A stretch of 64,000 nt of DNA from Amphiscolops sp. MND2022 (lineage: Eukaryota). Of this stretch, positions 1 through 64,000 are shown in pieces. The notes beneath the pieces were generated by a model, which saw nothing but the letters and a program-made list of their open reading frames with translations, did no database searches and had not been told where the DNA came from. Positions within the stretch are counted from its first letter, which is position 1; each line of letters starts with the position of its first letter. The stretch spans positions 69,876,001 to 69,940,000 of the forward strand of contig OZ076409.1 in the NCBI GenBank assembly GCA_964187785.1. Reading direction: 5' to 3'. Both the position numbers and the translations under genes were made by a program.

Positions 1-579
1 TTTTGCCGATGGTTGAAGTATTAAAACCAAAACCATTCTTTGTTGAACGCTTTTGGGATAAAAATACGCCTGTTTTAACAGTTATTGAAAACAGTTATCG
101 CCTTTTGCATATTCTTTCTAAAATATACTCAATTTCCATACTTTTCCCGAAAACAATGTAACCCCACTCATATTTAGAATAAGTCAGTATGAAGTAAACT
201 CAATTTACTATTGAAGAGACCGCTTTATAGAAGTGGCAGGTTTCAATATGTACAAATACCGATAAGCTAATTAACCTAAATCTAAATTGATTGGCGGTCT
301 ATGTGCCGTCATTGATACTCTTCATTTCTATCCTTGTCTGAAGTCTGAGGCAGGTTGGAGCGATACAAATGGCTTTACCCATATAGTGGCGAAGTACGGA
401 CGTTTTTGTGACGCCGGTCATTGGACACGTTATGGTTTTTCACAATTGGCTGGTGTTTGCAGTTTGTAGTTTATCAGAATATGCACAAGGTTTGATTTTC
501 TAGGGTTCTTTTCGAAGAGTTGTTATTGACACTTTTTGTGGAATGTCTTTTCGGCTTCGCGAGAAGGTTTTCTATCTAG

Positions 580-3500
580 GTTCAAACATCGCGATCCCCC
601 AATCTTGTCGACACCGGCTCTCCGGTCACCATCATGCCCAACAATCTGACCCTGTTCAAATCAGCAGACATCCGACCATTGAAAGAAAGATACCAAGATG
701 TGAACAAAAACGAGTTCAAACTCCTGGGGAATATATGGGTAAAATATGAAAACAAAAACACACATATCAAATTACCGCATATCAAATTGGGTAAAGCAAC
801 TTCCAATCACCATCAACAGAATTTCATTGGATAAAGAAATCAAACAATCAGAGATGGCGATCCACACAAAATTCAAGAAACTATTTGAAACAAATCACAC
901 AATCAAAAACACCGAAGTGAAAATACAGACCAAGCCGAGGTGTTACCGAAAACAACAGAAAGCACGACCAATACCGTACCACATACAAGACGATGTAAAA
1001 ATGAATTAGACCGAATAATAAAATCCGGACATCTGGAAAGACTAGAGACAATCGAAGAAGATTGTTTTGTATCCCCGGTAGTAATTACGGTGAAAAAAAG
1101 ACAAGACATTCAAAATCGCGCTTGATGCCCGTAACTTAAGCGATAGTTGCATCAAAAACAGACCACATATGCCAAAACATGGACGAACTACTTAACCAAA
1201 TTTCATCCAAACTGTCGAAAAAACGAGCTATATCCAATCTGGATATCAGTAAGAGATCTGGACTATGATTACGAATGAATGAAACTAGCTCCGGAAACAA
1301 GCAATCATTCCAATTTTGCCATTAAGGGAGAGAAAATAAACGGATATTACCTATTCTTGAAGTGATTTTACGGACCAACAGACTTACCGACCACCTTTCA
1401 AAAAAAAGATAGAACGAGCACTCGGCCACCAAGTATCTGTGTGGCTAGACGATATATTTATTGTGACACGCGGCGCAAAAGAGCAGCATACACAAAAACT
1501 GGAAGCAGTCCTAACAAAATTAGAAAACCAAGGATACAAAGCCAGGTAAAAAAGTCAAAATTCTACCACAATGAAAGAGTCTGGCTGGGACACACCATCT
1601 CGCAAGATGGAAACAGACCAAACAAAGGAAAAACAGACGCAATGAACAAACTGAACCCATCGACAAATACCAAAACAATTAAATTATTCCTCGGAGCAAT
1701 ACAATATGAAGTTCATAGCAAACTTACCCAAAGAGACGGACAACATGAGACAATACTTAAAAAGAGTAAAAAATGGCAATGGACGGAAGAACGAAACACA
1801 GACTTCAAAACTTTGAAAAAAAACTAACAACACAACCGTGTGTAGCACACTATAACGGCCACAAAGACAAGACAACATTGTCACAACCGACGCATGGAAC
1901 ATCAGTTTAGGAATAGCATTATGACAACGACAAAATGACAGTGAACTAAAACCAATTGCCTTTGCTAGCTTAATGATGCAGAAAAAAATACTCCGTCGAT
2001 GAATTGGAACTACTAGCCGTAGTTTGGGGCCTTGAACGACTTAAATTCCACCTGAAAACAAACCCAATTAATCTCGGACCACCAAGGTCTGGAACCTCTA
2101 CTGAAAAAAAAACAAAACGAACAAACAATACAGCGCCCACCGCCTAACATGGTGTCTTAGACAGATTAAACCACATTGACATAACACTAAAATACACTGC
2201 CGGTGAAGAAATTAAATTCACCGATTTCATTAACCACAATCCAACAGAAAACGCTGAGCTGGAAGAAAATTACGAAGAAGGATTCGTCATCAACGCTATC
2301 GCGCAGGTTGCAACTGTAAAAGGCCGTTTGGACGGATTTTCAACTAATCAGAAAACAGAGATACGGACGAGACGGCAATCATGCATAATACGCGCGCGTA
2401 AAGTTGTACGCGCCCTGCAAAACAAACAACCGCCATTCCACTTTGACAGTGAGTGCTAATCAGTTTACCACCGAAAGCAGTGAACGCATTACTCAACTAC
2501 AAAAATGAGCTATGGACGACAATAACGAGGACCGACAAAATACGGATAGATTCACCAACGACGGCAAACTGAAGTATCACTGGGTTGCAGATGGCGAGAT
2601 AAAGAGAATCATAAAGAAGAAAGACAATTCCCCAGAAACCAGAGAACTCGTCGAAAAAGAATTGAACTGACGAGACCCGGCCATATGCGCTACCAGTGGC
2701 ACAAAAAACTAGAAAGAGAAATCCTTCTCCCGAGAAGACCAGACGAGGGCGACCAGAAAAAATAAAAAGGATCGATGTTCGCTTACGAAAAAAAAGAAGA
2801 AAGCCGCGACACACATCTTGGAGGCAGATACTTCAGGGACTTCGGCGACGAACTCCCACAGGCACCAGGAACATCAACCAAAAACCAAAACAAATCCGGA
2901 TACAATCAGCACGAAAGAAAAGCACGAGACACCGAAACGACGGTTTCCTCTCCTCCACTACGGAAGAACCGACAATTACTCAAGAACCGGAAACGTACCC
3001 AGCATTCCCTGAACAAAAATACCCGACGGACCAATCGAAAAGAGAGATGCACACTTTGTGCGGATAAACTGGGTCATCCAGAAAAAAGCAACTAGCGACC
3101 GAGAAGCAAGAGGACAACATCCGGTCAGGCGAGTTGGATTTTATGCTCAACCTGGAAACCCTCATAAAAAACAGCAGCAAACTCGGAGCTGATAACAATG
3201 CAGTGCTGCTTAGAAGACAACAACACGCTGGCAATTCCCGAAGTCTGCAAACAAGTGGCAATGAAATTGACTCAACGCTGAGGAATAACAATGGTCGACG
3301 ATTATATCATCGTCCCAAAAAGTCTACGCTATGCCGCACTAAATGCACTACTTTTCGGCAACCAAGAGATTAACAAAATGTGCAGCGATGCAGCAATCTT
3401 CTGGTGGAAAAACATGCGAGCCGACCTTGATAAGAAGGCCAAAACCTCCTCCGACTGCTTAAAAGCCGGTAAGAATTCAAAAACCCAACTACCCATTACC

Positions 3501-4745
3501 GAAAATCGAAAATTTAACAGCCAAAAAGTTCAGGAGAGGAAATTCAAATTGATTTCACGGGAAATCTAAACAGCAAACACATAATCTCCTCCCCATTACT
3601 TCTAATTGCCGTAGACAAAAATACCTGTTGGCCGGTAGCTAAAATTTGCAAAAACACAAATCACGATACGGTTATAACACTCCTACGGGAATATATAAAC
3701 GTTTACAGTGGCACTCCAAATCTACATACCGGTACAGGATTTGTCGAGCGAACCATCCAATCACTGAAGAATCTGATAAATGCAAGTTTAGAAATACAGA
3801 ATTTACGCGAAAGCCTAAATAAAGCAATGTACGTCCTCCAATTTACCGCACGCAGAGACGAAGAAAACTCCCTCCGAACTGCATTTTGGGCTAAAACCGG
3901 GAACTAAATTATTTAACCTGAAAAATGCTATTTCAGTTGACTCTAAAGACTTGTCAGTCTACTTTACCCGCAATTTCGCCGGAAAAATCACGGACCACCT
4001 CGCGATGTCCAAAAAGAAAAGCAACTACCCGAAGTATCAGAAGAGGATGACCTTCATCCGAAAAAAACCGTCAAATACTGTAAGTAATGAAACAAATTCC
4101 AATTACCCGTTTACTTTTTTCGAGAAAGCCCATACAAAAAGCTCACTGGGTAGTAAACTAGACAACAAATTGTAGATTGCAGTCTTTGGTACTAAAGACA
4201 CCATCACCACCGACAAAAACAAAAGAATACACATAAAATTGATTTCCAAACCAATACCTTTCCAGAACACAGCCACATCAACGAAGATAACCAATACATG
4301 ACTCTCGACCACAACTGACCAACCATTCTGCTTAAAGACGACCGACACCGACATAACAATTTGCGTTTACCGCAGAAAAGAACGAAAAACACCGAGAACA
4401 GCAACGATAAACGCAAAACAAAAACAACTGTGGAACGAGAGAGAACAATTTACCAGTCCCGACAAATCAGCTAGCAAACCCGTGGAACTCGATCTGAACA
4501 AAGTGCCAGATGATGACGATTTTCAGTGCTACAATACTAGCGAAGGAAAACCAGTACGCACCAACTTGGACGACGAGCTACAACTCCTGCCAAAAGAAAC
4601 AAGTTTAACCCCAGAAACATTTTTAAAAATGAACGAACCATTTGACAAATCACACCTAACGGTTCAACAACAAGCTAGAATTCAAAAAAAAAACAGAAGA
4701 AGAGTTTCGAGTTTCTTAAAATATGGTTGATGTGAAATTACCTTG
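580..4745 (+). mobile_element. Decayed Ty3/Gypsy retrotransposon pol region (protease-RT-RNase H-integrase), many frameshifts and stops, no LTRs seen
   Basis: LVDTGSPVTI protease motif at 604-633; RT start QQKARPIPYH..ELDRIIKSGHLE..FVSPVVITVKK (950-1100); VWLDDIFIV at 1439-1465; RNase H-like VTTDA..GIAL and ELELLAVVWGLE (1880-2040); integrase-like IIVPKSLR..FWWKNMRADL and GTGFVERTIQSLK (3300-3780). Cut at the right by a Helentron-like insertion. Confidence 0.85.
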
Positions 4746-5274
4746 AACAAGCCGGGAACAGCCCAAGTCGGCGTCATATCTAAGACTCGAAAAGACTCGA
4801 AAACGAAAACCACTTTTTCTACAACTGGAGACAACAAAAGCTCTCAAAAAACTAAAAATTGAGGAAAAAATTCTGAATTTTTTTCGAAATTTTTTTGAAG
4901 TTTCCGGTAAGTCGGATAGCGCCAAAAAATGTAAAAGGGGACGCTTTGGGATTTTTTGAACATCCATTCTGTTGCAAAATATCAAAAATTGATGGGAGGA
5001 ACAATAAAAAAATTTCGGAAAAAAATCAGTTTCACAGCGCCAAAAAAGGAGGAAAGTCTCACAGTGTCGAAACAAGTGGACCCTTCTGCTTTGGAATGGC
5101 TTTTCATCTCATGTTAGAGGCTTTGGATGCGTTGAAAATGAAGTACTAAGTACATATGGTAAAAGTTGGTAAATGTGCAATAATGCACAAAAAGTGGGCG
5201 TTTCGCGTTGAACTGACGAAAAGAAATAGCCACTGTAAGAGTCGGGATTTTCTTCGGAAACGCCGACTAAAAAA
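4746..5274 (-). mobile_element. Non-autonomous Helentron/DINE-1(HINE)-like element
   Basis: One end AACAAG (CTTGTT on -), then a short GGG..CCC stem and AGTCGGCG (4766-4773). Other end has the inverted CGCCGACT (5261-5268) inside a hairpin AGTCGG..CCGACT, followed by an A run. Same architecture recurs at 5278, 30248 and 47662. Confidence 0.6.
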
Positions 5275-5277
5275 GCA

Positions 5278-6035
5278 AACAAGCTGGGACCAGCCCTAGT
5301 CGGCGCCCGCTCATGTTTCTTGAAATTGCAAAGACACCCTGTTTTTAAACTTTTATCACTTTCTCAACGCTAAAAATGCCCCAAAGGATACGCGTAAGAG
5401 TTGGAAACCACATTTTCCCCAACTGGAAACAAAATATCCGTTTTTCGAAAAAAAATGTTTTCGATTTTTTTCGGAAAATTTTCATAGTGCCAAAGAAGGA
5501 ATTTTCAGCTCGAAAAAGTAAATCCGCTCTGAAAGCGGGAGGTTACCCTTTAGCCAAATAAAAGTTCCGCACAGAGCCCAAAAAGTTCTATCAATGTATG
5601 ATGAAGTATTGAGAATAAAACAGCTGTTCGGTTAAATGAGAAAGAATAAGGTCTCACAGTGCCAAAAAACCAAAGGGGGACCCTTTGGCTTCAAATGATT
5701 TTGTATCAACTCCAAATATCCTAAAAATCAAAAGAAGGGCCTATTTGTCTTATTGAAAAATTCTCCAAGAAACGCTATGTCCGGTATTTGTTATATCCGG
5801 AGTTCGTTATATTCGGTTTTGCGTTAAATCTGGTGTGGGTTGTGTTATTGTCGAAGGGGACAATTTAGCACTTTTTACAGCTCAAAGGTAGTATGTAGTT
5901 TGCCAGAACGGACATTACCAAAATTGAAGAATTTTTGGTAGAACTATTTTGGGCAGGTCAGGTGTACCTAAAAAAAACTGACGAAAAGCCATGGCTATAG
6001 TTGACCCTTTTCTAAAGAAAAGCTCCGATTAAAAA
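5278..6035 (-). mobile_element. Second, adjacent Helentron/DINE-1-like element
   Basis: AACAAGCTGGGACCAGCCCTAGTCGGCG at 5278-5305; degenerate terminal hairpin ATAGTTGACC-CTTTTCT-AA-AGAAAAG-CTCCGATT-AAAAA at ~5997-6035; shares CTGACGAAAAG near that end with the 4746 copy. Confidence 0.55.
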
Positions 6036-8199
6036 TGCTTCAGCGCGATTTTCGAACCCGCGTACTCTTGCTTCTCAGAGCGCTTCACCGGGCCTATAAA
6101 TCTGAGTACTCCGCTTCCTCCTTAGTAAAACGCAACTTACTTCGAATATAAGGTCAAAAATTCGGATATAGCGTGCTGAGACAAATGGAAGCGCTTTTTT
6201 CGAACTTCTGCCTCCTCTTTAGTAAAACGCAATAAAGTTCGGATATAACGTCAACAATTCGGTAATAACGCAAATTTTTCGAAACTCCACCTCCAAAATT
6301 CGGACAGTATTGAAAAAATATTTGGTGCATATATATAGAGATTAACAGACAAAAAATCTTCACTTTATAACTCCATCTAGAAAATGCTAATTTGGATATT
6401 CTAGTCACCATGGCGTAGTTCGAACCCGTGCTAATGCGTTTCTTTTTTAGCGGAAAATATCCGGCTGCTTAGCGGGTGTCTTGTTGCGTAGTATTGTTTC
6501 AGCGATAGGTCGTATCGGGAATGTGACAGTTTGGCGAAGTTTGTTGCTCAGATATGTCTTTTTTAGATTTGAATCATGTTTTAAAGTCACAGATCCTAAA
6601 AAGTGAATAATGTTCCCGTGGCGGATCATCTTGAACACTATTGTTCTAAGAGTTGCCCGCATAAACATTCATAAATTCAATCCACATGTGTGCCCCCAAA
6701 CAAAATGAGGCGTAGAACTAGAAAATGGCTGCAAAATTTGGTGTATACAAGTTTAAAGAGATTTCGTTTTGAAAACCTAAGTTTTTAAAACCTAAAAGTG
6801 AAGGCTTAAGTTAACCAGCATCACAAATTAGCGTGAACAGCTTCAGAAGTCATGAGTAATGACGTCATGAACGTAATAACCCGGATGCAGCTCAAGTTGT
6901 CACTGATGTTAGTCAACAGATTGAGAGTCACGATAAATTTGGGATATTCTACCTCATGTATTCAGATTATGAACTGGATAAGGTTTTAAAAAACACGAAG
7001 ATTGTTTGCCTCTAAAAAATGCTTTTAATGATGAAGACAATTGAATTAGGTTTCATCTCGATTGGAAGAAAAAACAAATAAAGGCCGTTTTTGGAAAGAA
7101 CAAAATAATTGAAAATAAATTTTAAAATATTATTTGTATTCAAAAACTTCCTGAAACCTCTCGCGTGTCATTCAGACCGACACTTTTTTCTAAGCGTGAA
7201 AAAATGAAGAATTTTCGTTTTCTCTGGATCTTCCCCCAAAAGAACTGAAGATAAGCATGTTATACCCAGTAACATCTTCGGCAACATTATCCAACCTGGA
7301 AGAAATCTGAGAACGTAAATGAGGATGTTGTGAAAACAATACCACTTCGGTGAAATACCACTTTGGAGCGGAAAACTAGAGATTACTCTGTCGTTGGGCA
7401 AGTGACAAAAACAGACAGCAATGCCGACGAGATTCGTTAGTAATACATTCCGAATTTTAGGATTGAGATTTTATGTTCTATTTTTACATACCTAGAATAG
7501 TAGATCTTCCTATATCGAACTACAATAATTTTGGATCTTGAACCGTTGTACTTAAATATTCCGTCGTACTGTGATTTCAGACCTAGTTCCGTCGTTCAAC
7601 GAAAGCCGGAATCTGTTTCACAGGTTCTAGATAGAGATTCGCCGTTTCTGTATTTGTTTTCAATGCAGCCTAAAATCTTCCAAATTTCAAGCAAGAATCA
7701 AATTTCATGACATACTCTTAGAAAGCAAAATTTTAACTACGTTTTTAATGTTAAAAGATCAAATTTTTACAACGTTCATCATCAGCGTCTCCTTCATTAT
7801 CACGGTTTTTCATGGCAATGCATTCGATTTCACGGGTAATCAATGTTGACGTGAAGCGCAATGTAAAGAATTGAAAAGATACAGAGGGTAGATAATAAAT
7901 TTCTGGTCGAATCCAAGAATTTTCATAACGCCGTTTTTAATCTAGGCTCTCAGGCAAATGATTTCTTAGAACATTCTCACCCTAGACAATGTTAGACAAT
8001 TGGCAGGTACTTTCACTCATTGTATACGACTATCATGTTTCACACGTTTACTACATTTTCCTTTAAAGTAAATGTTTACATTTTACTGATCTTCAGTGTT
8101 TGTTACAAAAAATGTTAATGTGGCATCGCCTAACTGAACACATACGGATTAATAAAATTACAACGCAACTAACAACACTGGCACAAGAGTAGTTTAAAA

Positions 8200-9190
8200 T
8201 TCATGTTACACAGTTACTAAATATCCGACTCGATGTCTCATGACTTCTATATCGAAGTTTTTTGCTGGTATTCTCCTTTTATCAAGCTCTCTTGCCGGAC
8301 CGCTCTTATCCGCCTCCCACTTGGTTGTTGCTTTTGTCGGGATTGCTTTAGTTTCAGGGGTTTTCTCGTTCCCTGGCTTTTTCATTCTCGGGTTTTGGGT
8401 CAATCTCTACTATCTTGCTTGTCCCACCTTCTGTGCTGCTGGTTGCTATGTCTATTACCATGGGTCTTACTTCCGCGGGTGTTTGTACTCGTTTCGTTTT
8501 CTGGGGCTTTTTCGGGTTACTTATTCTTCGCCGCTGTCTCAACTAGTGGTTCCCACTTCACGAGTTCTCTTATCACAGGCTCATCCCAGCACCCTTTTGC
8601 TCTTTTAACGAGATGCCTCGATCTCTTTTTGGATTAGGTCTTTAGCCTTTTAGACGCTCCGGGCAACATCGTGATTTTTTTAGCCTCGTGTGACATCGTT
8701 CGGCCTGCCTTTCTACCAAATGTGCTTCAGAGCTTCGATACGCACGCCTTCTCTTCTCCCGTACTAAGACGAAGGAATCTTGATCATCTCGAAAATCAGA
8801 TTGCTCAAAGCCGACGTTTGGGTCTTGCTCTGAAATATCCAGTAACCTTGACACTAGATTGACTTTGCCATGTTGGGCTCTCTCCACATTTGCTTTTCAG
8901 AAGGTGAGTAGAGAATTTGACAAATCCAAATGGTCCTTAGTAATACTTTTTTATACGCATGTAGCCGTTAGGTAACCGTTCTGATTAATCTCTCGATTTT
9001 GCCATTTCCCCTCTGATTGCGCACTGGACAGGTTATGTGTTCTATACCAAGCTGTTTACATTACTGGGAAATTTTTTTGCCTACGAAAACTGTGCCAGGA
9101 TCAGTTTTTCTTTTCTTAGGTACAACGTATTGCGCTAAAAATTCCGTAATGCGCTTTTTTGTTGTTGGGAGGTGTAAAAATTTTGCGCTC
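8200..9190 (-). mobile_element. Fragment of a Ty3/Gypsy integrase (core plus C-terminal region)
   Basis: Reverse-strand translation gives KTDPGTVF..CKQLGIEHITCPVRNQRGNGKIERLIRTV (~8970-9120), the D...E part of an rve core, followed by a broken C-terminal frame (ORF 8642-8887). Boundaries approximate. Confidence 0.75.
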
Positions 9191-9699
9191 AGAAAACGCT
9201 CCGCAGACTTTCATGCGGTGTGAAATCGTGTAATCGCGCGAATTATTGAGCAATAAGGTTTCATTGTGGTACAGAAAATGAAAACGAGGAATCGTTCGAG
9301 AAATACGTGATATGGCGTGAAAGTGGGAGCCAAAACAAAAACAATCAATTTCGACCGATTTTTTTTTTTGCATTTCTTAATCAGAACCCAGAACCCAAGG
9401 AGCATTTTTTTCCAGCCAGCTAAAAGTGCTTGTCCATGAGTGTTGAAAAATACATTTTGAAACTCTGAAGCAATTTTTGTTCCAGTATCTTGCGGCTTAA
9501 CTAATGAACTTTCCACATTTTTCGCTATAAAATTCATTGAAAATGGCGCGAATTGGACCAAAAGTAACGTGATACGGAAACACAAAAATTTATGGTCATT
9601 CAGCGTCGATTTCTCTGAAGCCTAGTCAAGAATGCTGTCTCATGTTTTTCTAAATCAAAAAGGCGCAAACTTTAACGCGTGGATTTTCGTCGTATTTGC

Positions 9700-10195
9700 A
9701 ATTACAGAAGTTTTGTCGACAGAAATCTCGTCGTCAGAAGTTTCGTGGCACTTACTAGAGTTACCAAATTAGCAACGTTCACGTTAAAAGATATCGATTC
9801 AATTATTCGCCTTTCAAACAGTCTTAACACCAACATTTTAAAAAAGTTGTTTCAACTACCGATAATAGCTGTGACAAGTACCAGGTGACCTGCAATAAAG
9901 CGTATCATTTTTTCGTCATTTCAAGGATCAAATATAATTAAACGTTTTGCGTGGCGATTTATTGATTCAAAGTACCAGCCAAATCTGTCTGATGTCCTCG
10001 AAACGGATGTTATCTTAAGACAAGCGGTAATATAAGTAATGAAAGACTTTTGACATCTTGTTGACAAATGTTTACGTTGTCAAATTTGCATATTTTTGCA
10101 TGCAATCTGAAGCTGCGGCAATTATTTTAAGAACAAAATTTCCGTCGATGAAAGTTCCGATGACAAAGTTTCTGACGACGAAATTTCTGGCAATT
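9700..10195. repeat. MITE-like element with subterminal inverted ~15-bp repeat arrays
   Basis: AGAAATCTCGTCGTCAGAAGTTTCGT (9721-9746) is a near reverse complement of ACAAAGTTTCTGACGACGAAATTTCT (10163-10188); termini AATTACAGAA / TTCTGGCAATT. Confidence 0.45.
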
Positions 10196-11028
10196 AAATA
10201 AAACATCAGAAAAGATAAGGAAGAGAATGACGGCTATTGAAATGAGAAGTTTTTGGGAAAAAATACACAGTGCTGAAAAATGCGACGACAGACCCTTTGA
10301 TATCATTGAGTTTTTACTATTGGTGGAAAAACTTCAGGGAAACAAAGGATTTCCTGTGGCTCCGCTGAATGCTCTTTGGATTTTGGGCTACTTTTGGTCG
10401 AAAACTGGAAAAAACTTTTTTCTGAAGAAAAGCCACAGGGAAACTGTTTGTTCTGTCTCCTTTCGTTAACATATTTGAACCCACGTAAACCTGCTTCCCG
10501 GTCCCAGGCGTCGCGCAGCTAACCTCTAGACCAAATGGAAAGTACTTTCCAGTGTTCCGCAAGCATCTCTTATTGTTTAGCAGAAATTGTTGAAAAAACT
10601 TTTGCTATAAAAAAACGCTATGCAAGACCAATGTTAATGAATTTTGAGTAGAAGGCTTTTTAGAATAGATCGATACTTGTGCGTCTTGTACACATCGCCT
10701 GATAGATCTTTGCTGAAGATCGCATTTCAATGAATACACACAAACTTGTAGCCAACAAAATGGTCGTCTCAGTTAGTACTTAATGTAGTTTATTCTTGAT
10801 TTAGGCTTCAATGCTTGAAATGAATTTCTTTGACAAAAAATTTTTAATGAAGCTCGATGCGAAAAACGAGAGCTGGCTTTAAAACTCGAAATTTTCGAAA
10901 CGAAATAGTACAGCAAATTTTTTTTACCGTTTACATAACAGAAGAATTACATGCATGTTGAAGTAGATTGATCAACCACAATGAAAAGTTTCAAGTAGCA
11001 CTGCCTTGTTTTTGCCATTGCCTTTCAG

Positions 11029-11153
11029 AACTCCAAAAGGAAGAACTATCTCTATGGCAACGACAGGGAAGAGTACAAAGACCCAAACAGAAAAGGATTT
11101 TCAAATAGGAAGAGGCGAGCGAAAAGCAAAGTCAACAAAAAATCGAAATGTTG
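11029..11153 (+). CDS. Beta-subunit-like gene, basic cytoplasmic N-terminal exon
   Basis: CCTTTCAG| acceptor, |GTAAGA donor; open frame NSKRKNYLYGNDREEYKDPN..KKSKC ending in phase 2, matching the exon at 27622. Assigned by phase and position, not homology. Confidence 0.6.
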
Positions 11154-14100
11154 GTAAGATGAAGTTCTAAATAGTTTTGTCACATTCGGCTGACTAAAAA
11201 TTCAACTCCTGAAGTTTTCCACCATCCAAAGGACTCCACGTTTGGTTTCGGTTTTCAAAAAAGCATCATATATTTTTTTTCAATTATGACTAGTCATTTT
11301 CTCTTTTTGGTTCAGTTTCATTTAACCCAAGTTTCGTGTAACTTTCCCAATTGGGAAAGGATAGCCTTATCGAAATTACTGTCATGAACGCTATGGTCTT
11401 ATTTGCAAAATCAAATCAAAGAGAATGTATGACGATATAGCCTTGTCGCAGGCTGCCGCCTGTGACGGTACGACAGTGACTACGTCAGCGAACGGACAGG
11501 AGTTCGTACCCGGAACACTACCCATCTATTGATCAGGCTAAACTTTACACTTAGGACTTTCACGCCATTTTGTTATTTAATACATATTATGTTTGTTGAT
11601 GTTGCTAGTTTTAATATATATACTTGCACATGTAAAAATAGTCTGTTAAAAGTTACATTTGAAGATCCAAACAATATAATTGTGATTTCAAAGATTGAAA
11701 GGCGCTTTGTAATTGTAAACGTAATCAGAATATGTGGCAATGTAGCTGTATAGCGTAAAGGAAACGAGTTCAAGTGAACGAAACGCCTCTTCCGAAGACG
11801 TCACTTGAGCTCAGCATTTTAGCCAATCACGTCGCTTCTCTCTGCTATATTAGTACTGCTTTGATTATATAGTGGCCGAGTATGGCCAATTGACTCAATA
11901 TATATACTTCACCACACACTCTAGTCAAATGGCCGATTCCGGCCACCTCGATGAAATGAGTTGTATATTCTTGTAATTAACAAGACTAATCGGAAATTGC
12001 TGTAAATGTACCCCTAATGATGAATGAAAGCTTCCATACCGCTCAATGGACTTAATAGACCTAGTGCTAATTTAAAGGCTAAATAAGGCTTTTGCCCTCC
12101 CTTATTATAGTGCTGGATTAATAAACCGGATTTGTCCATTTTCGGCCTTGTAAGAAAGTGTGCTACTTTGATAGTGCAGTATTATTTTAAACAAGCTGAA
12201 CATCTAATATTTGATTTTGTTCCAACCCATGTTAAATAATAGACGCGTGGTAACGCGTGTCACAGTGACGTTCTAAAGAGATGCCTTTCACATTCCTTCA
12301 GTGAATATTGGTACTTGTTGACAAGATAATGGTGATGATATTTTCATGAATACGATACTTGAAGGTGCGGTTTGTATACCTACCGAAATGTTATTCATTT
12401 GATGTTGAGTTCTCAGAAATTATCTGAATGTCGGGAATAAAACCGATTGGGATTTCACTCAAATATGTGCTTTGAAGTGTTGAATACTTCACCAGTTGTA
12501 ATGATGATGTTTACCTCGTGACCCGTTAAGGCCACGATCATGTGATGTTCTCTTAATCAAAGAATCCGTGGAATGTGGCTGTCACTTTTTGAGAGTATAT
12601 ATACCCGTGCTTCTAGAGGAGAAGTCATAATTTTCACATCTCTGCTTTGATAAAGATTGAATTGATATAACGATTCCCAGCTAGTTTTCCGGTTTAAATA
12701 ATTAAACTATTTGACCCGGTCTTGTCTTGAGGCCTGTAACTAGGAAACAAAAGAAAGCGAGGAAATCGAGAGCAATTGGGATGCTCTCAGATATAGAAAA
12801 CTTAGACATCATGCTTGATGAAAACCATTATAGCAGGAATGAAAGGGATGAGAGCGTCAATAGTAATTAAGCTAGGAGACCAAGAAGTGTCTCAGGAGAT
12901 GAATTTGAAAACAATGGTGAAAACGATTATCTGGGGACAGCTGGCTTTGACCCCGGTACAAGTGCCAATCACGGCCAAAATTCAAGAGAGGGTAATTCAA
13001 GTGCCGAGATCAACAGGTTGTCAAGTGAGTTGAACTCAAGATTGTCTAGGGAACTAGATGATATGATGAGTAGTGTTAATACCCAGATCCAGAGGGCAAT
13101 CAGTGATGTAATTAGCGGTCAAATTTTACCGCAGATCCAATCCGTCCTAAATGCCGGATCGGGACCAACGACACTAAATAAATGGAACGTTCCGTCCGAG
13201 AGACCGGAAATGAATTCCGAAGAGACTTACGGTGAGAAAGCCAAGAAAAGCAATAGAAGTGAGCAGCGCTTTGATTACCAAAACGGTAATCAACCTAAAC
13301 TACGTGCTTACGACATGGTGACAATAGACAACGAATCTCCAATCGAAGCTCCTGAGTTTCTCACGGGACGAATGCCACCCAGAAACCATCTTCACAGTTC
13401 CCACGACAACTTCGACCCACTACTAGACACGACGATCCAGCACAAGAAAGGACTGTTCAGGCCCCTGAACTAGATCCAATCAACCGACTGGCTGATGTCC
13501 TGACAAGCATGCAGAATCGTCCTTCAGCCCAACAGCTCACTATCCGCCCAGTCAACTCAAACACAATGACTTTCGATGGCAAAAGTGAGAAATTTGAGCT
13601 GTTCGAGGATCTGTTCCACACGATGATCAATATACAGCCTGAAATGTCTGAACAAATGAAAATTAATCATTTTCATTCGCTGCTAAGGAAGAACGCCTCA
13701 AAAACATTCCGAAACATTAGCACAGCTAATGGACAGACCCTTGAAGACGTATTAGTCATATTCCGACGAAAATACGTCAAACCCGAGTCCCAAGCAACTG
13801 CCAAACACAAATGGCACCGTCTGGTATTCGATCCAAACATAACAAAACTACCAGATTTTCTTGAAGAATTGAATCAAGGTGCAGAAAAAACGTTTGGAGA
13901 CAACGCCCAAAAGATGATTGACAGCCTCCTATACGCAAAACTGCCACCGAAACTAAAAAGATCAGTTAACGTGGCTAGACTAGACAATGGCTTCTATGAT
14001 GAAATCGTCGCTCACCTCGAGAGAGAGTTGGAGTTAAATGCTCTTGAAGAGTCCCATGACCTTCCAATGGCATCAATGACATCTTCAACCCCGAAAACCA

Positions 14101-17100
14101 AAACTGTTCCGTCCAAGGCGCAGATGAGTGACATCACATGCAACTACTGCAAGGAAAAGGGCCATATGGTCAAGGATTGCGAGAAACTCAAGAAGAAAAA
14201 GGAGAAAGAAGCCCAACAAGGCAAACCGACCCAGAAAAAGACTTACCCCAAATGCAGTACTTGTGGCAAAACCAACCACCCTGAAGAGAGATGTTGGCAG
14301 GGAGCAGTTGCGCACCTTGAACCCAAACGCACCAGACCAGAGGACGCGTCAGACAATGATCCTGACTCTAAGGCCTCCAAGCCCCACTACAAGACAACAT
14401 CATCCAGCTCTCAATCTTCATCCAACAAAGATGATTCAAAAAACTAGCTTTGCCACGACTCTAATATAACCAACTAGTCTCTGTCCGACAATACATCAAA
14501 TCGGACCCTCCAAATAAAAACTTTCACAGTTACCAACAACAATTGATGGGCCACCTTCTATTGTCTGGCAGCAACAGATGGACAAAGCTGTCATCATTAC
14601 CTATAACAATACCCATTTATTCCAAAAACCAATTCCTGTTTGGGACCCTGACTACACAACCACCTTTGCCACTCGGTTCAGGCCTATTCCCCTGATCGAT
14701 GATTACAATCCAACATACATCGAGCCAGACTATGGCAGAGATCCTTATTGGGACACCGAGATTTATAACCAGGACCTAATGCAATTCCAGTATGTTCTAG
14801 ACGACATTGAACACTACAACAAAACAGTCCACGAGAACCCTCCAATTACCCACAACAAGAAAACACGGGCAAATGAACGATGGCACAAACCACCCAGTGT
14901 TCGCAAACCCCCTGGGGAACGAAACTCCTGAAAATACTGCCGAATCAATGCCACAATCACTAATAGACGAGAAACAATTCCAGAATGTTCTCATAACCAA
15001 AGAGGGTGAACCAGACTGTATACCCCTGTCAACCAACATTAATCTCAAATGACAGAGTCCTAATCAGGACCAATTCACTACTCTATCCCGAAAACGCTGT
15101 GACTGGCATTTTACAACAAAGTGACCTCCTACATGAAGAAGGAGACATCACATTTTGCCAAGCCTTGGTCACCCTGAATGACGGCAATATATCGATACCA
15201 GTGAACAATTTCACGGACCACCCTTACAAACTCAAAAAGGGAATTCACATTGCTAATTTCTCCGTCATGACGCCAGAACAGATGAAGTACGTCAAACAGG
15301 TAGACCCGGCATCAACCTGGCACCTTTTGCAAAATGACCTAAACAGGCAGCCCATTACGTCAGCAGCCTCATCAAGACGAATAAAAATCCTAAAAATTCT
15401 GAAAATTACTGGTTTTACCCACATCCAGGAAGCCCTGGAAATCCCGAGGAACACACGCCTATCCAGAAACGAATTCTACGTGAATTACAGGCCTTACAGG
15501 ACCTGGAGACACTCGACCCCACCAAAGATGAAGAATCTCGTGCAAAATTTCTAGAAAACTTTGATTGGAAAGTTTCCACTCTTACTCCTGAAGAAAAGGA
15601 GAAAATTGAGGAATTACTAGTGGAATTCCATAATATATTTGCACGACACAGATTTGACATAGGCATGAACGAGGAATTCAAGGTGAAATTGACACCTAAG
15701 GACGATTCCCCAGCCTACAGTCAGAGCCTCCCAGCCCCTACCAACCCAAAGGAGGACATCTTAGTCGAATTGGCCATGTTAAAGAAATATTGCATAATCA
15801 CCACCCTATTCTCGAAATATGCGAGTCCAATATTCGCACAAAAGAAACCGAATGGAAAACTCAGACTCTTGGTTGACTTGAGAAAAATCAACAACCTCCT
15901 ATCGGATATTACATAAACAATAATCACCCCGTCAGTACTTTAGTCGACGCCGCCCAACACTTAGCGGGCAAAAAACTGTTCTGTAAATTAGACTGCTCAC
16001 AGGCATATCACTGCCGGCCGATGGCTGACCAACGATCGATTGAAATGTTGGCCTTTAACTTCGCCAGTCGCACATTTGCATACAGACGTTTGGCACAAGG
16101 TCTTAGCCGGGCTCTGTCCGCGTTTTCGAGCTTTCTGAGAGAGTACCTCGACAAAGTCAATAAAGCGGATCAGTGCGCCCAGTATGTGGACAATATCGGC
16201 ATCGCAGCCAACGATGCTGACCACCTCATAGCTAACCTCAGAGCAACGTTCAAATGCATTCAGGAAGCTGGCCTTAAGTTGACAATGCACAAAGGTCACT
16301 TTGGTGCAAAAGAAATTGATTTTCTCGGACGGACTATTACTCCACAAGGCGTCAAACCCCAGAAACAGAATGTACAGAACTTTCTGGAAAAGACCAAATT
16401 CCCGAAGTCGAAAAAGGCTTTACAACGCTATTTGGGATTCCTAAACTACTACAGGAATTATATCCCAAGACTTTCAGAACGCCTTGCTCCATTCTACAAG
16501 ATGCTGAAAAGTGACGAAAAAGTCCTAGTATCGAAGGAATTAGTCCAGCAATTTGAAGAAATCAATAAAGCCCTAGACAAATGCTGCGACTTGGCCCTAC
16601 AACAACCTATCCCGATCAAGCAAATTGCACTAATGACTGATGCAAGTTTTGGTGCAGCTGGATATGCGGTCTCCTAATTGAAGACGACCCAAGCCAGAAA
16701 TTTACGTCACTCAGAAAGTCCTATGCCCCTGTAGCATACGGATCAAAAACCTTCACCCCAGCCCAGATCAAAATGTCAGTTTATGCCAAAGAATTCCTTG
16801 CAATTTATTTTGCATTCAAAGAAATTGGACATATCTTCTGGGGTGCGCCGAAACCGGTCATTATCCTAACTGACAACAAAGCTGTAACACAATTTTTCCA
16901 AACAAAAAGAACACCCCCAGCCCTGTGGAACGCGTGTGATTATGTCATTCAGTTCAATTTTGTAATAGCGCACATCCCGGGGCACAAAATACAGCTGCGG
17001 ACTATTTATCCCGCTTGGAAGCAGTCCCGAAGGACAAATTAGTAATGAAAATACGCGAAGATGTACAAACCCTACCAATTGAAATAAACGTCCAGCCCGC

Positions 17101-20100
17101 AGGAGTGTCACAAGAAGAACAAATCTTTTATACTAATGATGACGACGAGATAGAAGAACAATATTGGGCACGAAAAGAGGTGATCAGGAAAAATCCAGTC
17201 GTTGATGAGCCCACTGTTTCAATACAAACTCTGTCCACAAGTTTGGTCAAACAACACCCTGATATACAAGTCCGATTAAAGAAAACGAACCGAATCATTA
17301 TCGAACAATCCAAAGATGTAGTACTACAACAATTCAAGGCAAAACTCCTCCATGAAGAGTATTCAGAAAACCTACTGTAGCAGGATGCTCGATACAGACA
17401 TTACGCAAACAATCTGGAACGAATTGTACTTAAGGACGAGATCCTGACGAGGCAATACTTTGATGAAACAGGGAACGTTAAAAACCACCAAGTTCTGCTC
17501 CCGTAGCACTTACTCCAGGAATTGCTCCAGTCCCTTCATAGAACAGCGACTAAACATCCTGGTATCTCAAAAATGTTGCAGGAAATTCGCCAACGGTATT
17601 ACTACCCTAGCATGGCTAAACACGTCAAAAAATGGGTAGAAGGGTGTGAAGAATGTGCAAGAGACAAACGAGTCCCTGATGCAACAATTACGCCCGAACT
17701 ACTCAATTTGCCCGAATGGGACCTTGGACCCGAAGACGCCATGCAAATCAACTTATTGCCGAATCTTCCCCCAAGTGGAGGCTACGAAAACGTCCTAACA
17801 GCAATTGATGTATTCTCCAGATATTTGTTGGTCTGTTCCCTTACGGAGGCGTCGGCGATCAATGTAGCAAAAGCGCTCATTGACATTATGACCAAACATG
17901 CATATCTACCGACAACGCTTATTACTGACAAAGGTACTGCAGTTACTTCTACAATCATTGCGGAGATTACGCAAATTTTGGGCATAACACTCAAATGTGC
18001 AACAACAAAACATCCGCAAACAATTGGGAAATTAGAGCGGACCCATGCCTTACTGAAAACAAACCTCAAAATGGCATGTGGAGAATATCGCCGACAATGG
18101 CAAAAATACTTGCCATTAGCAGTACTAACTCACAACACTAGTTACCATGCCAGCATCGGTTGTGAGCCGACAAGATTATTTCATGGAAGAATTCCATATA
18201 ATATCTTGGATCACAAGCTTGGAAATAATCCAAACGAGCAGGTCAACCCAACAACCAAATTCGCTGAAGAAATACAAAACCGGACAAAAATCTTGATTGA
18301 CAAAACAAAGCAAAATATTATGCAGTCATATATCAAGTACAAAGAATATTATGATCGCAAGGCAAAAGCCGCTCCACTAAAGGAGAATGATTACTGCTTT
18401 GTATTACAGCCGAAAGCGGATCATCAAGGATCAAAAATCCCATTCCGTGATTATAGGTGGGTCGGACCATTCATAGTCCAAAAAGTTCTACCAAACGAAA
18501 ATTACATTGTACGACGAATCAATACAAACAAGACTCAAATATTGCATCGGATTCGCCTTAAAAAGTTTGTCCCCAACCAACCGCTTGAGGACATTTTCCG
18601 AGAACAGAGGTTACAGCCTGATGAAGAAATTGTTATTCTGCAAGATGACTTATATATCATAACGTGGGAAACAGACTTTGGCGAGCAGCTAATTACACGA
18701 GGACACGATCCTATTCCGACTAGCCTACCGAATCGCGAACAGCCGAATGCGGCAGAACCGAGTCATAGTGACGTAGACGAGAATGAAGCGGATTACATAA
18801 TCGCGAGAGACGAAACAACTTACGCTGACCATGCGGAGCAGAGCCGGAATGAAAGACTAAATGATGACGTCACTAAAAGGAATGAAGCTAGTGAAGCGAC
18901 TAGCAATGAAGAATCTGATTGGCTGAATCCGGCCGTCTACCCAAAAAATCAAGAAAAATCTTGAAAGACTGAAAAATGATGAAAAATTTTCAAAAAGAGT
19001 CTCGATGAATGAAAATGATGCACAAAAATCTCCGAACAGGGGGGATGATATTATCGTGCCCGAAATATCTGAAAATGATACCAGAAACGAAAGTCTGAGC
19101 CCTAGAGGAGGGATATATAATCTCAGGCCTAACCCTAACCCAAACTACTCAGAAGACTTCAGATACTAAGAATTGAATTCTTCCCGAAAACGGCAATTCT
19201 TTTCTACTATCTTTCTTTTCGTTTTCTCTGGTCCCTCTAGTATCTTTTGAAAAAGTAATGGGACGAATGATAGACCCTCTTCAAATGAATAAATACAGGG
19301 GTTGAAAGATACAAACAATAAAGAAACAGAAATCAAGGGCAAATGAAAGAATAAATACAACAAAGAATAAACAAAGTCCGTGAACTAGCGTACATAAATA
19401 CATATATACAAGTTACTTTTTGGAAGTTGAGTGCGTGGGAACACTGGTGACAGATGAACTAGATGACCAAGACTTTGCACTGCCCATTCGTCTTCTCTTT
19501 GTACTACTCGGGATTTGCAAGGCGAACTGTTCAGGTTTAGGAGAAGTTTCTCGGGGATCCAAGCTGACAACGTTTACTTGAGGGCCTTCAGCTGCTACAT
19601 TGTAAGAAGAAAGTAGGGCTTTATAGATTTTGGATCGTTCAAACGTGTCCACTTAATCCCAAGGATCATAAGTGGGGGCAAATGCAGTCCTTCCGAAATC
19701 AGAGGTAAGCAGGGAGAATTTCGACAAACTTGAATCCTGACTGCAGAACGGGATTGAATCGGGAACCCCAGACAAATAACTCTGTCCCGGCAACACGACA
19801 TCAGTGAACCTTCCATGAGGGCCCGTAAGACCAGTGTTACCAAAGGTAACAGACCGGGAATTCTCCACTTCGAGCCGTAATGCACAAGCAACACACTTTG
19901 AAGAGGTGGAGAAGACGTGGCTTAGCACGGAGGAAATCAACCCCATAAGGAACTCGATTAAATCAGCAGACAAATCTGGGAAATTGAAGTCAGCCGGATA
20001 AGTAATTCGCAAATGGTCCATCAGACCAAGGTATTCTTCGCGATAAGAAGATTAATCAGCGCTCGTGACCCAAGATCGTAAAAGGAAAGTATTATAAAGT

Positions 20101-23100
20101 ACTTCAAAATGCCGCAGAGCAACATCAATCGGACGGCTAAACGGGATGTGAGGATTGAAAGCTGCCAGGCCTTGGACCAAGTGAGAATTCAGCCCCACCT
20201 GGTGCAGGACTCCTTCTATCATATGTTTGATGAAACTGAGCGCCTCCTGAACAAAATCGCTCTTCACTTCATTGATCGTTTTTTGGATCGTGGCCTTATC
20301 AGGTTTCTTGCCAACTAAGAGACCTTCAGCTTTGATCTTACTAGCTGCAGCAACCTTCGAAGAAAGCTTCAGTCGAATCAAGAAATCCTCCACTTCCTTG
20401 AAATTCCCCTCTGCTGTCTTGAACCCCATGAGAAGGAACAAAGAATTCTCCAAAGGAACAGTATCAGGGGTGAAACAGCGGGAACAGAGCCGGTACACAA
20501 ATTGACTAGCCTCACCAAACAGGTGGAAGGACGCGTCACGTCGCTGGTGGAGGTTAACTACGAAGCTGGATAAATCTACAACCATAAAAGGAAAATGTCC
20601 GAAACAGGCAGAACAAAACAAAAGAAAAACTACAAGAAGCCACTAACAGTCGTTGACAAGTCGTTGGAAGAACTCAAATTTGACAGTGACAAACTCGTCG
20701 CAATTGAGCGACCACTCAAACCTCTGCACCTGTGAAACACAAAGACTTCGTTAACACTCATTAGGAAATTATTGGATTGTGCAGTTCAAAAGAGCTCTAA
20801 ATCAATCACACAGTGGGAGGTTTGGGACAAATAACCTACTCTGCTTCGGACTCCTTGACCTTCCTGTCTGGCTGAGTGGACGGTTAAATAAGTACGCACA
20901 TTCTTCCATTGGTTGATCAGCTCAATACACAATGTGGGTAAGCCTTTAAGGTCGATCTTGCATGAAGAAACTGCCTAAAACAATAGAACGAGTGAAACGG
21001 CCGCCCTTTATCCTGAACCCGTGATTTACAACAGGTGTTGTACCATCCCGCTGAAGTTCGGTGGACTCTAGGACCCAATCCTCTGCTTGAGACCCACCCA
21101 GAGAGACCAGGAGAGCTTGCAATACTGAAAAGAAGTCAATCTTTCCAAAGACGCTGTAACTGCCTTTGTGCATCAATGTGAACAGCGATAAGTGCTCGAA
21201 ACGGGAACAACTTTGGACCCCTCTGGGGAAGTAACTGCAACGGTCGAGGGTGCGCACAAAGTCCACTGAACACCCGGACAACGCCACGATGTCTGCTCTG
21301 GTGGAGACCACGGAAAGGAACCGAGACAATGATCCTAGTTCTCCAGTAAGTTGCGATGATGGGAGCTTACTCCGACATACGAAGATGCGGCACAACTTTT
21401 CATCCTTCCAAAAGCGTACACTCATATGACGATAAGTGCCGAAATCTTCAAATTCCACTGAGAAACATTGTTCGGCAGCTACCACCTGGGCGATGTCGTC
21501 CATTGCGCAATTGAAGATATGCTGAAATATGGCCTGGAAAAAACACGAATACTCAACACCGACTAGTATAATACCCCCCGGCGCCAAATGTGGATTATAC
21601 TTACAGTGAGACGTCCTTCGCCCCAGTCAAAATCACAAAGCGTGGCCTAGTAGTTTGTGAAGGAACCGATCCTTGCCCACAAATTGCGAAGCAAAGACAG
21701 GTCGCCGTTTGTCTGGATGTAGTCCGAGATGATGCAGATTTGGGTCTTGGCCCGCGAATCAGGTGTCACCAGCGCTGTGAAACTACCTTTGAGGAAATCG
21801 TCATAGAAGGGGAAACGCTCCCCTATGTCCACCAGTTCAGAATGGATAAACTTTGGGAGCTCCTTAGCAAGCTCAATTTTAGTCAGCATTTTCCCGTTCC
21901 GGCCTCGTACTCTGTGTTGGACTTTTCCGCTGATGGGATCAACACTGCGAAGGTGCTCGTATCTCCACCTTTGATCGCGTCTTAAATGCTCCTCTGATCT
22001 ATGGTGCCGTATGATTTCGAAAGTGCCTTTAGTCTTAATAGAGATGTTTTTCTTGCATATGTGGCACCACACCATGCAAGGATTATGCAGCGGGTCAGCA
22101 GGTCCAGAGATGAAGGACCGTGTCCAGCCAATTTTGGAGAAAAACTCCTCTCTCATGGGGACCCCTCGCTGGACTGCCCCGGATTTTCTCTTTGTCTTCT
22201 TAGATTGGGGAGCTGTGTTAGTCCTCTCCTCAATTGCTGCTTCCCTGATTGCTGACAACGTTTCATCGGGACAACTCATTTCACTAGAGGTTCCAGCTTC
22301 GGCAGATCCGATCGGGATCCTTGTGGCTGAGGTGCGTTGCCCGGATCCGCCAGCAGTAGACTTCTGGAATGATTCGGCGATCAAAGCCATTTCCGCTGCA
22401 CTGTCTGATTCCCCATAGCTCGTTGACATGTCCTCTCCAACTGAGGTACCTGAAGACCCTGGGACAGGTGGGCCAGAACACGAATCACTTTCCGTTCCTC
22501 CCTCGCTAGTGTCACTGTCCATACGAGGGTGGGGAGTCTGGGCCCGATGTCGGGACCGGAAATGGTCAGTCCGTGACTCTGCAGTTGTTGGGGCTCCCCT
22601 TACCGCCCCTAAAACCATCTTCGCCATAGTTGTGAAAGACTGACTTGGTGTCTCATTGGTGAGAGTTTTGAGAAGGTGATATAATTGTGGCTCACTGAAT
22701 GCCACTGTAGGATGTCCGACTGGCAAGGAGAATGGTGGCGTTTCATCGAAGAATTGTTTGAGTATTGCACTGCTCCTCCCGGATAACTCCTGAATAGGAA
22801 CATTTGTTGTACGCCCTGAAGCTCCAGGTTCCGCCTGGATGGCAACCTCGGTAGCGGGGCCCGATTCGTCTCCTCCCTCTGTTCCTGACTCTGTGTCACC
22901 AAAAGCAGCATTTCGGGTATGGTGATATCCTAACCTACTTATCTCGTCTTCAGTTTTTTCGGCGTCACTCAGTTCGATCGGGGGTATTTTTTGAGTTGAC
23001 AACCCGGGCAATGCTGGAACCTCATATATAGAAGATGCGGTATCTTCGCCAGCAGAGAGGTGTGTTCCAGAGTGTTCTCTGATGAGGGGTGCTGTAACGG

Positions 23101-26100
23101 GGACCAATTCGGGCAAGCTGGACTCCGCCGTAGTTGTAACCCTGAGAGCCGACTCGAGGGAAGTCGAGCTAGAGGAATGCGCCTCACCTTGGCTGATTGG
23201 AACTGGGGTACTCGTCCGGATTCGGTTTGCGTTATCTAAACCTGCTGTCGTTGGTTCAGGGATTTGCTGGGTTTGAACCCCCGTGTTTTCGACTTGCTCC
23301 GTCCCAGAAATTGAGGATTTCTCCTTCAAACGTACAATGTTATCGGCGTACGCGTTGACATCTTCATCTCTACCATCTTCTTTTGAGGATGTCCGTCGGT
23401 CAAATTGAATTGATTCTCAGGCTCAAGGCCCATACTACCAATTTCGGTGCGGACTTGGACAAGGGTTGGATTTGGTGTCGAATGATTTTCTTATCTTGGA
23501 TTTTCTAAACAGAAAGAGATGAATTTTCGCGGTAAACTTCCTTGGAAAGAAACCATTAAGCCGCATTGAAAATATTCCGGAAGTGTTTGAAACGTGAATG
23601 AAACGTGCTACCACGTGTTAGATGATGGAAACAGGAAGCACCTTTTGAACAATTTAGCTCTGATCAAGTTAAACTAGTTCAAATTCTAAAATCCAAACCA
23701 ACCTGAGTCAGAAGACATTTTCCTGTCGAAGCGTTGTGTTTTGGGAAACAGTCCTTGATCGGCTTGGATAGTTGAGGAATAGGGCCGAACTCGGCTGGAG
23801 ATGAAGGAAAATTGGAGAGGATCCAATGGGGAAATAGCCACTAATGGAAGTAAAGGTGAGAGCAGCAGTATATCGTTATCAGAGATTCGGATGAGTGGAT
23901 AATACAAATATAACAATTGCAAGAGTGAAAGGAATTGGAATATGACAATAATCAAGAAGATTGAAAGTTGGAGTTCGTGGCTAAAAGATATTACCAGACT
24001 AATATTATACAATTATCTACATAATGTAAAATGTACATGGAGTCTGCCAGTGAAATGTACAGGAAGCGTTCATTATTTACAGTTTAATTAGTTAGTGGCC
24101 GAATATGGCCGTTTACCATATTCTGTTTTGCTGTTCCGTTCCGTTATCCCTGTTATAATAATGTAAAATGTACATGGAGTCTGCCAGTGAAATGTACAGG
24201 AAGCGTTCATTATTTACAGTCTAATTAGTTAGTGGCCGAATATGGCCGTTTACCATATTCTGTTATGCTGTTCCGTTCCGTTATCCCTGTTATCCTTAGT
24301 TAGAATTTTCGCCATTTTGGATTATTTTAGTTATTATTTTCGCCATTTTATTTATTCATTTTTCATTCTATCAATGGGTGTTTCTGATTGGCTGAGGCCA
24401 TTTTGAGAAGATTCGGTGACGCGTGCCATTAACTACTAGCAATCGACCCGTCAATTACCCACTTGAAATGACGTTATTTGTTGATAACAACTCAAAGGCT
24501 CTTCTCTTACCCACTTGAGAAATGATATTAGGGGGGCTTACCATCTACAATTCAAAGAAGCGATGCCGCTAAAAATTCCATTCAAGAAAAGTTCACGACG
24601 ACTCAGGACTTACCCTAAGAATTTACCGCCGAGTAGGAAACCCGGGAAAATATCCTAACTCGGCCTGTGACGGAATTTTGATAAATTCATTCTGTCTCAA
24701 ACTGTATCAATAACCAGTTGCCTTATCAGCTTCGGAAATTGCTAAAAAATACATAATGGAGAAACTCAATCTCAAGAAAGTTGTTCGATTTTGAAGCATA
24801 CGACTCCGATAATTCCGATAAATCAGTGATTTATATATCCAGCAGTGAGGACGAGTCTTCAGACTGGGAAACAGACTGCTCGACGGACACCGAGCAGCTG
24901 ATAGCCCGGATTGAAAGAGAAGTTTCCTCCAGCCCCATGCTAATCGGAGGCAGGATAATGACCATGGATGAACCCGAAGACGAGGCGAGAGCAGGGCCGA
25001 GTACATCTCAAGTGGAAGAAGGAGTGACACCGAAACTAGGCCATAAATATTTCGATACAGAAATGTGCTTTGCCCCACCAAGGAAATTTGAAAAGAAGCG
25101 CATAGAGCTCTGTAACACAATAATGCCCGTCCTAGAATCGCCTATGTCTCCCCCGGAGCACAAGAGGGGGCCAAGTATGGACACCCCCCTTGTCCAGCCG
25201 ATCTCGAGTAACTTTCATGCGTCCTACCATGTGCAAAATACAGTACCCTATCCATTAGAGTGCACAGGCAAGCCTTATTTGCTCAAAGCGCAACATAGTG
25301 CTTTCAATATCTCGGATTCCACGACCATACCTTTAACCGTGCAAAATTGGCAAATTACGTCATTTGTCCCGGATTCCACAAACAAGCATTCCACGGACAA
25401 GCAGCGAAATTTTCGTGTCCCGGATTCCACGAAAAGCAGCAAAAAGCTTGCCTGTGCACTGTAATGTCAAAATGTCAGTGAGGTACGCTATATATGGTTT
25501 GCGGCCGCTCAGTGGATACAATCAAGAACGAAAAGGTGAAATGGTATATGCAACGATCTACACCAAGAGATGAGCCTGAATACATCACAAGACTCAGGAA
25601 GGAGGCGTATGAAAACGGACTTAATGCTGGCTGTTTTCTTTCCATCACACCCGCAGTGTCGCAGGCTGCCGCCTGTGACAGTACGACAGTGACTACGTAA
25701 GCGAACGGACAGGAGTTCGTACCCGGAACACTACCCATCTATTGATCAGGCTAAACTTTAAACTTAGGACTTTCACGCCATTTTGTTGTTTAATACATAT
25801 TATGTTTGTTGATGTTGCTAGTTTTAATATATATACTTGCACTTGTAAAATTAGTCTGTTAAAAGTTACATTTGAAGATTCAAACAAAATAATTGTGATT
25901 TCAAAGATTGGAAGGCGCTTTGTAATTGTAAACGTAATCAGAATACGTGGCAATGTAGCTGTATAGCGTAAAGGAAACGAGTTCAAGTGAACGAAACTCT
26001 TATTCCGGAGACGTCACTTGAGCTCAGCATTTTAGCCAATCACGTCGCTTCTCTTTGCTATATTAGTACTGCTTTGATTATATAGTGGCCGAGTATAGCC

Positions 26101-29100
26101 AATCGACTCAATATATATATATTTCACCACACACTCTAGTCAAATGGCCGATTCCGGCCACCTCGATGAAGTGAGTTGTATACTCTTGTATTTAACCATA
26201 CTAATCGGAAATTGCTGTAAATGTACCCCTAATGATGAATGAAAGCTTCCATACCACTCAATGGACTCAATAGACCTAGTACTAATTTAAAGGCCAAATA
26301 AGGCTTTTGCCCTCCCTTATTATAGTGCTGGATTACTAAACCGGATTTGTCCATTTTCGGCCTTGTTAGAAAGTGTGCTACTTTGATAGTGCAGTATTAT
26401 TTTAAACAAGCTGAACATGTAATATTTGATTTTGTTCCGACCCATGTTAAATAATAGACGCGTGGTAACGCGTGTCACGGTGACATTCTAAAGAGATGCC
26501 TTTTACAATCCTTCAGTGAGTATTATTATTTGTTGACAAGATAAAGCTGATTATAATTTCATAAATACTATACTTGAAGGTGCGGTTTGTATACCTACCG
26601 AAATGTTTTTCATTTGATGTTGAGTTCTCAGAAATTATCTGAATGTCGGGAATTTAACCGATTGGGATTTCACTCAAATATGTGCTTTGAAGTGTTGAAT
26701 ACTTCACCAGTTGTAATGATGATGTTTATCTCGTGACCCGTTAAGGCCACGATCATGTGATGTTTTCTTAGTCAAAGAATCCGTGGAATGTGGCTGTCAC
26801 CTTTTGAGAGTATATATACCCGTGCTTCTAGAGGAAAAGTCATAATTTTCACATCTCTGCTTTGATAAAGATTGAATTGATATAACGATTCCCAGCTAGT
26901 TTTCCGGTTTAAATAATTAAACTATTTGACCCGGTCCTGTCTTGATGCCTGTAACTAGGAAACAAAAGAAAGCGAGGAAATCGAGAGGAATTGAGATGCT
27001 CTCAGATATAGAAAACTTAGACATCATGCTTGGTGAAAACCATTATAGCAGGAATGAAAGGGATGAGAGCGTCAATAGTAATCAAGCTAGGAGACCAAGA
27101 AGTGTCTCAGGAGATGAATTTGAAAACAATGGTGAAAACGATTATCTGGGGACAGCTAGCTTTGACCCCGGCCGGTACTAGTGCCAATCACGGCCAAAAT
27201 TCAACAGGGGGTAATTCAAGTACCGAGATCAACATGTAGTCAAGTGAGTTGAACTCAAGATTGTCTAGGGAACTAGATGATATGATGAGTAGTGTTAATA
27301 CCCAGATCCAGAGGGCAATCAGTGATGCGATTAGCGGTCAAATTTTACCGCAGATCCAATCCGTCCTAAATGCCGGATCGGGACAATCGACACTAAATAA
27401 ATGGAACGTTCCGTCCGAGAGACTGGAAATGAATTCCGAAGAGACTTACGGTGAGAAAGCCAAGAAACGCAATAGAAGTGAGCAGCCCTTTGATTACCAA
27501 AACGGTAGTCAACCTAATCTACGTGCTTACGACAAGCCTTGAATTTTGTCCCTCAAATTGAAGCCAGGTAATTTCGCAGTTGTAACCTGATTTAACCTAA
27601 AACTTATAAAATTTTTTATAGCTTGAAAGTATCAGAATCGCCTCATTGTGCTTGTTTTGCGGAGCTTTGGTGGGAGTGGAAGACATTTGTGTGGAACAAA
27701 CAAGCTAAACGCTTCTTCGGAATCGAACCCAGACAGTGGGCACGGATACTAATGGTCTTCATCTGGAGTATATGCATAACTTGCGCACTTTCTATCGCAG
27801 TCGCTGTTTGTTGGCCTCAGATAAGTAGTCCCCAAAAACGTGAGTGAAACTTCATTTAAACTGTTCATTCAAAAATTTATTTCCCATAAGATTGTCAATG
27901 ATAAACACATTTCAGTTTCAACACTGAGATACAAATAGAAATTGTTTTGAATAGTTTTAGTTCGAATTGAAAAGTTTGAAGGTATAATGAGATTTTATTT
28001 GTTCTTTTCTGCAAGACTATAGTGCACCAAATAAGGACACTAAATTCAGTTATTTCTTGGTTGCTTTTTAATTTTCAGAGAAACAAACCAAAATGTTGCC
28101 TGCGCATTCTCACTTGACAATTTTTGCGATGACGGCGCCTTCGGTCAATCATCGACAAACAGTTTTGAAACTCTTTAGATTCACTGTACACAAGTACAAT
28201 GCAATTAAAATGATGCATGATATGCAGTTTCGAGGATCATTCCATGAGACATGAAAAAGATTCAGTCAATGACCGATGCTCCATGAACATTGATCTGTAA
28301 AATCTGCAACTTTCGATGAAGCACATTTGTAACAAACCAATAGCTCATGACACTTGATTTAATCTTTCGTGTACTACATTTAAAAAACCACTGATCATGA
28401 GAAAAAATAGTACAAACCATTTTACTGTCTTGATTTTGTTCAAAAACGTTCACAAACACTTTTCTGTAAAGGCTTTTTCCGAGGATTAACACAGCAAAGT
28501 GGTAACAAAATGGAAACATCTCCAGCCTCAAATCCTGAAAATATAGGTTCGACGCAGATATTCCTCTTTTGGTCGGCCGGGTTGGCCCTACGTGCTAGTC
28601 GTAGTATGACCGCAACATAACGATCGCAGCACCATCTCGCTAAAATAATTAGCTGTGATCGCGCCACGATTCCTACCACAAATGACGTACGTGACGTCAC
28701 GTGAAAACGTAGTAAGATTGTATATCACGAAATGTGTCAGAGAGCTCAAATACAATGTCCGCAACGCTGGCTAAAAACGCAAAAGAATTATTACTTCACT
28801 TTCTAGCTTCAAAAGGTCGTGAAATGAATAAATTATGAAACAATTTACTACGCTTTGGTATTAACTGAAAGAACCTTACAAAACATGCATTCCGTAGTAA
28901 AATTCTTAGTACGAATCGTGGTATGAGGTCCATAATTGATACGATCTTACTACGATAGGCGTGATAGTTCTGTGAACGTTAATGTAATTTTTTTAAAAAG
29001 ACTTTTCGAACTTTTCATGAAAACGTTCTTCTGACTAAAAGACTTTAGACGCTCCCAACTTGTTAGATATTCAATTTTATTTTCAAAATTTCAAGAATTA

Positions 29101-32100
29101 CTGATAAATTCAAAACTTTGAGAACAGGGCCAAAATATCCATTTCATATGTGGTGCTTTTTCTTGTGACCAGTGGTGTTCACGATATTTTCACTTGAATT
29201 TTCTAAAATACCAAAAATCGTTTTGATACCAAGTGATATCATTTGTAGTTTTCAAATCATAAAAATTTGTCAAACTCTGAAAGACTTGTTGAGGTTCTTT
29301 GTCGAACGCACACCTAAGGAAGCTTTGCGATATCGAAATTAACTCTCTGTAGCTTTTTGACACCCCCAAGTTGCCAAGTAACATTTGGGAGTTTTGTGAA
29401 ACATATTTTTTTACAGGGAGAGGACGATGTAAGTAGCTAAATTTCTGCTTCAAGTTCACATACTTTCTAATCAGTGTTTCAAATGTTCTTGATTAATCAA
29501 CGACGTTTGTATAAGACTACTCATTGAAATTCAGATATTTGTACTCCGAAGAATCAGGTCGCTTTTTTGGGTACCAATTAACGCAACAGAAATCAAATTA
29601 TACCCTGGTTGGAACTTGAGCTTTTTATATGAATTGTACGTTACAAAGCTAAATTTCCATGAACTTATAGAATTCTCAAAGAAACCTCCATTAAAACTTC
29701 ATTGATTCGATTTAATTTTATCAAGCTGCATATAAGATGAATCCTAAATTTGGCGGCAAATCCGCGCCTCAAAACTTTGCAGGTTTCATTAAGACGCCAT
29801 TCTAACTTTGAAAGCAACCGAGACCTTCATCAGTTTTCCCGCGATGTAAATGCAAATAAATTTCAGTTACAAAATAAGTATCAAAAAAGCGTCATATTTA
29901 GCGCTTTGACTAACGGTGATTACATAAGGTACTTACTTGAGAAACATACGCGCGAAAACAAAGTGATAGCGGCAGCGAAGAAGTGGAATTGTTTTAAGTT
30001 TTATTTCAAACAGCGGAGGCTGCATTGTAGTCCTGCACAATGTTTCCATGCAGGTTCCGGGAAATTTCCAGTGTTTTTGTAAAAACAAATTAGCCTGCAG
30101 CGTGTAAAAAGTTCAAGCAATCTCGACTAGGGTAGCCAAATACTCTCGCTTTGTCGGAATAGAAACAGGGACCAGTACAAAATGAAAAGAGAATAGAAAC
30201 AAATGCAAGTTCGCTGGTAGTCTCATTCCTCTGCTTATATAACAGAAAACAAGCCGGAGACGGCATAAGTCGGTGCCGCGCTTAAGGCTCAAAAAGAGCA
30301 AAAGTACTTCAAATCCTCGAGGAATCTTGTTTGAAAAAATTCTCAACCTCATAGTGGCAAACAAAACCCAAAGGGGCCTTTGGACTTCAAAGTTTTTTTG
30401 CTTCTTCTATTACCATAAATAGAAAATACCGAAGGTTTTTCATGTTTTATCACCAAAATCCAAGAACCAAAGTTTTTCTGCTTTTTCCCCACCAGATACA
30501 TCAAGAAACTAATTCAAGGCCCCTTTTATGGAATAAAAATTTTCCCAGAAAAAGTAGGACGACACTTTGGGCTTAAAAGGGTTTTTCATAACTTTGGAAA
30601 AATTAAAAAAAATTCGAAGAAAACCAGGGTACCAAAATTAACTTAAATAACTTTTGTATTCAAATTTTGAAAAGCCATTATAAGTCACGTTTCATTTCAT
30701 AAAGCGCAGACTAAAATGTGGCCCATTCAGGGTGAATGAAAAAAAAACTTGCGATTGTATGAAAGTAGTTCATTTTGTTTCTTTTCTGTTTGCTCCAGAT
30801 CTGCCTGCAAACGCGGATGACTTCGTTCCAAGAGCCTTCAAGCATTTCCCCTCTTTCTACAACGCCAACATTCGAAACTTGGTCATTGACGTCAGAGCAA
30901 TCAGAGACAATGTAACAGGAGATGTCGCTACTGAAATTCGCGAAACCGTCCGACGAGAGTGAGATTTTTAAATAATTTTGATTAGATTTTAATTGAATTG
31001 TTTTTTTTTCAAATATTTTTTATTCTAACCAGCAAAAACCTTCCACGCTGTTTCCGCTATCTAAATTTCATTTTGGTTTGGGCAATTTGCGTCCCTTAAC
31101 ACCTCAACTCGGCAACTTGGGAGTTGTCTTGGGTTTCGCTGGATCATAGAAAAATTAAACAATGGTAGAAATTGAAACGGAAGGAAAATGACCACAAGCT
31201 GTAATTTCACTGGTTGGGAAAATATTAGCAATTAATCTGATTTGAAAAACTCGATTGTTTGTTTTGGCAGGGGTAAACCAATGTCGGAGCTAGGGATTAA
31301 TTGGATGGGCTCAAGCAATGGAAACGGATTCAGAGTATCGATGCCCCCATTTGGGCCATGCGCCAGTAAGTAGAACATTTCACTTTGTACGAACATCTAT
31401 GTTGCGCTTGCAAAAATGTTTTTATATTTTGCATAACTCAGGGTACAATAGTACAATATAGGCTGGTTTTTTGGCCCTTCATAAATTAAATAGTTTATAA
31501 TTAATTATAAATGGTTGAACGTGTTTAAAAAAACTCGATTCACTAGAAGGTGATCCAGCTCATATCTTGTCAAACCAAGGCAGAAGAATCATAATCGTGA
31601 TTGCAACTTACTAATCCCCTGAGTATTAAAATTGATATCCAGCATCGTTGAAAACGTAAGCCAGCCATCACTACATTTGTTTTTCGAGTAGAGGGAATAC
31701 AGTCCCTCTAAAAAGCATATAATGGACCAGACACTGTGCTTCTACAAGATGCTACCGATATCTGCAACACCATGAATCAAATTGTCGCCCTGGAAAACAT
31801 ATATCAGAAAACTGATCATCCTGATCACTTTTAAAAGGTCTTCGGAACGTCTGGGCGTTACCGAGATATCTATATGTTGACAGGAAAAGGTTGTTTCTAC
31901 AGAAAGAAACGCATAATGAACAGCTAGCGAAAGCAATTTCTGAAATAGATTTTCATGAAACCCCTAAAAGACAACGACTTTGTGCAAAAAAACGAAGCTG
32001 ACGATGGTTATGCCAACGGCAAGCACTCGGAGCTTCTTGAAGTTCACGAGAAAATTTTAACACGGTAGAGCGGTTTTCCGATGTCACATACGATTCTGGT

Positions 32101-35100
32101 GTCACATCATTGCAAATTTTGGCTTCATGAAAAAAAATTCAAGCAATTTTTTCAGAGATAGTCTATATAGACAGTTATCGGATTATCAGCATAGTCATTA
32201 GCAGTGTTTCAAAATGAGATGAATTTGAGAATGGAAACAATGGATCAGCAAACAAAGACGGCACAGAAGAGCTCTCTTAGTATGCGGAAATAACACCGCA
32301 AAAAAGTTAAAAGTTACATCCCCAATTGAAGCGGCCGGGCAGGCAGTTTTTCATGGTGCTTTCATGCATACAAGGCTATATATATATTCTACGGAACATG
32401 GAAAATTCCTNNNNNNNNNNNNNNNNNNNNNNNNNNNNNNNNNNNNNNNNNNNNNNNNNNNNNNNNNNNNNNNNNNNNNNNNNNNNNNNNNNNNNNNNNN
32501 NNNNNNNNNNNNNNNNNNNNNNNNNNNNNNNNNNNNNNNNNNNNNNNNNNNNNNNNNNNNNNNNNNNNNNNNNNNNNNNNNNNNNNNNNNNNNNNNNNNN
32601 NNNNNNNNNNTGACAAGATTGGTTCAAAGAGGCCCCAGCGAGTTTTGAAACCCTGATTGTCGTCTTTTAAACGCGTTAGAAACTGTTTGTCAGACTTGAA
32701 TACTTTGGGAGATATTGCGGTTTAAAGTTTAAGCACCAGATTTTTGGACGGATCCCGAAAATTAAACCTCCATTCCGGGTTAAATCAAACTTTGATTTTT
32801 TTTCTAAAATTTTAAAATTAAAAATTTGAATCAAAGATCTTTTTCTTCACCGTATCGATCATTTTTTGTTCTCACACTTTATTAATTTCTCAAGCACCTC
32901 TATTTTGTTATCATTGTTAGTCTATTAGCACTCTAACTACGCTACTATGAAACTTGACAGAAGTTTACTTGTTTCAAAATGGAGGCGCGAATAACGTCTA
33001 AAAATAACTTCTAAGATCCTATGTATAAAAGTAGGAAATGATCATGACTTGGTTTTAGACGTTATTCTCGTTTGCGGTAAAATTGATGAGGTCTCGGCTG
33101 CATCTGAAAATAGAACTGCTTTTATGAAATCTCCAAAACTTCGTGGCTCTGAATCCACGCCAAATTCAGGATCATTTTTCAGGATCTTGATAAAATTCAA
33201 TGGGAATAGTGAAATTTTAATGCATGGAAGCTTCTGCGACTTTTCTATGAGAGCATGAGAAATTTGCTTGGCAAACAACAAAAAATTGTAAAAATTCAAG
33301 AAGTGTTAATAAGGGAAAACAGAAGAAAGAACTACATAGTGGAGTAGCTTCTCTGCAATTAAACTCCAGAAATTGAACGTTTTTCGTGAACAGCCGAACT
33401 GTCTTTCTTTCAAGATTTTAAGGATTTTAAAACTTTTGACAACAGAACAATAAACCACTACGGCGGTCCATTACTTTATAAAGACTGACTAACAATTCTA
33501 GTGGCCGTTTCAATCATCTTTTTTAGACAACCGTCTCTCAACGGAAGTGAAAGCATATATGCTTTCACTTCCGTTGAGAGACGGTTGTCTAAAAAAGATG
33601 ATTGAAACGGCCACTAGAATTATTGGTCAGAGTCGCTCGGGCGGTTCAAAAAAACAATTGACAGCGAAATACTCAAAACCAAGTTACCATCGAGTTGCTT
33701 GAGAGAAAAGGAAAGAAAATTGCAAGATAAAAACCAGATAAAACGTCAATGAGAGACTGATGACAAAAATTTAATTTGGCCGATTGTCCATGAGAACCGT
33801 CCTTACCGTTCTTGCTAAAAACAGATCCTCGAAAGTAGTTTCCAAGAGGCCGAAACCCTCCACATTATGTGATAGAACATGGGGCACGGTAGAAAACTAC
33901 AGGGTCATTCGAAAATTATGTCTCAAAACTATCTTCAAATTGTGAGAAATTGGTCAAACTTACCAAGAATTTTTTTGTTTTTTATAGAAAGTTCAATAGA
34001 AAACCACTGGCACTTTTGAAAACTTTTTTTTCGGTCATGAACAAACTTATTCAATATTCGAAAGCGATTAAAGCTGTGTGAAGATCAGAATGGAGGTCAT
34101 TTCTAGCACCTCAATGTAGATTAACAAACTTTTTAGGCATCGAAAACAAAAGTTCCATATATTGTTGAAAATCTGTTACAAAGTAGTTACGTTCTAAATA
34201 GTAGTTTTTGAGATACTTGAAATTAATTTCTGAAAGACCCTGTAGAAGAGAGAAAGGCATCCCGCATATGGGGATTCAGCTTGTCAGGCGCTTGACAATG
34301 AGTAAAGAGAAATACATACAGATGAGGCATATTATAAGAAACTATGACACTTTTGCTTTCTTCTTGAAGAATGTCAGCTTTAATATTGAACTCCAACCGA
34401 AATTTTTGGCACTGATAAGGAGAGTTTTTCAGTTACAAAACAGCGGAAAACTTAATACGAGGCCGAATGAAGAAAGGTTAGTCCGTCGAAACTAACTGTT
34501 TGCAGTTTACTAGTTTAAACAAAATTTTGTCTGATTTGATGATTCCTACGTCCAAAAAATTCGGTCTTCATTGAGATAGGCCAGCACACGGCCATTATGA
34601 ATAAAAAAAGAAGAATATCAGCCGCGCATCATCGAATTGGAGAAAAATTCATCTCATCTTCTTATATTGCCGTCACCGGAGAAACAAAATCAGAGGCATT
34701 GAAACATACGGCAAGATTTCCATAAAACACGGAGAGGACGAAGGTTGCGACTTGTTCAAACGGGAAATCTACAGTTGGGATGGACTGTTGGGATCGGCCG
34801 TTGGGATTGACTGAATAACCCTCATTCAGCCTCTTCCTCAGTTTCCCGCTGTTTTTGTAATAGAAAAACTCCCCTTCCAAGGGTCAAAATTTTTGTATAT
34901 TCTCCACGGAAACTCTCTGAGTTGAAAATGAAGCTTGCGATTTGGAAAGAACAAAACTTGTTTTCGATCTAATAAAAACTATGAGTGTATGACCAGAGAG
35001 CTCATGCGCAGAAAAATAAAACTGACCCAACCGCGTTACCATACACTTAAGAGTTTCATATTTCAAGTACACACGGGGTCCCCCATGAAACTTTGAATGA

Positions 35101-36537
35101 AAGAGAAAATAAAGGAAATAAGAAGACAAAAATGCTTCGAAAAATAACGTCATGAATTTCTTTTTCACTTTTAACAAGCAAGGTCTTGACTGTGTTTTGG
35201 TCGGTGTTTTGTAGAAAAAACACGACTCCTACAGTTGCTACTTTTTTTCAGCACACCCTAAAGCGTCCACCTGGATATTTAGTTTTGAAAAATCACCACG
35301 AATCTTCTAATTTGGAACTTCGAGTCTAGTTACTACTGGTGTTTTTTGTATATACCATTGTACATTTATTTCAAACCTTTACAAGACATTTTGAGATTTT
35401 TCCCGGCCCTGTGAGACTGCTCGAAAATTTTTCCCTCTCAGGGGTTTCCTGTTGGTGGTTTTGGGAATTTGAAATAGCGTTTTCGAGCCTTAAGTGTCCC
35501 CTTTGGCGCTGTGCTACTTCGAAAAATTTTAACTTGAAGAAAATGGTCCTTTTTGGTAACATTGATATTCCAAAGACGGGAAAACGTTTTCTGACCTTTA
35601 AAAAATCTGACTTTCTCTGACTTTTTTGGCTATATGAATCAGGCAAACGTTGCTTTTTGAGAAAAAATCTTGAGAAAACCTTCAAGATATCTATCATCAA
35701 ATTGGTTACTTGCAATTTCAAAAATTTCTAATCCAAAAAAAAAAAACGTTTTTCTTCAGTCAGCTTCAAACCTGATTTTAATGCTTGTACAAAAACCATT
35801 TTAACGAATGCTGACACTTGTCTCGGAAAGCGTTATAGCAAAGGGGTTAGACGGCCGTTAGGGTTCAATGAAAGCCGTTCCAGGAATGACGACTTCGAAC
35901 ATAAGGAACTTCGCGAGAGCAGGCAAAATGTGTTTCTACTTGGCCCCACACCGTTTTTTCCCAAGCAGACCAGAGTCTCTTAGCTTCAAGTGTTTCACCA
36001 GAGTTAAAAAGGGCGAAGATAGCACCGACTGGTCTCCTACCGAACTCAAATTCGCCTTCAATCCCCCATCGTTGGAGCTACCAAGTGAGTCCTACAGTTC
36101 TGTAACAATCTCTACTCAACTTTAGGAAAGTTTCCAGACTACTTTATAACAAAAAATCCTTGGCACAGCCTATGTGCTTTGCCTATGGACAGCAAAATAA
36201 TCTATAAATGATTGAACTTATACCTCAGTTGGATATCCGACTGATATCCTCTAAATAGAGGAAAATAAGGAGTGTCACTGTTTTCCTCTCGTTGCGGATG
36301 TGGAAGGTAGGTGTTCGAACCTCGTTGTCGTCATTTTTTTTAATTTCTGGAATCTTGTCTTTCCCTCGTTGTAAAAGAAAATCTCAAATGCAATTAAAAC
36401 TGTGTTGTACTTTGTTTTCTTTTTGATCTAGATAACTTCTTCGACTTCAAGGATATCCAAACTGTACCGAGAGATGACTCGAACAAGTACACGGCGCCAG
36501 GAATTTCAATTCTGGTTGAAAAAATGCAAATCAATAG
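11029..36537 (+). CDS. Divergent Na+/K+-ATPase (X,K-ATPase) beta-subunit-like gene, partial. Exons 11029-11153, 27622-27839, 30799-30958, 31271-31365, 35884-36084, 36432-36537
   Basis: All six exons are bounded by AG/GT, and the five joining introns have compatible phases (2,1,2,1,1), giving one open frame. It reads WKTFVWNKQAKRFFGIEPRQWARILMVFIWSICITCALSIAVAVCW (cf. ATP1B WKKFIWN..FLGRT..SW.KI plus TM helix), FVPRAFKHFP, FGPCA, GKMCFYLAPHRFF (cf. GKPCIIIKLNRV), SFKC and KYTAPGISILV (cf. KYLQPLLAV). Start exon and last exon unresolved. Confidence 0.75.
11444..13315 (+). repeat. 5' LTR (1,872 bp)
   Basis: Starts TGTCGCAGG, ends CTTACGACA; matches 25657-27534 (about 10 substitutions in the first ~330 bp, roughly 96-97% by eye). 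Contains CCAAT (11823) and a TATA-like TATATATA (~12596). Confidence 0.95.
12730..14447 (+). pseudogene. gag: Gypsy gag (starts within the LTR), two CCHC knuckles; disrupted
   Basis: The 3' LTR keeps ATG CCT GTA ACT (26945); the equivalent in the 5' LTR is AGG at 12730, in frame with ORF 13018-13473. One nonsense codon and a 1-bp frameshift near 13440 lead into ORF 13509-14447 (FDGKSEKFELFEDLF; CNYCKEKGHMVKDC; CSTCGKTNHPEERC). Confidence 0.85.
13316..13333 (+). promoter_or_regulatory. Putative primer-binding site of the Gypsy element
   Basis: TGGTGACAATAGAC.. directly follows the LTR terminal CA. TGGTGAC is compatible with a tRNA-Trp 3' end, but the match does not extend, so the primer is unassigned. 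Confidence 0.55.
14438..19169 (+). pseudogene. pol: Gypsy pol (RT, RNase H, integrase with GPF motif); protease not found; multiple frameshifts and stops
   Basis: SKYASPIFAQKKPNGKLRLLVDLRKIN; LDCSQAYH; QYVDN (YxDD decayed); TDASFGAAG; HRTATKHPG..CEEC; AIDVFSR..TDKGT..KLER; VGPF; final frame ends YNLRPNPNPNYSEDFRY* at 19169. Confidence 0.92.
19413..23433 (-). pseudogene. Antisense, intron-containing gene inside the Gypsy element: disordered N-terminus, BED-like zinc finger, hAT-transposase-like body (~1,240 codons spliced); three nonsense codons
   Basis: Exons 23433/23329-21605, 21533-21030, 20974-20840, 20729-20648, 20575-19413 joined by GT..AG introns 21604-21534, 21029-20975, 20839-20730, 20647-20576. 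Splicing fuses five separate ORF-track fragments into one frame. Zinc finger WCHICKKNISIKTKGTFEIIRHHRSEEH at ~21986-22069. Confidence 0.8.
24021..24293. repeat. Tandem duplication, 2 x 136 bp, inside the Gypsy element
   Basis: ATAATGTAAAATGTACATGG...TTATCCCTGTTAT at 24021-24156 and 24158-24293, 2 mismatches. Confidence 0.95.
24756..25745 (+). pseudogene. Extra sense ORF of unknown function before, and running into, the 3' LTR (acidic N-terminus); disrupted
   Basis: ATG 24756 with a frameshift into ORF 24781-25464, then frame 25494-25700 crossing the LTR start at 25657. The TAA at 25698 is TCA in the 5' LTR, extending the frame to ..EFVPGTLPIY* (25745). Confidence 0.6.
25657..27534 (+). repeat. 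3' LTR (1,878 bp)
   Basis: Direct repeat of 11444-13315, followed by TSD AGCCT. Confidence 0.95.
27622..27839 (+). CDS. Beta-subunit-like gene, transmembrane exon
   Basis: TTTTTTATAG| acceptor, |GTGAGT donor; WKTFVWN..FFG..WARIL plus hydrophobic helix. Confidence 0.85.
28596..28958. repeat. Possible MITE-like element with CGTAGTAAGA inverted motifs
   Basis: CTAGTCGTAGTATGACCG at the left versus CGATCTTACTACGATAG at the right (near reverse complement); the motif recurs internally. Confidence 0.3.
30248..30716 (-). mobile_element. Helentron/DINE-1-like non-autonomous element (intronic)
   Basis: AACAAG, GCCG-GAGA-CGGC stem-loop and AGTCGGTG at 30248-30275; other end AAGTCACG..GCGCAGACT-AAAA at ~30682-30716. 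Confidence 0.55.
30799..30958 (+). CDS. Beta-subunit-like gene, ectodomain exon
   Basis: Long pyrimidine tract ..TGCTCCAG| and |GTGAGA; phase 1 to 2; LPANADDFVPRAFKHFP... Confidence 0.75.
31271..31365 (+). CDS. Beta-subunit-like gene, ectodomain exon
   Basis: TTTTGGCAG| and |GTAAGT; phase 2 to 1; ends PPFGPCA. Confidence 0.75.
32411..32610. other. Assembly gap (200 N)
   Basis: Run of N; the exons on either side remain colinear and in phase. Confidence 1.
33494..33621. repeat. Perfect 128-bp spacer-less palindrome
   Basis: AATTCTAGTGGCC...GCATA|TATGC...GGCCACTAGAATT centred between 33557 and 33558; extends to 33485-33630 with 2 mismatches. Confidence 0.97.
34419..34872. repeat. Diverged inverted repeat (~65-bp arms), MITE/foldback-like
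   Basis: GAGTTTTTCAGTTACAAAACAGCGGAAAACT..GAATGA (34419-34483) versus the reverse complement of 34810-34872. Confidence 0.5.
35884..36084 (+). CDS. Beta-subunit-like gene, ectodomain exon
   Basis: TTCCAG| and |GTGAGT; phase 1 to 1; AGKMCFYLAPHRFFPSRP..SFKC..FNPP. Confidence 0.75.
36432..36537 (+). CDS. Beta-subunit-like gene, ectodomain exon
   Basis: TTTTCTTTTTGATCTAG| and |GTAGGG; phase 1 to 2; NFFDFK..KYTAPGISILVEKM. Confidence 0.7.
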
Positions 36538-37333
36538 GTAGGGTTCGGCTGTTACTCACTCCAGTCGTAAGGGGACTGACTGTTGGGAAATACCCCAGCC
36601 TGATCTGGGGTCTCCCTGACCTACTAACAAGTACGATGTCCATCTTGATGTTTGCTAGGTTGTTTTGAATACATTATTTATTGCCAAACCTGAAGATTTC
36701 CATTGTACAAGTTTATTGTGACGATTAAAAAACTGATATATCAGCAACTTTTTGAAAAATCTGTCATTGCGAGTTGTGCCGATTTTTACCTCTGCCATGG
36801 ATTAAAAGTGGGTTTGAATCTAGCTTAAGACTCGAATTACTTTGTTTTTTACTATTTTCCGCCCATATTCCATATGAGAAGGGAAAAGATTAAAATCAAA
36901 CTGTTTTTTACACAAAGTTTGCAAAGCATCAATTATATATTCAAAGTGAAGAGTGTCACCCTCAGAATTCAGCTCACATAAATTTAGCTCGGTGTGAAAT
37001 GTATTGGTAGAGATTATTGGACTTTTTTGAGAATGACGAAAATGACCCCATAATACCAAAATGACACCGATAAAACCAAAAACTCCAAAACTTCCCGATC
37101 TTTACCGTTTTTATGCATTTTTTGTCAAAAATTCACATAGAGTAGAATGCTGAAAACGATCACCAAGGCAAGAATTCGTTGTTTAGTGGTCGTTGATGAA
37201 GCGATAAATGCATTTTTAACCAAGAAAATCACCAAAAATGACACCAAAAACACAAAAAGTCCAAAAATTCCCAATTTTTGTCGTTTTTTACAATTTGTAT
37301 CAAACTTTCGAAAGATTTCGTAAATTAGAATGC

Positions 37334-37591
37334 TGTCACGAATAACTCAATGGATTTTCTGGATGAGTTTATCAATGGACTTTTCATTCCAATCAATTTC
37401 ATGATAACCTTCTCATTCACGACTTATTCACTTTTTTGGTTCTACTTTGCCTTGACTGGTCAGACATTCCTTGCTCTCATTGAATTATGGACATTATCAT
37501 ATAGACTGAATGTAACAAACTATGATGAATGAACGTTGACATTACTGAATAAACGCAAGAGATTTGTAACTAAACCCACCTATTTCTAACA
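37334..37591 (+). repeat. BEL/Pao 5' LTR
   Basis: TGTCACG...TTCTAACA with AATAAA near the 3' end; repeated at 46228. Confidence 0.93.
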
Positions 37592-37605
37592 TGGCGCCCA
37601 ACGTG
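37592..37605 (+). promoter_or_regulatory. Primer-binding site complementary to tRNA-Lys(CUU)
   Basis: TGGCGCCCAACGTG is the first 14 nt of the well-known tRNA-Lys1,2 PBS TGGCGCCCAACGTGGGGC, directly after the LTR. Confidence 0.9.
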
Positions 37606-37872
37606 TTCTTGGCCCGAACCTACGAAACAACCCTGCAATTCCATTTTGCTCTGCAAAGATACTTTGAGGGGATAAAATTGAGAAACAATTTTCAAATTTT
37701 GTTTGGTATTTTCTGAGGGTATCTAGTGAGCAAACTTCACCACGGTCTAAATATCCATCACATTTGTCTAAATTTCTTTCCAACAAGTCCTTCCGCCTTT
37801 TCTTTTCCATTCATCCGCTTTTACTCAAAAAACCCCACTTCAAATCGATAATTTGTTTGGAAATACAAAACG

Positions 37873-40800
37873 ATGCCAAACAATAGTTCCAAACCCAAAC
37901 CAACAATCGCTCTTCGCAATTTCCAGTTTGTTCAGATTCGCCACATCCACCGTCAAATAAAAACGGCGGTTGATAACCAGGACACTTTCTTTTGCATCCA
38001 AAAAGCCGAAAGTGATAGTGAACGTCTTCTCTTAGACGCCCACGATTCCACTACATACTTGATTGACAATGTGCCTCAGGACACCACAGCAGAACAAATA
38101 ATGAATGATCTCAAGGATCTCCAGGATGAATCCTACGCTGTGATGAGACTCTTAAAACAATCTCAGCTTCAGCATACCACGACAACTGGAAGCAATTCTC
38201 CATCAACCAGCACTGCTGTACCTCCCAACCCACAGTTGTCACCGCAAGTAATAACGGGTTCATCTGACAACAATCCGCACACGTCTCTGAGCAATGATGT
38301 CCAAACGTCTAATGCGAGTTGTCCGAAATTGAAAATTACTCCATTTGACGATAACCCAATGAACTGCAATCTCTGGTTCGGTTTATTCAAAACCTTGATT
38401 GATAGTAAACCACTCCACGATGCTGAGAAGATGTCACACTTACAAACGTTGACAGTCGGTCGTGCCAACGAAGCAATTCGCGGCTTCTCATGGAACAGTT
38501 CGATGAACCAGGCTGCTTTAGATGAATTTGAACACCGTTTTGGGCGGCCTGACATAATTGTCAACAGTTTCCTTGACAAATTACGTACTTTTAAAACGCC
38601 AAGTTTCCAAAATCCAACAACATTCATAGAATTCTCCTCGTTTGTGAACAACTTAGTAGAATGTTTCCGTCATTTAGGATTTGAGAACGATCTGAATTCG
38701 ACAATTTACACTCAAATCGCAGCTGATAAGTTGTCGCTGAATGACCGCCTTTGTTAGAACGAATACATTGTACAAAATCAGATTACACGTGTAACTCTGT
38801 TCGATTTCAACCGATGGTTACGACAATTTGCACTAGCTTGCGATCGGATGCCAAATGTGACGCAATCCAACCGCCCCAACAACAATATCGACAACCGTCC
38901 TCGTCATAGTTCTCCGTCTATGCGACCTGACCAACCTAAATGTCCTTTCGATAACCAAAACCACTACCTTGGACATTGTGAAACCTTCAAAAAGACGTCC
39001 GCTGGAAGTAGAAAGAAGAAATGCCTTGAACAGAAACGTTGTTTTAACTGCTTGGGTACACATACAGTAAAGGAATGTAAAAGTCAATTTCGATGTAAAT
39101 CCTGCAACGGTACGCATCATACATTGCTCCATGAGCCTTCATCATGCAATGAGAAACGACACCCTAGTCAATCGTTAACTACCATTGATAGCCACAACGC
39201 ACTCAAAGGAAGTAAGCCTTCACAACTACTTCAAGTGCTACCCGTATCTGTGAGTTCGAACGATATTACCCTCAACACGTACGCTCTGCTCGACATGGGT
39301 AGCACCTGCAGTTTTCTTCTTCAGGACTCAGCCGACAAACTCAATCTTACTTCTCGACTAGCGCAACCAGCCGAGCATATTTTTGTCAAAGGCATGCATA
39401 AATCCGTGGAACTTGAGGTACACCCAGTCAGCGTTCAAGTCAAAGGTTTCGCAATGGAGTCCCCCGCAACTGACATCAACAACTTACTTGTTGTAAACAC
39501 CCTGAAGTTCGATCACGCGTCGTCCGCAGTTTTGAACAATTTGTGTGAGAAGTATAGCCATTTGAACAATTTCACATTTCCATCGTTTTCCAACAATCAA
39601 ATCACTATGTTGATAGGAATAAACAACTTCGATTTGATTGTGCCAACTAAAGTTCTCACTGGTCCTCCAAATACACCTAGAACAGTTGAATGTCAACTTG
39701 GCTGGAGCATTACTGGACCAAAAAAGATCAACAAGATTTGCACTTCATCAACGACACTTCACATCTCAGTCCAGTCTGAAGATGATAAACTGTCGAATTT
39801 GGTGTCCACTTGGTGGCGACTAGAGTCACAAGCCACTTCTCGGGAATTAGCTCCTTCCAAAGATGACCGCCGCGCCCTAACAATATTGGAAAAAACGACC
39901 AAACATGTCGATGGTCGTTATGAAGTTGGCCTTCAATGGAAGGAAAACGCTGCATTGCCAAATAATTATGCCGCTGCTGTAAGTCACTTCATCAAAACTA
40001 AAGAAAAACTTGAAAAAGACGAAAAACTATTCAAACTCTACTCAAAAACAATTTCCAACGACATTGAACGAGGTTTCATCCGCAAAATTGATCACATTGA
40101 TATACCTGAAACGGGTTGCCTGCTACCAGAACATCCAGTAACTAATCCCAATAAACCGGGTAAGGTCCGCAGAGTTTCGAATGCTGCCGCGAAATATCGA
40201 GGTGTTTGTTTAAATGACATGCTTTTAACGGGCCCTGATCTCCTTGCAAATTTAGTAGGCGTGATATTCAGGTTCCGGGAGAAACCAATACCAATTTCTG
40301 CTGGTATCGAAGCAATGTATATGCAGGTTTCCGTTCGCCCTGAAGATACAAAATTCTTCCGATTTCTCTGGGGGAAAGACGAAGCTCAAATGTACGAAAA
40401 TATGCGTTATGTTTCCGGGGCAAAGTGTTCACCAACTTGCGCTAACTACGCCCTGCAAAAATGTGCTTCAGATCAAAAGAAAATTTATCCAGCTGTTCAC
40501 AGAATAGTTCATGAAAACTTTTACATGGATGATTTGTTTCTTTCAGTTGACACAATAGAGGAAGCAAAGTCTGTTATCAACGATCTAAGAAACGCTCTGC
40601 GACAAGGTTTCAATTTAACAAAATGGGTCAGCACTAACACATATGTTCTCAACTGTTTGCCGAGCGATGGACTTAGAGCGCCTCCAGGTAAACAAAATTC
40701 ACATGACCGTGTACTTGGTGTGCCTTGAAATTTAAACGAAGACACCTTGAGCTCAAAAATGACTCCGATGAACCTCGTCAGATGTGACATGACACAGAGA

Positions 40801-43062
40801 CAGCTATTGCAGGCAATTTCTTCGATTTTCGATCCTCTTGGAATTGCAACCCCTGTAACTATTCGACTTCGGATGATATTGCAAACTGTTTGGCGATCAG
40901 GAAAGAGCCCTTGACGGCTGAAATGTTTCCCAGTTTGAAACAAATTGCCTCTGAATTGGTCTGCTTGCAACCGCTAGCAATACTGCGACAATACTTCATT
41001 AGCGACAAACAGTCAGTAGACCTTCATGTGTTCTGTGACGTCTCATACGCCGCTATATGTGCTGTTGCCTACTTTGTTCTCAATCAAGGTGATACAATTA
41101 GTGTTGTTTTCGTTTTCGGAAAAGCTCGAGTCGCTCCCATTAAACTGCAAACTATTACGGAACTTGAATTGCAAGCTGCTCTTCTGGGATCACGTATCTC
41201 AAAATTTATTTGTCGTGAGCATCGCATCACTTTGTCTCGTACTTTGTTTTGGACCGATAGTAGTACTGTTTTGCAATGGATATACGGTTCCGCTAATCGA
41301 CAGCAAATTTTCGTTGCCAACCGAGTGGCCGAAATTCTTGAAACATCTCAGCCCTGCCAATGGCAACACGTGCCTGGAATTTTAAATCCAGCTGACGATG
41401 ACACTCGTGGGCTCAAAGTTTCTGATTTAAGGTCTCCTCCCGTTGGTTTACTGGACCTGATTTTCTTGCAAAGAAAGAAAGTCACTGGCCGGTAAATAAC
41501 ATTCCCACTGCACCATGTACCGAAACGCAGGTATTGTTTTTTGCCAAAGCAGACTTTAGACGTTTTCCAGAACCACTATTTAATAGCAACCGTTTCTCTA
41601 AATGGAACCGCCTCCTCAGATGTTGTGCCTTTGTTCAGAATGCCATAGCTAAACTCCGAAAACATTTGTCTACGACTGCTACTGCTCTCACCGCCACTGA
41701 TAAGCAGAACTCCCGCATCATTTTATTTAAGATATCTCAAGAACAGGCTTTCCACAAAGACATCATGTCGTGGAATCCACTTTCCCTTTGTTCGTCGGGT
41801 AACCGCTTGGCAAAACTCTCTCCTTTTCTTAATGAAAACGGATTACTTCGATCACGCAGTCGCCTCGCGAACTCCCAATTTGACTACGCGGTTAAACATC
41901 CCATTATTTTGGACGCGAAAGATCCACTTGTCAGACTCTTCCTTTTTCAAACGCATTGCGACAACCACCACTCAGGCGTTGAACATACTAGAAATACCCT
42001 TCAACTGCATAACTGGGTTTTTTTTGTCGCGCTGTTCTCAGACAGGTAATAAATGCTTGTCATGCTTGTCGGCGTCAGAAAGCCGCCGGTCTTCAACCTC
42101 AAATGGCAGATCTTCCCCTGTGCAGGTTTCCTACCGATAAACCGTTTCCGTTCCTTCATTGTGGTCTGGTTATTTTTGGTCCTTTTCCAGTTTTCAATAA
42201 ATCCACGGATCCAGTGCATCAGAAACGCTATGGACTCTTGATCACTTGCTTGATAACCAGAGCGGTCCACGTGGAATTAACATACAGCCTGTCTGCGGAC
42301 TCCTTCATAAATAGTTTCCGACGTTTGGTCTCTCGTCGAGGATGCCCTCGTAGCATAAAGTCTGACAGGGCCACCAATTTAGTGGGTGCTAACAAAAGTC
42401 TGAATGAAGCCATCAAAGTCCTGAACTCCTCCGATATTGCCAATTTTTTTGCAGTCAAGGAAATTCATTGGGAATTCAATCCCGCCTCAGCACCGCATTT
42501 TGGCGGTGTTTGGGAGCGCCTGATTTGGTCATTCAAAGACTCTATGTATTCAGTCATTGGCTCAAAAATGCTGACAGAAGAAATTCTTTTGACAGTTTTT
42601 GCTGAAGTCGAAAGCTTTCTCAACGCATGACCTTTGACGTATGTCTCTTCTGATCCTGAAGATATTGAGTCTCTTACCACTACCCATTTTCTTTTAGGAA
42701 AACCCGAGTTGAATGCTCCTCTTGGTATCTTCGAAGTCATCGCTCCTTTAACCAGACAATGGCAATACGCTCAAAAATTGTAATCATACCTATGGAACCG
42801 CCTACTGAAAGAATTTGTGCCTTCCTTGCGCCACCGCACAAAATGGACAAATAAATCACGTAATTTGAAACCAGGCGAACTTGTTTGGATTTTAGAAGAC
42901 AACACACCTCGTGGCATTTGGCCTGTTCGTCGGATCATCAAGCCTTTGAATTGCAATCGGAACGACCAGATTAGAAAATATGAAGTCAAAACAATCATGG
43001 GTAAAAGGACAATGGCTACTGTTAATTTAGCCCCTATTTTAGATGAAATTAATGCCATTTAA
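37873..43062 (+). pseudogene. BEL/Pao gag-pol polyprotein (gag, Cys/His knuckles, protease, RT, RNase H, integrase, C-terminal DUF5641-like), disrupted
   Basis: PKLKITPFDDNP..AEKMSHLQTL; CFNCLGTHTVKEC..CKSCNGTHHTLLH; ALLDMGS; LNDMLLTGPDLL..FYMDD; HVFCDVS..GKARVAP..LELQAA; QMADLP..RAVHVEL..SDRATN..GGVWERLI; KWT..LKPGELV..PRGIWP. Confidence 0.92.
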
Positions 43063-45649
43063 ATAATGTCCTCTCAAATTCACGAACTCAACGTTACATA
43101 GTTTGTATCATTTCAAGTTTCTGCTTTATGATCAATATGAGGTATCATACCTTCAAGTCTTCCACGACAAAGAATCTTTTGATTTCGGATTCTCAAGCAA
43201 AGAATCTTTTCTTCTCAAATTTCAATATTTTATCAATTCCTGGGGGGAGGATCAAGGACGTTTGGTTATTTCTACCGTCTCCTGGTGAATATGAAATAAT
43301 AGTTCTGTTCATTGGAGGAAATGACCTTTTCGAGTTCCAAAGACTTTCCGGGACTTCCTCCAAGAGCGCAGCTGACCAACTCAGTGAACTTGCTGAACAT
43401 TTAAAAGAGTTATCGAGTAAAGTTTTCATCATTGGCATTCCTCCTGGTATGAATCAACCTGAACGCTCCCTGGCAGTAAACAGTCTATTAGCTGAAACAT
43501 CTTCATACGTGGCTGATGTGCCTGGAATTTTAAATCCAGCTGACGATGACACTCGTCTTCTCAAAGTTTCTGATTTAAGGTCTCCTCCCGTTGGTTTACT
43601 GGACCTGATTTTCTTGCAAAGAAAGAAAGTCACTGGCCGGTAAATAACATTCCCACTGCACCATGTACCGAAACGCAGGTATTGTTTTTTGCCAAAGCAG
43701 ACTTTAGACGTTTTCCAGAACCACTATTTAATAGCAACCGTTTCTCTAAATGGAACCGCCTCCTCAGATGTTGTGCCTTTGTTCAGAATACCATAGCTAA
43801 ACTCCGAAAACATTTGTCTACGACTGCTACTGCTCTCACCGCCACTGATAAGCAGAACTCCCGCATCATTTTATTTAAGATATCTCAAGAACAGGCTTTC
43901 CACAAAGACATCAAGTCGTGGAATCCACTTTCCTTTTGTTCGTCGGGTAACCGCTTGGCAAAACTCTCTCCTTTTCTTAATGAAAACGGATTACTTCGAT
44001 CACGCAGTCGCCTCGCGAACTCCCAATTTGACTACGCGGTTAAACATCCCATTATTTTGGACGCGAAAGATCCACTTGTCAGACTCTTCCTTTTTCAAAC
44101 GCATTGCGACAACCACCACTCAGGCGTTGAACATACTAGAAATACCCTTCAACTGCATTACTGGGTTTTTTTGTCGCGCTGTTCTCAGACAGGTAATAAA
44201 TGCTTGTCATGCTTGTCGGCGTCAGAAAGCCGCCGGTCTTCAACCTCAAATGGCAGATCTTCCCCTGTGCAGGTTTCCTACCGATAAACCGTTTCCGTTC
44301 CTTCATTGTGGTCTGGTTATTTTTGGTCCTTTTCCAGTTTTCAATAAATCCACGGATCCAGTGCATCAGAAACGCTATGGACTCTTGATCACTTGCTTGA
44401 TAACCAGAGCGGTCCACGTGGAATTAACATACAGCCTGTCTGCGGACTCCTTCATAAATAGTTTCCGACGTTTGGTCTCTCGTTGAGGATGCCCTCGTAG
44501 CATAAAGTCTGACAGGGCCACCAATTTAGTGGGTGCTAACAAAAGTCTGAATGAAGCCATCAAAGTCCTGAACTCCTCCGATATTGCCAATTTTTTTGCA
44601 GTCAAGGAAATTCATTGGGAATTCAATCCCGCCTCAGCACCGCATTTTGGCGGTGTTTGGGAGCGCCTGATTTGGTCATTCAAAGACTCTATGTATTCAG
44701 TCATTGGCTCAAAAATGCTGACAGAAGAAATTCTTTTGACAGTTTTTGCTGAAGTCGAAAGCTTTCTCAACGCATGACCTTTGACGTATGTCTCTTCTGA
44801 TCCTGAAGATATTGAGTCTCTTGACACTACCCATTTTCTTTTAGGAAAACCCGAGTTGAATGCTCCTCTTGGTATCTTCGAAGTCATCGCTTCTTTAACC
44901 AGACAATGGCAATACGCTCAAAAATTGTAATCATACCTATGGAACCGCCTACTGAAAGAATTTGTGCCTTCCTTGCGCCACCGCACAAAATGGACAAATA
45001 AATCACGTAGTTTGAAACCAGGCGAACTTGTTTGGATTTTAGAAGATAACACACCTCGTGGCATTTGGCCTGTTCGTCGGATCATCAAGCCTTTGAATTG
45101 CAATCGGAACGACCAGATTAGAAAATATGAAGTCAAAACAATCATGGGTAAAAGGACAATGGCTACTGTTAATTTAGCCCCTATTTTAGATGAAATTAAT
45201 GCCATTTAAATAATGTCTTCTCAAATTCACGAACTCAACGTTACATAGTTTGTATCATTTCAAGTTTCTGCTTTATGATCAATATGAGGTATCATACCTT
45301 CAAGTCTTCCACGACAAAGAATCTTTTGATTTCGGATTCTCAAGCAAAGAATCTTTTCTTCTCAAATTTCAATATTTTATCAATTCCTGGGGGGAGGATC
45401 AAGGACGTTTGGTTATTTCTACCGTCTCCTGGTGAATATGAAATAATAGTTCTGTTCATTGGAGGAAATGACCTTTTCGAGTTCCAAAGACTTTCCGGGA
45501 CTTCCTCCAAGAGCGCAGCTGACCAACTCAGTGAACTTGCTGAACATTTAAAAGAGTTATCGAGTAAAGTTTTCATCATTGGCATTCCTCCTGGTATGAA
45601 TCAACCTGAACGCTCCCTGGCAGTAAACAGTCTATTAGCTGAAACATCT
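41370..45649 (+). repeat. ~2.13-kb tandem duplication inside the BEL/Pao element (41370-43502 and 43518-45649)
   Basis: The ORF set repeats with a 2,147-2,148 offset; about 14 differences by eye; 15-nt filler TCATACGTGGCTGAT at 43503-43517. Confidence 0.97.
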
Positions 45650-45889
45650 CTTTCTACAACTGCATGGCAATTCCGAGGAATATCGAGTTCTATTTACAAT
45701 TGTGATATTCACACAAAATCAGATGATGTACATCTTACTGAGAAAGCACTGAGCGGTATCAAATCAATTCTAAAGAAAAAGATACTTCGAAATCGATTCA
45801 ATGCAGTTTTAGACAATGTTGGTCATACAAGTTTATCTATATCTTCAAGGAAGTGCAGATGTGGATCTGCAAGAAATTCTTATTGCTGA
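45275..45889 (+). CDS. SGNH/GDSL-hydrolase-like protein (204 aa) encoded after pol in the BEL/Pao element
   Basis: Block I LLISDS, block II SIPGG, block III VLFIGGNDL, block V DDVHL in the expected order and spacing; uninterrupted frame. A truncated copy lies at 43128-43502. Confidence 0.8.
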   Translation: MINMRYHTFKSSTTKNLLISDSQAKNLFFSNFNILSIPGGRIKDVWLFLPSPGEYEIIVLFIGGNDLFEFQRLSGTSSKSAADQLSELAEHLKELSSKVFIIGIPPGMNQPERSLAVNSLLAETSLSTTAWQFRGISSSIYNCDIHTKSDDVHLTEKALSGIKSILKKKILRNRFNAVLDNVGHTSLSISSRKCRCGSARNSYC

Positions 45890-45927
45890 ATCAAAGTTCC
45901 GTCAATTTTGAGATACTTACTGCTTTC

Positions 45928-46071
45928 TTCAGTCCCGGTACTTTTTTTAAGTTCCACCGGCTAAACTATTCGCAGTTTTTTCAGCCCCGGTACTTGTTTA
46001 AGTTCCACTGGCTGAAGTATCCGCAGCTCTTTTCAGCCCTGGTACTTTTTTAAATTCAACTGGCTGACCGC
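45928..46071. repeat. ~3 diverged ~52-bp tandem units in the BEL/Pao 3' region
   Basis: TTCAG(T/C)CC(C/T)GGTACTT..TTAA(G/A)TTC..C(C/T)GGCT repeated three times. Confidence 0.8.
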
Positions 46072-46227
46072 AAACTTTTTCCGGTAGTTACATTGCTGAT
46101 TTGTTAACATTACATACTGGTTAAAATTTTCGATTTATTCCAAACTTTGATACGTTAAATCCAGTAAGTTACGTTTTTATTCCTGTTTACCCGTTTCTTT
46201 GATTTCGCAGAGCAAAATGGGGCCCGC

Positions 46228-46485
46228 TGTCACGAGCGACTCAATGGGTTTTCTGAATGAGTTTATAAATGGACTTTTCATTCCAATCAATTTCATGATG
46301 ACCTTCTCATTCCCGATTTATTCACTTTTTTGGTTCTACTTTGCCTTGACTGGTCAGACATTCCTTGCTCTCAATGAATTATGGACTTTATCATATAGAC
46401 TGAATGTAACAAACTATGATGAATGAACGTTGACATTACTGAATAAACGCAAGAGATTTGTAACTAAACCCACCTATTTCTAACT
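46228..46485 (+). repeat. BEL/Pao 3' LTR
   Basis: Direct repeat of 37334-37591; terminal CA altered to CT. Confidence 0.92.
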
Positions 46486-47661
46486 CATTCTAAGTGATAT
46501 GTATTGGTAGAGATTTTTGGACTTTTTTGGGACTGACGAAAATGACCCCATAATACCAAAATGACACCGATAAAACCAAAAACTCCAAAACTTCCCGATC
46601 TTCACTGTTTTTATGCATTTTTGTCAAAAATTCACATAGAGTAGAATGCTGAAAACAATCACCAAGGCAAGAATTCATTGTTTAGTGGTCGTTGATGAAG
46701 CGATAAATGCATTTTTAACCAAGAAAATCGCCAAAAATGACACCAAAATCACAAAAAGTCCAAAAATTCCCAATTTTCGTCGTTTTTTACAATTTGTGTC
46801 AAACTTTCGAAAGATTTCGTAAATTAGAATGCTGATAACAAGGCAAGAATTTGTTGTCCAATAGTCTTTCCCGACTGAAAATATCTTTCCCAAAAACAAG
46901 TTCTGTTTTCCTAATGAAAAAACTTCAAATTGGCAACGAAAGTATCAAATCGAAACCATTCAAATTTCTGTGGTTTTGATGCAAATTCTGAACAATTTCT
47001 GAGTGATTTCATGGCCTAGAAATACGAAACGTTCAAAATTAAAAAAAAACAAGTCATGTAGTAAGTACTCTTTTTGACAAGAACGTTGCAGCGGTTTGCT
47101 TCAAAAACACTTCAGAATGACACAAGTGTGTCGAACAATTTCAACATACTTTTTGAGACAAAAATTTACTTATGTGCAACTTAGGTGTGCTTTTTGAGTT
47201 ATTTCAGAGTAAGAGTGTTGGAAAACGTTCAACAATGACTGCACTGAAAATACAGCAAGCTTTTTACGACATATTTGCAGAGTTTGGTTGGAATTGACTC
47301 AAAATTAACAACAAAATGTCGAAAGTATCAATAATTTTTTCATTTCTGACATTTTCAGTGATTTTATACTTGCGATAAAAGAATTAGATGAGATAAAACC
47401 TCCAGATGGTACAACTGGATGCGCATTACGTATTTTAAAGAGATTGTTTCCTCAGACTGACCCAAAATAGGCTGAAAACACTGAACTTTTGAGCTTTTGA
47501 CATTTTAAAATTCTCTGCATAAAAAGGTTCGAAATCTCAGCAACGACTAGTTCGGGTATCCAGTTTTGAAAATAGAATTGCTTTTTTTACGAGAATTGGC
47601 CTCAGAAACACTCCAGAATAAAAAAGACAGAAATGTGCGTTTTTTGACACATTATTCCCAA

Positions 47662-48255
47662 TTTTTAGGAGTCGGAAAAATTTTTCGACTACATATTGAA
47701 TCGTGTCGTTTTTTTTCTCCTGACCTTTTCATGACAATTTCAAACTTCTCAAAAACTGTCCATACGATTTTCATAAAATTTTGCACAGTCATTCTACACC
47801 CAGAGGGCCCTACGTGCTCAAAGGCATCAAAACCGTATGACTGGAATGTGAGAGACTGTCAAAATTGGCCCAAAAAAAGCCCAAAAACAGTCATTTTTGT
47901 ACTCTTACCGATTTCTCAAAAACTGTCTGTACGATTCGAACGAAATTTTCTACAGTCATTCCACACCATATTATGGTCCTTCATGTGCAGTTTTATTCAA
48001 TTCGTAAGGCTGGGATGTGAGAAACATACACAAAAATATCCCAAAAATGGCCAAAAAAACAGTCGTTTTTCGACTTTTTTTGATTTTCTCAAAAACTGTC
48101 CATACGATTGGAACGAACTTTTCTAGAGTCATTTTCTACACCATAGTATGGTCTATGTGTGCAATTTCAACAAGTTCGTATAACTGGGATTGGAGCGAGT
48201 CAGAAGGAAAAATACCTAAGCCGACTACTTTACCACATATGCGGCTCTGGTTGTT
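47662..48255 (+). mobile_element. Helentron/DINE-1-like non-autonomous element with internal repeats
   Basis: 5' T run plus hairpin AGTCGGAAAAATTTTTCGACT; 3' CCGACT (48221), CCACATATGCGG hairpin and GGTTGTT end; internal repeated TTCTCAAAAACTGTC.ATACGATT. Confidence 0.6.
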
Positions 48256-49239
48256 CAGACCACGAAAGTTTTTGTAGAACAGAAAATCCCTGGACCTGCA
48301 CGTTGAACGAAGAGAGTATTCAAAACGCTATTTGTAACAGCAAGTGGGATAAAGGTTTTCAAATTTGACAACAAGGTGCCAAAATTTCGAAACTTTCCCA
48401 ATATTCGACACAACACTTTTGGACCCTTTCCGAACTTTGCTTCATTCAGAAAGCCCAGAAGGACAAGATTTAAACGTAGCCACCGGTAGCGTTTCGAAAC
48501 GATTTCGGACAAATTTATCACCATAACTTCCAAAAAACTTTGCTTGAAAATGTAAAATTATTATCGAACTTTTCTGTCAAAAATTTCATTTCAAAAAACT
48601 CCAAGCAAAATCACAGGGATCGAGCACGCCTTCCAAAAGTTATTGTTTTTGCAGTTTCCCGCGTAGGAACAAAACCTGAGAATGACGAAAAAATCGAAAA
48701 CATTTTACGTCTTTTCGCAGATTTTTCGTAAAATTTTCGAGCTACTTCGTGTGTTAGAATAGTCTAGACTTTCGACAACAATTCAACTCGGTTCCCGTTT
48801 CGCGTTTTAGAAGAGACATCTGTAAATTCATATTAGAAACGTCAGTGAGATTGACCCTGAAGTTTGTCGGAAAAATAGAAACTTTATCAATTTTTAGGCG
48901 TCGCCAAGAATTTTCGACATCTCATGCAATCGTGACGTTTTTTCCCGATCTTCCTACCGAACAAAGCATTTCCACACCATCGTGATAAGACGTAAAATTT
49001 TCGGAAAAAAAATCGACAGCAGGGATTTTTCCGGAAAAGCGACTTTCAATGGTAAATACCTTTTATCACAAAACGGTATTCGTAAAGTTCAATTTGAAAC
49101 GATACAAATGGTCGACACAGGCCACATTCCGATTCCCGCATTGTTAACGGGAAGAACTAATGCAATTCGCATTTAACGTCAAAAATGTGGACTATGAATT
49201 GAAGTGCGACTAATGCAGTGGCTATTTATAGGCTTTTAA

Positions 49240-49550
49240 TTTTAGGAGTCCGAAAAAAATTTCGACTACTTATGCAATCGTGGCGTTTTTTTTCTCCCGA
49301 CATTTCAATGAAAATTTCAAAGTTCTCAATAACTTTCCATACGATTTCCACAAAACTTTGTCAAACTTTGAGTCAATTTACACCCAGAGGTGCTCAAGCG
49401 CTCGCAATGGCATCAAAATCGTATGACTGGGATGTGAGAGAAATAGCCAAAATTACTCCAATATTGACCAAAAACAGCCATTTTCGAACTTTTTCAAATT
49501 TCTCTAAAACTCTCCACACGACTCGATCGAAATTTTCTAAAGTTTTCACA
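49240..49550 (+). mobile_element. Truncated relative of the 47662 element
   Basis: TTTTAGGAGTCCGAAAAAAATTTCGACTAC and the following ~300 bp align by eye to 47662-47960. Confidence 0.55.
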
Positions 49551-52500
49551 GAAACATAGAATAAATTAGTCATAAAACTACCAAATAACAAAGTAGCCCT
49601 GCGCCACAAACAAGAACTTCAAACACTACGATAAATTACCTAAAATCTTTAACAGACGGCCGTCCAAGATTCATGTTAGCCTAACTTTGAGGAAACACTT
49701 AAATTAAAAACACGGTAAAAACCTAATTGTTTTGTTGAACTATGTGGATAGCAGGACCTATTACGAATGCAAAACTTCGCAAAAAATGTCAAAAAAGTGG
49801 TAAATTCTGGTTTTTTCTAAAAGTTTGGGATCATTCAGAGGAACTTTCTTAACAAGAAACTACAGTTGTCTCTTCTATAAAGCCTACCGGATACCGAGCT
49901 CAGTCGTTGTTGAATGTTTACCCCAGTTCTAATCCACGGAACGGCTCGAAAAGCTTACAGAGTTTTGCATAAAAACGTGGAAAAAGTTTTGAATTTTGAA
50001 TCATTCTGAAGTTTCCTTCCGTTGCAGGAAACTGCAAAAATATTTTCCTTTGGAATGCCTACTGCATAGCTAATGATTTCGCTTGGAGCCTATTGAACGT
50101 TAAATATTCGAAAAGTATGGTCAAACAAATATACAATAGGTTAACTAAAACGTGAAAATGATGACATTTTCCGACTCTTTTGGGTCATTTTGAAGCAAAA
50201 CGCGGCAAAATTCTTACCACTAAGGCGTACTGCAACGTCAGTTCTCTCATTTTCGATACCTTTCGATTTTCTAACTTTTCGGAGATTCTACCTCTACAGA
50301 AAATGTAGGAAAAACCGAGAAAAACTGGAAAGTTTTGGATTTTTTGGCATTTTCTGGATTAATTTGTGATGTTTTCTTTTACGACAGACTACTGGACAAC
50401 GAATTCGTCCCTTGTTGAACGCTTTCAACATTCTAATCCATGAAGTCGATCGAAAATTCGACACAAATTGCATTAAAGCTTTGATAGCTGATTTTTTTAG
50501 AATTTTTCTTTTTGGGTCTCAATTTGAGGCATTTTTTGAAAATCTCCCGTTATCGATTCACAAAAGACAACTAGACAACGAATTTTTTTCTCCTGAACGT
50601 TTTTAACATTGCAATCCACGCAGCCATTTAAAAATTTGACAAGTTTCATAAAACTTCAAAAATCTGAAAGTTTTGGACTTGTTCTCGAGTCATTCCGGAG
50701 TAATTTTGGTCAGGCCCAAAAAAGTCCAAAAATCTGTACAAATACATACCGCACGAAGCAAAAATGATGAGTTGATTTTAATGGGCGACACTTCAATTTG
50801 AATGAAAAAACGCAACACAGATGATGATTTTCCTCCCCATTGAAAATTTGGGTCGGAAAATAATAAATTTGGAACATGGCAATTTTTGTATAAGATGGCT
50901 GCCATGGAATATGGGCGGAAAATAATAAAATATTCGGACCGTAGTTAACAAGAAGCTCACGCTGAAAAGTGTGAATCTATTTGCTTTTCAAAATTGATTC
51001 GGCAAGTAGTCAATTGTTCAGCCAGCAAAAATTGCAGTCAAGTCTGAAACGCTGAGATGTTTTTCAACTGAGTTTTCATGTTCCAAAAGTTCATTTGAAT
51101 ACTCATAATTTGGGAACATGTAGGAGCAAAAGGAATGCAATGAGTTCCATTTCATTTTTTTCAAGAAAATTACTGATTTTGTTTAAAATGGATCTTTCTT
51201 TACTAGAAGTATCAAGCGATACGACTTGGGCTGTTCACTGCTTGTTACTCATAATTATCTGGACACTTGAAAGAGACTTGAACCTAAAGATCACAGTTCG
51301 AAGAGCAATAGTCAAAAAAGTTGTACGTTTTTAGGGAAGATGGAATATTCAGGTGGTTGGTTCCGTATTTTTATACAAATGAAACAGACTAATTGATTGA
51401 TTTTTTTCAAAACACCGAACACAACCTAAGGATGTATCTGATTCAATGTCGTACCGACAGAGCTGCCAAAATGTGCCCACACGAATTCGAAAAGGCGATG
51501 AAACTTGAGACAACTGTGAATGGTGGCTTCAGCGCTGAGATTGGAATTAAGGCCACCTGAGTGCTGTTCAGAGGAGTTCGGATTGAAACATTTGACGTAG
51601 CCGTTCCACAAAGTCGTTAGTACGTCACCTTGACGCAGATTTAATTAGCTTATAATTAAAATTATAGCTCGCATGAAAAAGCAGTAACATGGCGTTTGCA
51701 GCTTGGACATTTGCTACTAGATTTTTGGTTTAGTAGGGTCTAGGTTTTTGTACTTATTGAGAACACTGTAGGTAGTGATTGATCATTGATTTTCAGATTT
51801 TTCGATCCTAGATAAATCCATTCTGTGATTTAAAAAGTTTCTTTCTCAACCGGAATTCAAGATTCAGTGGGCCTTAATTAAGCCATATTTCTTGTTTATT
51901 TGACAGTTGCAAGCGATATATTTCGTATATGCATTGCAAAGATGAACAGAAGATGGCTTCACTATCAGAGATTGGAAGATCCGGTGATTGAGATGTGTTG
52001 GACCAAATCACATGGGACGCAGAGTCGTCTGCAAACTACCAACGGTGTGAGGCTTCCAAACCAGAGTTGACCTTAGAACAAGAAAGGTAGTCCTGCGAAA
52101 AAGAACACTTTGAAATAAGTGATCTTTGAACTCTTACCCAAATGTTTCATCACCTTTTCAAACCAAGTTGACAAAGCAGTAATTGAATAGACCCTTTGTG
52201 ATCAGAAAAAATTGTTTTCGTCTTAAGGCTTTGGAGCGGTAGATGTTCGATTACACTTGAAAGCTTTGTGGGTTGTCGGTCTCATTTTTTTTCAAACAAA
52301 TTCTCCTGAAATATCATCAGACGATTTAAATCCGTAGTTCTGAGTTTTTGTCTACAGAAAAGAACATTCCTTTCAACTCAAATAAAAAACAATAAAGTAA
52401 GTAATACTTAAATTGCACAGCAACTAAAAACAAGAACCAGTAATGGTACTATTAATAATAAGACCAAATTTCACAGTAGTAATGTAGTTGCAGTAACAAT

Positions 52501-55500
52501 TTAGTTGAGGTTTAGATATTACTAGTTATGATATTAATTACAAAACTATTTTGGCAATTTGACGTTGTGACTAGGCTGGAAATATCAACTGAGATAAGAA
52601 AAACAACAGTACAAATGATATTAACATGGAAAAGTTTGAGGCAATTTGAGGAGCGGGAAGTAAGGAAGAAAAATAGACAATGACGACGACTCTTTGTTTG
52701 CAAATCATCCATAACGTAAAAATATTACACTTTTCCAACAGTACTACAGATGAAATTCTGAAACCCATTTCCAAGCAAACTTTATCTTCCTCGCACCTAT
52801 TTCTTCCAGTGTAGATAAACCAAATGAAGGAGCTTTTTCCTTGGCCGTTAGTATAATTCATTAGGCATTAAATTAGGTTTCATTACTTGAGTTGGGAGGA
52901 AAAAAGACCCCAAAAAATCCAAAGAATTTTTTCAGAACATGTTTCCACCAAAGATGCATTCCAGTTATGTCTAATCCCAGAACTAGGTTGAAATTGAAAA
53001 GCATTGAGCCGTATCTAAAACTGAGGTGATATTTGTCAGTTAATCTTAACAGGAAACTAGCAAAACCCTGGTTTTTCATTTCACTAAAATAATGATTAAG
53101 AAACGCTAATTCATCTCAGAAATCTAATCAAATCCTGAAAAACAAGCTCGCAGGAAATAGCAGATGATGTCAGGACATGCTAGAGGAAATGGGTTTTTAG
53201 TCTAATGATAGCGTACAAAATGTATTTCATAGTAGAAAGGCTTTTTGCAATTAATTTTATTTATACTAAATCGCATTTACTGGACATGTGAGAATAGCTG
53301 CCGCTGTTGTAGCAAACATGTATTTGCATGAAAAGTTGAAGTATTAGAAATCTGTCTTTGTTTCTAGTCTTCAGCTCGAGCGAGAATGAGAGTAAGAAAT
53401 AATAAGACAGTTATTACAAAATGTGTAGGCGCGGAGGAAGCAAGAGAAGCGCATTTGTCTTTTCTTATTGAAATGCGGAGGAGAAAACCGCCGCCGCTTA
53501 ACAAAAAGTTGAGCAAAGAAAAAGGAAAATCTTTCCCTCTCAAATCAAACACGGATGGACGGGTGGCCTTAATACGTCGCTATTCACCTAGTAATATTTT
53601 TTATATAACAATTATCGTTGCATAGCAAGTCCTGCAAGGGATACTCGCCTGCTGACGGGTGGCTCAGCAACGCGGCTCTTGAGGCGTTGGGAAAGGGATA
53701 AAGGGGGGAGGTGGTTTATTTGACAGCATTTGCAGCAGCTGCATTTGAATTGTTTTCAAGAGTATCAACTAGTTATTCAGCGCTTGTTTGCGCTTCAATA
53801 ATTGATGAGAAAGCTGATAACAACATACACAGCTACAAAGAGAAAAGGCTCAACCTCGCATGAACTGCATTTGCCACCCGCCCGCCTGTGCAACACGTAG
53901 AAATAATAAAGAAACAATGATGAGCCCTTTTGTCAACGACTAGTAGACAAAAAATCGAGTAGTCGACTACTGTGTTTTTATTTCACCTCGCGTCAGATCA
54001 ACCGCAACTTCAGCACTGGCTATGTTCGGCTTTTCATCCAACATGGTCTTACTGCGCATCCACTAAAAATCCAAACACATCGGCATTTTTGGATGAAAAC
54101 GAGAAATTTCAATTTCACAGTGACGCTATTTCAAATTACAGCTGAATGCAACCGGAACCTGTCCAAATTTTGGAGTGAACGTCAATCTCAATCCAATTAT
54201 AGACAAATCAGTCATCACATGAAATACGAGATGAATCGAGAGAAACGGCGACTGAATCTCGCTTAAGACAGACAGTAAGTCACCGCAGCATCAAAAAACT
54301 TCATTTCCTGGAGTAATGATATTAGAGCGGTTTGAAAATAATTGATCTTCGCCTAAACTGAACGCTGTTTTCAACATTTTGTTAAATGACTGCGTCAACT
54401 AAATACGAGTTTAAAGTAAAGAATGATTCATATGGTTTCTCTAAGACGATGCACACGCACGTTTGCCGTCGTACTAAAAATGCTTCATCGCAAATTATCA
54501 AAACCACAAAAATTGCAATCTAAACCGCAAATGTTTCATGTTTCCATAAGAGCATTTATAAAGGCGTAAAATGCGGCATAGTTTTAAATTGTAAAAGCAA
54601 TGTGATTAATTTGCGAAGGGCCTGTTTTGATAAATTGTGGACCAAGCGGCTCCATAGTAGTCCCAGATTTGAACTTTTACTCAATTGTTGACAAGTGATA
54701 TTAATTGTTGTGTAAACTCGAAACCACCTGTTTTCGGTTGGTTATTAGTGATTAGAACTTTCATGTGTTCGCTCACAGATCAGATAAATAAGCAGCCCCC
54801 AGCAGTTTAGTGCGTTAACCTCGGAAACCGATCCCGCAAATTTGCCGCAGGTAGCGCTAAGAATTAGCCAGGGAACTATGTTTACAAGTTGTAATCCCCC
54901 GCACCCACATATTCTGACAGCGATTGGGAAGCTATAAACACAAAATTTCATAGCGATCAATTTGTGATAAAGTGTGATAAACATCTAACTCGAAGCTTGT
55001 ATGTTTGTGTTTGATAATAACTCGTAACAATTCTACTTTACAAAAAGTAATTTCCAAAAGAAAATAAGACAATTTTTTCAAGTGATGGCAAAGGTTTCTC
55101 TAGAACAATATCTAAAATACCCTTCTCGAAGGAAGTAAGCACATATAATTTTCTATATTAGGTCATCTAAAGCACACTAAAGACACATCCAGGGTCTCCG
55201 CAAGATCAATTGCTCACATGAACAACTGTTATAAATATTTTCACCTTATGTATTTTTTTTGTGTGAGATAAATAAATTTCAAATTTAGAGCGACTTTTAT
55301 AATTATTCCTTCCAATTATATCCCATCGAAGATTTGCATGGCATGATTTGCAACATAAAAGAATAGACTAATACTTCAAAATCTATCATTTTCGCCATGA
55401 CTAAAATGCTTTTGGCATGCAAAATGAAGATGGAATAGTAATTTACGAAGGCATAAAATCAATTCTCATCCTAATAATCCTAATAAGGTGATCAGTGCAG

Positions 55501-55522
55501 CGGAGACCAAATGTATGATGGC

Positions 55523-58500
55523 TCACGTGTGCGATGAGGAAGTACTAGGAGCGGACTGGGCGGGGACGGCTGCCGAACTGGAACTAGTGGAAATAGCAAC
55601 CGTGGCTGCACTGGAAAAGGTCTCCCTGATAAGCAACATGAGTTTCTTCTTGCCAGGATAACAGGTCATGAGATTGACAATCAAGTGATTGAATCTCTGC
55701 CTCCCGTTCTCTGCGAGCTGAAACGTGTCCCTAGCTTTATGAAGCAACGCCAAGAAGTCAGTGTAATGTCTTGGGCTGATGTGCTGCAGACGGGCTCGGA
55801 TTCCAGTAACATACGCAGTCAAGGTGGCTTCCAGAAGTTCGCTAAGGGGTGGTTGGTTGATGTTGAGATAGCGGCTCATGTAGCCACCGTTGGGCGATTT
55901 GGATCTCTTGTTGTCCATCACATGCGAAGCGGACATCGTGCACCTGCGCAAAATGTCGGAAAGGACATTTGCGCACTGCACACTGTTGATGACTTGTCGC
56001 AACGTAGACGCTATTTCCATTTTGCCCAGCTGGAAGCTAATGGCAACTGCCCAATGAACATCGCTAACTGAGGGATGGGTCTCCTGACTGGATCCTATTT
56101 TGAGACGCTTCAAGGCCACTATAGATAGCTTATATGCCCGATATCGGTGCATTCCTTGCTCCATAAATCTGGCAATAGTGAAGAGTTGACTGGAAGACAA
56201 AGCGTTCGGTGGCGCTTCCATAACTATCTGATAGGCAGTTTCGAAGGCGGGTCTGTCGTTTTCACAAAATTTCAAAGCATAAATAGCACAATTAGCCGGG
56301 TCCTTTTTCGTACATTGAAGCACCAATGTTCTCGTACAATTTTTCAGTTCTTGAATTTGCGTGAAGTTCAGTTGCAGCCTCATTGGGGTGTCACGACTCA
56401 TCACAGTTGAGGCGAAACTGTTGGTTGCTTCTTTGGCAGTTAGGAAGTTAGACCAAGACTGCATCATAGAAATGAGCGCCCCAGCTCCAACGTCCATGGC
56501 GCAATTTATTTGCCATGAGACCATCTCGTTTCTTCTCCACGTAGAAGCCCGCAGAGTGATTCGCAGTAGCTGCAACCCCAACTCGAAGGCAACATTCAAC
56601 AGAGTTTTCTTACTACTTGAATCTACTGAACCGCCTGTGGCTTTCTTGTGAATATCTTGGGCAAGAGAGAAAAGGTGAGATGCGCTTTTGAGATGACATT
56701 GCACAGCATCCAGCACCTTTTTGATGAAAGGCATATTGTCGTTGGCACCAATGAACATAGAAAGAGCTAGCTCAACTTGGCGGGACTGAAAGTTGCCCAA
56801 GGTATACCAACGGGTGTTCTCTGCATTGAACATCAGACTTTCAGTATCATCGGTAGTTTGGTTGTTATCAGTTACTGGCAATCTCAACCCAAGCACCCCA
56901 ATCTCATAGGCAAGTTCTCTTTCGACGTGCACCAACATCTCGAACAGATACTTGCATAGAATCTGCATGGGCACACTTTCAGCATGAACTTGTTGTGACA
57001 ACCCATTATTGAATCCTTTCATAAGTGCCTTTGCAACAGTAACCAAAGTTCTCACAATTCTACTGTCCATGCTAACAGCAGACAGCTTCAATATGATTGC
57101 TTCTTCGGCTCGACAAAGACGTTCTTGGGCATAGAGCCCTGCAGGTAGCAACCGATGTTGACTAAGTCCCAACATGGCAACCTCGAACGCCAGACAAAGA
57201 TAGGAATCCTCATCTGCCGCTGATCGAGGACTGAGTCCATCGGGAATGGGTATATGGATGTACTTTCCTGCCGATGTGTTGGAATTGTCCTCTGAAACCT
57301 CTAGTAACAGGTCTACCAAGGCGATAATGGGCTCAGACGGGTTTCCGATCCAAGATTCAGCACGTTCTATCAATGGGTCGTCACTTCGGCGATTTTTATT
57401 AACCTTTTTTCTCAGTCGTCGTCTCAAACTTCTGATGACAGCTAGAGCTAATATTAAGGATTCGTTTTCGAAGCCGTTACATCTGAGAGTATCGACTCGG
57501 CAAGTGGCCACTGCTAAATCTTCATCCCAGTACTTTATTTCAGGCGATCTACCGATTGCACTATCATCTGGAGCTGATGACATTTTCAACAAGTTTTTCA
57601 ACTGGTTGTCGTCCCATGTCAAATTATACACATCTAAAGCCCTACTGAAGACAGTTCGTTTTTCATCAAGACTGCAGTCGTGATTTGGCAGATCGGGGTT
57701 TTCTAGAGGACATTCAGGTTTAGCATGCCATGCCTGCAGACTATTGAGCCAGGAAAGTTTAGTTTGCTCGGAGCACAAAGGATTAAAGACTACAACTAGC
57801 CACATGTAACCCAAAGTATCCCATAAAATTCGTGTTTTTTCAGTCATCACACTACCTTGCGAGTGCCAGATTTTAAGCTTCGGATCCGATGCGAATTCCT
57901 GTGTTATAAGTTTCAGCATCCGTGGTCCATTGGAATCTCTAGCTTTCAGCATTTCTTTGATTTTTGAAAACATGCATTTCAGTTGTTTAGCCGAATTGCA
58001 ATAACCACCTTGCGATAAGTAGAACCGAACTTGCTCTTGTACCTGGCATTCGTCGATAAAATAACAGTTTTCGGCATCTTTGCTGGCTCCAGCAGTCGGA
58101 TCTGGAAATCCATTCAATGTGCTGATACTTGAGTTTGGGCTGAGAAGAGAGTCAACAATTTGTTGACACGTTGGCAATATGTCGCGATGATGAGAAGCGA
58201 TAGTGTACATGCACAATTTATGCAATTGATGCTTGCTGAGTTGTGCGAGGGATTCCGATATTGGAAGACGATATTTAACTTCGTTAGGACACCTTATTCT
58301 AAATAAAGCTAAAGCTACAACATGGGTGCACCAGAAAATATCCTTGTTCTCGCAAGTACAAGACACGGAAGTGATTTTGCACCTATCGAACTTTATTGAC
58401 ACTTTGAACTGTTTTTCGTCGTTTAGGAAGTCAAAGTCGGAAGAACTCGGTTTAGCATTGGGCACTTGAATGACGCCGCTGAGATGAAAACCCACTTGCA

Positions 58501-58909
58501 AAGCTTCTCTAACGTTGCCCTCGCTGAGGAGCCTGATTGCTCGGTTGAATTGCTGTTTGGGTCCTGAGACTGTCTCCATTGCACCAGAAAAAGCACACGT
58601 GTATTTCATCGAATCTGTAGCACCAACTGAGGAGATAGACGAGTACATTCGAATTTCCTCTTCATTTCTGGGAAACGACCAATAAATAATCCGTAGTTGT
58701 ACCGCTTCTGGAACCGGTGAAAACCGATCTTCGACTGTTTGAAACGGAATTGAAACGGCTACGACTTCAGCACAAATATCGAGCAAAGAACGGCAAGTAA
58801 ACTGAGAAACACAGCAGCGTTTAGCGTCTGGTTGTTTAAGGGGGCTTGACTTCAACTTTCTCTTTACACGACGACTTTGAGGGTTTGATCCATCCATCCG
58901 CAAGGACAT
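55523..58909 (-). CDS. Zinc finger SWIM domain protein of the ZSWIM4/5/6 family (1,128 aa), single coding exon
   Basis: Intact ATG..TGA ORF; BC-box/cullin-box-like SLLDICAEVVA..PEAVQLRIIYWSFPRNE; LQVGFHLSG; SWIM finger SCTC..IFWCTHVVAL; LNGFPDPTAGA; LFTIARFME; RLQHISPRHY. Confidence 0.93.
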   Translation of the reverse strand: MSLRMDGSNPQSRRVKRKLKSSPLKQPDAKRCCVSQFTCRSLLDICAEVVAVSIPFQTVEDRFSPVPEAVQLRIIYWSFPRNEEEIRMYSSISSVGATDSMKYTCAFSGAMETVSGPKQQFNRAIRLLSEGNVREALQVGFHLSGVIQVPNAKPSSSDFDFLNDEKQFKVSIKFDRCKITSVSCTCENKDIFWCTHVVALALFRIRCPNEVKYRLPISESLAQLSKHQLHKLCMYTIASHHRDILPTCQQIVDSLLSPNSSISTLNGFPDPTAGASKDAENCYFIDECQVQEQVRFYLSQGGYCNSAKQLKCMFSKIKEMLKARDSNGPRMLKLITQEFASDPKLKIWHSQGSVMTEKTRILWDTLGYMWLVVVFNPLCSEQTKLSWLNSLQAWHAKPECPLENPDLPNHDCSLDEKRTVFSRALDVYNLTWDDNQLKNLLKMSSAPDDSAIGRSPEIKYWDEDLAVATCRVDTLRCNGFENESLILALAVIRSLRRRLRKKVNKNRRSDDPLIERAESWIGNPSEPIIALVDLLLEVSEDNSNTSAGKYIHIPIPDGLSPRSAADEDSYLCLAFEVAMLGLSQHRLLPAGLYAQERLCRAEEAIILKLSAVSMDSRIVRTLVTVAKALMKGFNNGLSQQVHAESVPMQILCKYLFEMLVHVERELAYEIGVLGLRLPVTDNNQTTDDTESLMFNAENTRWYTLGNFQSRQVELALSMFIGANDNMPFIKKVLDAVQCHLKSASHLFSLAQDIHKKATGGSVDSSSKKTLLNVAFELGLQLLRITLRASTWRRNEMVSWQINCAMDVGAGALISMMQSWSNFLTAKEATNSFASTVMSRDTPMRLQLNFTQIQELKNCTRTLVLQCTKKDPANCAIYALKFCENDRPAFETAYQIVMEAPPNALSSSQLFTIARFMEQGMHRYRAYKLSIVALKRLKIGSSQETHPSVSDVHWAVAISFQLGKMEIASTLRQVINSVQCANVLSDILRRCTMSASHVMDNKRSKSPNGGYMSRYLNINQPPLSELLEATLTAYVTGIRARLQHISPRHYTDFLALLHKARDTFQLAENGRQRFNHLIVNLMTCYPGKKKLMLLIRETFSSAATVAISTSSSSAAVPAQSAPSTSSSHT

Positions 58910-59474
58910 TTTTCCTCCACTTACACTTTACAATCAAAAGTACATATTCATCCACCTGAAAATATCGAATTTCGATGATTAGATAACAACGAATACAATC
59001 TTGAAAACGATAGGAGCTTGAGAACAACGCACCAGAGCTAACCGGGTTGTAGAAATCAATATGTTGCAAAAATGAATTAATACTAACTTACATTTTTCGT
59101 TTTCAGCCAAATTCGAACCAAAAACTAAAAGATCGATTGAACAGACTTCATTTTTGTGTCCAAGTTACTATCTCAGCTAAGGATGCCGTATTCAACCGGC
59201 TTCTGTCAGTTGTAAAACTGAGTGAGTCACTGGGGAGTAACTTCCGCGCATTGGTTCTGATTAAGACCCCGCTCAGGTGACATATCTGGTGCTATGTAAG
59301 TCATCAGGTACGGGGGGAGGGGGAGATGACACACCCGTGGTCTGCAAACGAAAGGAAACGAATATATATATTTTCAAATATCCCCAATTTGCGGGAGGGT
59401 GTTCATCGTATATAAATAGTACAAAGAGAGCATTGAGAGTTGGATAAAGTTAAGTTAGGATTTAATGATGAGAG

Positions 59475-62400
59475 TTATACGATTCCTTTTAACTTCGTTG
59501 AATGTGAGATGTAGTTGACAATGGTATTGCAATCTTCAGGGTCAAGGAGATTCAATGAGTCAATGTCTTCAGGTCTGATGTCTTGGTATAGTCCACATGC
59601 CAGAAAGAAATGTTCAGTAGTTTCTTCCCTTTGCCACAATGACACATCGGAGATTCCGTCTGCCAATTTTTCCAAGCGTAATCGGCTGAAGAGAAAGAAT
59701 TGCCGATCAGCATTTCACAAATTTTGATGGCTTCATACCCCTGAAAGTTGAAAAGGGGCGATATAGTGTTACAAGTTGGTGGGGTTCTGGTGTAACATTT
59801 CAGAAATGACCTGTTGTCTTTATTTTTCCACCTGAGGTTCCAAAGATGGTTAATGAAAAGGTTGACATCTTGCGGTTTGTATCTCGTACAATTATGAGTT
59901 CTCAAAAACTTTCCGAATCTGGTAACATGACTCTCGAGGAGGTTAGCAACACTGTCCGGAAAAGATGAAGATGCACCATGGGTCCAATGTAGTAAATCGT
60001 CTTCTAGTTTGAGCTACAAGAGAAATTTGACGTTGATGGCTGTACTCAGAAGATCAAGAGGCGGCGTTCCTAGCAGAACTTGACACGAGTCGATATTCGG
60101 CGAAAATCCGTGTCAAAAAACTGTCCTTACGAAATTGTTCTGTACTGCTGTAACGTATTTGAGGTTTTTCTCAAGCCAAATTGGTGCTGCATAAAAAAGT
60201 TAGGGTAAGATTGCGGTTTTGTACAGCAGAACCAGCGTTGGGACTGCAAGGCTTCATTTTCTATTGCATAACGACTTGGTTATAATTCAATTTCGCTTTG
60301 CTCTCTCGATAGTTTTAGTAGAATGATCCCGGTAGTTGAGCTTGCTATCGATAATTACTCCGAGAGACTTTGTTGTTTTTTTTACCTTGACATATATCAC
60401 CATTGAGGCACGGGAGTTCGAAGTCATTCTCTTCGCAATTGAGAAGGATTAATTCAGTTTTTCCTCCGTTCACTAACATCCTCCAATCTGCACACCACTT
60501 CTCGATGTCAGAACAAGTTTTTCGAAGGATGGCAGATAATTCTGACGGATCCTTGCCAGTGGCAATGAGAGAACTATCATCTGCAAACTTGAATTTTTGA
60601 GCTTGATTACTCAGGGAGTCGTTTAGGAAGATGATGAAGATTAATGGTGACAACACACTTTCTGTGGAACGCCAATGTCAATCTGGAACTTCGGCGATTT
60701 GTATCCATTCAGTTCAATTGAAGCGACTCTGGTTTTTAAGAACGATTTTATTATCTGATACAATTTGCCAGAAATATTGTGTTCCAACAGTTTAAAGAGA
60801 AGGCCGTCCACCCACACGCTATCGAAATCCTTTTCGAGGTCAATGTTAAGCAGAGCTGTCGGTAAACGTGAACAATTGGCATTTTCCAGCATGAGATGTA
60901 GTCTGTAGAGCGATCGAGTGGTGTTTCTTTTCGATCTGAAACCCTCCTGTTTGTCACCAAGCAGTCCATTCACATCGAGATACGATTTGATTCTACTTGC
61001 AAGTATTCTTTCCAACGTTTTGCCGATATGACTGGAGATTGAGAGTGGTCGACATGAAGAGCATTCATCATATCTCTCTTTGTTTGGCTTGCATATGAAT
61101 ACGACTCGTGAGTCCGTCCATGGCCACACATGATACTCCCAGCAAGCATTGAAAATATTCAGCAGAAAAAGGAGTGCTTTAGTTCCCAAATTCTTTATCA
61201 TTGTCAAATGGAGACCATCAATATCAAAAGATTTAGTGTTGCTTGATTTCAAAATTGCATTCTTCATATCATCGAAAGTAATTTCATCATGAAATACTTC
61301 AATATCATGTTCAGGACCATCATGTGGTTAATTTGGTTTGTCTTCTACTTGTAGTTGTGTTGCATCGTTGAAAATTTGCTTTTTCAGATGTTTTCCTCCA
61401 AAAAAAGTGGTTTCAATTTCTTTGCTAATTTTCTCTGGAGCATATAAGAGTCTCCCTTCCTTACTGCGTATTAGACCAACTTCTTCATGTTTAGTGTTGA
61501 GAAAGGCCTTGTAAGAAGTCCAAAATTCACTTCCTCTTTTATGCCCAAGCGATGACAGATAGTTTTCGATCCATTAAGTTACACTTTTGTTGAGTAGAAT
61601 TTTGAAACGTTCCTTCGCTGCCTTTAGGTTTTGTCCATTTTCAAAATTTGATTTGTACTTGAACTTTTTGCGTAAAAAACGGAGTTCATTGCTCGCGTCT
61701 GTCAAGTCAGAGTTCCAAAACGGTTTGCAATGATTTGAAACATATTTGAGGGGTATATGACTAAGGGAAGCTTCGTGCAGCAGATTCTTGAACTCGTTCC
61801 AAAGAAAAACAGGGTCGTCCCCAACAACCATGAGATCATCTATTCGGCCCTCAACGAAAGAAGTCCAACCCACCCAATCAGCTTTTTCAATCCATAATCT
61901 CTTGGTTTTCTCAGTGGTGCTACTACGCTCCAATTTCATAATAACAGGAACATGACCCCTCTGTGGAGCACAGCTCAGCAAGTTCATCCGTAGACAGAGA
62001 GTGTTTACATCTATCAAACAGAGGCCCATAACAAATGCAGAGATCGATAACACTGTAGCCATTTGCTGCCAGAAACGTAGGCTCACCATCATTGAGAATG
62101 CTGAAGTGGTGAGCTATTTTAACTAGTTCCTCACCTGACAAGTTACACGATTTGTCTCCCCAATAGGTATGTCTTGCATTGAGATCACCAAAGAAAAGAG
62201 CTCCATTCAGGCAATTTTTGTCAACATACGTTTTGCAACTCTGTATAACTTTTATTGTACTTCTCAATCCTTCGAAGTCATCGGGTCTGACATATGCAGT
62301 AGACACAACTAACTTAATTCCGCTCAGCCCAACAGTCAAAACAACATTATCGACAGAGGTGTCTTCGAGTTGATTAAGTCTTGAGTAAGGGATGTGATGT

Positions 62401-62615
62401 TTCAATAAAACTGCGACGCCCCCAGAACTTCCACCCATAGAACTGATTCTTGTGTAATTGTCGAATAGATTTGCGCTAATTTGTGTCTTGGTTTCATTAA
62501 GAAAAACGATATCAGCTTTGGTTTGTTGTAAGTATTGATTCAATGCTATTTTACTATGATCACTCAGGCCGCATATAGTCATCTGCAAGAAAGTGAAACC
62601 AGAGTTAGCCATCAT
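59475..62615 (-). pseudogene. LINE ORF2: AP endonuclease, reverse transcriptase, C-terminal cysteine motif; frameshifted
   Basis: DIVFLNET, GDLNARH, SVIDL; RPLSISSHIGKTLE, QEGFR, IDLEKDFDSV, GVPQ..LSPLIF, FADD; CHCG..ETTEHFFLAC. No RNase H seen. Confidence 0.9.
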
Positions 62616-63813
62616 TTTTTGACACAGGGTTTCTCATAGTCGGCGCTTGTAGACCTCGTGCCTCATGAACTCTTTCCACCTGTTTAATATAAGTTGGGCA
62701 GTCAAGAGAATCAGCTTCGTGGCTTCCGCTGCAATTTGTACACCTGGCAGGCTGATTACCGCTGCAGTTGTCGATAGAGTGCTCGCCGGAACAATGTTTG
62801 CATGAGACTTTCGAATGGCAATTGGAACTGACGTGTCCGAATTTCTGACATCGGTAGCAACGGAATATTCGTAATCCTTGCTGTATGAATTCGACTGGTT
62901 GATAGTACAAATTAGTCAATGAAAATCCCGTCGGTTGTTGCCTTGTCAAACTGGGCTTTTGAGGGAAACGTCAGTTTGACAATTTGCAGTGTTTTTCCAT
63001 CGCTTCTGACAAAGCGTCTGATTCTGACACCTGGAAAAAATTCCGTAAGAGCTGAAGTCAAGTCCGAGTCGGACACTTCTAATGGAACTCCCCGTATTAC
63101 TGCGCTGTGCTGTTCATTCCTGTCACTAGCTCTCCGAGCTGACGAGTCGCCGCCAAAAAAATCAGCCCTCCAACCCTGCAAAACACAGTCAGCCTCCTCT
63201 GGTGTTGTAAACTCAAGATGTATACTACCACGTGCTGTAATAAAAGCGTATAGTAATTTTTTGTTTGGATAAATGGAAGCGAACCCTCTTTTGATTTCGA
63301 TACTATCCCGGAATTTCTGATTTGTCTTGTTGAGCAATATGTTGCGAGGATCACGATTTCGTCTTTTTCCACTTCTGATGTCAGTTGTAAATTTCGTTTG
63401 AGTTTCGTTTCGATTAGTTTTTACTTTATCCGCATAGTTCTCGAGAGGCTGAGTTGATGTTGGGTTGTCAAGCTTGAGTTTGATAGTTAATAGGTCCTTT
63501 TTCATGGATTCCGTAATTTGTAACTCCGTTTTTCGCATTTCAGTATCTTTTTTTGTTGTTGATTTATGGCATTCAAGGATTTCCAAAGAACGCCCTGTAG
63601 TTGCTTGTCTTCGCATTTGGAGTAATACCAATGAACAGAGGCATATTTTGAAAGTATTGGAAGGTCCTTTACATCAAGGCCCCCACAAGATCCATGACAC
63701 TATGACTCACATCCGTTGCAACATATTGAATTCTTTTCAGTTTCCTCAACAATACTTTTACATTTGTCGCAACAGTCATCCGAGACTGACTGATTCCTGT
63801 TTTTCGGTCCCAT
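62605..63813 (-). pseudogene. LINE ORF1: PHD finger, central region, three CCHC knuckles; disrupted
   Basis: ATG 63813: CDKC..ICCNGCES*CHGSC..WYYSKC (PHD-like); SAVIRGVP; CYRCQKFGHVSSNC, CKHCSGEHSIDNC, CTNCSGSHEADSLDC. Confidence 0.85.
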
Positions 63814-64000
63814 TATGTCAGATCACTGCCAAATCTCAAGGTCTCCTAACCAACTAAGGATTTCGAAGACAAAGAAAAAAAAACAGATCACTAATCTACT
63901 GAGACACTTTCAGTTGTCGGAGCTTCCTTCTTATTCTCTGATTTGGATTCTTCCTAATGTTTTTATCTGGTTTGAACCTCTGTACGTGATTACGGTGATT

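Follow-up and report, generated by a model that had tools for sequence, protein, structure and literature searches.

A conserved antisense gene, probably descended from a hAT-like transposase, in a Ty3/gypsy retrotransposon family of Amphiscolops sp.

The window, i.e. the whole stretch of 64,000 nucleotides of the Amphiscolops sp. genome that was analysed, contains a decayed Ty3/gypsy element of 16.1 kb (11444-27534) with a 5-bp target site duplication (TSD). An antisense gene of five exons and about 1,270 codons is situated between its pol region and 3' LTR. The following features were assigned:

11439..11443, no strand: left TSD AGCCT, 5-bp duplication
11444..13315, plus: 5' LTR with TG...CA ends, followed by PBS-like TGGTGAC
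12787..14447 (start approximate), plus: gag with zinc knuckle, broken in the window copy; Pfam DUF1759, zf-CCHC
14997..18964 (start approximate), plus: pol fragments, broken; Pfam RVT_1, RT_RNaseH, Integrase_H2C2, rve
19413..20575, minus: exon 5, helical region resembling an insertion domain, followed by a basic Ser-rich tail; stop codon 19415-19413
20576..20647, minus: intron 4, phase 1; absent in P0125 and P0192
20648..20729, minus: exon 4
20730..20839, minus: intron 3; absent in P0040, P0114 and P0168
20840..20974, minus: exon 3
20975..21047, minus: intron 2, with the family donor at 21047, non-canonical in the window copy
21048..21533, minus: exon 2, predicted RNase H-like core
21534..21604, minus: intron 1
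21605..23556, minus: exon 1, Ser/Thr/Glu-rich region of ~470 aa followed by a C-x2-C-x16-H-x5-H finger
23557..23720, minus: putative antisense promoter/leader, proposed from motif conservation
24757..25464, plus: second accessory ORF, acidic, broken in the window copy; CxxC in relatives
25657..27534, plus: 3' LTR
27535..27539, no strand: right TSD AGCCT, 5-bp duplication

An earlier note on this DNA had recognised an LTR retrotransposon here, which was borne out by the paired LTRs (95.7% identical), the duplication AGCCT and the presence, after gag, of RT, RNase H and integrase in the gypsy order according to Pfam. The gag start sits within the 5' LTR, an overlap also seen in young relatives, and gag of relatives is an open frame of 581-592 codons. 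Directly after the 5' LTR, TGGTGACA was found in the window element and two relatives and is a candidate PBS. The sequence next to the 3' LTR is pyrimidine-rich in the window element and two relatives, and the C6 element carries a purine run of only 7 nt beside its 3' LTR. Three TSDs were observed in total (AGCCT, ATAAC and GTTAC), all of 5 bp. A BEL/Pao element is also present in the window; BEL/Pao elements are not known from outside animals.

All five minus-strand ORF pieces from which the antisense gene had previously been assembled were found again, and its introns 1, 3 and 4 hold at the coordinates given, with GT donors in 30/30 copies each and AG acceptors in 30, 29 and 30 of the 30. 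For intron 2, the acceptor at 20975 was retained (AG in 29/30 copies), while the donor proposed at 21029 most likely has to be moved to 21047, which is canonical in 27 of the 30 copies versus 24 for 21029. Both donors keep an equal number of copies in frame (10/30), and the position equivalent to 21047 is donor 2 in all five distant subfamilies; the window copy is one of three among the 30 in which this site is non-canonical. The alternative donor 21043 was discarded, as it opens 0/30 copies after splicing. The start codon was also revised: the family ATG lies at 23556 (ATG in 28/30 copies), and from it the joined five-piece frame extends for 1,269-1,270 aa instead of ~1,240 codons. The three nonsense codons reported before are all real, although the list was incomplete, since stops occur in the window copy at 23493, 21649, 20054 and 19655, the first of these being additional, along with frame-changing indels near 23413, 19942 and 19855.

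Judging from these sites, the antisense transcript is presumably spliced, and natural intron-less homologues match predicted junctions 3 and 4. Introns antisense to the genomic RNA of a retroelement survive reverse transcription, because they face away from that RNA and are hence not spliced out of it.

The antisense gene is a constant component of the family, is under purifying selection and has conserved introns. At least 33 near-full-length copies were present among the 39 matches listed, and 10 of the 30 copies examined are open after splicing. The dN/dS between subfamilies was 0.10-0.19 (8 pairs). Variants common to at least four copies showed a pN/pS of 0.09 and no stops, while private variants showed a pN/pS of 0.45 and 27 stops; this contrast indicates that selection acts while the elements replicate and that copies decay once inserted. 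In five distant subfamilies, with exon 5 identities of 31-58%, all four introns occur at the same positions, and across family copies the intron interiors diverge while the splice sites stay. The same five exons, at the same location in the element, are found in two young distant elements (LTRs 99.84% and 99.66% identical, TSDs of 5 bp).

Upstream of the start codon, the putative promoter includes ACTTCCGGAA at 23584-23575 and AACTTGATCA at 23670-23661, as well as an upstream ATG at 23718 and a donor-like site at 23702, all of them kept in five aligned lineages. No motif common to each lineage's LTR and internal promoter was found generally. A 17-bp motif that occurs in both the LTR and an internal 137-bp repeat was rejected as a general binding site, being located upstream of the gene in 9/30 copies and absent in three distant elements. 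The conserved sense ORF at 24757-25464, which had been overlooked by the earlier note, is divergent from the antisense gene.

The WCxxC..H..H finger noted before was found again in the predicted protein. As C-x2-C-x16-H-x5-H it is nearly invariant, its ligands being kept in 113/115, 112/115, 115/117 and 111/117 aligned homologue segments, and no Pfam match to zf-BED was obtained in the exon products. Two parts of the protein were modelled separately, with mediocre pLDDT values of 66 and 56. For the model of the finger plus exon 2, the six top-ranked Foldseek matches were all Hermes chains (lowest E 0.011); this model aligned to Hermes 23-264 (VIA) with Z 5.7 and rmsd 16.2 over 176 residues. 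The exon 5 model, for which Foldseek returned nothing meaningful, aligned to Hermes 366-572 (VIA) with Z 5.2 and rmsd 4.5 over 147 residues, compared with 41-81 residues for the other 49 entries. Neither model gave a Foldseek match at E <= 0.001 or Z >= 8. The exon 2 core has a predicted RNase H topology and matched Hermes (Z 6.6, rmsd 8.3, 120 aligned) in a tie with the Mutator-like ISCth4 transposase (Z 6.5, rmsd 3.7, 98 aligned) and with generic RNase H folds. Atlas queries returned hAT-type Pfam sets at 0.88 and 0.79, to be read as leads only; in both queries the ten best family matches belonged to one family or clan, and the best were hAT-type.

The derivation from a hAT transposase claimed at the outset thus gains weak structural support (Hermes ranked top, at E 0.011 only, and Z 5-7) and none at the sequence level. 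Pfam, including Dimer_Tnp_hAT, gave no hAT match in the exon products and eight distant homologues, with 2/2 host hAT controls positive. A PDB-sequence search for a hAT link was negative, as was hhalign against hATs, represented by four Ac-type host sequences only; a DUF4371 search of the host genome gave no match, and its controls were equally silent. The spacing from strand 1 to strand 4 is 57-59 aa versus 65-68 aa in host hATs, and onward to the final-Glu position 390 aa versus 327-358 aa.

Catalytic residues were mapped onto the host hATs by eye. By this mapping, the second-Asp position carries Ser in 13/13 segments and Thr in the most distant copy, the catalytic-Glu position carries a variable residue, and strand 1 has Glu instead of Asp, invariant in 11 aligned exon 2 sequences. 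The motifs CxxH and (T)RW are present or near-canonical in 4/4 host hAT ORFs; CxxH is not kept at the equivalent positions of the antisense protein, and no TRW was found in the exon translations. This mapping suggests loss of the second Asp, of CxxH and of the catalytic Glu. In Hermes, E572 is required for every step, according to PMC2533014. At the level of the predicted fold, hAT origin and loss of catalysis are judged likely.

These results suggest that a hAT-like transposase gene may have entered a Ty3/gypsy ancestor in the antisense direction. This gene is probably driven by an internal promoter that lies immediately upstream of 23556, and its transcript would be spliced. Catalysis would have been lost, the finger and the scaffold of RNase H core plus insertion retained, and the long low-complexity N-terminus added. 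The product is most likely a nuclear, sequence-specific DNA-binding factor acting on its own element's DNA, which could raise genomic RNA production or protect that RNA against silencing and so favour its own lineage. The whole explanation, an accessory gene of hAT descent whose product binds DNA, has lost catalysis and aids replication of its own lineage, is given a probability of about 0.5. For the activating or anti-silencing role taken separately, the odds appear even. More tentatively, an entire radiation of animal LTR retrotransposons that is active to this day may have adopted a cut-and-paste transposase as a spliced antisense accessory gene, its many diverged alleles (31-58% identity) being lineage-specific DNA-binding activators or anti-silencers paired with a second ORF that is transcribed divergently and exchanged freely.

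A somewhat unlikely alternative is an integration cofactor, in which the dead transposase would attach to integrase or to the ends of the cDNA and either anchor the intasome at selected chromatin or bring it into the nucleus. The retained DNA-end-binding scaffold would suit such a role, and the basic C-terminal tail could be a nuclear localisation signal. The partial linkage to the integrase (Spearman 0.74-0.78) would agree with it too. By the same values, the antisense gene recombines against the integrase, and only 4 of the 40 best integrase matches adjoin an antisense-gene match, among the gene matches listed. This fits poorly with tight co-evolution of the gene with either LTR or integrase and counts against the preferred reading as well. 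In two cases, integrases 90-92% identical to that of the window adjoin antisense genes whose identity to the L012 protein is no more than 53% in exon 5 or 67% in exon 2, which again speaks against tight co-evolution, and the TSDs seen number only three.

It is unlikely that the protein or its antisense RNA acts, like HBZ, as a self-limiting repressor or exclusion factor that damps the family or shuts out competing lineages. The antisense genes of HTLV, located at the same position, are regulatory according to the reviews PMC11963269 and PMC7264820, and one genome holds many highly diverged alleles. However, a benefit explains the strong protein-level purifying selection in replicating lineages better than a cost, and the family occurs in great abundance, with 6,348-7,806 candidates at first look, which are not copy numbers. 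HBZ of HTLV-1 is made from a spliced antisense mRNA and is a nuclear regulator, as described in PMC10974842 and PMC11963269, a likeness that extends here to the presumed splicing; it differs in that its transcript starts in the 3' LTR of a true retrovirus and encodes a bZIP protein, and the proteins are unrelated.

The same accessory role, taken on by a DDE transposase with an insertion domain from outside the hATs (Mutator/IS256-like or P-like), is judged quite unlikely. The tie of ISCth4 with Hermes on the exon 2 core, a P-element transposase at Foldseek rank 34 and the missing sequence link to the four host hAT ORFs would agree with it, but both modelled parts align in order on Hermes, the best Atlas family matches are hAT-type in both queries, and the strand and final-Glu spacings are close to those of host hATs. 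Very improbable is an active transposase making the element a class I/class II hybrid, also mobile or excisable as DNA: the invariant strand 1 Glu and a scaffold retained across about 635 aa would be expected of it, yet the second Asp and the Glu are replaced as described, every observed TSD is 5 bp, and a search of four elements for 8-12 nt inverted words with an 8-bp TSD found none in any of them. A functionless nested DNA transposon copied along as a passenger, the simple insertion considered earlier, has practically no standing: nested insertions are common in general, but copies keep the segment at the same location in lineages as low as 31% identical with no TIR plus 8-bp TSD, the splice sites are conserved amid changing intron interiors, and the dN/dS refutes it, barring selection on an overlapping feature, of which none was seen.

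For the preferred reading, an accessory gene of hAT descent, the nearest precedent is the antisense ORFs of plant Retand/Tat elements (Grande gene23, RIRE2, Retand ORF4), which in most copies likewise occupy the interval from pol to the 3' LTR. For Grande gene23, a separate internal promoter and a nuclear product are described in PMC7264820, PMC11963269 and PMC4408406. The relevant passages of the plant review PMC7264820 give the origin and function of such accessory ORFs as unknown and call the plant ones unlike other TEs; the word "intron" is absent from the available text of PMC11963269 on them. The Amphiscolops sp. gene differs from these in its four conserved introns, its length of about 1,270 codons and its predicted hAT-like fold, and no match to TRP28 (PF04195) or the plant mobile domain was found in the exon products or eight distant homologues. 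With Hermes and other hATs, and with the domesticated ZBED, FAM200/GTF2IRD2, ZMYM1 and DAYSLEEPER, the modelled protein would share the order finger, RNase H core, helical insertion and final helix; unlike them, it has apparently lost the catalytic motifs, and no TIRs with an 8-bp TSD were found around it in four elements. ZBED-type domestication was by the host, whereas the present gene would have been adopted by another mobile element. VANC, an accessory protein encoded by VANDAL elements, acts on the family from which it comes (PMC6719617), a functional analogy only; VANDALs are plant DNA transposons, and no homology was seen. Among animal LTR elements with extra ORFs, the rotifer non-env ORF3s (GDSL, DEDDy) and the antisense ORF of mussel MchSLE-1 encode other proteins, and the consulted portions of PMC5408684 and PMC10974842 report for them neither a transposase origin nor a multi-intron antisense gene. 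In the open-access literature searched, no LTR element was found with an antisense gene that is spliced and derives from a transposase.

Antisense accessory ORFs are known mainly from plants, and the present case, strongly selected and family-wide, stands out by its conserved introns, its many natural alleles and a plausible origin from a hAT-like transposase. With it, one can test what benefit accessory genes bring to retrotransposons lacking env and whether the enzyme of one transposon class can be domesticated by another. If the tentative reading of an adopted transposase in a whole radiation is true, such a domestication took place, and a retrotransposon gained a retrovirus-like regulatory module. 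Annotation pipelines would overlook the gene, as it has no matching Pfam family, is spliced and lies antisense. No full-length annotated homologue was found among proteins of 677-2000 aa, which is weak evidence, and no relatives were found in JGI metagenome or IMG/VR contigs. The homologue P0192 showed only 27-31% identity to the Amphiscolops sp. genome and may come from another organism.

The Ty3/gypsy element of the window is bounded by LTRs that differ at 75 of 1,871 aligned bases, end in TG...CA and carry the 5-bp duplication AGCCT on each flank. Inside, a broken gag with a zinc knuckle was recognized, followed by a pol whose RT, RNase H and integrase domains follow the gypsy order, and no env-like Pfam family was found among the 14 element ORFs scanned. 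This copy is decayed. Between pol and the 3' LTR lies a five-exon gene on the minus strand, referred to here as the antisense gene.

Features of the element (window coordinates unless a locus is named; L031 and L039 are other loci of the host genome)
11444-13315 and 25657-27534, LTR direct repeats, 95.7% identical by self-comparison
23556, minus, ATG of the antisense gene
23556-21605, minus, exon 1
21533-21048, minus, exon 2
20974-20840, minus, exon 3
20729-20648, minus, exon 4
20575-19413, minus, exon 5
24757-25464, plus, second accessory ORF, before the 3' LTR (L031:3955-4818, minus; L039:4678-5655, minus)

A search of the host genome (1.07 Gb) with 19300-23600 gave at least 39 matches, of which at least 33 are nearly complete (82-100% identity); only 35 of the 2,323 candidates received a score, which makes the copy number a lower bound. 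Splice sites, frames and selection were examined in 30 of the matched loci. The donors of introns 1, 3 and 4 were GT in 30/30 copies each, and acceptors 1-4 were AG in 30/30, 29/30, 29/30 and 30/30. The five-exon, four-intron structure proposed in the earlier note was upheld, except that the start lies elsewhere, at 23556, and that it had placed donor 2 at 21029 (canonical in 24/30 copies), whereas 21047 is favoured (27/30); the frame is kept with either, and five of five distant subfamilies splice at the position equivalent to 21047. Exons 2-5 are mostly constant in length while intron lengths vary, and the predicted spliced product is open in 10/30 copies (1,269-1,270 aa). For the window copy, three stops and one probable frameshift had been counted; its sequence in fact shows four stops and three indels that change the frame, and its donor 2 is non-canonical. 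The antisense gene is a real, family-wide feature of the element.

Protein searches of the same genome scored at least 107 matches among 7,723 candidates for exon 5, at least 150 among 6,348 for exon 2 and at least 109 among 7,806 for a 29%-identical homologue; these candidate numbers are not copy numbers, and many further subfamilies are present. One distant element, C12, has LTRs 99.84% identical, the TSD ATAAC, an open gag, a 1,738-codon pol and all five exons at 48-78% identity, and C2 has the same layout. In C6 (LTRs 99.66% identical, TSD GTTAC) the identity of exon 5 is just 31.6%. Antisense orientation with an adjoining integrase was seen at three more loci. All four introns occupy identical positions in 5/5 distant subfamilies, where several inferred boundaries, one base off, resolve to GT-AG. 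At E <= 0.001, 672 homologue representatives were collected, and searches of metagenome and viral contigs yielded no relatives. Intron 3 is missing from homologues P0040, P0114 and P0168 and intron 4 from P0125 and P0192, the protein continuing across the predicted join; intron gain or loss has thus happened in an antisense retroelement gene. For junctions 1 and 2 the homologues offered no form without the intron, and proteins reading through either carry 24-39-aa inserts.

A simple nested hAT insertion, which the earlier note had weighed against its own reading, does not account for the gene, since in 4/4 elements no pair of TIRs accompanied by an 8-bp duplication was found around it. Among the best 40 LTR matches, 10 pairs lay within 25 kb and 9 were spaced at least 14.2 kb apart, leaving room for the gene; 4 of these 9 were verified against antisense-gene matches. 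For at least 6 of the best 40 integrase matches, the coordinates show an adjoining antisense gene; the remaining 34 may include gene-less relatives.

Purifying selection, for which dN/dS had been suggested as a check, was confirmed. In eight between-subfamily pairs dN/dS was 0.10-0.19 for the whole gene and 0.02-0.10 for the finger region; two near-identical copy pairs gave 0.50 and 0.29. Variants in at least four copies had a pN/pS of 0.09 and zero stops (108 non-synonymous, 384 synonymous), against 0.45 and 27 stops for private variants. The gene is therefore under purifying selection during lineage replication and decays once inserted.

Introns on the antisense strand escape splicing from genomic RNA and so survive reverse transcription; those of the antisense gene would persist unspliced in this way, and the gene would need a promoter of its own. 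Upstream of its ATG, five lineages have in common, amid diverged sequence, ACTTCCGGAA, which resembles an ETS site, as well as AACTTGATCA and a further ATG that is followed by a donor-like site. In the window these last features lie at 23718-23660 (minus), with the donor-like site 16 nt beyond the upstream ATG, and possibly represent a leader intron or upstream ORF. The second accessory ORF (280-326 aa, sense strand) begins about 1.2 kb from the antisense-gene start, and for this reason the region between them may be a bidirectional promoter. Its product is acidic and has a hydrophobic-plus-acidic stretch resembling a SUMO-interacting motif; in relatives a CxxC lies close to the C-terminal end. 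No Pfam family scored over the cut-off. It swaps freely against the antisense gene (Spearman -0.03 to 0.07, 24 copies), whereas the antisense gene and its upstream region are co-inherited as one block (0.95-0.98, 30 copies).

Selection of this strength implies that the product benefits the lineage carrying it. The simplest mechanism would be sequence-specific binding to the DNA of its own element, giving more genomic RNA or blocking silencing. We infer such a binding and activation or anti-silencing step; excerpts of PMC6719617 describe an anti-silencing role of this kind for VANC on VANDAL elements. When the LTR and the internal promoter of each lineage were searched for a common motif, none emerged that holds generally. 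Co-inheritance with the integrase is looser (0.74-0.78, 30 copies). A product serving as integration tether seems unlikely; an HBZ-like repressor appears somewhat less probable still.

The predicted protein has about 470 Ser/Thr/Glu-rich residues, the C-x2-C-x16-H-x5-H zinc finger already recognized in the earlier note (its ligands conserved in 95-98% of the 115-117 segments aligned), a stretch of about 635 aa reaching the equivalent of the end of the catalytic domain of Hermes, a hAT transposase of known structure, and a basic tail. Sequence methods assigned no family, and a comparison by hhalign with four Ac-type hAT ORFs of the host was negative. Structures were predicted for two natural pieces separately rather than for the whole spliced product, and by the thresholds of the tools themselves every match is weak. 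The finger with exon 2 (from P0269, a copy with intron 1 read through; pLDDT 56) was predicted to adopt an RNase H topology, three strands-helix-strand-helix. Foldseek placed Hermes chains at ranks 1-6 (best E 0.011), and by VIA the piece aligned with Hermes 23-264 (Z 5.7, rmsd 16.2, 176 residues) and with 4d1q (Z 6.6, rmsd 8.3, 120 aligned), the latter score tying with ISCth4 transposase, actin-like folds and integrases. Exon 5 (pLDDT 66) had no Foldseek match; by VIA its residues 1-240 aligned to Hermes 366-572 (Z 5.2, rmsd 4.5, 147 residues), against 41-81 residues for the remaining 49 rows. In the ESM Atlas both pieces hit clusters of hAT type (0.88 and 0.79), as leads only. Because two non-overlapping pieces fall in order on one protein, the models argue for the hAT derivation proposed earlier, with a probability of about 0.8, although sequence comparison did not bear it out; a non-hAT donor is improbable. 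Ordinary hATs are also present in the host genome, with at least 150 matches to the dimerisation domain; the four that were read are open frames of 610-668 aa.

Hermes requires D180, D248 and E572 (PMC2533014, in part). Mapped by eye onto the host hATs, the strand 1 residue is an invariant Glu (11 sequences), the second-Asp position is Ser in 13/13 segments but is occupied by Thr in the copy that has diverged most, the CxxH of hATs is not kept, and the E572 equivalent varies (219 segments: Asp 54, Pro 41, Ala 35, Val 30, others). The protein is therefore most likely not a working transposase, and an active enzyme is very improbable. The element differs from hAT elements in lacking TIRs, an 8-bp TSD and the triad; the gene is not a hAT element, and its protein probably descends from one.

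In position and orientation the gene is like the antisense ORFs of plant Grande, RIRE2 and Retand, as excerpted from PMC7264820, PMC11963269 and PMC4408406. It differs in having neither TRP28 nor a plant mobile domain, and does not belong to that group. Extra ORFs have animal precedents in the GDSL and DEDDy ORF3s of rotifer LTR elements (PMC5408684) and in an antisense ORF from a mussel (PMC10974842). The open-access literature searched yielded no LTR element with an antisense gene that has several introns and stems from a transposase.

In the window element gag begins within the LTR (12787-13315), and the 3' LTR therefore holds a copy of the gag start. Beside the 3' LTR (25631-25656) a purine tract is absent and a pyrimidine run ending ACACCCGCAG is present, which is common to this and two distant elements. 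Two tandem 137-bp copies (24021-24294) in the internal region contain a 17-bp motif also present in the LTR; as a general feature this motif was rejected. The window holds further features.

Other features of the window
36994-46834, BEL/Pao-type element in which an internal stretch of 2,148 bp is tandemly duplicated
45200-45889, GDSL lipase-like ORF in this element, recalling the rotifer GDSL ORF3s
55523-58927, minus, 1,134-codon intron-less ORF with a ZSWIM4-8 C-terminal domain
59552-63673, minus, broken non-LTR retrotransposon with endonuclease and RT
46498-50769, candidate non-autonomous DNA transposon, judged by its inverted and internal repeats
33485-33630, near-perfect 73-bp palindrome without loop

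Follow-up and report, generated by a model that had tools for sequence, protein, structure and literature searches.

A decayed BEL/Pao retroelement in the 64,000-nt stretch of DNA analysed here (the window) carries an ORF for a predicted SGNH/GDSL esterase, placed after its pol stop and ahead of its 3' LTR. We read it as the accessory ORF3 of a BEL/Pao family, specifying a member of an esterase family that has moved between retroelement classes, and estimate the probability of this overall explanation at about 0.65. Its parts (the SGNH fold, the catalytic set, the position inside the LTRs, the linkage to retroelement genes, the old purifying selection and the separate ORF) are jointly held with high confidence. 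As far as the sequences tell, members of the family follow pol in no fewer than two Pao lineages, and in a LINE they precede ORF1.

The esterase ORF and its BEL/Pao carrier

The element and its immediate flank comprise the following features:

37334..37591 (+) 5' LTR, 258 nt, with TG...CA ends
37592..37605 (+) primer-binding-site-like stretch directly after the 5' LTR
37873..43062 (+) BEL/Pao gag-pol, first pass: DUF1759, RT, Peptidase_A17, integrase and DUF5641-type end
43128..43502 (+) truncated second copy of the esterase (first 125 codons), a product of the internal duplication
43518..45649 (+) downstream unit of the 2.13-kb tandem duplication; the upstream unit, 41370-43502, is 99.3% identical
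44931..45209 (+) last part of pol, with the C-terminal DUF5641 (Pfam) and the stop
45275..45889 (+) SGNH/GDSL esterase ORF3; the first ATG gives 204 aa, the family start (45284) gives 201 aa
45922..46067 (+) tandem array of 2.8 copies of a 52-nt unit, 3' untranslated
46228..46485 (+) 3' LTR, 95.3% identical to the 5' LTR, final base non-canonical
46494..46834 (+) 342-nt duplicate (96%) of the DNA directly upstream of the 5' LTR

BEL/Pao elements fall into the sub-clades Pao, BEL, Sinbad, Suzu, Tas, Dan and Flow. Like other members of the group, the carrier combines paired LTRs (12 differences in 258 nt) and a primer-binding-site-like stretch, which we take to resemble tRNA-Lys, with a single gag-pol in the order DUF1759-RT-Peptidase_A17-integrase-DUF5641; moreover, all 120 matches listed for the RT region were Pao-type polyproteins. 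With P0243, an intact relative, as the reference, gag-pol in its first pass carries four in-frame stops and three frame switches in 5.19 kb. The internal duplication, which the first reading of this DNA had overlooked, has a 15-nt filler at its junction (43503-43517), and its second unit contains the 3' third of pol together with the 5' part of the full esterase ORF. A short target-site duplication was not found at the element ends, the 3' junction being formed by the 342-nt copy of the 5' flank; we read this copy as a rearranged junction or an assembly error, not as another element class. Elsewhere in the window are LINE remnants, a gypsy element and a ZSWIM8-like gene, a content that marks the DNA as eukaryotic and most probably of animal origin; an antisense ORF of the neighbouring gypsy element, considered as possible esterase kin, proved to be unrelated.

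The frame without stops that contains the esterase runs from 45200 to 45889 (+), with ATGs at 45275 and 45284, the second of which is supported as the family start by 94 of the 94 alignment rows with a residue in that column. The distance from the stop of the pol frame (45209) to the first ATG is 65 nt, and the ORF is enclosed by the LTR pair; frame, DUF5641 stop and LTR coordinates thus confirm the arrangement given in the earlier note. A frame of at least 204 codons was seen in 0 of 500 shuffles of the 1018-nt stretch between pol and the 3' LTR. Of 30 columns with a conservation of 80% or more, the window esterase departs from its family at two, both outside the catalytic set.

It had also been pointed out that the ORF stays open while gag-pol decays, which is true as an observation but says no more than chance: seven lesions in 5.19 kb of gag-pol lead to an expectation of 0.83 in 612 nt and a probability of 0.44 of finding none (0.31 even if the gag-pol lesions are put at 10). 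The open frame in this copy is therefore no evidence of selection. The copy itself is dead, and nothing points to selection on it since its insertion; evidence for a function must therefore come from the esterase family.

Fold and catalytic residues of the predicted esterase

The SGNH identity proposed in the earlier note was borne out by Pfam, by a structural model and by fold comparison. The score for Lipase_GDSL (PF00657) passed marginally (23.7 bits against a cut-off of 23.6) and that for PF13472 stayed below its cut-off (19.7 against 32.9 bits), whilst a search of the PDB with the single sequence returned no SGNH match. An AlphaFold model built on 36 sequences (pLDDT 92.5, pTM 0.90) has the flavodoxin-like five-stranded SGNH fold, and its top matches in the fold search were SGNH hydrolases; an earlier model from a long-gapped alignment had a pLDDT of 60.5, yet its fold search already returned SGNH proteins. 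In the fold comparison (VIA), a sialic acid esterase (Z 17.0, rmsd 2.1, 159 residues aligned) and PAF acetylhydrolase (Z 16.4) have to be regarded as tied, because the 13 best rows lie within less than 1 Z unit of one another. The closest solved folds are those of PAF acetylhydrolase Ib and a Bacteroides sialate O-acetylesterase (Z 16-17, rmsd 2.1-2.4), cellular SGNH acetyl esterases to which identity is only 18-22%; the fold does not give the substrate. Foldseek placed the esterase of the ZfL2-1 LINE (4c1b) among its matches (E 8e-5), and a viral structure library yielded distant GDSL proteins only.

The S-G-N-H blocks recognized at first reading correspond to S22, G39, N65 and D150-x-x-H153. 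Across the family, counted over 175 aligned rows of 171 proteins, these residues are kept in 125/134 (S), 128/144 (G), 134/153 (N), 73/80 (D) and 68/79 (H) rows, compared with 47% for the median column. Fifty rows cover the entire active site, and 32 of them have all five residues, as expected if many rows represent decayed copies. The window's C-terminal cysteines 194 and 196, in a part (beyond residue 173) hardly covered by the fold search, are kept in 39/40 and 38/40 rows, respectively, and are accompanied by further conserved Cys/His columns; from this pattern, they probably bind zinc and stabilize the fold. By hydropathy, used here without a signal-peptide predictor, no hydrophobic segment is present (maximum over 19 residues 0.9-1.3, the top value being 1.31), and the pI is 9.3 in the window protein (range 9.3-9.8). 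The ORF is accordingly predicted to encode a small, soluble, basic, stand-alone SGNH serine esterase.

Linkage to other retroelements and the esterase family

In order to find the esterase in other contexts, read-through products of broken copies were screened (98 extensions from 242 proteins) and metagenomes were scanned, in which three of 195 candidate stretches (L001, L002 and L003) were confirmed; the hosts of these may differ from that of the window. The earlier note proposed capture by an LTR element and named linkage to Pao pol in other copies as a check; capture is upheld by two of the loci recovered. In the first, P0026 on another contig, the start of an esterase is followed by sequence that matches the LTR of the window element (E 5e-14; best of 100 shuffles 0.001), so that P0026 is evidently a second, diverged copy of the window's Pao family with the ORF inside the LTR; its resemblance to the pol end, 6 residues out of 7 at E 0.008, is within noise. 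In the second, L001, a 48% identical relative lies 663 nt downstream of the DUF5641 end of a pol, of which the contig, which is without an LTR, covers 66 codons. This pol end is 29% identical to that of the window over 31 residues and 49-62% identical to other Pao proteins. The RTs of the Pao proteins close to it fall on a different supported branch from the window RT in a tree of 119 rows (FastTree, no named reference elements), a placement of L001 that is indirect, its own RT lying off the contig.

The third context is of another class. By its layout, L002 is a full-length LINE, putatively CR1/L2-like on our reading, in which a 45% identical relative has an ORF of its own (240-863). A PHD-type ORF1, an APE-RT ORF2 of 968 codons and a (TAC)n tail come after it, in this order. 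L003 was recovered from a different metagenome; it has lost part of the esterase and matches L002 at 98-99% identity. Comparison of the L002 ORF1 with PDB sequences gave no L1-ORF1p match; an RRM in it is suggested by look-alike clusters with PHD and Baculo_FP_2nd families only. A tRNA-like head considered at the 5' end of L002 found no support from ARAGORN or Rfam. Amongst the read-through products, P0093 continues from the start of an esterase into sequence matching the ORF2 region of L002 (94%), and P0069 and P0153 match its 5' end. No esterase fused to a longer protein, pol or ORF1 was detected among 7996 longer candidates (a weak test) and 206 Pao proteins, and Pfam found no adjoining transposon domain in 61 relatives with extensions.

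The family itself is large. A phmmer search against 1.84 billion representatives gave 181 matches at E ≤0.001 and 100 at 1e-10 (the best 150 of the 181 rows were examined), and a word-based search gave 26 relatives; none of the relatives listed has an informative name. Looked up for 20 clusters at 90% identity, membership was four for the window cluster, 40 for that of L001, 32 for that of L002 and up to 62 for another. A language-model search returned only eukaryotic or unrecorded GDSL-like clusters, and relatives were found in 0/352 and 0/11 candidate stretches of viral contigs. One of 130 stretches from prokaryote genomes passed, a 689-aa GDSL autotransporter-like gene that matched block III only, and among these stretches a bacterial donor is not indicated by sequence. 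A tree of 36 esterases is a star in which the three subfamilies of known context occupy separate branches, and the direction of transfer is therefore not readable from it. Among the esterase genes, GC3 is 0.31 and 0.35 for the pair carried by Pao elements and 0.57 for the one in the LINE, whilst that of the carriers is 0.39 for the window pol and 0.47 and 0.51 for the L002 ORFs; the esterase tracks its carrier, and each gene has therefore long been resident there. As the genomic context covers three of roughly 30 tree subfamilies, most of the 181 representatives being context-free, linkage to Pao may be a minority setting of the family.

These loci also bear on the possibility that the esterase is a small mobile unit of its own, or belongs mainly to Ngaro-like, Penelope-like or LINE elements, and that it entered Pao by nested insertion or template switching without the Pao element gaining anything. 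The spacing between pol and esterase is unequal (65 nt in the window, 663 nt in L001), the esterases of the two Pao elements do not group as sisters, the corresponding pols are placed on separate branches, other upstream sequence is common to several esterase subfamilies, and SGNH ORFs are reported in Ngaro (10.1101/2021.08.05.455354). On the other hand, no terminal repeats, tail or target duplication were seen around the window ORF, two Pao lineages have the gene in an identical orientation and slot, its GC3 varies with that of the carrier, and the L001 subfamily, with its 40 near-identical members, has been copied many times with the frame kept. We therefore consider an independent unit of this kind distinctly unlikely, and an accessory ORF3 of BEL/Pao remains our preferred reading.

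Known systems and possible roles

The concept of a retroelement-borne esterase has precedents in bdelloid LTR and Penelope-like elements, in LINEs and in Ngaro. Vesta LTR elements of bdelloid rotifers carry a GDSL esterase ORF3 related to that of Athena Penelope-like elements; in the available text, these ORF3s are without transmembrane or coiled-coil parts, do not cluster with LINE esterases and were never assayed (PMC5408684; finding restated in the reviews PMC5718144 and PMC6431247). The background given in the earlier note, i.e. that extra genes of BEL/Pao elements are mostly env-like and that SGNH domains occur in LINEs, was to this extent incomplete, as a GDSL ORF3 in LTR elements had already been published. 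As in Vesta, the GDSL ORF of the window stands by itself after pol and ahead of the 3' LTR, its catalytic residues are intact and it lacks a transmembrane segment; as in Vesta and Athena, one ORF type is common to different retroelement classes. The carrier here is BEL/Pao, however, whereas the available part of PMC5408684 names the Juno, Vesta, TelKA and Mag clades; the sharing partner is a LINE rather than a Penelope-like element; and, Vesta and Athena being compared by description only, the ORF measures 0.6 kb against GDSL amplicons of 1.3 kb. Ngaro retrotransposons likewise have an extra 3' ORF for an SGNH hydrolase, of unproven function (10.1101/2021.08.05.455354), although these are tyrosine-recombinase elements with split direct repeats, again likened by description only. 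An SGNH gene borne by a Helitron is also reported (PMC4021074).

For BEL/Pao itself, the survey PMC3118150 (Belpaoviridae) mentions, in the part available, env in a few elements as the only extra gene, and the words 'esterase' and 'hydrolase' occur 0 times in its main text; the extra gene described here differs in being an enzyme rather than a glycoprotein. No prior case of a BEL/Pao esterase was found in searchable papers, a scope that leaves aside Repbase, GyDB and most subscription journals, and we regard a previous annotation as somewhat unlikely, though it would be no great surprise. What is new is the BEL/Pao carrier, the close sharing between an LTR element and a LINE, the presence of both ORF types in one LINE, and the C-terminal cysteine cluster. 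At 42-48% identity between LTR and non-LTR carriers, this gene sharing across classes is much closer than the earlier, deep cases.

Among LINEs, the ZfL2-1 esterase slowly hydrolyses p-nitrophenyl acetate and butyrate and binds phosphatidic acid, phosphoinositides and liposomes via surface charge, but not RNA (PMC3905857), and the accessible text of PMC4120745 describes esterase ORF1s only from two vertebrate CR1/L2 groups. Our family resembles this type IV ORF1p of CR1/L2/RTEX LINEs in its SGNH fold and basic pI, and its GDS/G/GxND/DxxH blocks can be aligned over the full length of the domain (profile E 0.066). It differs in that the esterase is a stand-alone protein of ~200 aa, whereas that of ZfL2-1 is one domain within ORF1p, where a coiled coil precedes it, and in that it coexists, in L002, with a PHD-type ORF1 and has the cysteine cluster added at its C terminus. 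Moreover, the columns of His191 and Ser228, which are transposon-specific and tied to acyl-chain capture in ZfL2-1 (PMC3905857), are hydrophobic (Phe in 133/155 rows for the former, Leu in 66/136 and Ile in 43/136 for the latter); for this reason the window family is not filed under the ZfL2-1 lineage, with the caveat that the columns come from one weak alignment (E 0.066).

Of the two options in the earlier note, an RNA-interacting enzyme found no support, whilst a lipid-interacting one is something we infer from the analogy with ZfL2-1. On that analogy, cytosolic translation of a subgenomic or re-initiated message would yield the esterase, its basic surface would bind anionic phospholipid membranes, and the enzyme would hydrolyse short acyl or acetyl esters; hydrolysis might then help particles or RNPs to assemble on, or move through, membranes, and may release them. 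We give this membrane role a little less than an even chance. Deacetylation of a glycan or lipid signal would be equally compatible with the modelled fold, the best structural matches being short-chain acetyl esterases that provide no particular pointer to membranes. More tentatively still, and with the odds somewhat against it, the family could be viewed as a lineage-wide esterase cassette that stands alone, has an origin separate from the ZfL2-1 lineage, bears a zinc-like module at its C terminus, has radiated into dozens of subfamilies and was traded between Pao and LINEs in one host group and serves a class-independent function on membranes or acetyl esters.

Viral receptor-destroying esterases act on cell-surface glycans, and the product could by the same token be an envelope substitute, an O-acetylesterase that aids the exit or entry of particles. 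The esterase does occupy the env slot, a sialic acid O-acetylesterase heads its structural matches, and an env-like role was left open in PMC5408684. The sialate match, however, is tied with PAF acetylhydrolase, the protein has neither a transmembrane nor an N-terminal hydrophobic segment, and the family also occurs in a LINE, which makes no virions. The esterase is not an envelope fusion protein and, because it lacks a membrane anchor and has a LINE among its carriers, an env-like role appears improbable.

Alternatively, the esterase could be a neutral passenger, i.e. a captured host cDNA that decays with its element. The chance of an open frame in the window copy calculated above would suit this, as would ORF3 variation within a bdelloid genome, described as near neutral in the available part of PMC5408684. 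The family argues otherwise. The three ORFs available as DNA (window, L001 and L002) agree at 33-36% of third codon positions, and their pairs show saturated synonymous sites (pS 0.76-0.79) against a pN of 0.38-0.41; purifying selection on the family is therefore old, and these comparisons are taken to demonstrate that it has been long-standing. With protein identity held at 42-48%, catalytic residues kept across carriers and no single-copy host-like source among the matches, which are mostly multi-copy clusters, a neutral passenger is at family level already largely refuted and as a whole quite improbable. Slightly less probable still is a non-catalytic SGNH protein that binds RNA or protein in the manner of the Oskar SGNH domain since, for all the basic pI and the existence of inactive SGNH proteins (PMC3905857), the catalytic columns are among the best conserved of the family and the basic ZfL2-1 esterase bound no RNA in vitro (PMC3905857).

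Why retroelements keep an esterase is a question in the field, the role of the ZfL2-1 enzyme in transposition being unsettled in the available part of PMC3905857, and a stand-alone esterase of ~200 aa is a convenient protein to assay. In the light of this finding, it seems worthwhile to re-screen BEL/Pao families for small ORFs in their env slot. According to the accessible text of PMC3905857, no esterase-containing ORF1p in Repbase has an RRM; if the reading of L002 is true, its esterase together with a PHD/RRM-type ORF1 breaks this reported exclusion between an esterase and structural RNA-binding ORF1 domains, and would allow the role of the esterase to be probed separately from RNA packaging.

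Esterases in other elements

Within the metagenome sequence L002, whose esterase is 45 % identical to that of the window, we identified a full-length LINE with three ORFs:

L002, 240–5083: stand-alone SGNH esterase, PHD-type ORF1, APE-RT ORF2 and a (TAC)n tail

The cluster of its esterase has 32 members, and the combination of an esterase with a PHD/RRM-type ORF1 within a single LINE may itself be unreported. Additionally, several esterase subfamilies, represented by the proteins P0016, P0021, P0054, P0055, P0110 and P0211, are preceded by related sequence that is read as an extension of the N-terminus, and this points to a further candidate carrier element.

Repeats in and around the Pao element

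The decayed BEL/Pao element contains a 2.13-kb tandem duplication (41370–45649; copies 99.3 % identical, 15-nt filler) that is younger than most of its lesions. A shorter repeat follows the esterase ORF:

45922–46067: 2.8 tandem copies of a 52-nt unit, located after the esterase stop codon and before the 3′ LTR

Upstream of the 5′ LTR, a 342-nt flank (36994–37335) recurs at 96 % just after the 3′ LTR (46494–46834), with the copies diverging about as much as the LTRs. A possible cause is an aberrant integration event that was repaired by synthesis; another is a misassembly. The flank is part of a repeat that also occurs in inverted orientation near 50400–50800.

Other features of the window

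A 16-kb gypsy-type element (11441–27534) was also observed; its 1.87-kb LTRs share 95.7 % identity, and a target duplication of 5 nt is present. Further features are the following:

20055–23416: antisense frames of 589, 226 and 196 aa, between the gypsy-type pol and 3′ LTR
33485–33630: 73-nt inverted repeat, perfectly spaced, 97 %, without loop
55526–58927 (−): uninterrupted 1134-codon frame, ZSWIM4-8 C-terminal domain (E-value 3.5 × 10−57)
60644–63673 (−): decayed LINE, endonuclease and RT fragments

The antisense frames had no Pfam match; the 589-aa frame possesses a Cys/His motif that may resemble the BED finger of hAT-like transposases. The 1134-codon frame represents a host gene of the ZSWIM8-like type, one exon of which is very long. 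The inverted repeat lies near a 200-N assembly gap (32411–32610).
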